DNA of 64,000 nt. Origin: Macrostomum lignano (Eukaryota). The position numbers were made by a program, and so were the translations under genes. The stretch covers positions 620,001 to 684,000 of the forward strand of contig NIVC01000211.1 in the NCBI GenBank assembly GCA_002269645.1. The letters run 5' to 3'. How positions within the stretch are numbered: position 1 is the stretch's first letter; each line of letters starts with the position of its first letter. This document shows positions 1-64,000 of this stretch, one piece after another. The notes below the pieces were generated by a model. It was given only the letters and a program-made list of their open reading frames with translations. It searched no databases and had not been told where the DNA came from.

Positions 1-480
1 TCTGACATCATATCTGATTCCCCAGTCTGACATCAGATCTGATTCCCCAGTCTGACATCAGATCTGTTTCCCCAGTCTGACATCAGATCTGTTTCCCCAG
101 TCTGACACCAGATCTGATTCCCCAGTCTGACACCAGATCTAATTCCCCAGTCTGACACCAGATCTAATTCCCCAGTCTGACACCAGATCTGATTCCCCAG
201 TCTGACATCAGATCTGATTCCCCAGTCTGACATCAGATCTGATTCCCCAGTCTGACATCAGATCTGATTCCCCAGTCTGACACCAGATCTGATTCCCCAG
301 TCTGACACCAGATCTGATTCCCCAGTCTGACACCAGATCTGTTTCCCCAGTCTGACATCAGATCTGATTCCCCAGTCTGACATCAGATCTGATTCCCCAG
401 TCTGACACCAGATCTGATTCCCCAGTCTGACACCAGATCTGATTCCCCAGTCTGACACCAGATCTGGTTTTCCAGTCTGA
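1..480. repeat. 25-bp tandem repeat (TCTGACATCAGATCTGATTCCCCAG)n, in an intron of the LRR gene
   Basis: Visible 25-bp periodicity from position 1 to about 480. The ORFs at 33-233 and 258-458 are translations of the repeat. Confidence 0.95.
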
Positions 481-553
481 CATCACATTGGATTGCCAGT
501 CTTATGCTTAAATTTTTACTATTCAAAGATTAAAACAATTAAAACAAACCCAC

Positions 554-1904
554 CATTCCAACAGGTTGGAACTTAAATCAAGACTGTGCAGGTATCTGCA
601 GGCCTTTAGTTCCACCGGTAACTCAATCAGACCTAAAAATAAAGAATAAAGTTTAAATTTAATCCTTTGAAGCACATTTTCAGCTGACAAACACAGAAAA
701 GGGTTAATCATAATAGACAGCCAAATAAACTAGAAATCTTACAATTATTTCTGAGATTCAGTTCGCACAAGCTTGTCAATGATGCAATGCTTGGCGGCAG
801 TGTGTGAATTATGTTGTTAGACAGCGATAAGTGGTACAGACTTTGGCAGCACAGGAGCTCCTGAAATTTGTTATTTATAAATGAGGATCGACTGTCAACC
901 AGGATTTTTGTGAACTGATTATTAATTAGTGTTTTTAGGTCGAACATTGATAGGATATTTTCTGAAGGACAATTATAGATTGAATATTTTTGAGGGCCTA
1001 ATAATTAATGGCTGGCTATTTTTTGAAGGTCGTTCATTAATAGGATATTTTGAAGGCCGATCATTGATTGGGATTTTTGAAGGCCGATCATTGATTGGGA
1101 TTTTTGAAGGCCGATTATTGATTGGGTATTTTGAAGGCCGATTATTGATTGGGTATTTTGAAGGCCGATTATTGATTGGGTATTCTGAAGGCCGATTATT
1201 GATTGGGATTTTTGAAGGCCGATTATTGATTGGGTATTTTGAAGACCGATTATTGATTGGGTATTCTGAAGGCCGATTATTGATTGGGATTTTTGAAGGC
1301 CTATTATTGATTGGGATTTTTGAAGGCCGATCATTGATTGGGATATGTTGAAGGCCGATCATTGATTGGGATTTTTGAAGGCCGATCATTGATTGGGATT
1401 TTTGAAGGCCGATTATTGATTGGGTATTTTGAAGGCTGATTATTGATTGGGTATTCTGAAGGCCGATTATTGATTGGGATTTTTGAAGGCCTATTATTGA
1501 TTGGGATTTTTGAAGGCCGATCATTGATTGGGATATGTTGAAGGCCGATCATTGATTAGGACTTTTGAAGGCTGATTATTGATTTTGGGATTTTTGAAGC
1601 CCGATTATTGGTAGGATATTTCGAAGGACGATTTTTAATATCTAATTGTTAAAGGACGAATCCAAAATTGGGAATTTTATTGAGCCACTTCTCAATGCCA
1701 TTCTGAAGTTGAATTCTGAAAAGTTGATTTATTAATTACCTTTCGAATTTCTGCAATTTTATTATCATCCAACAGCAGCACTTCCAGGGTTGCTTCATTT
1801 TTAAAAGCGTCCATTGGCACCTCCAGTAGACGTTGGCCAGTGAAGTCCAGGGTTCGAATCTCAGCCAATCGCTTTGGCCGAAATGAGCATAACAGACGCT
1901 CCAT
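554..1904 (-). CDS. 5' part of an Erbin/Densin-180/Scribble (LAP family)-like leucine-rich repeat gene; exons 1904-1740, 860-743, 632-554; continues beyond the window start
   Basis: Spliced translation MERLLCSFRPKRLAEIRTLDFTGQRLLEVPMDAFKNEATLEVLLLDDNKIAEIRK|ELLCCQSLYHLSLSNNIIHTLPPSIASLTSLCELNLRNN|CLIELPVELKACRYLHSLDLSSNLLE. This follows the Erbin N-terminal pattern ([49 protein letters not shown]). All junctions are GT-AG with matching phases. Confidence 0.85.
1020..1620. repeat. 27-bp tandem repeat (TTTTGAAGGCCGATTATTGATTGGGTA-like) in intron 1 of the LRR gene
   Basis: AGGCCG recurs at 1081, 1108, 1135 and onward (period 27). Confidence 0.93.
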
Positions 1905-2629
1905 TGATTAAACAATGGGCTTGAATATAAATTATGTTTATTGCAGTTTCTTGCTGGAGTTGCTAAAAATTAAAAAAAACTTTTTATTTGAATCGAAAAA
2001 ATTAACTAGGATAATTTTACAAATCTAAATGTCCAAGCAAGTCCTAAACAAAAACCGCATGCTTAAGCAAATCAACTGACTGTTATTTAAGTCTCCAGAC
2101 TTTTCATGGCGTATAGTACAGATTTATTACATCTCATATCTTAGGAAACATTTGTATATTCCATTAAATAAGTAATATATGTAATCATTATTTCAGACCT
2201 TCTTTAAATTTACACCAATCTATGACTCATGCTTGTAAAGAATATAGCTAGCTTTTGTTTAAAGAAGTTTTGGCCTGGTCTAACCACTCACTCTAGTATC
2301 TATACAAGGGACTTGATGGTAAAATTATTGCCAATTTGTCACACCAACATTAGACTATACACATTCTACCATTGAAAAATTGTGATTTCTTAAAATTTGT
2401 TAGCAAGGAAGGAGACTAGGATATAGAATAAGGAAAATAGAGTTCAGTCACTCTCTGTACTTTACTCTGTTAAAATACTTTTCAAAAAACCCATGGACCT
2501 GCATAGGAGTTCTAGAAAACCTATAGATGCACCTGACACCTAGAAAATATTAGCAACATTAAACTGGGAAAACAGAGATGTGTGGTAATTAGCAGCAACT
2601 TTTTTCTTGGTCACTCATCCTCAGACAGT

Positions 2630-3250
2630 GCGGAAACCTTCTCCACATAGTTTCTACTCGATTAGATGCACTTGGACCATCTGGTGAGCATGCTGTTGAT
2701 GGCATCTATGTACAGCTGTTGAGAGATGATGTAGAGCAGAATTCCCCTAACTTCCTCATTGATCTGGTTCCTGTTTTCATACACTCATTCTTTCAGGTGG
2801 CACTTCAATTCTGGGAACAAAACAAAGTCTGCAGGTGCCAGATCTGGAGAGTATGGAGGATGACAGAGAACCCTGATCTTTAGCTTTCCAATTGCCTCAA
2901 CGGTCTTTTGGGCCATGTGAGGTCTTGTGTTGTCCTTCTTTTGAGTTCATGTTTATGGTGATGCAGCAGCCTAGGTGGACAATGTGCTCTTCAAACAGTA
3001 AGAAAAAGCAGTGAAATTGCTAGACCTCCCCCTTTGCACTGTCAGTATATGTAGTGCCAAGAATGCCATCCACTGTGCCATCTAGGAACCCCCAATCAGT
3101 CATGACTGCTTAAATCTCACCTATAGCCACCTCAACATCACTTTAAGAAAAACCTCATCACTGAACAAGCCAATGCCATGCTCCTCACCTGCATCTATTT
3201 GGGGCATTATCTTTTCTTGAGCCTACTATAGTGTCATCAACCTGTCAGTC
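2630..3250 (-). mobile_element. Degenerate mariner (DD34D) transposase fossil
   Basis: Minus-strand translation ...KDNTRPHMAQKTVEAIGKLKIRVLCHPPYSPDLAPADFVLFPELKCHLKE*...DAINSMLTRWSKCI*SSRNYVEK. It contains the diagnostic HPPYSPDLAPxD motif and the RWxKC..YVEK end, with multiple stops. Confidence 0.85.
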
Positions 3251-6200
3251 AATCTCTCATGCCTTCTCTATTGTCACCAATGCAATGACCTGGAATAGTG
3301 GTTTTACTGCTTGGCTTTTGCTAGTGATATGCTCCATTTCCTTTGGAGGACACTCCATTGATGTCAGCAGCATTTTAGATAACCCCTTTAAGCTAGTTAG
3401 GCACTGCTTCCTAAAAGTGTCTAGGTATAATCCACCTCATATATACATACATACAATGATAGCAGGCAATCCCTATTCTTAAAAATATAGAACATGCCTA
3501 GATGCTAATATAAGTTAGCCTGTCCAATATTATTAACAATCTTGAGTCAAGCCTTATGCCTCTACTACTACTACTACCATCACTATGATTCAATCTGCAG
3601 CTATAACTACTAATAGCTGCATTCTACTATTGGCATTCAACTTATTGAACTTTGCATACAGAGGGGCCGTGCCCTCTTGGCATATAGCTTAGCATATAGA
3701 GTTTGCCAAGACAGCAAATGGGACCAAAGTTCTGAGTCCCAATCAATATATATAGTTAATATACATAAAAATGATTAAGTTTAAGTTTGGCATAGTCTGC
3801 ATGTACATAGTTAGATTAGCTAAATTTTAATCAAAATGAGTAGCTCCTTGCCCTTCTAAAAATAAACAAAAAACTAAATAAAAAATGTATTTAACTTTTT
3901 TTAGAAATTAAAAGAGAAACAAAAAAGTTAAATTAAAATAAACTAGTTTTTTATAGTTTATAGTAAATAATATTAACTAGTTTTAACTGATCATTTTTAA
4001 TATTAAATTTGGTGAGCCCTAAATATTGAATTCCTATTTTTAATTTTTGTTTTGGCATATATTTGTATATGATAAAAGTTTATTTATTGGCATACATGGG
4101 TTATACTAAATTCATCAACTAATTTGTCAATGGACCTAAAATTTAAGAAATTGAAGGAAATCAAGTTTGTCAACAATTAAACCAAGATGAGTGAATTTGT
4201 CAACAATAAGACAGATTACTATAAAGTTTATTCCTTAATGCAATAATTGTAAATTTCTATTGTAATTTAGCTGGTTTAAAATCTACAGGTTATAACAGGT
4301 TGTATAAAAATATCAAATAAAAACCATTTGCCTTTGTTATCTTATATGTATCTTCTTAATAGGCTTGTGTTTTTGATTTTCAGTGTGTAATAAATATATA
4401 CTAGCTAGTCAATAGTAATGTTGGGAATGATACTCAAAAAAGTATCAATGAAAACTGATCTTCCAATACCCATTCTGAAAAAAATATTGCCAATAACTGA
4501 AAGTCTGATATCCCAATTTGAGTTTTGTCAATACCCTAATTCCAATACTTTATTCCAATACTAGTTTTTTTTCAAAAAGCAATATCCAACAAGTATAAAT
4601 ATATAATTTAAGCTTATCAGACCTTTTCCTAAATATATAGGAAAAAAAGCAAGCTTAACATTGTTTTAAATGAAGAAACCTTTAGTAAATAAAAAAATAA
4701 ATCAAAAACAATCAGTTGCCACTATAGTCAATCAGATAACTACCTATTAGCCACTGTAGTCAGTCTACTTTATGTCTATTAGTATTATTATTGTTCTAGT
4801 ATAGTATAGTAGCTTTAGGTCTATAATTGCTATACATGCACACTTAATTCCTTAGCCTTTTAGTTGGGTATTAGATGTACTTAGTCAGCCAGCCAGACCA
4901 ACTACTCTAAGCCAAGGTACAGACTTTAAAGCCTTATCTCTGATTTGGCAATACCTTGCCATGCTGCTCTTTATACATACATATAAACCTACATGCAAAT
5001 TGAGTCATTTTCTCTTTCCTTGGCCTATTCAACTTGGCCTCACCCAATATATACGCTTATAATAGTGGATTTATTTATTTGTTGCTGACTAATTATTTAT
5101 ATCATTCACTAACTTGCTGTTTTACTATATCCTATTAGAAAAAATGTTGAAAACCCATGGACGCATACTTTAGAAAAGAGTCAAAATATTTTACTGCACT
5201 TTAAGATTATTATAGGCTTTTCATATTCCCAATTCTGTTTTTAGAACCAGTTTGATACTTTTCATTTTGCTGATTCCATTTTCAGAATTGGTTGCGGAAC
5301 CTTACTCCAGTTCTGGAATTTGGACTGACAAAATTTCTTGATTCGTTTATATATTTCTATGGAAACAATGAAAAATATTTAAAGTCAATTTACCTTGAAA
5401 TATTTTTTGGTAAAATTTTATAAATTTACATTTTACAAATTTGGTTAAGCCAAAGGCAGCAGTTAGTGTTAGTATTTATACAGTTAGTATTATACAGTTA
5501 TTAAAAGGCATAGTAATGGCCAATTCCTTGGCATTTTTGGCAGCAGAATTTTTCTTTAGTGACTCTGACGAATCTGCCAATTTACTAATGACAGAGTATG
5601 ACAATGACACGCGTTCAGAAAGCAATTGCTGCATCTGCTGCTACTCTTGCATTAGACATTAAGGCCATAAAGGGAAAAACAAAGTCAAAGGTGCCAAATT
5701 TTGTCTCTGAAGTTGTGCCACTGTTTAGCATTGATGAATTTTGTCAAAGGTTTAGACTTACCCGTGGCTCTTTTGAATTTTTGCTGCAAGAGCTATATTT
5801 GCATGGCCAGTTTATAGTGCAGGAGCATACCAAAGAAATATCAAGTAGGTCTACTTAATTTTTTCTTACTATCTGTTACTTAAAATTAAATTTTAATATT
5901 TAAAGAAAACATTTATTATAGCAAAAGTATTTAAAGTAATGTTTTTATTTTGCCTTTTGCTTTGCAGATGAGAAGCAGCTACTTGTATACTTGGATTATA
6001 TTGGACACCAAAGCAACCAGTCTGAGTTAGAAGTCCTATATGACATTAGTATTGGAAAAATGAATCAAATTGTGCATACTATATCTCGAAAGATTGTACC
6101 AGCATTATCAAAAAAATTATTAAATGGCCAACATTTTTGGAAGCATCTAATTGTGCCCTAGAACTATTGGAGCAACATGGGTTTCCTGGTGTTATAGGTG

Positions 6201-6550
6201 CAATGGATGGTTGTCACATTGAAATGTCTATTGCATCTACTGACTATACAACTAGGAAGTATCGACAAGCAATCACATTGCAGGCTGTAGCATTGCCCAA
6301 CCTAGTATTTAGTGATGTTTTCATCGGATGTTTTGGACGAATGCAAAATGCTCGTATTTTTCAATACAGTCCTTTATCGAACCAAGTTGTAAGTGGAGAG
6401 CAAATGTATGGATTACATCTACTTGGTGATAGTGCATATCCTCTTCAGAATGGCCTAATGACTCCATTTATTGATAATGGAAACCTAACTAATGTCCAAA
6501 AGTTTTATAATAGACGGTTGGCAGCAGCACATCAAATAGTAGAATGTGCC

Positions 6551-9500
6551 TGTTGGGCCTGGTGCGTGGGGTTAGGGTGCGCTTTTACTCCGTGTATTGT
6601 TTGTGTTCTTAACTCTATGTGTGTACTCATGGTCTGTGGCTCACACTCTTTGCACGTCTCTGCTCTATCGTGATTTTAATGTACATTGTTGGTGTTTTAG
6701 CCCTGGGGTGGGGTTGGCTACTATTGAACCTCGCTTGTAATAAATCGTATCATTGGTTGTCGGTGCACTTGGCACTTTCGTCTTGTCTTGCATACTCTCA
6801 GCTCATGACTTGTTCATTTCAACATTTTGGCGTCGCAAGCAGGATCTACAGATGTCTATAAAGCTACGAGACCCACTGCCTCTAAACAACATTGAAGAGT
6901 TGCAGGCATGGATCGAGGTCTTTGACGCCCAGGCGCGATCAAAAGGAGTGAAGGACACCGATCGCACTGATGACACAGCCGGCAATCTGGCATTGACCAA
7001 TGCCTTCCTTGGCTGCCTTGGCGTGGCACAGCTCATCAAAGTGAAGCAGCTGGTCGCGCCCAAACCGCTCTTGCAGATGAAGTGGGCGGAAATCAAGGAG
7101 TGCCTCGTGAGGTTTCTGGAGCCCAAGAAGAGGCTGCTGATTGCTGAGAGAGTGGCTTTCATGTCCATGCGCCAAGGAGACGCCAAGACGGTTGCCGGCT
7201 TCGCTGCCCGACTTCAAAAGCAGGTGGTGGCATGCGAATTCGAGAAGCTGAAGGGCGAGAATGTTGATCCAGCTGAGCAGCTGATCAAAATGCGCCTCAT
7301 CGCCAGTCTCAGCAACCAGGAGGTCCGGAGCAAGGTTCTCGAGTGCGAAGTATCCGCAGAGCTCTCGGTGAGCCAGATCACCGAGTATGTGCAGCAACTT
7401 CAGATGGTGAGCAAATTTTTGTTCAGGCCCCTGACTGCCTCCGGCCAAGCTGAAGGAGACTCGGCGGTGCATCAGGCATCGCCCGCTAGCCAGGAGGTGC
7501 CAGAAGAGGATTCTGCTGGTGCCAACAGCATCAACGCGGCTGAGATGGTGAGGCCCTGAGCCGGTGGAGGCCAGAGCTGCCAGCGCTGTGGCCAGGCGCA
7601 ACATCGCAGACCGACAGACTGCCGGGCCCTGAAGGTCACCTGTCACAAGTGCGGGAAGACTGGCCACTTTGCGAAGGTCTGCTGGAGTGCCAGGACCCAC
7701 TTTGTCGCACCCAACGAATCCAAGCACTCTGACTCAGCCGTAACCAGAGACGAGCCGGTTTTCTACTGCAGTGCGGGCACCCCTGCTGCATTCTGCGATG
7801 TAAAAATCAACAGAAGGCAGGTCAAAATGGAAAAGGACAGCGGCGCCTCGTGCTCACTAATCTCGAGAAAGATCTGGGAAGAACTCGGCAGGCCACCACT
7901 GAAGTCGCCCAAGTCTCGGATGCTGGCCTACGACGGGCACGTGATGAAGCAGCTCGGCATCCTGGAGTGCCTGGTGGAGACTGGCGGCCCTGATGGCCGC
8001 TTCGCTGCGGCGGAGCTGCCCGTCATCGAATGCGAGCAGAAGTTCGGGTTGCTCGGCCGGGATCTGCTCAGCTCGCTGCCAGCTCACCACTCAGATAAGG
8101 CCAAGCCGCCCAGCAACAACAGGTACGAGAGCTTGTTGGGCATCAAAGGAGCAATTGGTGAGATCCTGTTGAAGGCGGGAGCCAGGCCGATTTTCCAACC
8201 AGCCAGAGAGCTGCCGCTGGCGCTGCGTCCACTGGTGAAGAAGGAGCTGGACCTGATGGAGAAGGCAGGCATAGTTGAGAAGGTGACGTCCTCAGAGTGG
8301 GGCAGCCCCATAGTGGTGACGGTGAAATCTGACAAGATGTCTGTGAGGATCTGCGGAGACTACACCGCTGTCAATCAGTGGGTGCAGGACCAGACGTACT
8401 TGACTCCGTCCATCGAGACAGCCTTCTCAAAGATGGCAAACAAGAAGTTGTTCGGCCGACTGGATTTATCTAACGCTTATTATCAGGTTCCGCTGGAAAA
8501 TGAGTCAAAAGACATCACCACGATCAACACCCCTTTCGGCTGCTACCGCTTTAACAGACTGCCGTACGGCATCAAGGTTTCTCCGTCTGTGTTCCAGCGC
8601 GAGATGGAGAAGCTGCTGGGTGAGCACCCAAGTGTCATCGTGTACCAGGATGATGTGCTCATGGGAGCAGTGTCGAAGGCGGAGCTGCAGAATATCAGAG
8701 AGAAGGTGCTGGACAAGCTGAGGGCGGCTAATGTGAAAATCAACGAAGTGAAGTGCATTTTGGAGGCCAGAAGCCTAAAGTTCCTGGGCCACATCATCGA
8801 TGAAGAGGGGATCAAGCCGGATCCGGGAATGGTGCAGAAGATTCAGGATGTGGAGGCTCCGAAAGGCAAGAAGGATCTCGAGCGGTTTCTGGGCTTGGCG
8901 CAGTTCTATGGTCGGTTGGTTCCCAACTTTGCTGAGAAGTGTCAGCCTCTGCAGGAACTTTGTTGAGCGGACCGTGTGTTTGACTGGAGTGCGGCTGCCG
9001 AGGCAGCGTTCACCAATGTGAAGCAGAGCCTGAGCTCGAATCCGTGTGTGAAACTGTTTGACGTCAACTCGCCGGTGTGTCTGCGGGTGGATGCCAGCGA
9101 GCAGTCTCTGGGCGCTGTGCTGGTGCAGTCAGGGCACCCAGTAATGTACCTCTCTCGGGCGCTGACCAAGTCTGAGGCCAACTACTCCAACATTGAGCAG
9201 GAGGCTCTGGCCATTGTCTGGGCGGTGGAGCGAGCCCGCAAGATGCTCCTGGGGAAGAGGTTCACGCTCCAGACTGACCATGAGCCACTGAAGTACATCT
9301 TCAATCCCAGCAAGAACATTCCTAAAACAGTGTCAGCAAGACTAACTCGCTGGGCCCTGCGACTATCTGCTTTTGACTACGAGGTTGAGTATGTGCCAGG
9401 AAGACTGATGGTGGATGCGGATGCCTTGTCTTGTTTGAGTTTTGCTGCCCAAGACCCTCCAAGTGACGCCATGCACCAGCTGGAGCATGAAGAGGTCGTG

Positions 9501-11063
9501 TCAGAAGGAGCTCTTGTGACTCTGCAGGATCTTCGTGAGGGAACCAGGATGTGCGCGTTGATGAAGCGGCTGCAGCAGAGGATCAGAACAGGCCGGTGGG
9601 GCCAGGTGTCGCAGGTGGAGAGGCCATACAAAGCGTGCCGGGAGGCGCTGTCGGTGGAAGACGGTCTGGTGATCCACAGAACCAGAATTGTGCCCCCACC
9701 TGTTCTCCGCAGGCGCATTCTGGAGGTGGCGCACGACGAGGTGCATCAGAGCGCCGACAACACCAAGGCGCACATCTCCAAGGAGTTCTGGTGGCCGGGT
9801 CTCGATTGCGATGTTCGCAGCTTTGTGGAGCGCTGCCAGCAGTGTTCAGAAACTCGGCCAGTCCTGCAGCAAAGAATCGACACCTGGCCAGCCGAGAGTG
9901 AGCCGTGGTCCCGGGTTCACATGGACCATTGTGAGATTTCTGGTGTCGGCCTGCTACTGCTGCTGTCGGACTCCTACTCCGGGTGGCCTGAGGCGATTCA
10001 GGTGCCAGACCGAACTGCGGACAGTGTCCTGCGAGTTCTGAGAGCGGTATTTGCCAGAAACGGAGTGCCTTGGATGCTGGTGTCGGACAATGCGCCAGAG
10101 TTCAAGTTGGAGAAAGTGTCCCAGTGGCTGCGCAGCATCGGGTGCCAGGAGCTGCACACTCCACCGTACCATCCGGCCTCGAACGGTCAGGCAGAAAGGC
10201 TGGTGAGGATCATCAAGGATGGACTCAAGGTGTGGACGAAGATAGTGCCGTTTGACCACTTCCTGCAGAAACTGCTGCTGACGATCAGGACCAGCCGGCC
10301 CAGTGGAAATCGAGCGGCATCTCTGGACGTTCTGATGTGGGGTCGTCGCCTTCGCCACCCGCTAACCATGACTGAGCAGGTGGGCGATCCAATCTGGCTG
10401 AGGATGCGTCCGGGATTTTCGCCAGTTCCGGGCAAGTTCATGGTGCAGCACGGCCAGAACACGGCGCTGGTAGCCCCTGCGGACCAATCGGACGGCGGCC
10501 TGCAGCTGGCGCACTCGAATCAGTGGACCGGCCGGCCGAGTGCGCCTGGGTCGCCTGAGGGGGCTGAACCTGAGGCGGAGTTGCCGGAGCAGCTTCCTGG
10601 CGCCATGGTTGAGCACCTTCCTGATCTGGAACCAACGGTGGCGCCAATGAACAGTGGCCAGCGAGAGCCGTACGAGCTTCGACCTCGCCAGCCTGTCTGC
10701 TATAAAGTCTAGTGACTCTTTGTGACTGTACTTGACTCTTTGATTTTGTTCTTGTGGTTTCAGTCTTTGTTTGCTTTGGCGGGGGGCAGTGTTGGGCCTG
10801 GTGCATGGGGTTGGGGTGCACTTTTACTCCGTGTATTGTTTGTGTTCTTAACTCTGTGCGTGTATTCATGGTCCGTGGCTCACGCTCTTTGCACGTCTCT
10901 GCTCTATCGTGATTTTAATGTACATTGTTGGTGTTTTAGCCCTGGGGTGGGGTTGGCTACTATTGAACCTCGCTTGTAATAAATCGTATCATTGGTTGTT
11001 GGTGCACTTGGCACTTTCGTCTTGTCTCGCATACTCTCAGCTCATGACATGTTCATTTCAACA
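6551..11063 (+). mobile_element. Full-length Ty3/Gypsy LTR retrotransposon (short LTRs, single gag-pol frame)
   Basis: 274-bp LTRs at 6551-6824 and 10790-11063 (TG...CA, 11 differences). 5-bp TSD GTGCC at 6546-6550 and 11064-11068. PBS TGGCGTCGCAAGCAGGAT from 6828. PPT GGCGGGGGGCAG at 10778-10789. Confidence 0.98.
6852..10712 (+). pseudogene. gag-pol: Gag-Pol polyprotein (CCHC knuckle, aspartic protease, RT, RNase H, integrase) with two in-frame TGA stops
   Basis: One reading frame throughout. Motifs: CHKCGKTGHFAKVC, protease DSGAS, RT YQDD, RNase H VDAS, integrase HDEVH..CQQC, HMDH, SDNAPEF and SNGQAERLV. Stops at 7557-7559 and 8964-8966. Confidence 0.95.
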
Positions 11064-11964
11064 GTGCCTTTGGTCAGCTTAAGGCTAGGTTCAGGCATTT
11101 ACGTTATGTGTATCAGCACCAACCTGCTGACATCTGCTATACTATTGCTACTGCATGTACACTCCACAACATCTGTATTTTAAAGAATGAAGAGCCATTT
11201 GATGTGTTACTTGAAGATATTAAAGAGAATGAAGAAAACCACTTTGTTCAGCATGTGATAAATCAGGCTGCTCAGCAAAAACGTTGGTCTATTGCAGAAT
11301 CATTTCAGTAACTTCTGTAATCTATTTGAATACTGTAGTTTAGTATTCATTGCTATTTATTGATTTTTTAATAAGTGCTAGTGAATCAGTTGCAACTTCC
11401 AATTTATCAACTTCTGTGTGTCATAATATTTATTGTAAAAAATTATGAAACTTTTTCAATTTAAAGCTGTATAAAACAAGCAGTTTGAAGCATTTTATTT
11501 AGTATAGTGATTAGCAAGTAGGTAGTATATTTTTTACAAAAAACATTTGCAAGAATAAATGTAAGTTTGACTAATATTGAAATGACAAAAAGTAAACTGA
11601 GTTTTTGAAAAAAAATACAAACAATATTTTAAGCTTTTACAACACATTTACAATCAAGTTTTGTTATGCCATGGTAAAATAATAATTTTAGGCTTTACAC
11701 TTAATGTTATTAATTATCAATTAATTAATGCTATTAATGTATTATCATTCATCTTGTAATTTTTTACTTTAATAATTACCCTTTTTGCTATTAATGTATC
11801 ATCTTTTCCTTCCTTTTTAAAGGTGCTTACTCATCACATTTTGTGTGATTTTTACTTTTTATTATTAATTAAATATGCATTTTTCATAACTCCACAATAT
11901 CATATTGATAAAACTAAAACTGAATTTAATATACATGGTAAAGAATAGCAGTTACAATTCTCAA

Positions 11965-12930
11965 AGCAGTTATTTGTCCAAACTTTTGGCAAAGAGCTCT
12001 AGGAATTTGTCCTGCCTTTCCATTCTTTTTTCATGCTGTTTATGTAGCATCTGTTTCATTTCTTCCCATTCTTTAATGGCCTGGTCAAACTTTGAAGTGA
12101 TGGTCTCGCATAGATGTTCTGATGTTAGCTTCTTGGTGGCCTTGTTTGGACTTTTGTACCTACTTGGACTTCTGGTCATGGACTTTCTTGCTGTTGTAGC
12201 CTTAGCCTGAGGTTCTAGGCCTATCTCTTGCTGCATGCTTTCCTCTGGTCCAGATGTAGAAATCTTCATTTAAGGCCTGTGGCATGCATTAGCAGTGAGA
12301 AAAAATGTTGGCATCACTTCTGCATGACTTCCAAACAGTTCTTGGAGTTCTTCTTCGAAATCTATGTCTTTTTTTCCAGCACTGGATTTTGCGTATTGCA
12401 GCTTAAAATTAGAAAACTTTCTCTTTAAAGCCTTGTACTTATTTTCACACTGCTCAGAAGTTAGACCGAATCCTTCTGCTTTCATATCAGCTTCGATTTG
12501 TTTCCATAACACTTTCTTCTTTGTAACTTTGCTATCAAAATCTTTTTTCGTTTGATGGTACAGCTTAGGAAACACTTAGTTTCCTTTCTTTGGTTTAATT
12601 CCTTGGCATTCTTTTTGTCCTGCTAATAAGACTTTGATATGATGCTGATGCTGATAATCAGATTAGCATGATCAGATCATAGCATCATAGATGATGATAT
12701 GATGCTGATATGATGTCATCTTTGTTAGCTTGAGAATTTGTAGCTCCAGCAACAGAAGGCTCCAATGCTTGCAAATAGATAGCACTGGTGATTCGCCCAA
12801 GAGCTAAATTAGCATTTGGTTGCTTAATAGTAGTTTGACCTTCATCGTGCAAAAACTTGCAAAGCGTAAAAAACTGCAGTGCATCTCCTTCAGAAGCAGC
12901 CTCAATAGTCACAACAATATTGTCTTTTAA
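11965..12930 (-). pseudogene. Harbinger partner gene: Myb/SANT-like (trihelix/MADF) DNA-binding protein, frameshifted
   Basis: LYHQTKKDFDSKVTKKKVLWKQIEADMKAEGFGLTSEQCENKYKALKRKF matches the Myb/SANT-like pattern W..I...M...G...T..QC.NK.K.LK. A C-terminal coiled coil follows (EWEEMKQMLHKQHEKRMERQDKFLELF). The 5' extent is uncertain. Confidence 0.8.
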
Positions 12931-13702
12931 AAATGAATAATACTGTCTGCGTCATTTCGAATCTTGTATAATAATTTCAATGCACATGTGCACATGTAGA
13001 GCAGTTAATCAGATGTGATCGCAAGGCCTTGGAGATTTAAATTTTTGAGCAAGTCATTTTAATCAAATGTTGAGCGTATCGGTTTCAGCAAATGACTAAA
13101 AAAGGAAAAAAATAAGTAACTTAGAAAAAATAAATTATTAAAAATGTTAAATAATTTTTCACAAAAAATAAAATTTACTCGATGCTTTCATTTTCCTAGC
13201 AAATCTGGTTCTGGAATCGGAATTTACTCCGATTCCAGAGTAGACTTTGTGAAAAGGCTATTAGAGATGTTCTATCTCATTGAAATCAAAATTTGCTAAC
13301 TTTCCAAAATTAAAATTGAAATTTTCCAAAATAAAAATTTAGAAAAACAAAGTTTAATATGACTAACACTCACTTTTTACTTTCAATTTACTGCTAATTC
13401 AAAATGAAATACATGTACCAGGTATATATAGCAGAAATTAGTTTATTTTTAGCAAATTTTTAGACACTTCCAAAATTTTGACTTCTAAATTTTTTTAGAA
13501 ATTGAAATTCACTCTTTGCTGTCCACATTTTTACAACTTTTTCCTGTAGGGTTACTATTGTGTAGTGCTAGTATATTTACTATTGTAGAAATTGTAAAAT
13601 CAATTGGCACTTGGTGACTGACAGTGAAAGTATTGTAGAACTTTTGGCATGATAATTGATAAATAATTAATAATTTTAATGAAAATTACTAATTACCAAC
13701 TA

Positions 13703-13890
13703 TGAGCTCATACATGCACAACTTTGGGAATCACTCGGCCATTTCTATTGGCAACACGCACATGTGAGTTGCTATTGGCTGAGAGCAGTCACGTGACTAC
13801 TTTTCTATCCAATAGTGACTCACATGTGTATGTTGCCAATAGAAATGGCCAAGTGAATTGCAAGGTTTTGCCCAAGCATGTATGAGCTTA
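13703..13890. mobile_element. Palindromic Tc1/mariner-type MITE
   Basis: TA on both sides (13701-13702, 13891-13892). Termini TGAGCTCATACATGC / GCATGTATGAGCTTA. Internal 47-bp inverted arms around a central AGTCACGTGACT palindrome. Confidence 0.8.
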
Positions 13891-15379
13891 TAATTATACT
13901 ATTTTAATCTAAAAACTTATTTAAAAAAAGAAAATATCTATTTTTTACTTTTATTGACTAAAAATGAAATATTTACATTACTTTCTATAAATGATGTCAC
14001 TATTTCATTTGTTTTAAAAAAAATTTTATTGTTTGCATATTTAAAATTAAAAAAGTATCAGACTATTAGACTAAAAGGAACATTTGAGAATTGAATTAGA
14101 AGTTACCAAAGTCCAATACTGCAATGTTAAAGCCAGGAATTTCAATTGGAAAGGGCAGGTCCGAGGTTGGCTTGGCTAGCCATGTCTCATACCATTGCCA
14201 TTGCCACTTTGCACATATATCAGCATTATGCAACATGCTATACCATAGTGATGGCCAATGGCCCAATCCCAATGTTATGTTCCATTTGCATAATGGTATT
14301 ATAATGGTATTGCATTGTATTGCATCATGGTTCTTGTTCCTCTCTTTGCTTGGTTTTTGGTACCTGCCATGCCTAACCCTACTCCCCAAGTGATTGGAGG
14401 GGGGCAGCAGCCCTTGGCTATGCCACTGCAATACTGTCAAAAAAATTTTTGGTTTCTAATACTTTAATACACAAAAGGTATCATTAATAGTATTAAAGTA
14501 TTGGAATTATACCCAGCACTGGTCAATAGTATATTGTTAGGTAGGGGCCCAACTGAATTTGTCAATAATGCTTTGACAAAACTATTATCAATAGTAACGT
14601 AATATTGACGAATTTGGTAGTACCCCCCATATATATTATTTATAGGGCCTATACGTATATTAGCATTTATAAGCTAAAGAAACAATTTATGTTTTAACAT
14701 ACACTAATACACAATTGACAATCCTGACCCTAGTACTCTACTTGGCCCAATTCTAAAAAGCCTAGAGAATCTAAAAGCCTAATTTGAATTTAAATTAAGA
14801 TGACATAAGTTAAGCTTGCCTTTTAGCTTTTGCCTTAAATAACACTAACAAAGAAAAGTGCCCTAGGTTTTTTTTCATCCATTAACTTTGCACCCTGTGC
14901 TAGATTTCACGGTGCAATTTTCAAGACCAGGATGCAGTCAAAAACTGGTCTAACATAACACTACTCGATGTCCATAATACTAAATTGTGAAATCCTAAGA
15001 TGTCGACATTGAATATACTGTATATCTTATACACAGTCTATAAGAAAGCGTTTATGTGCTTTTTATGGAGTTCTCAAACTCTACTAATGATAAACTGAGT
15101 TTAATATCTGATTAAAAAGATAATAACTTTCTTTTGGTTGGATTATATTAACGATAGAAAAGTAGACAAAGCAACATTAATTGAATCGTAAAATCTCTCA
15201 CAGCCACCAATGATGAAGTAGAAGCGTCTTGCTGACTGTCGTGTACACTAAAAGAGTTGCGGGAGGGGGGACAGTGTGCATGGCTATGGCCAATATTTAA
15301 TTAACAGCTCCAGCAACTGGGATCTGGGAGGCTGGCCCAGCAACTGACATTCTGGGAGGCTGTGGCCCGACGAAGTCAA

Positions 15380-15960
15380 CAACACAACAACAACAAAATA
15401 CGCTGTCATGATGGTAAAAGTCAGCGTCACAGGGCGCGCTTCATGGCTTGGGCGCGAACAAAGGCCGCGCCACCGGCAGTGTCCGGGGCGCCGGCGTCAG
15501 CCAGCAGACAGTCGACATAACGCCGAGTTCGCGCTTGACCTCGCCGGTAGGGTGCCTGCAGCGTGAGCAGCAGCACCTCCTGCACCGGCTGTGGGCAGTA
15601 CGACTCGGCGCGGATGAGATGGCCTGCGAGCTGGAGTCGCCGACGGCGCAGTAGATCACTTGGACGTGGCAGGCCAGCGCGGCGATAGAGTGCCGCGTTG
15701 GTGACTCGCTCGACGCCGATGTTGAAGGCGGCGCGCAGCAGACCAGCGTGCGCCGCATCGACTTGCTGTTCGAGTGAGTCCGTCAGCGTCCAGGTCTCGG
15801 CGTTGTACAGCAGGACGGTCTCGATTACCGCCTGGAACAGCGCCGCCCTCTGGCGGTCCGGTAGGGCCTCGGACTGCAGGACTGCCCTCACAGAACGAAA
15901 GGCAGCCCAGGCAAGCCCGCGGCGGCGTCGCAGGTCCTCGCGAGCGTCTGGACTTCGCGA
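15380..15960 (-). mobile_element. 5'-truncated RTE-clade LINE
   Basis: C-terminal ORF ...FQAVIETVLLYNAETWTLT...LLRAAFN...TNAALY...RRRLQLAGH is the typical RTE post-RT region. (TTG)n 3' tail. 10-bp TSD ACGAAGTCAA at 15370-15379 and 15961-15970. Confidence 0.88.
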
Positions 15961-17129
15961 ACGAAGTCAAACATGAAGCCAGAAAACTGATCTCGTCCTG
16001 CGAGGTTTGAACCAATTTTTTACATGTAGTACGAGTATGCATGTAGTATGTCAAACGTACTGCGTATTAGCTATAAATGAATTATCACACCTGCAAACAG
16101 CCCGCATAACGGTAAACGAGTGAGCAAACAAGGCATCTCTCTGCAAATTCACCAAGACGCGATTACATTTCACGATATTTGACTTCAGTTTAAATGCAAT
16201 TGCTGCTTCATTTAATTAAAGCCAGCTCCCTATAAATAGCTGACGAAGTTTTTTATCGGTTCCATTTTTTCCTGTCGCACCAACGGCCGAATCCCTGAAG
16301 CTGAAGGCGATTGAGTTGCCCTTGAACAATTGCAAAGCATTCTAACCATCCCTTGATGAAGTTGTAGTTGGCATTTGGTCGTACTCCGAATCGTAGGCAT
16401 TGAAAATTTTCAGCACTGCAGGTGTTGAGATCAAGGTTGTGACTTCGCTTCTTCATTTGAGTCACATTTCTATGCGCGTACAAGTTGCATTCGGAACTTT
16501 GCAGCGCAAAGCCAAGGTTTATTTCAGCAGCCTCATTTAAAGGACCCAAAGAAAACGCACCAGGGATGCTGACGTAGTTATAGTAGCCTTCTGAGTTGGG
16601 TGGATGGTAACGGAAAACAGCACGGGTGTCTCTGCGTACCAGCATAGCATTGCCAACACGTTGAGCAGTGAAACATTTTGTAAACAGATTGCACAGTGTT
16701 GCTGAAAAATGAAAATAAAAGAAAACATAAGGCTATAGTTATGGTGATAGTAGAATTAAGGATTGACATTTGCAGCTATTGAAACTTACTTCTTGTGTAA
16801 AAATAGTCTGGCTCGAATGAACACGGTCACGTTGGGCTCGGGCACAAACAGGTCCTCGATTCCGTCGGCCGTGCTCACACCGATGAAGGAGCCAGACTCT
16901 CCCGTCACGAACGCGCCCGCAGACCGGTTGAGCACAGCCGACACGAGCACCGGAGTGTGCGGATTCCGGTGCACAGGCGCCAGGTTGAACGAGCCCACAC
17001 GGAAGTGGTACAGAATCCGCAGCAAGCTCACCGCGATGCTGCTGGGCAGGTCGGTCGTGTGAGCTGCAATTCGATAACGATGTAACGATGTGAGCACACC
17101 GGTGCCTGCATGGACTCGCCAGTGAATGA

Positions 17130-17555
17130 GCTGGGCACAGCTGCAGTCACTCACTGCATGGGCACAGCTGCAGTCACACACTGCATGGGCACAGCTGCAG
17201 TCACACACTGCATGGGCACAGCTGCAGTCACGCACTGCATGGGCACAGCTGCAGTCACGCACTGCATAGGCACAGCTGCAGTCACGCACTGCATGGGCAC
17301 AGCTGCAGTCACTCACTGCATGGGCACAGCTGCAGTCACGCACTGCATGGGCACAGCTGCAGTCACACACTGCATGGGCACAGCTGCAGTCACGCACTGC
17401 ATAGGCACAGCTGCAGTCACGCACTGCATGGGCACAGCTGCAGTCGCGCACTGCATAGGCACAGCTGCAGTCACGCACTGCATGGGCACAGCTGCAGTCA
17501 CACACTGCATGGGCACAGCTGCAGTCACACACTGCATGGGCACAGCTGCAATGCA
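17130..17555. repeat. 27-bp minisatellite (GGGCACAGCTGCAGTCACRCACTGCAT)n, about 15 units, intron 1 of copy A
   Basis: Direct periodicity. Same unit as at 35.3 kb and 56.7-57.9 kb. Confidence 0.95.
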
Positions 17556-18059
17556 CACACTCATGCATGCTCAGGCCTGACAGAATGACTTCTCACCCTG
17601 CTGGAACTTTGCCAGCCTCCGCCTGTTCACAAACGAGTCGCACTGCCCTACTCTCCTTGCATGGATAAATCATGGATGAAGCATCCATGATGCCATGTAT
17701 GGATCATACCTGAACATGTATGGAGCCATACCTGATCATACATGGTTCCACGTAAACTTCATCCATGGTTACTTTCCATCCATGTACATTGATGTATGAT
17801 TTTAAATATAATTTTCCTTACTACACTACTGTTAGTAGAACGCAATGTTTGCGTAGGTTCATTTTAAAGCTGAAATTTTCTAAACAAATTCGGCAGCATC
17901 TTTAGTGCTGCTGAGAAATATGTTTCCATTCCCTTATAAATCACTTTCAAAACAAAAAAGTATCAGAACAAATACTTATGCAATTAAATGTAGAAGTAAT
18001 TGAAAACTCGTATGATGACCATTTCGAGACTTATATTATTAATGATAATTAGGCATAAT

Positions 18060-18535
18060 TCATTTCAAAGTACTGTAAGAAAAAATAAGACAGCTCAGTC
18101 TCAGAGAGCTTTAAAATACAGAATGGACAGAATTTGACGCATTTCAAGGTACTGTAAGAAAAAATAAGACAGCTCAGAGAGCTTTAAAATACAGAATAGA
18201 CAGAATTTGACGCATTTCAAGGTACTGTAAGAAAAAATAAAACAGCTCAGAGAGCTTTAAAATACAGAATAGACAGAATTTGACGCATTTCAAGGTACTG
18301 TAAGAAAAAATAAAACAGCTCAGAGAGCTTTAAAATACAGAATAGACAGAATTTGACGCATTTCAAGGTACTGTAAGAAAAATAAAACAGCTCAGAGAGC
18401 TTTAAGATACAGAATAGACAGAATTTGACGCATTTCAAGGTACTGTAAGAAAAAATAAAACAGCTCAGAGAGCTTTAAGATACAGAATAGACAGAATTTG
18501 ACGCATTTCAAGGTACTGTAAGAAAAAATAAAACA
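18060..18535. repeat. 73-bp tandem repeat, about 6.5 copies, inside the EnSpm element
   Basis: GACGCATTTC recurs at 18136, 18209, 18282, 18355, 18427 and 18500. Confidence 0.95.
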
Positions 18536-18865
18536 GTAAATTTTACTGAACAGTCAATAAATAGAATTAGCCGAATTCGGTACGCATTAAGGGCAAGGGC
18601 CGACTAATCCTTTACGAAACGAAGTTAATGCTGCATTAGTCAATTATTTGCGCACAGAAACTTGGAGATTTTGAATATGGAGAGATCGGACAAAGAGAGG
18701 TAACGGTGGGAGTCTGAGAGGGAGGAAGTTGGGCATCTGGAAAGTTATTCTGATTCCCTGATGGTTTTATCTTGGTCATGGAGCATAATTTTATTTTCTG
18801 CCAGACTTTGCAGCATTAATAATAAAATAATCGGATCTAAGGTACGGACACATACTCGTACCTTT

Positions 18866-21166
18866 TTAATCATGTTCAAACTCTTTGAACAATGGCACAG
18901 CGCAATAACAGTCTTTGCTGAACGATTCTACTGGAACAGCGATGCAGGGTCGATCGACCTCTGAAAAATTAACTATACGTTCGCGTCTGGCCGATCTGGG
19001 CGCATTAGACAGGGATATCAATACAAAATTGAATGTCGAAGACTTTTTGAACATGGATTCCAGCAATGCTTTCCAATTAAGTAAATCGATGGGGAAAGTT
19101 GCTGCTGGTACTCGTAAAACAAAATCAAACAGCGAACCAATGGGATCCAAAATTTGCACTCGAATAGTATTAGGCTCGAGGAACTCTGCAATAGTGCAGA
19201 TTTCGCCGGACTTCAATTGGCAAAGATGGTTAGAATTTTTCGACGCACAAGCTGAGCTTGTCGAGAAAAAATGTCCATTAAAATAAGCAAGTGAGTTTCG
19301 AAGAATACCATGTGGCCTGGATGGCTCTAAAGATATAGAGTTAACTGCATCCACTACAATAGAGTCCTTAACACAAGAAAAGTAGTGATGTAGCAACTTT
19401 TGAAACAAAAACTTGCGAACAAGCTGTGGGCCAAATGACACAGTTCCGCATAAGAACTTTTTGAACATGCCAATGGAGCTCTCAAATGCGAACATAGAAT
19501 AATTAAATACAGGTCCGTACAATTCGTACTGTTCAGCCATATGCAAAAGCAGGTGGAAATTAAGGCGGAGTACTTTCGGTCCGAATATTTGCTGAGCATT
19601 GGAGATAAAAGCTTTGCATAGCTTTTCGATATCAGTCTTATTTGATTGGGGGCTATACAACATGTGATAAATAAGAACTAAATTAGTTAACAGCAGTTTC
19701 AATGGAAAATGCGAAATTCTCTGCAAAAACGTAGGAAGAAGAAAGTATAGCGCAAAGTTTTTAAAATGCTTTGCTTTCCAATCTGAAAAGCCTTTAAAAT
19801 TTGTGTTGATTGTGATGCTAGAAGGAGTTATAGATTGACGAATACAATTAGATATGAAATCCATGCAATTAGCTGAGCAAAAATACAACTCGCGCCTGTT
19901 TGCAGGTAATGACAGCTCTTCTAGTAGATACTTGGTGTGGCCTTCGAAAAAGCAGTGTAAACTGTCAATAGGATTGCAGCTGGGAAACGGAACATAGTCT
20001 AACAAGCAACTGCGCATCTTTACGCCAAAAACAGGCCGATTTCGAATTTGTGCGAGCCGACAGTGTTCAAGATGGGAAGATGGGTTTCTCAAAGGAAACA
20101 AGTAGCCTTCACCATAGCGGAAGATCCAGTTTTTACCTTTCTCGGATACTTTAAAGCTCTCACCTGGGTGCAAGCACCTAGGACAGCTAAACGCACCATT
20201 GTACTGGTGAATGCAGAAGAGCTTAGCAAGAGCGGGCAAGTCACAAACAAAGAGTGTGTAATGGACATGAACGGTGTATTCCGAGAATATAAACTGTTTT
20301 GGCAAATTGTTCATAATTTCAGACAGAAAAGACTGGAAATGCGGGACTGCCTTCGATGAAACAAGAGCAATTAGAATTAAATTTGCAAAGCGTTGACGGA
20401 TGTAAACAGGAAGGTTTAGAAGTTGAGCCTGAAATGGCCAAAAGCTACTCTGAACAGATTCAAAAAAATTGGCGCCATCAGCTGAGATTAGAAGATGCAA
20501 GTGAAGCGACTTGCCAGAAGATAGGCTTAAGCCTTGTTCTTTAACTATTTTGGAATTCAAAACGTCTGTGTTTTTATCCTTTTGCAATTCTTGCTCATAC
20601 TGCAGAATAGTTGAAGTGTGGCTGCTTAAGATAGTCCGCAGCTGTGGAACAATATTGAGCTGTGTCACAGCAACCTTTGACTTTGGGGAATGAACCTGAC
20701 ACTGGCTTTTGCATTCTGGGCAAAAGCCAAATTCAGACACGTCACTATCATCAAGAGGGCAAGTATCTTGAATCAATGATTTGAGCAACTTGACGCTATT
20801 TGGAAGAGCTAGAGAATCTCTACTAAAAATAGAAAGTAGCTTCAGGAGTCTATCAAGAGCAGCCTCTGAAACTCCGGAAGTAATTGCCCACTGAAAAATC
20901 AGAGCCGCCTGCACACTGGGATCTGAGATGGAAGCCAAATTCGCTAAGCTATCTGAACTCTCCTCAAGCACAGGCACAGCATTGTTTTCACCAATAAAAG
21001 TTTCCACAGCGTCAGGACAGCTGTGCGAGTGCGTTACACCGGCTTCGCTTGAAATTGAACTCCTATTACTTGTAGAAAAACTATTTGAGGGAGAAGAAAT
21101 CGCCTGACAAGAGTAGGCTGAGTAATTAGTAGAAAGAGAGTGCTCAGATTCTGATTTACTAGACAT
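18866..21166 (-). CDS. EnSpm/CACTA-family transposase, 766 aa, uninterrupted
   Basis: Motifs ISADGANFFES..SSFWPF...LLNLPVYIR...NLIL, FVCDLPA...YNGAFSCPRC..PG, PIDSLHCFFEGH and W(K)AKHFKNF, characteristic of the CACTA-type transposase family. ATG at 21166, TAA at 18866. Confidence 0.88.
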   Translation of the reverse strand: MSSKSESEHSLSTNYSAYSCQAISSPSNSFSTSNRSSISSEAGVTHSHSCPDAVETFIGENNAVPVLEESSDSLANLASISDPSVQAALIFQWAITSGVSEAALDRLLKLLSIFSRDSLALPNSVKLLKSLIQDTCPLDDSDVSEFGFCPECKSQCQVHSPKSKVAVTQLNIVPQLRTILSSHTSTILQYEQELQKDKNTDVLNSKIVKEQGLSLSSGKSLHLHLLISADGANFFESVQSSFWPFQAQLLNLPVYIRQRFANLILIALVSSKAVPHFQSFLSEIMNNLPKQFIFSEYTVHVHYTLFVCDLPALAKLFCIHQYNGAFSCPRCLHPGESFKVSEKGKNWIFRYGEGYLFPLRNPSSHLEHCRLAQIRNRPVFGVKMRSCLLDYVPFPSCNPIDSLHCFFEGHTKYLLEELSLPANRRELYFCSANCMDFISNCIRQSITPSSITINTNFKGFSDWKAKHFKNFALYFLLPTFLQRISHFPLKLLLTNLVLIYHMLYSPQSNKTDIEKLCKAFISNAQQIFGPKVLRLNFHLLLHMAEQYELYGPVFNYSMFAFESSIGMFKKFLCGTVSFGPQLVRKFLFQKLLHHYFSCVKDSIVVDAVNSISLEPSRPHGILRNSLAYFNGHFFSTSSACASKNSNHLCQLKSGEICTIAEFLEPNTIRVQILDPIGSLFDFVLRVPAATFPIDLLNWKALLESMFKKSSTFNFVLISLSNAPRSARRERIVNFSEVDRPCIAVPVESFSKDCYCAVPLFKEFEHD

Positions 21167-21186
21167 AAAAATAGCAATTCAAATAT

Positions 21187-23220
21187 TCAAAAGTTACTAG
21201 AATTTTTTCCGCAATTCACGGTCCCATTCGCCTTGAGCGGGAAATGGAATCCCCTGACTCGGGTCCAGAAGCAGCAGTTGAAGTTCGCTTTCTCGCCCGT
21301 GTCTCCTCCCTGGCCAGCTGATTGAGATGGTCTCGTACAGACTTCCAGATTTCGTGGAAGTCGTAGCCAGATGTTCGATAGCACAATTGAAGCAAACCTG
21401 AAAATTCACGAGTATAGTAAAATATTTTTACAATAGACATTGTGTACTGTGTTTATAGTAGAAATAGGCTAAATTTAAAAGGAAGTTGATTTATGATGCT
21501 AATCATTAAATAGGTCAATGGGATGTATTGAACTTTAGAACTATTTTTCCTCAATTTCTTTTATCTCAGACCTAAATGTGTTTTTTTAGAAAATATCCCA
21601 AGTATTGGATTCAGATCATTTAGCATTAATTAGCCTAAATTGCTTTATAATAAAAAAATTGCACAAAACTGTGAAAAAATTATATATATATATTTACGTT
21701 GAAACTCTGTCACATGCTCAGATGGAGCAGGCCTTCGGGAACTGCGAGCACCACAGGATGAATCGATTATATGCTCAAGCAAGTAGCCTTCGCCAAATCG
21801 CAGCTTGATATACCTTCGGAGGAACACCTTAGGATCGTTGCAAAGAATTGAAGACAGCTCAGCTAGGGAACCATCAATGCACCTAAATTCCTAAAAAATG
21901 TTATTATATAGTAGAACTTTTATACTACAGACGTGATGCTGCTGATGCTAAGAAAAAACTGACATACCTCATTTTGGTATTCTTTAATTGTTAGCATTCC
22001 ACCAAAGTTGTCATCCTTTTTTAAAAGTCGGCATATCCTTGCAGCAAGACGCTTCTCAAGAGAAAGCAACTCGGATTGAATGAACAGTTTTAGATCTAGA
22101 GTAAGATATATGCTCATATATAAAAATATGGTGATTTTGATTTTTAATAATGTGATTGTATCATATTAAAAAAATAAAATTATACCTTTCATTGTTGCAT
22201 CCGATTCACTGTTTACTATCTGTACCCCTCGGAGGGGTTGCACTTCTTGAATTGCACCTAGTGATAAAAAAGGCTTATTGCTACAAAAATATTGACTCAT
22301 TTGGTATTTGGTTTTCAATTAGGTGTAATAGAATATACAAACTTGATTCCAAGAGGCCTGTGGCACGAGCTTGCTCATTTTCAACCAAAGATGCCTCTCT
22401 CTCAAATGCAGAAATGGCTTTTTCTAAAAAATAATAATTAATCAAATAATACAACAAAAAAAACAAATTGCAAACAATTAATAGTTCATATATATTGCAG
22501 TTTTACCCATTGATTGAGTAGCTGGTATCGCCAAATTTGGTTCGCCACTTTCACTATCCACTTCATAAAGCTCGTCAAGTAGTCCATGCTGATGACAACT
22601 AGAACTTGAAGCAACCTGCTTTGAACTAGATGACCTTATTGTCCTTACATTTGCAATGCCAGCTTGGGGATCTTTCATTGCAAAAAGCTCAATAGCTTGG
22701 CTAATCAATGAATCAGTATTTTCAGCCTCACTAACCAAGTTGGAAAGTTGGTTCATAGTTGAAGCCATTTGCCTTTCACTACCTTTTGCCACAAGTGTAG
22801 CAGAAAATAGTTTGCCATACATGCGTAAAAAGACTTTAGTCCCCTAAAATATAATTTAATAAAGTAATATTACATTTGTAGTTGGAATAATTTGTTTTAG
22901 AAACCATGTACTCAATAACAAAATATTATGCATATAAATCCAACTTAAAATCTTACTTGTGCAAGTTCCAACTTTTCATCATTAGTTATTGTACTTGGCC
23001 AATAGGGAGACCCAAATGCAATGGTCACATATTGCTCATCATGGCCAACATTGTGAAGAATAAAGCAGAAAAACAATGCTGAATTGTCATTTCCAAATTT
23101 AGAAGTACTTTTTGTCTGCTTTCGAAGAGGCCTAGAATTAGATGCACTTAATCCAATATCATCCATAACAATTTGTTCTGAAAAAGTTTCACAAGGAGAT
23201 AAGGTTTGAAGAATCAATCA
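21187..23220 (-). CDS. Probable multi-exon accessory gene of the EnSpm element (TnpA-like role; product not recognised)
   Basis: A series of short same-strand ORF segments (23217-22945, 22822-22478, 22466-22281, 22117-21920, about 21890-21700, 21409-21197) separated by AT-rich GT-AG-like gaps, upstream of the transposase and inside the TIRs. Exon structure is not resolved. Confidence 0.45.
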
Positions 23221-25259
23221 AGAGGCCAATGACAAACCAATTAGAATTGTATATAAAAAAAATTTAATGTAGGGACCCTAGGCCCCTATGATTTTAAATA
23301 AAAATTATAATATAAGGCCTAGGCCCTATATATAGGCCTATAATTATAAAGTTGTGCCATTGTGGATTTTCTGATACAAAGTAGACAATATTAGGCCTAA
23401 TTGGGCCTAGTCTAGTCTAGTTTTGATTATAGACTGTATATTAGATACAAAGGACATGAAAGGTCTCGAAATTAAGTACCAATTACCATAATATACTATT
23501 ATTTTTTATTATTTTGAAACTGTCAGCCTACCATGTGATTTTTATCATTAGGCTATGGCCTAGGTCTAGGATGCCACTTTAGACTAGGCCTTTGGCTTTG
23601 GTTAGGCCAACCTATCATTATAAAAATGCAGCAAAATATCATTCAAAAATATACATCTAACCCCTATAGGTTATCTTTGCATCCCAAATATAATATATAA
23701 TAGGGTTTCTATTTTCTAATATATCTACAAATACAATTTTCACTGAAGGAGTGAAGATCAAAATTAGCATGTCAAAAAACCTTACAAGCCACCGAATTTT
23801 AAAACTAGCTACCAAAAGTGGAACTGGAAGTATATAGCTAAGAAAAAACATAAACATAAACATAGCACATAGTGACACATAATGAAATGATGACAACATG
23901 CAAGAGTGACAGAGTCCTCTTAGAAAGGAAAAATAGGCCTAGTAATTTATGTTTATGGGAAGTTAAGTCCGTAATTAACTAAACCGAAACAAAATGGCCA
24001 ACAAAATTGCTGGTAATATATTCAAAGCAATTTGTAGGTGAAGATTTTAACAAATTTATTAAACTATTTTTTGTATTTACAATTTCGCTTTTATTAAATA
24101 TATTTAAAACTTTATTAGATATACATAAAATAGCCTGAAATTTTTTATAAGCTTAGTTATTTATTTTCCCGTATGAACTCCCTGACATGGATGATTTTAC
24201 CATGGAAAGTTTTAAAAATCCATGCATGAAAATACCATGAACATGCATGATTTATCAATGGATCATGGATCATAGATGATTTATCCATGATAAGAGAGTA
24301 GGGTGGCCGTGTCCGTACAGCCATGCAGTGAGGAAGGCCTCGGCAGTCGCCAGCAGACACCAGCGATGCTCAGCGACCATGCTGGCAGCTGCACAGCTCT
24401 CTGTCGTGTGGCAGCTCAGCACGCAGACAGCGATGCTGTGGTCAGGCAGTTGATGAGGCTCCAGCTTCCACACTCCATCAGTGGGCAGGTCGTCAGGCGG
24501 ACAGGCGACCAGTCTGTCGTAGTCGGTGAGCCCCACGATGGACGCTGACGAGACGGCGATGAGGCAGCAGAGGAGCACGAGAGTAAAATACTGTTTTGCG
24601 GCTTCTATAGATATCAGTTGGTTTCAGCATGTTAGATTTTTACCTGAAACTGACTTGTCGCCTGAAACCAGCGCTGAAAAACAACTTTAATATCAGCTAC
24701 TTGTAGGTTGCGACAGATTTTATATATGCCAAATCTTTAAGACTCTGATAGGCTCTATTCCTTCTCGACTAGTCGTGTAATCCACTGTGTAATGGACTTC
24801 ATCAAACCTTCCTTGCCACCAATTGGAGAATAGAAATGCAAGTCAGTTGTTCGTCTTAAAAAGTGCATTTAGAAGAATTTAGTTGCATAGATCGGCTTAG
24901 TTATCAACTTGACTGACTTTTTTCATTTTTCAAGGGAACCTTGATGTGCAAAAGGGACAAAGCCTAATTTTATTTGTCTATGGTCGCAAAGTCAGCGTTC
25001 GTGGCTGGCTGATTTTCCTCAAGAGTTCAACCATAGACAGCTTGACAGGCAAGCTACAATTGTGTCTCGCGCAGAAACTTTGTTTTAGTATAGAGACCTA
25101 TTTTCCCATAGAAATCTAACACACTCCATGATGTTGGCCATAGACAATAGGTTAGCCGGTAATTTCTGTTGCAGAATCAAGCCTTAAGCGAAACTGACTG
25201 ACAAATTTGCTAACAGACTAACTTGTTTCTTCGCATCATACCAAGTCAGCAAGTAAAAA

Positions 25260-25670
25260 ATGACTCAACTTATTGTTCTCAGACTAGTAAATAAGATTTT
25301 CATCTGCTTACTATTACTAAATTGTACAGCAACCGCTACAAAGGAGGTCAAAATTTCTGACGAACGTGCATTAAATGCTATGCTGGCTTTCTTTGCCCTT
25401 GAGCGCCAAAGAATTGACGTGCCTTTGTCGGACCTCCCAGACGGGCATTCAGTGGAGGACCGTGTGCTAAGTGGCTTGGCCTATGTGCCCTTAGCTGACC
25501 AGCCAATTCACGCCCTGTACGCTAGAGAAGGATTTCCAGACTTAAAGCGCATGTTCAGTGCCCCAATTGTTCGTGATGGGTCAAGAACTTATCCAGCGAT
25601 TCCCAGTCTGGACGCCAAGCGGAACAAAATCTACTTTCGGGTCTTTGGTAAGTTTTCCCAAAATTATTGA
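25260..25670 (+). CDS. Candidate neuropeptide precursor
   Basis: Hydrophobic N-terminus (IFICLLLLNCTATA), two dibasic KR sites, and terminal KR-NKIYFRVF-GK (amidation-type signal). A GTAAGT donor overlaps the G codon, so the C-terminus may differ after splicing. Confidence 0.55.
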   Translation: MTQLIVLRLVNKIFICLLLLNCTATATKEVKISDERALNAMLAFFALERQRIDVPLSDLPDGHSVEDRVLSGLAYVPLADQPIHALYAREGFPDLKRMFSAPIVRDGSRTYPAIPSLDAKRNKIYFRVFGKFSQNY

Positions 25671-26273
25671 TTACGATACTTAAGTATATACATACTCACG
25701 GGTAGGGTTGTAGACGCAACACTATCAGGGGCCGATTTCATGAAGCAAGTACAAGTGACAAGTACAAACGGCCACTAAAAGTTGCGGCTGCATTACGACA
25801 CCAGGACGTAACTCTCCCCGTTTGAGTGCGCCTTGTTCTTGTCTAAGGGTCTATCTGCTTCTAGCGATTCTTTCGTTTTTCATCCATCACGGTTTGGAAT
25901 TCGTTGGTAGCTTTGAAAGTTGCATATTTTCTTCCTAGTAACGAATATTAGCGATTAAAAGTTCATTCAATTCAACAACCAATTTCTAGGTAATTTGCTA
26001 AAGAAGGTACCTAAAATTACAAGTTCATTGAAAAAGTATTGTCACATCAACGAAGGTAAGTAAATTTCTACCGGGGTAATATATACCTATTTGCTTGTTT
26101 GCTGTGATTGAATTATTTACCAGATGGCCGATGAAATCTAAACTGATTGCGTGCTTGTTTCAGTTGAGTCATAGCGAATCTAGTTTGTGCATCAGTTTGA
26201 GTCACATTGAATCCAGTGTGAGTCGTGCCCAAGGGATAGACTAGTGTGTGTGTGTAACAACAAACAACTTCAG

Positions 26274-29200
26274 GTCACTCATGTACCTTTGCTGCCGGCG
26301 ACGCAATCGTATCCTGTGAATTAGTGTCGCATTCGAAGTCGCCAACTGAATTGATCGACATGTTCGGATATCTGGCCTTGCGTCTCGTTGGGGTGAGACA
26401 AACTGGTTAATCTGTCTGTCTTTAAAGTAGCATTTTACATTCTAACTAAAGTGCTTTACACCAGACCAATTGACTCTCTTACGCTTGTATATCAAAAATA
26501 TTCCATTTTTGGGGATGGAAGTACCCGCAGTACCTTCAGTACCTTTGGGACCTTCAAGACCTTCGAGACCTTCGGGACCTTCGGGACCTTCGGGACCTTC
26601 GGGACCTTCAGGACCCTCGGGACCTTCGGGACCTTCAGGACCCTCAGGACCCTTGATTAAGTGCATGCTTAAAATTGTCTATAAAACGTAAGAGCATATT
26701 ATATTTTATATGCAACACATTATGTAGTCTGCGAACGACGTCTACATGAGATTTTACGGCGTAAAAGTCTACCAACCTGCCAAGAAGTTTAAAAGATTCG
26801 TTTTCACCTACGAAGACGAGCGCAATCACCCAAGGATTCTCTGGCCAGCCTGGGTTAATCTCTACTTGTTCTTCCGAAACAGCTACCAGGTCTGCCTGGA
26901 AGCTAAAAGATGCGGGTATAAAACTGACGATGACTGCGCGAACTTTTTCAGCAACGTTAACCAATTATCGCTGACGTACGCTTATTTTGTGTGCCGAATT
27001 TTGTCAGGCAGCGCTTCGGACAGTCTGTGCCCTAATATTTGCCGGTTCGATCCTTGTGCCACCATACATCATGCTATTAAAGGTGAATTACTGGGGCTTC
27101 TTTATCACAGACACCCGAATACTTTACCAGATACCCGAATACTTTACCAGACACGGGAATACATTACCAGACACCCGAATACTTTACACCAGACACGGGA
27201 ATACATTACCAGACACCCGAATACTTTACCAGACACCCGAATACTTTACCAGACATGGTAATACTTTATCAGACACCCGAATACTTAACCACACACCCGA
27301 ATAGTTTACCAGACACGGGAATACTTTATCAGACACCCGAATACTTTACCAGACACGGGAATACACTACCAGACACGGGAATACTCTACCAGACACGGGA
27401 ATACTCTACCAGACACGGGAATACTTGACCGGACACCCGAATACTTTACCAGACACGCGAGTACTTTACCAGACACGGGAATACTTTACTTATAGATACC
27501 TGCCATTTATCATGCGCGCTCTCTCTGCAGGCACCTGCTATCCAATCAGCTTGAAAATACACCGGCATGATTATTTCTGCTTTTGCGAAGAGGGCTACAG
27601 GTGGGAGGCAAAAGACACAAGAGATTCCATTGGAGTCTGGCGAACTGGAAGGTGCGACCATTCTGTATTTGAAGCATAGAAGAATGACAATCCTCTAGAC
27701 TCGTAACAACAAAGATAACAAAGACTTACTTAACCCGTTCAGTAGACAGTAAGTAGATTTATTTATCTGCATTTTAAAAATGTTTATCTTTCAGGTGCAC
27801 TTCCATGAAGCCCATGTCATCAGACACGGAGACCTGTACCCCACTAGAGATGGAAACGTTTTGCAATCGAGACGGCACTGCATCTTGCACAGTTATGCGT
27901 GCTACTTACAACCGTAGGGCCGTATGCATTTGCAAAACGGGCTATGGAAATCTGGACTGTAGCTATAAGTTCAGAGACGCCTGCGATGCACACGAATTTA
28001 AGGGCCTATTGCTCTGCAGGAGCCACGAAAAAGTCGGCAAATGCAAACCCTATGGGACAGGTCCAATTTCAGGACCGAAGCTCAATCTAAGGTAGACTTA
28101 ATGAACATTTTGTTGACAGCTGAGTGTCTTGTTAAATACCTGGGTGTCTAGTTAAGCCACAGAGTACCACAGAATGCTCAACCGACTAGTATAATAGAAT
28201 GTGTATCTAATTAAAACACCATAGATGCAACGTTTCCTGTGATGATTTATAATTGTCGTAACTACTCGTAATATATAACATCAAAGTAGTAGAGTTGACT
28301 GCTTGTAGAGCAGTCGATTCATATTGTTTTCATACAAAATATTAAAGCAGTACAGTTTACTTTCTCCTGAGCAAACAACGTGAACGATTGTCAGAAAACT
28401 TAAGTGGCAAGCTCTTGTGGTGCTTATAAATTAATAATGGATTCTACTGTATACCAAACAATTTAACCTAAGATCACGTGGCTCTTTGCTGATCTATAAT
28501 TATTCAAAAATACAAAACAATTAAAATCACAAGCCCATGCCAGTGATAATAGTCTATGGTGATTCTTCTCCCTACTACTTTCCCACAGCTTCACAGGAAG
28601 AGTAGTACAAAGCGAAAAGAATTCAAAAAATTCTCATTGAGATTTTTTCTTCGTTCTGGGGTATTCTGTGGACTAAGCAGTAACTGAATAATTTTTTGTT
28701 GTCTATATGGTTTTAGGCTTTGATAATGGATAAATAATCAGCGGTCCCAGTGCGTGACAACGATTGTCTGGCGATCGCCGGTAGGCGCGAGCTTCAGACA
28801 AATCGTTGTCACGTGCTGCGACCGCTGATTATTTACATTGTTTTTCTATTTGACGATCCTACAGACAATGCATTTTTTGTAGTAATGGATTGTTCTGCAT
28901 TAAAAATGTGAATAATGATCGTCAAATTGCTAAACAATGACAATTAACTATTTATGCCCAAATGAAGACAAATATTTGTGTGCGTTGGTGCATTGGTTTC
29001 AGTGCGTTGGCTTCTTGATAAACGTTCGCGCAACACTTATTGCGTTGTTGCAGTTATTACTTCTTTGATTTTAATCCCGACATAGGGCTTATCAGTGTCA
29101 GTGCTTCTCCTCCAAGTACATTCGATGGGTCGGAAAAACAGGCGAAGAATGCCGGCAGTGGATACCCAGCCTGTGGCACGACAGAAGCCAGCGCTGCGGC

Positions 29201-30365
29201 TACGACTTCTTACTAGCCAGACCTGACATGCTGGTCAAGCACTGCAACCAGATCGGCTGCACCGAGGCCTCGATTCGCAGCTACATAGCCGACTTGGAGG
29301 CAGCTGGTCACGCCTGCGGCGGTCTCGGCTCCTGCAGTCCCGGTCCATTGAACATGAGCACCGATATGCGTATGTCGGCCTATTGCCAGTGCAAGCTCGG
29401 CAAGGCTGGTAAACTTTGCGAAAGCGTTTACGCCTCTTATGTTGAGTGGACGCCATGGACCGTGTGTTACGATAAAGGACTTGGTGGGTTGTTTTCTTGT
29501 TTTATTACTACTATGTCAGCTTTTTGCATTAGCTGTTTTGTTGGAGCAAACGCATCAGTGCTCAGATGGGATCCGCGGTGATGTCAGAAAGTCGCAATGA
29601 AAATTCCTAGCTCAGAAATTTATCGAATCAAATCACTGAAATCCCAACTGTCGGGTCAAAATATGACTTTTCAGGTTTCAGCCATCAAGGATGTTTGACC
29701 GCTACAATGCCCAGTCTTCACTTTCTAGCTATTTTTTTATTAGAGGCAGAGGTGTTGTGTGCACCCTGGCGCACTTTAAGCGACATAGGCACACAACCGG
29801 CGAGAGGCATTGCTGCCCATTCCGCCGACTCCCCTGAGCAGGCATACAAGCGCGCTGATACGTACGCAGGCACACACTCACACAGGAGTGTACAGCGGCC
29901 CTGATTTTCTGATTTTTGTTTTCGTCCGCAAGTCTCAAATGAATGCAGCCTGTCGTGGCTCTGTTCAACTCACCTCACAAACTTGACATTGCATTGAAAG
30001 AGTAACAAAAACAATTTTCAGTGCTAGCCAAGCAGAGAGGTCGGCTCCGATTCAGGCACTGCCAAGAATTGCATCAGAAACAAGAGGGCAGCCCGCCGCT
30101 CTGCGTCAATGGCAAAACAGAACAACTGCCCTGTCCAGATGTTGCCGAGCATCTGGAGGAGACTTTGACTCATTCGGACTATGGAGTGACATCGCAGGCG
30201 GTCATATCAATGTGGCGAATCGTTGAACTATTGATCCTGACCGATCTACTGCTGGTTGGAATGCTTACAGGAGCCCTGATCTACCACAGGATCGTGTTGG
30301 GCGGGTGGGGAGTTGAAGAGCCCAAAGCTGAAAAAGAAGCTGATTCTGCACCGCAGAAAGCTTGA
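26274..30365 (+). CDS. Type I membrane protein with EGF-like repeats, a TSP1 domain and a TM helix; exons about 26274-26392, 26728-27082, 27531-27702, 27796-28070, 29085-29477, 30022-30365; one in-frame TAG at 27677-27679
   Basis: EGF-like Cys patterns (CRFDPCATIHHAIKGTC..YFCFCEEGYRW; CNRDGTASC..VCICKTGYGNLDC; YQCQC..GEEC; CGGLGSC..YCQCKLGKAGKLCE). TSP1 YVEWTPWTVC...RLRFRHC...C.NG...LPC. TM IVELLILTDLLLVGMLTGALIY. Frames are consistent across the junctions I checked. The start codon exon is uncertain. Confidence 0.75.
26531..26655. repeat. 9-bp tandem repeat (CCTTCGGGA)n, intronic
   Basis: Direct periodicity. It produces the spurious GPEGPE ORFs. Confidence 0.9.
27105..27490. repeat. 20-bp tandem repeat (CCAGACACGGGAATACTTTA)n, intronic
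   Basis: Direct periodicity between the donor near 27083 and the acceptor near 27530. Confidence 0.93.
28733..28833. other. Long intronic inverted repeat / hairpin (MITE or pre-miRNA-like)
   Basis: Arms AATAATCAGCGGTC-CCAGTG-CGTGACAACGATT-GTCTG and CAGAC-A-AATCGTTGTCACG-TGCTGC-GACCGCTGATTATT, flanked by TA on both sides. Confidence 0.85.
29730..29905. repeat. About 170-bp dispersed repeat, copy 1 (inverted copy at 32725-32910)
   Basis: ATTTTTTATTAGAGGC...CAGCGGCCCT matches the reverse complement of 32725-32910 with scattered substitutions and one short indel. Confidence 0.9.
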
Positions 30366-30840
30366 GACTTAATTTGATGAAGCTTGATGTCTAATTTATA
30401 TCTGATCGATATCTCATCAATATCTGATCGATTTCTAACCAATATCTAATCGATATCTATCCAATAACTAAGCAACAGTTACCTGTTCTCAATCTCTAAT
30501 TAATCTATTAGATCATTTGTTGCTAGTTTTTCATTGTTTACATCACCGCGAATACCGCTCACATGGAGTAGACAGATAGAAAACTTCTAACTAATGCTGC
30601 AGTCTAACTGTTTAAGCAAAAATTCGAATAAAAACGAGTTAGTTTATTGATCGCGTTTTGTTTTATTTGGCACCTGGCCTAAGCAGGAGAGTCTTAATTG
30701 AAATTAAGCTAATTTTCGTGTGCGTTTGATAAATTTTTATGCTGTCTACTATTATTAGTCTGATAGGATTGCGCGTAATAGAAGCAAAAAGTAAATTTTC
30801 TTAAGTCCTTGGCACTAAAATTATAATAATCGTAATTTTT

Positions 30841-34226
<3,386 letters not shown>

Positions 34227-34887
34227 TGCTACTCAAACCGGACCAGTTCGGAACTAAAGCCACGTCAGCTTAATCTTAAAAGCAGAACTTCTCAACGAGC
34301 ATTGTTTGAAATAGTCGTCCACTTAAGAAGCATACTAGTAGAAGTCATTCAGCTATGAATTTCAGCTGCTTGAAACACTGCGCGTTCAGCATTGCCTGCT
34401 CTGTAGCCTCTGCATTGAAGTTGCAGAAACTTCTGGTGACGATTGGGGGCGCAATGTGCAGTTCTGAGCAGTCTGAGTCACTGTGGCCCGATAATTTGCT
34501 TGTCGGACTGCTTTGAGAAGAGAATACGCTCTTACTGAGGCTACATGGGCAAATACAAAGCCCAAGTAAGACCAACCGGCACTGGGCAGAGAGGCGTCGG
34601 GTGTTCTGCATGCATTTGCCTCTTTTCCTGTCAATTGTTAATATTTTAATCAAAATAACAGTAATCTTACTCAGCAAAATTAGTCCTGGGCGCGTAACCA
34701 GTACCTGAGATTGTCCTCCAATCAGATTTTCCGGGTTTAGAAATACCAATGCAAGGAAAATACATTCAGCCTATAAGTATCTCCGCAAGTTAAAGCGGTA
34801 GCGAGTTCTGATGGCCCAGATCGAGTTCCACTCCCCCTGATGAATTTCAAAAACAAAAAAATTTCACAGCTACTTGAATTCTTTTAG

Positions 34888-36820
34888 CTCTTGCCAGCAT
34901 TCTAGCTTTGTTGAGCACATTTGGGCAATTACTGTGCCTCATTGCCATCGCCTCGGCGTCCATCGTGGGGCTCACCGACTACGACAAACTGGACGCCTGT
35001 CCGTCAGACGACCTACCCGCTGATGGAGTACGGAAGCTGGAGCTTCATCAACTGCCTGAACGTAGCATCGCTGGCTGCGTGCTGAGCTGCCACACGACAG
35101 AGAGCTGTGCAGCTGCCAGCATGGTCGCTGAGCATCGCTGGTGTCTGCTGGCGACTGCCGAGGCCTTCCTCACTGCATGGCTGTACGGACACGGCCAGTG
35201 CGACTCGTTTGTGAACAGGCGGAGGCTGGCAAAGTTCCAGCAGGGTGAGAAGTCATGAGTGACTGCAGCTGTACCCATGCAGTGTGTGACTGCAGCTGTG
35301 CCCATGCAGTGTGTGACTGCAGCTGTGCCCATGCAGTGTGTGACTGCAGCTGTGCCCATGCAGTGTGACTGCAGCTGTGCCCATGCAGTGCGTGACTGCA
35401 GCTGTGCCCATGCAGTGTGACTGCAGCTGTGCCCATGCAGTGTGTGACTGCAGCTGTGCCCATGCAGTGAGTGACTGCAGCTGTGCCCATGCAGTGTGTG
35501 ACTGCAGCTGTGCCCAGTTCACTCACTGGCGAGTCCATGCATGCACCGGTGTGCTGATATCGTTACATCGTTATCGAATTGCAGCTCACACGACCGACCT
35601 GCCCAGCAGCATCGCGGTGAGCTCGCTGCGGATTCTGTACCACTTCCGTGTGGGCTCGTTCAACCTGGCGCCTGTGCACCGGAATCCGCACACTCCGGTG
35701 CTCGTGTCGGCTGTGCTCAACCGGTCTGCGGGCGCGTTCGTGACGGGAGAGTCTGGCTCCTTCATCGATGTGAGCACGGCTGACGGAATCGAGGACCTGT
35801 TTGTGCCCGAGCCCAACGTGACCGTGTTCATGCGAGCTAAGTTCGACTTCAACGGAGAGTGAGTTCCAAGGAAATGCATGTTTGAGTGTCATTCTGAACA
35901 TCCCAATGAAACTGTGTTTTTTACAAAAAATGTGTAGCTGGGTTTTTGGACAAAAAGGATTGAAGTGAATTTTCTTATTTGTGTTTCTCACACTTGTTAT
36001 TGCTATGCAACTGGCTAAGAAACTTGTATATAATTACAGAGAAATTTACAACTACTTCTACTACCTATTCAACTGCGAAGACTACTCATATGGTAATTAC
36101 CTGGCTATGAAAAACGATGAGCGGCTCAAGATGAGCTACCAGCAATGGAATTCGACAGCTTACTGGTACTACGAATATCTAAGCAAACCAAACAGCTTTC
36201 CAACCAGCACCTCGGGCGCCTATCGCGGCTTTGGATTCGTTCTGGATGCAAGCGTCACTGAGGCGAAGTTTTACAACTCCGCTTCTGGTGGAACCTCAAC
36301 CGTGGAAGTCGAGGCTTCCACTTCTGATTCCGGAATCAAAGAGGCCAATTTCAATTGCATGAGGTTCGTCTTTATGCAGCAGTAAATCTTCTATCTGTGT
36401 AGCTAATTGCAAAGACAGAATGAAAAATCACAGGGCAGTCTGCAGTCTTAACCTACACGTATATACATGTATACAATTAACCATCATAGAGTTTAGTGAT
36501 TTTGTATCGTATTAACGACATATCTACGAAGGTATTAGCTCGTAGGTACGGAAAGGCAAACGATCCAACTACAAAATGATCTTGGTTTGTCAAATTTAGA
36601 AGTATTTTTCAAATATTGGATATTACGAGTATTAATACGGCATTATTATAATCGTTGCACTTTCCAAATTCAACATCCCAGAATCGGAGTGTTCGAACCG
36701 GACGCAATCGGGCGCTGCCTTCGAGGCTTCGTCGAGTGCTTCGCCATCTTCAGCGGTCAGCTCAGTGCCGCCCAGTTCCAGCAGCTGAACGCCTGGTGCG
36801 CCAACAAGAATGCGGCTTGA
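34888..36820 (+). CDS. PAN/Apple + LamG/ConA-like secreted protein gene, copy B; exons 34888-35244, 35585-35858, 36040-36363, 36682-36820; start codon not located
   Basis: Hydrophobic leader LLCLIAIASASIVG, PAN Cys pattern, and open frame across GT-AG junctions (phases 1, 2, 2). C-terminal FNCMRIG...LRGFVECFAIFSGQLSAAQFQQL resembles a LamG/pentraxin end. Confidence 0.75.
35260..35515. repeat. 27-bp minisatellite, about 9 units, intron 1 of copy B
   Basis: Same unit as in copies A and C, on the same strand relative to the gene. Confidence 0.95.
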
Positions 36821-37304
36821 AGCTGAAGAGGACACGGCAAACGTTTCAAGCTTGAAGTTTATTACCTGCGTTATTGTTGGAACTTTCATAAACTAGTCTG
36901 AATCGATCTGCGGCATGGCAACAATATGTTTGTTTATCGACTGTTCGCAATTAAAAAACCGGGATTTTTTTGCTTTTTTAATTTTTTAGCTTAAACCAGC
37001 CGGATTTCCTTGTCCTTGCTTTCTGAAAATCAAGAGTTTGGTTCGGAAAAAAATTGAACAAAAATCTAAATCAGTTAGTGATGCATTGTTAAACTGAATC
37101 AAAAATAAAAAAACTGGAGGCGGTCTCTGAGTCAGACAATGGAAAAGAGGCTTTTTCAAATGAAATTTCCGAAAACGGAAGTTCGGATGCAGCAGTTCAA
37201 AGAAAAACAAAGCGGGAAGCAAAAAAGTTTTTATTGCTGCTTCAACCATTGAATCGGGTTTTGTGATTAAAAAAGTTTAAATTAAATGACAAAAGTTTGA
37301 TTGC

Positions 37305-38525
<1,221 letters not shown>

Positions 38526-39046
38526 AGATAGCGAGAAAGAGCGAGCGAAGCGAGCTCTTTCGAGCTTGCTTGCCGCAGCCAGTCAAGCTGAAAGCACGCA
38601 CACAAGATCACCGGAAACGATTAAGGCAGCTGGAAAGCCAATGGGCGCGGTAAGCGCTTTTATACAGAGGAACTACCTGCTGGAACCAGCCATGCCGAAC
38701 GAAAATCAGACTACTCAAGTAGTGCAAAAGAGTACGTGCAACTACCGAGAAATCTAATTTTCGTAACCGCTCCGGTGCAGGTCCTGGCTATAGATAGAAG
38801 ATAGGTACAGCGTATACATTAGCTGACACGAATTTTTTAATTAACATTTATATTGTTGACAATAGAATATATATTTATGCTGATAATATCCTTTTTTGTC
38901 AGTGTAATATATCGTATAATATAGAAAGTGACAGACATTTGTATCAGAGTAGCTCATATTGTTATTCAATTTCAAGTCAAGCTATAAGCAAGGCTTTTAA
39001 TTTTTTTCGAATTTTATTCTGCTATAACAGTACCTAGAAAGTTCCT

Positions 39047-39355
39047 GAGGTTGTAGCCTAGTGGTCAGAGCGTCGGACTTACAACTTGAAGGTGGGGGTT
39101 CGATTCTTGACTCACTCGAAACAATTAGTGTCCTTGAGCAAGACACTTAACTCTGCATTGCTTCAGTTCACCCAGCTGTAAAATGGGTGCCAGCATTAGC
39201 TGGGGTAATTGAGGCTGTGTGTGGCGACCCCACCCCCCCCCCCAGTCCATGGACTGAACAGCCGAACGCAGCTTTCAGATGCGCCGCGCAATTGCTGCGG
39301 CTGAGCTTTCGGTTGCACATCTGGCCATTAGGGCAGGTGTAATCAGTCGAAGTTT
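39047..39355 (+). mobile_element. tRNA-derived CORE-type SINE, copy 1
   Basis: Box A TAGCCTAGTGG, box B GGTTCGATTCT, then GTGTCCTTGAGCAAGACACTTAACTC..TGCTTCAGTT..CAGCTGTAAAATGGG, resembling the MIR/CORE domain. A second copy lies at 52975. Confidence 0.85.
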
Positions 39356-39543
39356 AACTTCTTTATAGAAACATGCCCATGGCTACTTCACGTAATATCT
39401 TTAAGAAGTAAATTTTAAGAAAACATTCATATCTTGCTGCAAATATTCTAGCTGCAGCCAGCACTGCTATCCACTCTTTTAATTAATCAATCAGCTGCTC
39501 TTGTTTTTCAACTCTTAATCTTGATCAATTAGGTGTCCTTGGC

Positions 39544-41487
39544 TCAGCCCATCGAGCAGTAGTCCTGCAGCTGCTGGAACTCCGATCCGGTGAGGCTCCG
39601 ACTGCTCATACCGTAGCAGCGGATTGTGCCCTTGAAACTCCAATCATTTCTCAGGCTATAGCCAAGTTTCAGACACCCGAAGCGACCCTCAGGAGCGCTC
39701 CCGATGCTTCCATTTCGCGATGGCTCAGCGTGCGTGATGCTTCCGTTGAAATAAAATTTCACACTTTCGGCATTGGCAGAGAACGCAGAGCCAACTGAGA
39801 TCAAACCGATTGAGTCATCGTTAGTAAACACGTTGTAAGCTGACCAACGTTGATACTGGAAATATCCGTTCATCCAATGAAAATAAGCGTACATCGTGCG
39901 ACTATTTTTTGCCCAAGTGTTGGACGACTTGGTTCCGTTGCACTGTTGAATCCGGTGGTAGAATTTGTAGCTGAAAGTTTATTAATCAGGGTTTACGGGG
40001 TAAGACACTCAGATAATTTTTTTTTCAAACAGTCTTTACACCATGCAAGTATCCCCCAACTCACCTTCTGTCCAGTCCCCTCCTCACTCCCTGCCCCAGT
40101 CCCCCTCCTAACTCCCTGCCCCAGCCCTCCTCCTCACTCCCTGCACCAGCCCCCTTCCGGCACCAGTCCCCCTTCTCACTCTCTGCACCAGCCCCTCCCT
40201 CCTCACTTCCTGCCCCAGCCCTCCTCCTCACTCCCTGCACCAGCCCCCTTCCGGCACCAGTCCCCCTTCTCACTCTCTGCACCAGCCCCTCCCTCCTCAC
40301 TTCCTGCACCAGCCCCTCCTCACTCCCTGCCCCAGTCCCCCTCCTTACTTCCTGCACCAGCCCCCCTCCTCACTCCCTGCCCCATTCCCCCTCCTCACTT
40401 CCTGCCCCAGCCCCCTCCTCACTCCCTGCACCAGCCTGCCTCCTCATTCCCTGCCCAGGCCCCCTAGTCCTTATTCTCTGCTCTGCTTATCTATATCACT
40501 TTATCTCTTTCCTAATTGATCTCTAACTAATTAAACGATAGTTAAGATAGCGTTGAAATATTGTCTCACCCGCTCGTCATGTTATGCCTAGCTAGCATGT
40601 AGAATGAATAATTTCTATTAAAGTCCAAATCGTGCTCAAGGCCAGGCGTCTTAGCAATCAGATAGGAGTCGTTGTGCCCCATCAGCTGGGCACCGTCGGT
40701 CCCAAGGTTCACGTTGCGAGCGGTGAGGCAATACTGCCTTGGATTCACCTCGTTCAGTAAGCCGCTGTGCGTGAATCGGTAAAACAATTTCATCTGCAGC
40801 TGGCTTAGTAGACCAGCGCGTTCTGAAATTATTCAAGAGGAATGCGTTGCGACAGCGACTCTATACGTGGGGGAAGTGTAGAGTCGAAGGATCGTCTGAG
40901 TTTCTTTTGCTGACCAAGAAGCGAAATCAAATCTTGTACAAGTTGGGTCTTCTTCGTCTTTGAATTGACTGCTCACAAACAACGGATAGACAAGTTTCTG
41001 AGCATCTTCTCACACAAATTGGCTTGCTGAAACAAGCACTCTCTGAATTTTTTATGTGAATCAAAAATATCGATGGGGCCAAGCGTGCACGAGTCAGTGT
41101 CGCTTCTTACGCAACAAAAAGAGCCCTTCTTGGCAGATTCACTCGTGCTAGCCACTTACTAGAAGCACCCGTATGCTGATAAGTGTCGCAGCTTCCAGAC
41201 GTCCATTGTTCCTCTGTCGAGCAGGAGTCGCCAGTGTAGCACAGCCGAGTGCCCGGATCAAAGTGGAAGGCGTCACAAAGCGGCTGCAGGCTGCAGTGCA
41301 CCGAGCACTCAGCATTGCCGCTAACATTGGACGCCGCAATCACTGCAGCGTCGGTGGGGCAGAGCGAAGTGCGTTGGAATGTCAGACTGTCCGTTTGGAA
41401 GCCGAGAGCAGAAGACAGCTGGCACCAGCATGTCATTAGCATGGCAATCAGTAGACATAGCTTCGAAATTCGCGTGCAGTGGCACAT
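39544..41487 (-). CDS. PAN/Apple + LamG/ConA-like secreted protein gene, copy D (intact, 335 aa); exons 41487-41160, 40822-40570, 39970-39544
   Basis: Signal peptide; PAN ECSVHCSLQPLCDAFHFDPGTRLCY; the same intron phases (1, 2) as copies A-C; C-terminal FGCLKLG...FKGTIRCYGMSSRSLTGSEFQQL. Exons sum to 1008 nt with no internal stop. Confidence 0.82.
40070..40465. repeat. Pyrimidine-rich degenerate repeat (CCTCACTCCCTGCCCCAGCC-like), intron 2 of copy D
   Basis: Direct. Confidence 0.88.
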
Positions 41488-41789
41488 TTTCTAAAAATTG
41501 TTGAGACAAAATGTTGACAAGATGGATTGGGAGTCCGCTTTAGCTCCATCATATTTTATCAGCACTGAGATTCCTACATGTGGGGAAATGTACGGGCGAT
41601 TCTATTGGCTCTTCGTCAAGTTGCCATTGGCTACGGAAGCTGCCTAATAAACCCCCACTTCATCCTAGTGTATTTCCTGTGTTTACTCTCAGATAATACT
41701 GCTGAAGTTGCTTTCTCCGAGGAAATCAAATTTGCTCGGGAGTATCTGCTTCTACTGACATCGCGGCTATGATATGATATGACAGGCCT

Positions 41790-43330
41790 AAAAATCTACA
41801 TGAACTTGACTTACCTGACTTTGCTGCAGGGTGCTCCAGGCATCTGAATGCAGCGGGAGGCATTGAAGCCGAGTTCGCCTTAACCCTGGCGACGACGGGC
41901 AGCTGGTGCTGCGGTATAGCGCAGGGAGATCCGGTGGTGCCGGTGTCCGCAGCGCAGTCCCCCTCCGGGAGAGTCCAGAGGTAGATGGTCGCTCGCCCAA
42001 AAGCCCTCAGGTATCGGACGAGCAGCGAGCTGGCAAAAATGCTCGAGTCTGAAAACGTCGGAAAGGTCAGGAGTTGGGCGAGGTAGGTGAGCCTGTCCTT
42101 AGTAAATGTGGGGTATTCACAAATTAGATGAGAATGCTGAGAATGCTTTGCATTCTCAGAATCTAAGGGGATCTACCTTAGGAACACCTTGTTAGAGGCG
42201 CCTAAGCGGTTGAGCTGCCCGATACAGTCGAGGACTGTACGCGAGCAGGTGTTGGTTCGTTCAAGAGGGTGGATCGCCGCTTGACTGTCCAAGTGGGAGA
42301 GTAATCTCCTCCCGCAAGACTCGCAGATTGTAAAGCTTCATGGAGCAGGAGCTGATTGCGAGAACTTCATTCTGGAAGACGGTAGAGCAAGTGCCAGTGT
42401 GCTGGGAGAAGGTCGCCACGGTTCTCCCTCCAGAGTGGTGGAATGCTGGTTTTCAATTCAAGCAGAGGGCGGAGCTTGAACAGGATTCTGTCCAAAAGGG
42501 TCAGAAGGCCCTCCCGTAGCTTCTAGGTCTCTCAGGTTGAGGTCGCCGTGCGGCCGGAGGTTCCGTTTTCTGAAGGGGAACTGCTTCTGGGTGAGAACAC
42601 CCGCGTCACGCAGTCTTTAGTCACAGACAAAGAAGTCCAGGGGCCGGGGAAGGTCCATGAAGGAGTTCACGCCAGCGAATGGCGTAGAGGGAGTCGCGCT
42701 CATGATGCCATGCGGCTTTAACTTACACCCTGTTGAGAGCATCAAGAACCCCTTTTACCTCTAGGGCACTGTTCGGGGTTGAGGCCCAGGTAGCGTCGAA
42801 AGCTCTGCGGATCTGCGCGAGAGTCGCGAGAGCTTTGCGGACTTTGATTTGGACGTGCGGGGTCCAGCTCAACCTGTGGTTGAGGGTGACGCCCAGACAT
42901 CTGGTTTGTTTCTTCATGGTAACAGATTTGCCACAGAGAAAATCATCCAATTTCGGTGGCTGGTCTTCGGTGGTGAACACGGTGGTCACGGTTTTAGACT
43001 CAGAGCTTAAGGCCGCAGCTGTGTGCCCAGCGCTTAGCACGGTGAATGAAGGCTTGGAAGAGGTCTCTTAGGACCACGGGTGATGTTCCAGCCACACTAG
43101 CGGTATAACATCATCCACATAGCCGATGTACCGGGTCCGGATATGGGCTGCTGAGTCATTAGTTTATGACCAAGTTCCAGAGAATCTGGCTAAGGACTCC
43201 ACCTTTCTGAAGCTCCACAGAGCGGGACTGTCCGAGGAGATACTGGGATCAGGTGGCAGTCTGAAGTATCTGACGTGTAAATTTCGCCTTTGTTGACTCG
43301 CCGGGGAAGAATTTCCCGTTGGAGTTCCCC
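41790..43330 (-). mobile_element. Degenerate LOA/I-group non-LTR retrotransposon fragment (RT C-terminus, RNase H, terminal zinc finger)
   Basis: CLGVTLNHRLSWTPHVQIKVRKA...RRAFDATW (RT thumb). STVFQNEVLAI...DSQAAI..L...VLDCIGQLNRLGASNKVFL (RNase H). HLICEYP (end of a CCHC motif). Stops and frameshifts present; boundaries approximate. Confidence 0.8.
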
Positions 43331-44413
43331 TTCAGCGTTCTCTCCAGCAGTCACTGCAGCCCAAAAAGTTGATGAAAAAGTGGCATCTTTAATAGCCGTT
43401 CAACGATGCCGATTTATGAGCTAGGAAAGCTTTCAGTAGTGAAGAATTAACCTAAGCTTTTTAGCTCTTTTGTTTTTCGCACAGTTTCCCGGGGCTTTTG
43501 AAATATTGATTGAATGAAGCAGAATCGCCGGTTTTCTCTTTACAATGAATTTCTTTTTTGATTGAATCGATCGAGTTGGCTTCCCGTAAGCAATTTGTCT
43601 CTTAGTCTCTCGCACATTTTACGAGCGTAGATCGCAACACTTTTTTCAGGCTCCAAAGTCAGTCATCAATGTAAAAAGAATGCGCGGAGTGCGTCCTAAA
43701 AACGAAGTTTTTTACGGAAATTCAACGCAAAAAGCTGTACCGGTAGGATAGTGTAGAATAGATTGATGATCTCCATTCTGTACGACATCTAAAGTTTAAA
43801 GCAAAAAAATCGGAGCTGCAACTGCGTTCCGCTTGCAGAATGCTTCTTTTCCTAAAATAATGAGCTTCAAACTACTTGCTGAGAGACATGGAGAGAGACG
43901 GCTGAAGCGTGAAAGCGTGAACACGCAATCGGGCACACGCAAAGGCGGCCAAAGCGAATCGTAACGTTGACCTCCGCCTTGTCAATTTTGAGAAGAACCC
44001 TATCCCTATAGCTATCGTTTAGTCGCTAAATATTTTTAAGCTCGTGAGTTTTCTCCAGTTTCACACATTTGCGATGCAGACATTCACGCGAAAATTACAC
44101 ACTTTCAAACACATTTACCACACGCAGTATTAATAAAACTTTAAAGGATATTTAAGCAAATCATTCCACAAATTACTTAAGCAAATTACTCAAAACCTTA
44201 CGAAATCATTATCATTTTGAACGGTACTAAAACTATATACGCGCTCCACATTAAAGACAGGACGAGAGCCTCATCTGCGGGCGGTCCAAGTTACAACACA
44301 ATCCGGATTCAGGATTAAGCTGCTTGAGTTATGAACTCGTTAACAACACTTAAACAAAAGTGGACGGCAATGCTGATCTGTTTGTTGAGAAATCAGCAAG
44401 CGAAAGATAAGTA

Positions 44414-44698
44414 TACTCAGCAACATTAAAAAGTCGCCACCCGGTGCCCCAATGAGCAGTGTCTTTCGACCAGTGTCTATCACCTGGCCAACCATTTTGA
44501 TATAAAAAATGCTTGAAGAAACAATGAAAACCGAGTGAAGCTATTCAATCCATCCAATCTTCGTCCTCCGCTCTTCCCAATCCCTCCTCACCCAGCCCAA
44601 CTCTGCGTGTGGCGCAAGTTGCGTCACTCAAAAGTCAATACTGAGCTAGAATTTACTGCGCACTCTCAAAAGTGGCGACTTCTTAATGTTGTTGAGTA
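44414..44698. mobile_element. Tc1/mariner-type MITE, 285 bp
   Basis: 27-bp TIR TACTCAGCAACATTAAAAAGTCGCCAC / GTGGCGACTTCTTAATGTTGTTGAGTA (2 mismatches), with TA on both sides. Confidence 0.85.
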
Positions 44699-46142
44699 TA
44701 GATGAATGTAGACTCAATTTAATCCAATTAATGACAAAATCGATGGGGATTACTTAAGAGCTGGAAAAGTTACATGTGATGGGTTTCGGCCTTTTCGGCC
44801 CCTTTCGGAAAGCCTTCGGGCCTCAGGTCTCAGAAATAAATCAATTAGAGTCCTGGCCCCCCACCTGTCAGATGGTCAGCCCCATGGTAGCTTGATCGTG
44901 TGGCGAGCAGTCTAGGTCCATAGCTAAGAGAGGGACAGCGAGAGACAAGCACGGAGAATTTTGAAGGTAGAGATCAGCTAATCCGCAGATTAACTAACCC
45001 GCTGCCACCAGCCCGTGTGTCCTGCCTCACCAAACCAGAATTTTCGAAATCGGGTTTCCGACTAGAGAGGGCTTAGCGCACTTACCTGCCAACTAGTGTC
45101 TTTTTGCTGTCAATCTCGAAGTCATAGCCGATGATAAGGGACACTGCTGGGACTTGATCGCATTGGCCATGCAGGTACAGAGGGGACTTGTGAAGGGGAT
45201 TCTTGCAGTGGCGAGACTGTGGGGTAGCTACATGTACTATTACATTGCTAAATACGAGAAATCGTACTTTTGGCCTTCAACGCGCCAACCAGCCTCTCCT
45301 AGCGCTGATGATAGGCTAACTCGAACATCGGAGACCGCAGGATTCATTACCCGAGCCGCTTGGCGAACCTAGAGTGCACAGAAGTACATCTCTGGCGCCG
45401 ATTCTGCACTATTGGCAATTTTGCTCACTGATTTGATAGATTGATCGACTGAGAACTGCCTTGCCATTGGTCCACTGCGACCGGCGCCTACTAGCTTAGC
45501 TACTCATCTAAGCCATCGGCGAACAAAGAAATAAAACCGATAAAAATAACTGTCAGATTTAACCTTCTCAATGAATCACTTCACACCTCAGATTAAATGG
45601 AGCTTCAGACTACTAGCAGTATTATTGAATGATTTCTGCCTCAGTACAGCACAGTACAGCTTTTGTTCAGTACAGCACTACTGAACAAAATGAGCAAAAG
45701 TGTGCGCCTAATCCAGCTACTGAAATAGGGGACAGGTAAGGAATCACCCGATCAAGCAAGTCTAGGTAGCCTCTCACCCAACCAATCAGAAACCTAACAA
45801 CCGGAGACCAGGTAATCCACAGTGACCGAATCGCGGCTTAGTGCTTCGCAGCTGTAGGCCCGGGATGATGCTGATGTCACAATCTTCGCAGATAGCTAGC
45901 AGGTGATGTTCTTAATCTTGATGTTCGCTGCTGACGACCGGGGGGATTCGTCCTTGATGATGATGAGGAGAGTCGCGATCCGGGGATCAAGAGACGACGG
46001 TCGGGCTCCGGAAGGTCTAAGTTAGGCCAAAGTCCCAGGAGGCGGAGCAGGCGGTTGAGTCCGAGCGGGCCAAAAACACCGGTTTAAATAGCCGCCAACT
46101 GGACCGCAATTTGTAGGCCCGGGCTAACCAGGTCTCGCTCGA

Positions 46143-46740
46143 TAAAGACTGGGATCCTGTTGTGCCCGGGTGCACTTGCACCGCTGGGTGAGTGCGTTGG
46201 GGAATTTTCGATTGGCTCGGATAGATTTTGTCACACCTTCGTCGTCGTTTCACACATACTGCATCACTGCATCCTTGGTGCAGATTTTTTCCGTTGCCAA
46301 GCAGCCAAGTTGGATTTTGCCAACTTTCAGATCGTCACTTCAGTAGGAACTTTTCCTTTTCGGATGTCTTCTGGGCGACCACTTCTCTGCTGGATAGTCA
46401 TTTCGAAATCGGAAACAGTTCCTGCAAATCGGTCTCAAACCATTCGAGCTAAGCTGAGTCGGAGAGGAGTGAAGAAGGAATTTCGGTTCTGAATAGCAGA
46501 GACCCGCTCCCAGACTGAAGGCCACGTGATGCTAGCTAGGTCAATTGTCGTGCCCTCTACTGATGGTACCGTCCCTGTCAAGATTACGAATGTGTCGGGA
46601 GAACCTGTAGTACTGACAAAAGGAAAGCAGATTGGCTGGTTCTCGCCCGTCCATGGCAGCCAACCAAATCATGATGAAGCACCCAAGGCACAAGCTAACC
46701 AGGTCTCGCTCGACAATTGTCACCTTGTCAATTGGTGATT
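46143..46740 (+). mobile_element. Gypsy pol remnant (protease C-terminus plus downstream beta-rich region)
   Basis: HTFVVVSHILHHCILGADFF (retropepsin C-terminal ILGxDF) followed by VMLARSIVVP..TVPVKITNVSGEPVVLTKGKQIG. Interrupted by a stop/frameshift. Confidence 0.65.
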
Positions 46741-47699
46741 GGCCAACAAGTTGGTTGTTGATAATGCTGTCTGGCGGGAGACCCTAGGGCTTACGCTAGG
46801 CAGCCTAAATAAATAGAGAAATGCTGGCGGTGGGCAGGGTGAGCGTGTGCCCGTTGACACCTGACACTAGACTTTACAGAATCAACAAACTTCAATATCG
46901 AAATCTCAATACTACTAATTGACGAACTCGCTGCCTTGCTCACCGCCGTGCCGATTGGAAGTCAAAGTAAGACTCACGTCTGTGTTCATTAATCATTTGG
47001 GTCTCGAGCAAAGAGGGTACCGTACGCTCTAGGGACGGACTGACTGCCTTACCTCGACGCGATCCCACGCTCAGTAGCGGAGTTAGTCCGGTCAGTGGGC
47101 TGACGCCATCTCCAGGCTCGTTCGCTGCAGAACAATCTTAGGGAGCTGTTCGATCACGTGTAGTGACACATCAGTTATAATGGAACACCTCGACGCTGAT
47201 TGGCTGAGCCGATTTGTTTTAACGCACGTCGAATTTTCTGTTTGGCTGAGCTTCTTGCCACCCAAACTCACGTGACCAGAAGATCCTATCAGTTCCCTCG
47301 GGGCCATAAAAATACGACAGGTGCGGTCATAAATTACTCAAAATCAATGATTTATGACCCAAAAGCCGCACCTATGTTTTTATAACTACTAGTATAGCAA
47401 AATCATATAACTAGTATGAATTCTAGGAAAATTACATAAAGAGAAGAAAAAAGGCCCATAGCCTGTTGCTGGTATACAGTAGGCTAGTAAGTTTGAAGCC
47501 CATGTGCGAGCGTGAAGTTTGGAAAAAAGTGCGTCCTCATCACATGTAAGCAAGGCAGGGATCGAGTAGCCGGGGAAGAAAAAAATCGAAGAAAGAAAAT
47601 GCTCTCGTCTTTTGAAATATTGTACAACAACAGCAGCAAAAAACTTTGTCAATTAGGGTTTTTAGAAGGCTGCAGCATCATAGCGCGCCTCTGGGCCAG

Positions 47700-47900
47700 G
47701 TCGCGAATGCAGGATACGCGGCCGACCGAATCCGAGGCGCCGGCGCCAGCAGGCAGATAACGAAATGCCCAGTGCGGACGACAGGACTGCCCTCACAGAA
47801 CGAAAGGTAGCCGAGTCAATACCGCGGCGATGCCGCAGATCCTCGCGGACGCCGGTAACCAGACCGTCGAGGCAGATGAACTTAGACTGGCAACGCGCAC
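47700..47900 (-). mobile_element. Short degenerate RTE LINE fragment related to 15380-15960
   Basis: AGGACTGCCCTCACAGAACGAAAGG is shared with 15878-15902, and similarity continues beyond it. Confidence 0.7.
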
Positions 47901-50900
47901 AGAAGCCCCCATCGCCTAGCCTGCAATTTTGTGCCGAGGTGCAAGATAGACAGGCCTGTCATATTATGTGTCATATTACATGTCGTTCGGCAAGCAGAGG
48001 CAGCAAGCACGACTGGGGTCCAACAACCAGGCCGAAATTGATCGCCGCAACAGCAACCAGCTTTTTAGTCGTCGCTGGGCGCGCTCTCGAGGCGAAGATC
48101 GTCGGCTTAGGACGTCAAGTACGCTGATCGCGGGCCTCTTCGGTTGTCGGCGACCCAGAAAGCCGCAGAAAGTCTTCGTTTGTAGGAAGAGAGAATTATT
48201 CACACCACAAAGTCAAGCACAAGAAAAAACAATTAAAAGTATCTTGAACTTGAACCCCTTGAATCTCTGCCATTGAGTAAAGATCTATAGGTACGTGTAC
48301 GTTACATATGTATACTACCGCGGTTGATCTGATCTTCCGCAAACATTTCACAGAAAACAATGCACTAGCTTTTTTATCGAATTTCAAGCGTCTACAGCCA
48401 TCAGCCTTACTCAGAGGGTCAGCCGACCACCTTACTCCCATATTCACCATTAGTCTGAATAAAACACTTTCCTCTGTGTTCACTTCTGTCATGAACTCTG
48501 TTTGTTGCTTGGTCTCTTGTCTTTTGAAAAAAAATTGAATACTCTCGTAGCTACAAGAAATTTCAAAAGTTTATAAACAAAAAAGACAGAATTATTTTAT
48601 GTGGAATTTTTGCTAGATACTACACGAGCTAAAAGTCCTGTAATTCGGTTGCAAAGTTATGCTTTTCACAATAAGCCATCTGTAACGTTTTGTTAGTTAG
48701 AAGTAAGATTAATCCTTATATTAATCCTTTTTAGACCTTAACTTTGCGCAAGTTCATTAGCATTTTTTGATAAATACCAAATGTTGGTTTGTTAAAATTT
48801 AATAATTTCCAAGAAATTCTATTCATATTTGAACATGTAACTTAAAGTATTTTAGCTTAATTAGCTACTACTTTAATTACTACTACTTTAATTACTTTGT
48901 GTAACCTTCTCCGACCGGTCTTGGTTGGAGTATCAGCCTTCATACGAATTCGACATCGTTATGTGTAATATTAACAAATGACATTTCCTCCAGCATAACC
49001 GTAGCAACCTTTGCTAAGTAAATATATGCTATTGCCAATTGCCATAATCAATGCCAAAGAGAAAGTAGTAGTTTAAACTTTAAAGCAACTAAAATGTAAC
49101 TGTGTAGTTAGTAGAAGCAATGACTCCAATCTACAATGTGATTCAACTAGTGATTGTAGTCACATAAATGGCTTAATTGACAATAAAAATGGGCCTTTAC
49201 TCATCAGTAGTAGAACTCTTATGAGGGTAGGCCTATAAAAATCAGTGAAACTTTTAATTTAAAAATTATGAAATTAGTTTGCTAAACAAAAAAGAACATT
49301 ATGATACTATCTGAACTGAATGCTGACTGTCTAAATATATTATATACTTTGCATTAAAAAGTTAAACTATATTTTGATAGTTAAAATAGACCTAGGTTTT
49401 TTATAATATGCAGTCTAGATATTCATAACAAGTCATAAATATTTTCTTTGTCTATGATATGACTATCATAGACAATAAATACCAGCTCAGTTTCTTAATT
49501 AAAGCAAATAATAAATTTGGCATCATTTTCAAATAAAGTACATTTAACAGAGAAAAATGTTGGCTTTAGACCTAATCTAGATTTTTAAGTTTAATAATTT
49601 TTGTTTAAAATAATTTTTTAACTTAAATGTTTCTAATTCTGTTTTATTATCATAATTTAGGCCTAATATACCTATAGTAAAGGCATTTACTCTGTTTATG
49701 ACTAGGCCTATACCAGGTTGCGGATGGCAACCCAGCCACCCTAAAGGCTAAGTGGATGAACAAAACAGCTACTCTAAGTCCTTGGCATATACAATCAGCG
49801 TACACAACCCTTGGCAAACTTTGTTGCATACACTAATGGTGTATACAAGTAACACAGCCACGCACATTTTTTTGGTGTACAAATTTTGGTGAATAAATTC
49901 ATGCCATACATGAAAATTGTAATGTAAATTAACATTTTTATGTAAGGTAATGGAAAATTTGTATTGTCAATAAAAAAAATTTTGCTTCTTTGAAATTAAC
50001 AGTAAATAAAATTAGTGTACATTTTTGCTAAGAGTATCAATTTTGCATTCCTATTAGAATAAGTTTCAAAAACCTATAGACGCGCGACATGGGTGCCAAA
50101 ATTGTGCCCTCAAAAGTGCAACGCGATACCAAATTTTTTTGACTGGGGGACGGCAATGCGCAACGCAACACCGATGTCTGTTGACTGAATGACCGGGGGT
50201 GGAAGACACTACAGCAGCCACGTTGCAATTGACAATTCCCATTCTTCTGAGTTAACTCCAGACACCGAGACCATGGGGCGAGGGACGAGAGTATTCCTTT
50301 CAATTTTGTAGAAAAAGAAATGAAATTTAAAAACAATAAACAGTGAAACAACAAAGGTACAACACTTAGAAAAATAGCGCATGCATTGTAACTTTAACAA
50401 GTAACATTTCTAAAAATTATATTTAAAGTATTAGTTACTTTACCATTAAAATAAAGAAGAACAATTCAAGAACTAGTTATTATCAAACATGTTTAAAACA
50501 TTTAAATACCAAGAAACAACCATGAACATATTACAATGAAACACAGTTTGAGGTTTTGGCTACAGATCTAGGCCGCAATGCGTCACATGACAACGCCAAC
50601 CACTAAGTTGCCACACTGTCGTATCACGCAATGCGACACATGACAACACCAGGTTTCCACAGTTTCGTGCAACGCAACACACCACTTGACACCACTGTCG
50701 CGCGATGCTACACTAGGAGAATCCAAAAATGCGACGGATGGTCATCCATGTTTTGTCAACTTATTCCAATTGGGTTTTGCACATACATGCGCAACAGTCG
50801 GCCGAGTCGGCCGATCCGGCCGACCGATTTGGCGGCCAATCAAGGAAGTCGCAAAAATTCCCACCCAAAAAATAACCTGAAGAGTAGTACTAAGTAGCTG

Positions 50901-52208
50901 ACGAGGCATTTTAGCTTAATAAAACAGTCATAGTTACTCCTGCCGTTTACCCAAAGTTGCGTTAATTTTGCTTTCGGGTTTTTTTATATGTAAGTCGCAT
51001 TTTTGGCCAAAAACTACGTCGCATTTTTGTTAAAACTAAGTCGCACGGCTGACCGAATTTTGGAGGTTGCACATGTATGGTTTTGCATCATATTATTTGT
51101 AGGTATTAATATTTTCATCATAGTGTTTTTCATAATATTTTAAAAACACTTTTCATACAAAAGCCTTTCTTAGAAAACTCTACTTGTGAAAAACCGTATT
51201 ACCTTTTAGGAATTTTTGGTGTACATTGGTGTACAAAGTCCTTGATGCCCAAATTTGGTCTGGCGTACACGGATACATGATCTGCACACTGGGGCCTATA
51301 GAGAATATTTGCTTCTATAGGCCATAGATAGGAAAATGGCATATATGCTAAAAATTTCTAGGTTAGGCCTTATACTTTAAAAATTGGCATACATATTAGG
51401 GTATAAAACCAAGATGGCCATAGCTGGGATAGGGTTCACAGAAAATGACAACTGGTTTACTATTAGATAGTGAGGTGGGGGTGGAGAAAGAAAAATAAAA
51501 TTTGAAGTTAGGTTTTCTTCAAAACCAGTCAGCGTTGCATTTGCACAAGTAAATCTAGAAAATCATGCAGACAAATCACAATTGATATAGTATACTATAT
51601 CAATCTTCAATAGCCCCTCTGTTAATTTAACAACAGATAGTATAATTCTTTACCTCATATAGCTCTTTATAACCTATAATTTCCTTTTTAAACTAAGACT
51701 AAAACAAGCTTTCCTTGAAGTTTGCTTCTAGAAGACTAAAGACAAAAAATTAATGTATCAAAAGATTGTAAGTATCTACCACTGAATTCATTTTTGAAAA
51801 GATATAACAAATAAAATTAAGTGACAAAAAGAAATAACTAAGAAAAATGATAAGATTGGAATGGAATCATTGTGGAATGGAATAAAAAAGGTATAGATTA
51901 GAGCAAAGTTAAATCTTTGCTCAATAGTCAAACTTTCAAGCCATAGACTCAAGGCAGCAGTTGTCTTGAGTATAGCACTCTGCCACTCTGAATTAACTCA
52001 ATTGCTCATAAACTCAAACTGACTTCATTAAGCTGTGTTATATTATGATTTTTTTGTTGAAATTACTTATTACAAAACAAGTTGAAACCCATTTCACAAT
52101 CAAGTTTTTTTTAAATTCTCAATGTATATTTGTCTGAGATCTTACACTAAGTATGAGTTAGCTTTGATTTATTGGCACTCAATCGATTTATTGCTGCTTG
52201 ATTTCCAG

Positions 52209-54505
52209 CTGGTCCCAGAGAAGCAGCAACGCCAGGCAGTTGCAAGCTTGCTGCACTGGCTGGCCAGCTGCTATCAGCTTGATGAGGCAACTCTGACTGA
52301 AACAGCTGGTCAGCTCTCCAGTCTGTCAGATGGTCAGCTTCGCGACCTGTTGGCTGCAGCGACTGCTGCTAATGAAGTCTGTTTGGACTCTGTGCCACCA
52401 TCCATACCCACCAGTTCATGCTGCATCCCACTGCCTATCAATCTTAAACCGCGACTGCTGGTTTGTCGCCTGCGTAGATGGACAGATTTGGATGACAATT
52501 CAGAGGAACTGTTACGAGTTTGTCGATGCAGTGTAGAAAATGGGAATGCCAATGGTAACTCTTCAAGCGAGCCTGCTACTGATAGTACTAGCGTAGGTGC
52601 TGGATTTGATGTCTTTTGTTGGTAAGTTGAATATCAACTTACCAAGAATATCAAGAATAGCCCATGCCCTTGCTATGTTTTGGCCGTCTCAAAAGTTTAC
52701 TCAAGTAGCCTATTTAGCTTTGTACTAACCGCGGCCATCTCTGCTTAACTTTTGCCCAAATCAGGTTTCATCAGGAAGATTGTAAAGTCTATGAAAGTGC
52801 TGTATATTTGCAAGTTTTTTAGAGCATATCCTAATCATACTACTTTTGTGGCCCATGCAGTCAGTAGTCTGGGTGGTTTCGTTTGAATCATGGTGTCATT
52901 TGGTATCCTAGGCCTAAAACCTCAGTGTTTAAATGAAGTTTGATGGATATCAGTGCCATATTTAGAGCTGAAATGGGGTTGTAGTCTTAGTGGTGAGAGC
53001 GTCGGACTCCCGGCTGAAAGGTCGGGGGTTCGATTCTCGATCCCAGTCCAAACAATTTGTGTCCTTGAGCAAGACACTTAACTCTGCATTGCTTCAGTTC
53101 ACCCAGCTGTAAAATGGGCGCCAGCATTAGCTGGGGTAATTGAGGGTGTGTGGCGACCCAGTCCTTGGACTGAACAGCCGTACGCAACCTTTTCATTTTT
53201 GCTAAGGCATATTGGCAGTAGTATAGTGTGCGTTAAACAGTAGTGAATTTATTTTTTTCCAATCAACTGCACTGCAGCGCCAATCCCATGCACTACACTC
53301 GCCGGGTCTGGTGCACGGCATTCTATTACGAACTGGATAGTCGGGTTGGCGATGCCTTCAAGGCGAACGAGCCCTGCCTGCGCATTGACGGCGGCGGTGG
53401 CGGCAGCTTTGATCGGGTCGGTCGCCGAAGGTTTTGCCTGGCGCCGCTGTGGAATGCCGACAGACCGGCGGCGGCCCATGTGGTGCGCCGGTGCATTGGT
53501 CAGGGCCTGCTGCTTCAGCTGTGCCGCGGTGGCACCGTCTACCTGCAGTGTCGATCGCCAGTGCCCGTGAGCGCCTTTATTGTTAGTTGCTAATGTATTC
53601 GTGTTGCTAAACTTTACGTTTTACGGTTTAAAGGGTTCTAATTTGGGTTTTTACTGAGTTCTAATTGGGGTTTTACTGGATTTTAATTAAGGTTTTACTG
53701 GATTCTAATAGTGGTTTTTCCTGGGTTCTAATTGGGGTTTTGCTGGATTCTAATTGTGGTTTTACTGGGTTCTAATTGGGGCTTAAAGGGTTCTAATTTG
53801 GGTTTTTACTGAGTTCTAATTGGGGTTTTACTGGGTTCTAATTGAAATTTTATTGGGTTTGAATTGGGGTTTAAAGGGTTCTAATTTGGGTTTTTACTGA
53901 ATTCTAATTGGGACTTTAGTGGGTTCTAATTGGGGTTTTTACTGGGTTCTAATTAAGGTTTTACTGGGTTCTAATTGGGGTTTTGCTGGATTCTAATTGT
54001 GATTTTATTGGGTTAAATCTAAACCAAATTTTGGTTTAGATTAGGTTCATGTAGTTAGAATTTACTGGGGATAGACTTAATGATTCCCATTTTTATTGAA
54101 TGGCTTCTAAATTCTATGAATCCATGATCTATATGGGCTGATTCACTAACAGTGCATCAATCAAGCCACTCCGTCCACTCCAACCCTCAGGTCTTTGTCC
54201 AGTCGCCCAACGCTAGTCTGCAGCGCGGCTGGCACCCCGCCACGGTTTGCCGGGTGCCCCCTGGCGGCAGCCTGTGCGTGTTCTCCGACCAGCTCTTCCT
54301 CCAGCACCTGTCCGACTGTAGGCGCTTTGAAGATGCCTACAGCTTGATCAGAATGTGCTCGATTCGGATTTCATTTGCCAAAGGTTGGGGCAGCGACTAT
54401 CGTAGGCAGAGGATCACTGCCACGCCTTGTTGGCTGGAGATTGTGCTGGCTAAGCCGCTTGTTTGGCTTGACCGAGTTTTAGTTGCTATGGGCGGGCCCA
54501 GCTGA
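52209..54505 (+). CDS. smad: Atypical Smad (degenerate MH1 directly fused to an R-Smad-like MH2); exons 52209-52621, 53278-53566, 54191-54505; 5' exon(s) not located
   Basis: MH1-like CCIPLP..KPRLLVCRLRRWTDL..EL..VCRC...CCANPMHY. MH2 WCTAFYYELDSRVG, RFCL, IGQG, VFVQSPN..GWHPATVCRVPPG, RMCSIRISFAKGWG.DYRRQ.ITATPCWLE, PLVWLDRVL..MG.P. Junction phases are consistent. Confidence 0.92.
52975..53187 (+). mobile_element. tRNA-derived CORE-type SINE, copy 2 (3'-truncated), in a Smad intron
   Basis: Closely similar to 39047-39270, with box A/B and the CORE-like segment. Confidence 0.85.
53630..54015. repeat. Degenerate about 21-bp repeat (GGGTTCTAATTGGGGTTTTACT)n in the last Smad intron
   Basis: Direct. 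Confidence 0.9.
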
Positions 54506-55817
54506 CGGGCTATTATGGTTCTACTACTGTTAATAACGCTAATAGCACCGCAGGCAAGATTCTGGGGAGCATGCATGTTTCATATATGAATATGAAACTC
54601 TACGCTCTATGAATATCAACAGAGCTATTAAGCTAGGCACAACAAATCAAAATATGAAAATTGGGTCGTCTTACTCTACAAAAAAGTTCCGTGAAAATTT
54701 TCAATTCTAATTTACAAAATCCAGGGATGCTATGGTGTGTGTGAGTGTGCTATGTCAAAACACAATGATTGTGTTATTAACACATTTGTTTTTTGCAATA
54801 TTACACTTTCGTTTTATTTGTACTACTTTGTAGTAGCATCTAATGCTTGACTTTTAATTTGCAATTATTTACTTTGTTTTAATTAGTTACAATTTACTTC
54901 GAGTACATGTAATTGACTAATTTTTCGGCTGCATTAAATGCAACTCTGTATAAACATATCTGCACATGTATGCTTCGATCATGTATTACCTGAAGTGGCT
55001 GTCTGCATTTCCCTTGAATCAGCTTACTCTCGGCTCAATATTCGTCTTTTCCCACGAGTCTTTTGCCAATCTGCTTGTTTTTCTCTCACAACTCGTTGCG
55101 CCATCGCAAGATTTCTACTTTTATCAGTCCAATGATTTTATTGTGGGTTTTAATAACGAAATAAATGACGCCTTAAATGCATACGTTTTTAATGTATATA
55201 TATGCTTGCAAGCTTTCCAGTCTTTGTATTTCCATAAGTAATATTCAAAATGATATAATCTTAGCATATTTTAGTTTTTTAAAACTGTGCAAGTTGTAGC
55301 TGTTGAAGAAATTTCTTGAACAAACCGGAACTGTATTACAGTAGGCCTAGCGCAAAGAGATAGTGAATATCGTTGATGAGAGGGATAATTATTGAATAGC
55401 ATAATTTTGCTACACAGCTCTTCAATGTAATTTTTTTTTAAAACCTGTTTTGTTTAAAGCATATTTACCACATATTATTGCAATCAAGGACTTACTCAAG
55501 TAGGACGGCAGACTGTTTCTTGCAAAATTTTCGGAGGCAGTTGGTAGAATAAAAAAAAACTTAGAATCCCAACTTTCTAAATAAATAAAGCTTTATGAAT
55601 ATCAATAGAGCTATAAGAAAGGCACAACATATCCAAAGATGAACATAGGGTCTGCCTCCTATCTAAAGCAATTACAATTTTTGTGCTGAAGAAAATGAAA
55701 ACGTCCCATTTCCGTAGTGTGTTTTTTCGAGAAAAATCTGCCATAGTAAACACTATTATGCAATAGAAATCCTAATTAGAAGTCTCATCTCGCCTCTTTA
55801 GTATCTTTAATTTATAT

Positions 55818-58233
55818 CTATATAGTTACGAGCGTATCCTTAGAATTGTCGAAATCATTCAGCTGTTTCTTGCTCCATTGACCCTGAACAATGCCAAAGC
55901 ATCCGATCCATCCTTTCAAGCAGTTTTCTTTCGTCGATCCGCAGTCTCCAACAATGAGGCATTGGAAAGATTGGCTGCTGCTGCTGCTTTGATGTCGGCT
56001 TTGATTTTTTAGCGGCGCCAAACTTAGTGTTCCATTTGCGTAAAACAACACCTGTGAGCCTTGTTGGGTAAATCCGTATCCCATATCTGACGGAAGTGAA
56101 CCAACAGGAAAACTGCCCTTGGTTCCGAAGTAATTGTACCTTTGCGGAGCAGCTGCCGGCATGTAACGGTACCACAGTTTTCGGTTGCGCGGTCTGGCAA
56201 CCAACCTGCATCCCAATTGTCCACTTTCACCACAGTCTCTGATGCAAAAAAATGGCGTTGCTGGTGTCACTAAAATTTTACGTTGAAATTTGCAGTTAAG
56301 TTAGACTTTCTACAGCTGCATACGGATTAATCTAGAATCTTTATTCTCTTTTACAATCACTTACTTCTCGTGCAAAAATAGTCTGGCTCGCATGAACACG
56401 GTCACATTTGGCTCGGGCACAAACAGAACCTCGATTCCGTCAGCCGTGCTCACACCGATGAAGGAGCCAGACTCTCCCGTCACGAACGCGACCACAGACC
56501 GGTTGAGCACAGCCGACACGAGCACCGGAGTGTGCGGATTCCGGTGCACAGACGCCAGGTTGAACGAGCCCACACGGAAGTGGTACAGAATCCGCAGCGA
56601 GCTCACCGCGATGCTGCTGGGCAGGTCGGTCGTGTGAGCTGCAATTCGATAACGATGTAACGATATGAGCACAGCTGCAGTCACACACTGCATGGGCACA
56701 GCTGCAGTCACACACTGCATGGGCACAGCTGCAGTCACACACTGCATGGGCACAGCTGCAGTCACGCACTGCATGGGCACAGCTGCAGTCACACACTGCA
56801 TGGACACAGCTGCAGTCACGCACTGCATAGGCACAGCTGCAGTCACGCACTGCATGGGCACAGCTGCAGTCACACACTGCATGGGCACAGCTGCAGTCAC
56901 GCACTGCATGGGCACAGCTGCAGTCACACACTGCATGGGCACAGCTACAGTCACTCACTGCATGGGCACAGCTGCAGTCACGCACTGCATGGGCACAGCT
57001 GCAGTCACGCACTGCATGGGCACAGCTGCAGTCACGCACTGCATGGGCACAGCTGCAGTCACGCACTGCATGGGCACAGCTGCAGTCACACACTGCATGG
57101 GCACAGCTGCAGTCACACACTGCATGGGCACAGCTGCAGTCACACACTGCATGGGCACAGCTGCAGTCACGCACTGCATGGGCACAGCTGCAGTCACACA
57201 CTGCATGGACACAGCTGCAGTCACGCACTGCATGGGCACAGCTGCAGTCACGCACTGCATGGGCACAGCTGCAGTCACACACTGCATGGGCACAGCTGCA
57301 GTCACGCACTGCATGGGCACAGCTACAGTCACGCACTGCATGGGCACAGCTGCAGTCACGCACTGCATGGGCACAGCTGCAGTCACGCACTGCATGGGCA
57401 CAGCTGCAGTCACGCACTGCATGGGCACAGCTGCAGTCACACACTGCATGGGCACAGCTGCAGTCACGCACTGCATGGGCACAGCTGCAGTCACGCACTG
57501 CATGGGCACAGCTGCAGTCACTCACTGCATGGGCACAGCTGCAGTCACGCACTGCATGGGCACAGCTGCAGTCACGCACTGCATGGGCACAGCTGCAGTC
57601 ACGCACTGCATGGGCACAGCTGCAGTCACGCACTGCATGGGCACAGCTGCAGTCACGCACTGCATGGGCACAGCTGCAGTCACGCACTGCATGGGCAAAG
57701 CTGCAGTCACGCACTGCATGGGCACAGCTGCAGTCACGCACTTCATGGGCACAGCTGCAGTCACGCACTGCATGGGCACAGCTGCAGTCACGCACTTCAT
57801 GGGCACAGCTGCAGTCACGCACTGCATGGGCACAGCTGCAGTCACGCACTGCATGGGCACAGCTGCATTCACTCGTGACTTCTCACCCTGCTGGAACTTT
57901 GCCAGCCTCCGCCTGTTCACAAACGAGTCGCATTGGCCGTGTCCGTACAGCCATGCAGTGAGGAAGGCCTCGGCAGTCGCCAGCAGACACCAGCGATGCT
58001 CACCGACCATGCTGGCAGCTGCACAGCTCTCTGTTGTGTGACAGCTCAGCACGCAGCCAGCGATGCTACTGTCAAGCAGTTGATGAAGCGCCAGCCTCCT
58101 TACTCCTCCAGTAATAGAGAGCAAGAGACGGACAGGCGCGCAGTCTTTCGTAGTCAGTTATGCCTATGGTATCCGCCGAAGAGCCAGAGAGGTAGCAGCA
58201 GCAAAGGGCGAAGTATGCAATGAGATTTTTCAT
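55818..58233 (-). pseudogene. PAN/Apple + LamG/ConA-like gene, copy C; exons 58233-57887, 56638-56365, 56269-55818; two apparent +1 frameshifts (near 58125, and in a T7 run near 56250)
   Basis: ATG at 58233 gives signal peptide MKNLIAYFALCCCYLSGSSA. PAN exon and exon 2 are nearly identical to copies A/B. C-terminal FQCLIVG...LKGWIGCFGIVQGQW. The frameshifts could be real or sequencing errors. Confidence 0.78.
56667..57870. repeat. 27-bp minisatellite, about 44 units, intron 1 of copy C
   Basis: Same unit as in copies A and B. Confidence 0.97.
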
Positions 58234-59254
58234 TTACTATGGAGTTCTTTGAGTCCAGGTATTTTTCTCTGCTGCTTGTTAAGCTGGTTCGTTGTCTATT
58301 ATATATAGATTATACTAGCTCTCGCGCGTCAGTTAAGTGTTTGAAGGTTTTGACAACAATGCGATCACTGTAGGAAATAGTGTCGCTTGAGCAGCCAAGG
58401 GAACAGGGCGCAGCTGTTTCAGGCATGAAAGAAAGGAGCTCCCTGAGGCTTTTGACGATAGCTGTCTGGCTCACATGTATCGGGTGTCTTTTTCCACAGG
58501 CTACATGCAAACAATGTAGATGCAGCTGACTGCAGCTGGATTCTGCCTTTAAACACGCTTGTCAATAATAGTCGTTGAACTATATTCTATTCAAGCTTCT
58601 TACCTGCTGTATTCATACACATTCATACACATCATACACTGCAACTGAGTACCTGTGTTTCATGAAGACAGTTTGAAGTTCCCATGCCTAGTAGTAGCTA
58701 TGAGCTAGAAAATCCGGGTGCTTAGTGAATTCAATCTCGCTTTTTCAAAGCCAAATTTATGCTATGACTCGAGGCGGTTACTAGCCTTTTAGGCATGTGA
58801 TATAATATGTGGAAGTCAATTAGAATAAGGAAGTGAATCGAAATCAGGATTAGCTCGTACGAGCTACGCGTCGAAATTAAGGTCTATTCCATGTCCGTGC
58901 GCGGCCCAGCATTCATTTGGGGCTTTCTGTACGCTAGTCTAGTTAGCTGTGCATCCCCCTTGTGCTTTCGCTGGACCCTTCCCCCTTTTTGCTCTCTCGT
59001 TCAGTTTATGGCCGCCCGTTAGCGGAGCCCATCCCACGCTAAAAATAGCCCGTTAGCGGGGTCCGCCCCAGAGTGGGCATGGGCTCCCTTAGCGCGGGCC
59101 AGCCCACAATGGTTGGGATATGCCATTGTGGGGCTGTGGAGAAGCAGACGCCAGAACTTGACTCGCATCTGTTGGCAAGATACATGGCACTAATTCAAAA
59201 AAATTTTTTCCGCGTGAGCGCTAATTGCATTGACCTTGCCAGGGCGCTAAAATA

Positions 59255-59700
59255 GGCGCCGAGAAGCTGAAATTGGCGCCGGAATATTGAAATTGGCACC
59301 GGAATATTGAAAGTGGCGCCAAGAAGTAGCAAACTGATATACGCTGCCCCTTGTGCGCTGTTCACGCTGATTTGGGGATCCTGGCGCCAAATTTGGGGAT
59401 CCTGGCGCTTATTTAGGGATCCTGGCGCGGATTTGGCTTCTGGCGCCAATTTGAGTTTTCCCTCGCCAATTTTAGCTTCCAGCGCTGGTTTGGGCCTTTT
59501 GGCGCTGATTTGGGGATCCTGGCGCTAATTTTGCTTTTGGCGCCAATTCAAGCTTTCCCGCGCCAATTTGAGATTTCCGGCGCTGATTTGTGCTTTCTAG
59601 CGCTGGTTTTGGCTTTTGGCGCTGCATTCAGCATTCCGGCGCTGATTTGGGGATCCTGGCGCCAAATTTGGGTTCCGACGCCAATTCGAGTTTTCCCGCG
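59255..59700. repeat. Degenerate GGCGCC-rich repeat cluster (GATTTGGGGATCCTGGCGCC motif), probably a non-autonomous TE relic
   Basis: The motif recurs at least four times in full, with many partial copies. Confidence 0.7.
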
Positions 59701-60034
59701 CCCTTGGATAAGCATAAGTTATTATTCATTTGATAGAGAGCAAGGTCTCCTAAATACAAACCTATGGCAAAGTGTACAACAGTCTATAAATTGTCACCAT
59801 GTGAGGCCACTTGTACATTTTGTCATCTTCACGAAAATCAACAATGATGCGACCGAATGTTCCACCGAAACGAACTTGCTGACCTGAGCACGAGGAGTTC
59901 ACATGCCCTTGGTTAGGATACTAGCTGATTCATTAAAACGTTTAATACGCTCGTAATTGATCCAAAAGATAGTGCACGTGAATTTGTTAAAGCTGGCCTT
60001 AGAAAGCATCCTATGTTCGTCTTAATACTATCTA

Positions 60035-60392
60035 CTAGAGCTCGCACGATATAAAACCACTGACCGGGGACGAATCCGCGATAGTTTGGCAGCTGCCAGC
60101 AGATGAAGTCGCAGCATCGCGGTTGTTCACGTCATCCACACTTTTCTCAGCCGTCCATCGACGCCTAGCATCGAAGATAGCGAGTGCGTTGTGCGTCACC
60201 ATGGGGTAGCCGGCTCCGTACTGGAACCGGGCCTGCGGCACATGACCAGTGAAACCGGACATGAAATAGCGGACTGGACTGTCTCTGGGCAGGCTGTAGG
60301 GCAACCAGTTGAGACCGTGCAGCTCGTGACTTGAACTTTGGTTGCTGCTGCTGGTAGCGAAACTTGGCGTGTGCTTCAATCGGTGTGGGACA
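60035..60392 (-). CDS. Last exon of a FAM166/CIMIP2-like (DUF2475) ciliary microtubule inner protein gene
   Basis: YFMSGFTGHVPQARFQYGAGYPMVTHNALAIF matches the family motif PGY/FTGHVP..F..G.xY..T..AL. Pyrimidine-rich acceptor at 60394-60393; the exon begins VPHRLK, like the tail of a preceding repeat. Upstream exons not found. Confidence 0.65.
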
Positions 60393-61470
60393 CTTTAAGA
60401 AGAAGATATGTTTCAATATAGCTTCGACCCCTTAGTAGATTTTTAGATTTTGGATTGCTACTTCAAGTATATTATATTACAAGTATATTACGAGTACAAG
60501 TCTACTTTTCTGTGAAATTCGATAGAAACTCAAAAGTTGACATGGCTATCATATTTTTTTATATTTCCACAATGCATGTTATAGAAAATTTCAACTTAAC
60601 GAATCGAAACAATTCTTGTTTAAGCGCTCTCATAAAACCTGTAAAAAGCCACAAGTCACTGGCATCGAGTCACTCAGCGGAAAAACAGACACCTGAAATA
60701 AGTTTACAAAAAATATTAGCAGCAAACCGTTTCTGGAGTAAAAAAGCATGTGCTCAAAGGAGCAGTAGGTAAAATTGCATATTACGGCGCGAATAGCTTA
60801 TACTCATAGTTAGGCTGTTTACGAGCAAACGCCATTAATTGTCTTCATCAATAACATATAGCTAGTGCATTATAGTTGCACGCTCACTTCATGGTCACTT
60901 GAGTGTTTTTATGCATTTGCCTCAGTTGGTCGCAGGCAGGGGTCCTGAGCCATGGCCTGGTTCAGCTTGAGTCGCACTAATTGGCTATTTCTTCTGGCCA
61001 AACTTCTACTAGGACTTTGGGGTCAGCAATGCAGAGTGCCAAGCGAAAATAAAATGCAACATACACGTGAGTTTACGATAAGCGACGCAAAGATAGAAAA
61101 GCAATTTAGTGGTGTAGCTAGCTGTATATTTTGACCCAGAAACACATACTGTATGGTTGATGAGTTTCCTCTCTAAAGAGTGTGGCCTCTCTTTAGGGCC
61201 GGCAAGCTTGGCCTCTCGACAGCTTCAAGAAGTGCAACTTTGTCACGGACACGGTGTGATGGGCAAAGCAATCAACATGAGAATTAGCTAAGTGTTCACG
61301 TGTTTTTCGTAAGAAATTATAATAGCTGTTTTGAGGGCAGCTATAATTGCATGCCAATTATGCTAAGCTCCTTGGTTGAAGGTGCTGTTGAGCCACAGCA
61401 GCTTAGCTTGCAGTCCCTCAAAGCTACGAGTATATAAGCTGCTTTTAGAATCACACTGCTTGAAACTTAC

Positions 61471-61736
61471 CATGCATTGATGGCGAGGCGAAATTTCTAG
61501 CTTAATTCCAGTTATTGCAAGAATTATCCATCTGCTTTTTGTCAATCGAGTAAGATGTGCTTTTGCTTAAAACAAAAGGCGCTCTGGACTGCCGGATGCG
61601 TCTCGACAAACTCATTAGCCACGCACAGGACGGCTTCGATGGCTTTGTAATTGCTGCTGATGTCGGTAGCGCAGACGAACAGCAAGCCGACTGGCAGTGA
61701 GGCAAGCAGGCACTGTGGCAGCACTAGCTTGCGCAT
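61471..61736 (-). pseudogene. Possible decayed signal-peptide + PAN-like first exon (fifth family member)
   Basis: Hydrophobic leader MRKLVLPQCLLASLPVGLLFVCA, then YKAIEAVLC..SAFC, two in-frame stops, and a phase-1 G|GTAAGT donor as in the other first exons. Similarity is weak. Confidence 0.3.
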
Positions 61737-62235
61737 GCTGGCTCAAATCGTGCTTGATTAGTAAAGAAGAATAGCTAAGCAAGCATACGAGAGTAGCTAT
61801 AGTTTTCGATTGGGATGGATTTGTGAAATATATATGGTTGGCAAAGCTTTCAAAATTTCGACAGTAGATTGACATGATTTCATATTTGGTAGGATTTCCT
61901 ACAGCTCTACATATCCCTGCCTTCAGCGAGAAAAGCTCTGTGACAATTATGCGTACTTGAGGGCTTAATTTGATAGGATAAATCGACTGAAGAGAGCTTT
62001 TTGAGTCGTAAATCCATTTATAGTCACTGGTTTGAGCTGCTCAGGTGTTAGAGAACTGAGGGTTCATTTGACGAGGAAAGTGCTACTTCAATGCTCTTGA
62101 AAAATCCAACATGCCATTAGGAAATCAATTAAATATAGGATTCCACCTTTAAAAATTACATCGTTTAAATAATAAGCTGAAAGGTCCTCAAAAAATACGA
62201 GTCCTAAATTTTTAGAATTTTGAGAATCGTGTTGT

Positions 62236-62950
62236 CAGCGCTCATTTTAGCGCCGCAGGCACTCATTTTAGCGCCGCAGGCACTCATTTTAGCGCCGCAG
62301 GCACTCATTTTGGCGCCGCAGGCACTCATTTTGGCGCCGCAGGCACTCATTTTAGCGCCGCAGACACTCATTTTACCCCCACAGGCACTCATTTTGGCGC
62401 CGCAGGCACTCATTTTAGCGCCGCAGACACTCATTTTACCCCCACAGTCACTCATTTTACCCCCACAGGCACTCATTTTGGCGCCGCAGGCACTCATTTC
62501 AGCGCCGCAGACACTCATTTTGGCGCCGCAGGCACTCATTTTAGCGCCGCAGACAACTCATTTTAGCGCCGCAGGCACTCATTTTAGCGCCGCAGGCACT
62601 CATTTTGGCGCCGCAGGCACTCATTTCAGCGCCGCAGACACTCATTTTACCCCCACAGGCACTCATTTTGGCGCCGCAGGCACTCATTTTAGCGCCGCAG
62701 ACACTCATTTTAGCGCCGCAGACAACTCATTTTAGCGCTGCAGACACTCATTTTGGCGCCGCAGGCACTCATTTTAGCGCCGCAGACAACTCATTTTAGC
62801 GCCGCAGGCACTCATTTTAGCGCCGCAGGCACTCCCTTTACCCCCACAGGCACTCATTTCAGCGCCACAGGCACTCATTTTACCGCCGCAGGCACTCATT
62901 TTAGCGCCGCAGACACTCATTTTACCGCCGCAGGCACTCATTTTGGCGCC
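62236..62950. repeat. 21-bp tandem repeat (GCGCCGCAGGCACTCATTTTA)n, about 34 copies
   Basis: Direct periodicity. Confidence 0.96.
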
Positions 62951-64000
62951 GAAGGCGCTATATATTGGCGCCCTGAAGAAAGATTATTGATTACTACAAC
63001 GAGCCACAAAGTGGGGTGGGGGGGACAAAGCATTGGCATGTCCCCCCCAAGAGCTTTTACTGGAGGGACATGCCCACCCCCCGGTGGCGACGCGCCTGCT
63101 TACACCTATAGAACACCGGGGAAGAAACCACCTGCATGTACATGTAGAAACATCTTCGTACAGGGTAGAATATACATTCTTGCAGTTATCTTTAAACGAT
63201 CCAAGTTTTTCAAACTTTAAAAAAATTCCTGTTTTTGCTTCTGATATGCTGGAGATAATTCAGCTCTACCAAAAAGCAGTGAAATGCTCTCCTAGAAAAA
63301 TCTTTTATTAGCATTTAAACCCCAAAAGGTTAAAGAAAGCTTTTATGCACTGGAGTTTAATTTTTTTGCAACTTAGTTAATGGATATTCAAAGAATATTC
63401 CATGTTCTGCCGTCATATTCTATTTACGGTCTGCTTTCTTCTCCAAGCCTCTTTGTGTGCTCAGTGCTCACTTTGCGACCCCCTGGCTAGTACAAGCTTT
63501 CCTTTTGTGTAATGTGTAAACCCTCTTAAGTTCGAAGGCGGCAATCTCATTCTGTCTGCCAGCCCACGTACAGCCCTTGAGTACATTGACAGCCAAATAA
63601 GAACTTAGCCCCTGACCTTTCATTGTACTGTGGCTATCAACTTTCTAATAAATTAAATTGGTCTCGTTTGAGTTTCATAGTTGCGTTTTCTAAAGCATTT
63701 GTCCTATGCTAATGTGGATTGGCTTTATAGTCAAGGGCTCAAGTAAAGAAAAGTTGGTCCGCGAGCGCAAACCCACCCCCAGGTTGAGGGGGGAGGGTGC
63801 TCTGGTGTGGCAGGGCTCAGTCAGAATAATAGAATACACCGCTCTACTTTCATTCCATTTGCACAGTGGAAATTTCCGGGAAACCTTCCACTGTAGACGG
63901 CCAACGCGGGACAAGTTAAAATATGTATATAACCAGACTAGAAACTGGAATTCTTATTTTATAGGGTGCTACGGAACTCAGTGAGGCCCGCCAGCCATGG

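Follow-up and report, generated by a model that had tools for sequence, protein, structure and literature searches.

This study identified in Macrostomum lignano a Smad gene whose predicted protein joins the end of a degenerate MH1-like N-domain directly to a conserved Smad2/3-type MH2 domain, with neither a linker nor an SSXS tail. The standard Smad layout consists of MH1, linker and MH2; the linker is the site of MAPK, CDK and GSK3 inputs and of ubiquitin ligases, and the SSXS tail is the receptor site. Judging from the sequence, we put the chances at about even that the gene is a functional, transcribed and lineage-specific Smad2/3 paralogue whose MH2 domain would act as a constitutive decoy and damp Activin/TGF-beta signalling.

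The gene lies on the + strand of the 64,000-nucleotide stretch of contig NIVC01000211.1 that was analyzed (hereafter the window), where three exons are spliced into a single open frame of 338 codons. The predicted protein of 338 amino acids, of which NPMHYTRRVWCTAFYYELDSR is a stretch, is identical to GenBank PAA87946.1, an M. lignano entry described as 'hypothetical protein, partial'. The range of 52209-53400 given in the first-pass annotation ends within exon B, and the gene extends to 54505, as follows.

52203..52208, + strand: TTCCAG, candidate acceptor for trans-splicing of the spliced leader, with a pyrimidine-rich tract before it
52209..52621, + strand: exon A, encoding residues 1-137 and two bases of Cys138, with donor TTG/gtaagt; degenerate MH1-like N-domain with a three-helix N-terminus, a shortened hairpin region and an Asn/Ser-rich insert of 17 residues; zinc ligands Cys72 and Cys107 placed by alignment
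52422-52466, + strand: shortened hairpin region of exon A, residues 72-86
52622..53277, + strand: intron 1, gtaagt...ctgcag, with splice sites identical in all three copies of the gene
53278..53566, + strand: exon B, acceptor ctgcag/C and donor CCC/gtgagc; end of MH1 fused to start of MH2, then ...CRSPVP
53291-53293, + strand: His143 of the MH1 end ANPMHYTRR in exon B (Ala139 at 53279)
53309-53314, + strand: Trp149-Cys150 of the MH2 start VWCTAFYYE in exon B
53567..54190, + strand: intron 2, gtgagc...cctcag
54191..54505, + strand: exon C, remainder of MH2, with L3 loop (GWGSDYRRQRITATPCW) and helix H5 (KPLVWLDRVLVAMGGPS)
54503-54505, + strand: stop codon TGA, seven residues short of the Smad2 C-terminus (...CSSMS)

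The codon of Cys138 is interrupted by intron 1 (TG/C). The domain call for exon A is based on a partial Pfam MH1 match, an alignment and an AlphaFold model. Intron 1 holds a dispersed tRNA-like repeat of ~220 bp at roughly 52975-53195, a second copy of which lies at 39049-39275, and both a tRNA scan and an Rfam scan of this repeat were negative. Intron 2 holds a 22-bp tandem repeat at 53633-54014, and its length varies among the gene copies (624 vs 688 bp).

The absence of the linker is seen directly at the junction, where ...FDVFC-C-ANPMHYTRR-VWCTAFYYELD... leaves no linker column occupied in an alignment with eight other Smads. Among 151 Smads with both the NPxH and the WC motif, in which the median gap between the two is 64 residues, the gap from NPMHY to WC is 4 residues here vs a minimum of 39 in the 146 other Smads. 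The first-pass annotation had described the MH1 end as running straight into the MH2 start within one exon, and both parts of that description were borne out, since Ala139, His143 and Trp149-Cys150 follow one another without interruption in exon B (53279-53314). As both domain ends are contiguous in this exon, no isoform that keeps both could gain a linker by splicing. An assembly deletion, which the same annotation had named as an objection, does not account for the junction, because it is found in three separate contigs of GCA_002269645.1 as well as in UniRef models; the latter presumably derive from an older M. lignano assembly. The junction is thus not an assembly artefact. No PPxY/PY motif was found anywhere in the protein, and S/T-P sites were found inside MH2, with none in the linker position; in view of these absences, it is plausible that the protein would be free from linker-based control. 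A literature search for linkerless Smads gave nothing relevant.

The MH2 domain is well conserved and of the Smad2/3 type. The Pfam MH2 model (PF03166) matched residues 148-320 with E=1.9e-47 and 162.2 bits (cut-off 25). Against PDB chains, the domain scored 201 bits with human Smad2/3, 182 with Smad1, ~100 with Smad4, whose chains matched it in two stretches, and 61 with Smad7, the weakest Smad. The profiles built in this study gave 212.5 bits for the Smad2/3-type MH2 vs 98.9 bits for the Smad6 MH2, and the latter value is no greater than that reached by bona fide R-Smads. The AlphaFold model has pLDDT >90 over most of residues 148-338, with a Foldseek TM of ~0.9 to Smad2/3 MH2. When conserved columns were defined by a conservation of 85% or more across 44 other Smads, 41 of 46 such columns were retained, at an MH2 identity to any other Smad of only ~53%. 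K298, Y304 and R306, which we interpret as forming the phosphoserine-binding pocket and the L3 scaffold, are invariant in the alignment with other Smads, and the RVG loop-helix motif and helix H5 (PLVWLDRVL...) are kept as well. The L3-loop residue equivalent to Smad2 Thr430 (numbering from the alignment) is Arg, by which receptor docking may be altered.

The protein terminates in ...MGGPS (MGGPN in g2) right before the SSXS position, and no SSXS motif was found at the C-terminus or in the in-frame sequence past the stop codon. With this tail lost, the protein should not be able to act as a receptor-activated Smad. The loss of the tail had been overlooked in the first-pass annotation, whose functional inference is thus incomplete, and is the more decisive feature.

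The MH2 domain also carries marks of the M. lignano Smad2/3 lineage. Seven derived MH2 states are common to the predicted protein and M. lignano Smad2/3; two of them, F177G and K263C, affect positions at which Smad2/3 and Smad6 are otherwise conserved, and the HYTR and NPMHY motifs are also shared with the M. lignano Smad2/3 paralogues. Six MH2 positions agree with the Smad6 consensus instead of the Smad2/3 consensus, mostly by conservative changes. In this study, ancestry was judged by profile log-odds and shared derived residues in place of a full Smad phylogeny.

The N-domain is degenerate and MH1-like. It matched Pfam MH1 (PF03165) with 24.5 bits vs the 25-bit gathering cut-off and at profile positions 54-101 only, and Foldseek returned no MH1 match for it. 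AlphaFold modelled the three-helix N-terminus confidently (pLDDT 81-89) and gave pLDDT <50 across residues 57-145, so that a folded remnant of MH1 is at most putative. The four zinc-ligand columns (C72, C107, C138 and H143) are all invariant in the alignment with eight other Smads, in agreement with the earlier proposal that the ligands are kept. The same alignment upheld the proposed absence of the beta-hairpin and the KKLKK helix: the segment between the flanking Cys residues has 13 residues vs 24 in canonical Smad2/3, so that IPLPINLKPRLLV stands in place of the DNA-contacting hairpin of R-Smads and Smad4 (RSLDGRLQVSHRKGLP-type), and AVASLLHWLAS stands where AVKSLVKKLKK is expected, the basic helix-2 motif being gone. 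The lack of the hairpin does not set this gene apart, since it is shared by the canonical M. lignano Smad2/3, which has a linker and an SSMS tail; this point had also escaped the first-pass annotation. On a Smad6 N-domain profile, built from vertebrate sequences only, the N-domain scored 27.6 bits vs 12.9 bits on an R-Smad MH1 profile, and by these scores it appears to resemble the N-domains of inhibitory Smads more than R-Smad MH1. This better score fits poorly with a simple Smad2/3 duplication.

Concerning the start of the protein, the start codon probably comes from a trans-spliced leader, which would give M+LVPEKQQ... (339 aa); the first-pass annotation had missed this source too. The M. 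lignano spliced leader has 35 nt with ATG as its 3' end, and TTCCAG at 52203..52208 fits the trans-acceptor motif [T/C]TNCAG of this species (PMC8629364). The use of a flatworm leader AUG as initiator is documented (PMC9851317, citing Cheng et al. 2006). All three GenBank models begin at the base directly after the acceptor AG, and exon A starts in phase 0 without an internal in-frame ATG, so that the leader-final ATG would be in frame. A tblastn search of 14 kb upstream with the N-termini of ten Smads found nothing convincing as a Smad-like exon. A frame that needs the leader AUG would explain why the public models are flagged 'partial', and the gene is a clear candidate for an open reading frame in flatworms that only the spliced-leader AUG completes. 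An in-frame upstream ATG at 52122, in a stretch nearly identical in all copies, is a candidate alternative start. M. lignano Smad2/3 was considered as a leader-ATG control and dropped, because the starting residue varies among its copies and the acceptor is ambiguous.

Since Met142 is the first in-frame ATG within the annotated exons, exon A could in principle be a 5' untranslated region ahead of an MH2-only protein. We regard this as very improbable, because exon A is open over 137 codons while its remaining two frames are closed (chance ~0.001 for random sequence), its zinc ligands can be aligned, as can further residues of the MH1 core, and the ATG of the spliced leader would be in frame.

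The gene occurs in three nearly identical copies: Mlig013894.g1, which is the window copy, and g2 and g3, which are 98% identical to it and lie in collinear loci. The coding frames of all three are free of indels over 1017 nt vs six indel blocks in the introns (Fisher p=0.03). The dN/dS ratio was 0.39-0.46 between g1 and the other two copies and 0.82 between g2 and g3, and it was not significantly <1 (p=0.14, at low power with 15 variable codons). Neutral drift, raised in the first-pass annotation as an objection to a functional gene, is therefore weakened by the intact indel-free frames, and it retains some force in that dN/dS values of ~0.4-0.46 are of low statistical power here. The other objection, that the locus is untranscribed, also lost weight without being removed, since the public gene models stem from an annotation built on transcripts: for Mlig_3_7, RNA-seq transcripts were split at spliced-leader sites and the leader itself was removed (PMC5730564). 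No mention of Mlig013894 was found in the Macrostomum paper texts and supplements searched.

A word search of 5.8 billion proteins found no orthologue outside M. lignano, and with the whole protein as query only the M. lignano copies covered the N-domain. The N-domain, run exhaustively with phmmer against 1.8 billion representatives, likewise gave no orthologue outside M. lignano; apart from the cluster to which the protein itself belongs, the only matches were an I-Smad-like environmental fragment and a spurious sequence. The environmental fragment, the best non-self match, has a Ser-rich insert at the equivalent place, and its contig stops at a conserved intron after NPFHWSTTIP, ahead of any linker region. 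In the search for invertebrate or flatworm I-Smads, a Smad6 query listed only vertebrates, and a query with the environmental fragment gave nothing new. Neither intron position matches M. lignano Smad2/3, oyster Smad2/3 or fish Smad6; intron 1 is in phase 2 within a zinc-ligand Cys codon vs phase 0 and three codons upstream in M. lignano Smad2/3.

Compared with Smad2/3, including M. lignano PAA46017.1, the predicted protein shares the MH2 sequence (53% identity) and predicted fold, the L3-loop scaffold, helix H5 and the MH1 zinc ligands, and with the M. lignano paralogue also the derived residues and the hairpin loss. It differs in lacking the linker, SSXS, the basic helix-2 motif and N-terminal helix 1, in having extra N-domain inserts and in its intron positions. 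With Smad6, Smad7 and Drosophila Dad, it has in common the lack of SSXS, what appears to be the same kind of hairpin-less N-domain with CxC and CC-NP-H motifs and, as its likely role, pathway damping. However, inhibitory Smads have a linker, with the PPPPY motif of fish Smad6 in its own short exon, and their strongly diverged MH2 ends soon after CWLEI... without H5, whereas in the predicted protein the MH2 is of the Smad2/3 type and includes H5, and a PY motif is absent. It differs from Smad4 in the absence of both the activation-domain insert and the hairpin.

Several known systems offer partial parallels. Echinococcus EmSmadA and EmSmadB and C. elegans DAF-14 are lineage-specific Smads of the Smad2/3 type that have lost DNA-binding capacity; they lost the whole MH1 and kept a linker-like region and the receptor-phosphorylated tail, and they show that the architecture of flatworm Smads is plastic. 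The two Echinococcus proteins are reportedly the structurally unusual flatworm Smads without an MH1 domain described by Zavala-Gongora and colleagues in 2008. The M. lignano protein is likewise lineage-specific, of the Smad2/3 type and without a canonical DNA-binding hairpin, but, going by description only, it differs from them in keeping a putative MH1 remnant and losing linker and tail. The Smad8B splice form and engineered Smad2/3 with the SSXS lacking or mutated are tail-less dominant negatives in which the MH1 hairpin and the linker are present. Both these variants and the predicted protein have an intact R-Smad MH2 that lacks a phosphorylatable tail, which is the basis of the predicted decoy action, although the variants are splice forms or laboratory constructs and the predicted protein is encoded by a dedicated germline gene in three copies. 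In the same phylum, planarian beta-catenin4 is reportedly a paralogue with a truncated C-terminus and inhibits Wnt signalling (PMC5643146). The principle may be the same, namely that a duplicated transducer minus its activating part would be a built-in competitor, but the pathway and protein family differ, and the comparison is one of analogy only.

The ancestry of the gene can be read in other ways. It could be the Macrostomum orthologue of Smad6/7/Dad, with an MH2 kept unusually R-Smad-like and a PY-bearing linker lost; we give this a small probability. The higher N-domain score on the Smad6 profile, with an alignment that is continuous over residues 38-146 and spans the LLxC, CxC and CC-NP-H motifs, the I-Smad-like fragment with its similarly placed Ser-rich insert, the lack of SSXS and the six Smad6-like MH2 positions are in its favor. 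Against it stand the MH2 profile scores, the last place of Smad7 among the PDB Smads, the helix H5 that is absent from the aligned Smad6, the rare derived residues shared with M. lignano Smad2/3 and the mostly conservative nature of the six changes. The mosaic of an I-Smad-like exon A with exons B and C that carry HYTR, NPMHY, G177 and C263 would be explained by a chimera, in which an I-Smad-type exon A was joined to the MH2 exons of a linker-deleted Macrostomum Smad2/3 paralogue. M. lignano Smad2/3 has its MH1 end, linker and MH2 start in one exon, and a single in-frame deletion would turn an exon of this kind into exon B. The intron-1 positions, however, are near but unequal, neither the Smad6 nor the environmental-fragment query retrieved a donor M. 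lignano I-Smad gene, and the I-Smad likeness amounts to few residues and the hairpin loss; as this loss also occurs in M. lignano Smad2/3, the resemblance may be convergent. A chimeric origin therefore seems rather improbable to us.

Two further readings concern function. A transcribed but functionless relic, that is, a Smad2/3 duplicate decaying by neutral drift since the loss of linker and tail, would agree with the non-significant dN/dS (and the g2-g3 value), the very divergent N-domain with its low-confidence model and the lack of orthologues in the protein database searches. We assign it a low probability, since the 338-codon frame and splice sites are intact and free of indels in every copy vs six indel blocks in the introns, and since the survival of most conserved MH2 positions and all four zinc ligands despite the low MH2 identity points to long selective maintenance after divergence. 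The protein could instead be a positive, Smad4-like partner that takes a trimer slot with phosphorylated R-Smads and recruits co-factors through its N-domain. As in Smad4, SSXS is lacking while pocket and trimer-interface residues are kept, and the three-helix N-terminus could be an interaction module. The missing activation-domain insert, the far weaker MH2 match to Smad4 than to Smad2/3 and the missing canonical DNA-binding hairpin argue against this role, as does the fact that tail-less R-Smads, engineered or spliced, behave as dominant negatives, and we consider it doubtful. An inhibitory and a positive adaptor role are indistinguishable by sequence.

In the preferred reading, a Smad2/3 paralogue that acts as a decoy, type I receptors could not activate the protein for want of SSXS. 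As the pocket and L3 residues, the RVG loop-helix motif and helix H5 are kept, its MH2 could remain able to dock with Smads phosphorylated by the receptor, with Smad4 or with the receptor itself. Such complexes would get no canonical hairpin DNA contact from the linkerless subunit and would evade linker phosphorylation and WW-domain ligases. The joint loss of linker, hairpin and receptor-phosphorylated tail suggests that the protein is probably a decoy or brake, and the net outcome would be constitutive damping of, or decoy action on, the pathway. In function, the protein would then be analogous to an inhibitory Smad or to an R-Smad made dominant-negative by lack of its tail. A more specific proposal, which we hold to be unlikely as a whole, is a built-in pathway brake of a new class, in which an I-Smad-type N-domain is fused without a linker to a tail-less Smad2/3-type MH2 with retained trimerisation surfaces and translation starts from the spliced leader. 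If this were true, the brake would be a constitutive decoy beyond receptor and linker control, and it might replace or supplement canonical Smad6/7.

A conserved Smad2/3 MH2 without linker and tail represents a natural minimal MH2 module, and, as a model flatworm ready for transgenesis carries three copies of it, it provides a direct way to ask in vivo how MH2 acts alone. The gene also bears on the origin of inhibitory Smads from signal-transducing Smads, and on the tuning of Activin/TGF-beta signalling in an animal used for studies of stem cells, regeneration and reproduction.

The putative Smad gene Mlig013894 (protein PAA87946.1) is carried in the window by three exons with canonical splice sites (ttccag/CTG, TTG/gtaagt, ctgcag/C, CCC/gtgagc, cctcag/GTC), and the spliced A-B-C frame encodes 338 residues:

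52209-52621, forward strand: exon A
53278-53566, forward strand: exon B
54191-54505, forward strand: exon C, with the TGA stop at 54503-54505

The first-pass annotation had described a Smad in which the end of MH1 runs directly into MH2 within one exon, with neither a linker nor a DNA-binding hairpin, and this architecture was borne out. In Pfam, MH2 was strong (residues 148-320, E=1.9e-47) and MH1 partial (24.5 bits, just below the cut-off of 25, profile positions 54-101). Intron 1 divides the codon of Cys138, and Ala139, the MH1-end His143 and the MH2-start Trp149-Cys150 (53279-53314) lie unbroken in exon B. When the protein was aligned with canonical Smad2/3 proteins and one Smad6, no linker column was filled, the hairpin segment was shortened to 13 residues from the normal 24, LLHWLAS stood in place of the basic KKLKK, and all four zinc ligands (C72, C107, C138, H143) were kept. 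Among 151 collected Smads having both flanking motifs, the NPxH-to-WC spacing is 4 in this gene and at least 39 (median 64) in Smads outside the gene family. No PPxY/PY motif was found in the protein sequence, and the Ser/Thr-Pro sites are confined to MH2.

The protein ends in ...VLVAMGGPS and aligns with the Smad2 MH2 until seven residues short of the Smad2 C-terminus. Therefore, the receptor-phosphorylated SSXS motif is absent, and no trace of it was found 3' of the stop codon. This tail loss, which had gone unnoticed, would alter the interpretation more than the linker loss, since a tail-less protein could not be a receptor-activated Smad.

An assembly deletion at the junction is contradicted by the other copies. 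Two more copies of the gene, g2 and g3, are located on separate contigs within this assembly and share both the junction and the missing tail with the window copy, and so do the UniRef models, presumably products of an older M. lignano assembly. As the g2 locus is also collinear with the window across ~19 kb (95-99% nucleotide identity), the linker deletion is not an assembly error. This collinearity fits the recent genome duplication known in M. lignano. Absence of transcription is likewise argued against, indirectly, since the gene models stem from the Mlig_3_7 annotation. For that annotation, assembled RNA-seq transcripts were split wherever a spliced-leader site had been mapped by experiment, and the leader was trimmed before open reading frames were called (PMC5730564). 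No mention of the gene was found in the papers and supplements searched.

The models of g1 (the window copy), g2 and g3 are all flagged partial, and in each the first base is the one that directly follows the AG of TTCCAG. As an acceptor, TTCCAG matches the trans-splice motif published for M. lignano, [T/C]TNCAG, and the spliced leader is 35 nt long with an ATG at its end (PMC8629364). Since exon A starts in phase 0, the leader ATG would be in frame (product M-LVPEKQQ...), and we infer that the start codon is donated by the trans-spliced leader. The lack of an in-frame ATG inside exon A and of any Smad-like exon in the 14 kb upstream is consistent with this start, and the flatworm leader AUG is documented as an initiator in the passage of PMC9851317 citing Cheng et al. 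2006. Alternatively, an in-frame ATG at 52122, within the unspliced leader, may be used.

The three copies are very young, with an intron divergence of 0.1-2.7%. As for neutral drift (dN/dS of about 1), the values between g1 and the other two copies (0.39-0.46) speak against it, whereas the 0.82 between g2 and g3 does not. The test against neutrality drew on no more than 15 variable codons, of which 6 are synonymous and 9 non-synonymous, and did not reach significance (p=0.14). The 1017 nt of coding sequence hold no indel, compared with six indel blocks in the two introns (p=0.03). The MH2 is at most ~53% identical to other Smads and keeps 41 of 46 family-conserved positions, along with 4/4 zinc ligands; this long-term conservation is better evidence of selection than the dN/dS of the copies.

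The following repeats and mobile elements were found in the window:

6137-6673, forward strand: DNA-transposon remnant, Harbinger/PIF-like DDE_Tnp_4 fragment
6753-10712, forward strand: Ty3/gypsy-type LTR retrotransposon interior, whose frames look largely intact
6753-7559, forward strand: its gag-like ORF, no Pfam match
7827-8966, forward strand: its aspartyl protease and reverse transcriptase ORF
8976-10712, forward strand: its RNase H and integrase ORF
17132-17565, 35259-35516 (inverted) and 56665-57872: 27-bp minisatellite
18866-21166, reverse strand: DNA-transposon remnant, 766-aa ORF matching DUF1258, Transposase_21 and DUF4218
31044-31486: 15-bp repeat, ~29.5 copies
31991-32278: (TAG)96 array
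33446-34042: degenerate 12-bp tandem array (AAACCCTAGCAT / AAACCCTAACAT) including the CCCTAA telomere-type hexamer
37305-38531: (ATAG)n microsatellite, 1.2 kb
39049-39275 and ~52975-53195 (intron 1): dispersed repeat of ~220 bp with a tRNA-like beginning
53633-54014 (intron 2): 22-bp tandem repeat GGGTTCTAATTGGGGTTTTACT, ~17 copies

Each minisatellite array adjoins a similar ORF fragment (...VTGESGSFIGVSTADGIE...FVPEPNVTVF...) with no Pfam match, and together they look like a dispersed repeat unit. The 12-bp array may be an interstitial telomere-like repeat, and the (ATAG)n, 15-bp and (TAG)96 arrays cluster near one another. The ~220-bp repeat, recognised neither by ARAGORN nor by Rfam, is possibly a SINE. 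Intron 2 measures 624 bp in the window copy, compared with 688 bp in g2 and g3.

Judged by its sequence, the MH2 is clearly of the Activin/TGF-beta R-Smad type. PDB matches scored 201 bits for Smad2/3, 182 for Smad1, 100 for Smad4 and 61 for Smad7, and the profiles built here gave 212.5 bits for the Smad2/3 type versus 98.9 for Smad6, the latter no higher than genuine R-Smads reach on the same profile. Seven derived MH2 states are common to the gene and M. lignano Smad2/3, two of which (F177G, K263C) are rare substitutions at sites that Smad2/3 and Smad6 both conserve; HYTR and NPMHY at the MH1 end are also common to the gene and the M. lignano Smad2/3 paralogues. In M. lignano Smad2/3, the MH1 end, the whole linker and the MH2 start lie in one exon, and the present exon B would be derivable from a Smad2/3-like exon by one in-frame deletion. 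The canonical protein (P0004; locus L003, NIVC01005114.1) carries both linker and SSMS tail and lacks the canonical DNA-binding hairpin (CVTAAVAQGDPEPGHVTAC); Activin-type Smads of M. lignano in general may perhaps be without hairpin-mediated DNA binding.

The degenerate MH1-like part ahead of MH2 (N-domain) reached 27.6 bits on an inhibitory-Smad N-domain profile built from vertebrate sequences (motifs LLxC, CxC and CC-NP-H) versus 12.9 on the R-Smad MH1 profile, and its best non-self match worldwide is an inhibitory-Smad-like environmental fragment. This better fit counts against a simple duplication of Smad2/3 and speaks for a chimera or a true inhibitory-Smad orthologue, both minority alternatives, the latter opposed by the MH2 profile scores. 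Intron positions do not discriminate among the origins. Based on profile scores and shared derived residues, a Macrostomum-lineage Smad2/3 paralogue is favoured. Among environmental relatives, P0067, P0069 and P0070 (locus L006) have an inhibitory-Smad-like N-domain with a Ser-rich insert placed as in the gene, and their exon ends at the conserved intron after NPFHWSTTIP; P0050 is a 375-aa Smad2/3-like protein without MH1 or SSXS.

In the AlphaFold model, pLDDT exceeds 90 over most of residues 148-338, and Foldseek aligned the modelled MH2 with that of Smad2/3 at a TM of ~0.9. Three helices are predicted in the first 58 residues (pLDDT 81-89), confidence is low at residues 57-145, the presumed zinc-binding core, and Foldseek found no MH1 structure match.

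Hairpin and tail are likewise missing from inhibitory Smads. Echinococcus Smad2/3-type Smads, an example of plastic flatworm Smad structure, reportedly lack the MH1 domain, whereas a remnant is present here. The gene sequence is public and unnamed; the combination appears to be new, as an MH1 remnant passes directly into a Smad2/3 MH2 that is well conserved, and linker and tail are both missing.

For want of the SSXS tail, type I receptors could not switch the protein on; canonical binding to Smad-binding DNA elements would not be expected, because the canonical hairpin and basic helix are absent, and kinase and WW-ligase control would not reach a protein having neither linker nor PY motif. 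The MH2 retains the basic pocket and L3 scaffold (K298, Y304, R306), the RVG loop-helix motif and helix H5, which we take to be the R-Smad/Smad4 surfaces that accept a neighbour's phosphoserine tail and trimerise. A positive, Smad4-like adaptor role may be an alternative. The most economical model would be a constitutive decoy that joins phosphorylated Smad2/3 complexes, competes with Smad4 or occupies receptors, functionally like an inhibitory Smad or the dominant-negative tail-less R-Smads that occur as splice variants and constructs, and such a decoy would damp Activin/TGF-beta output.
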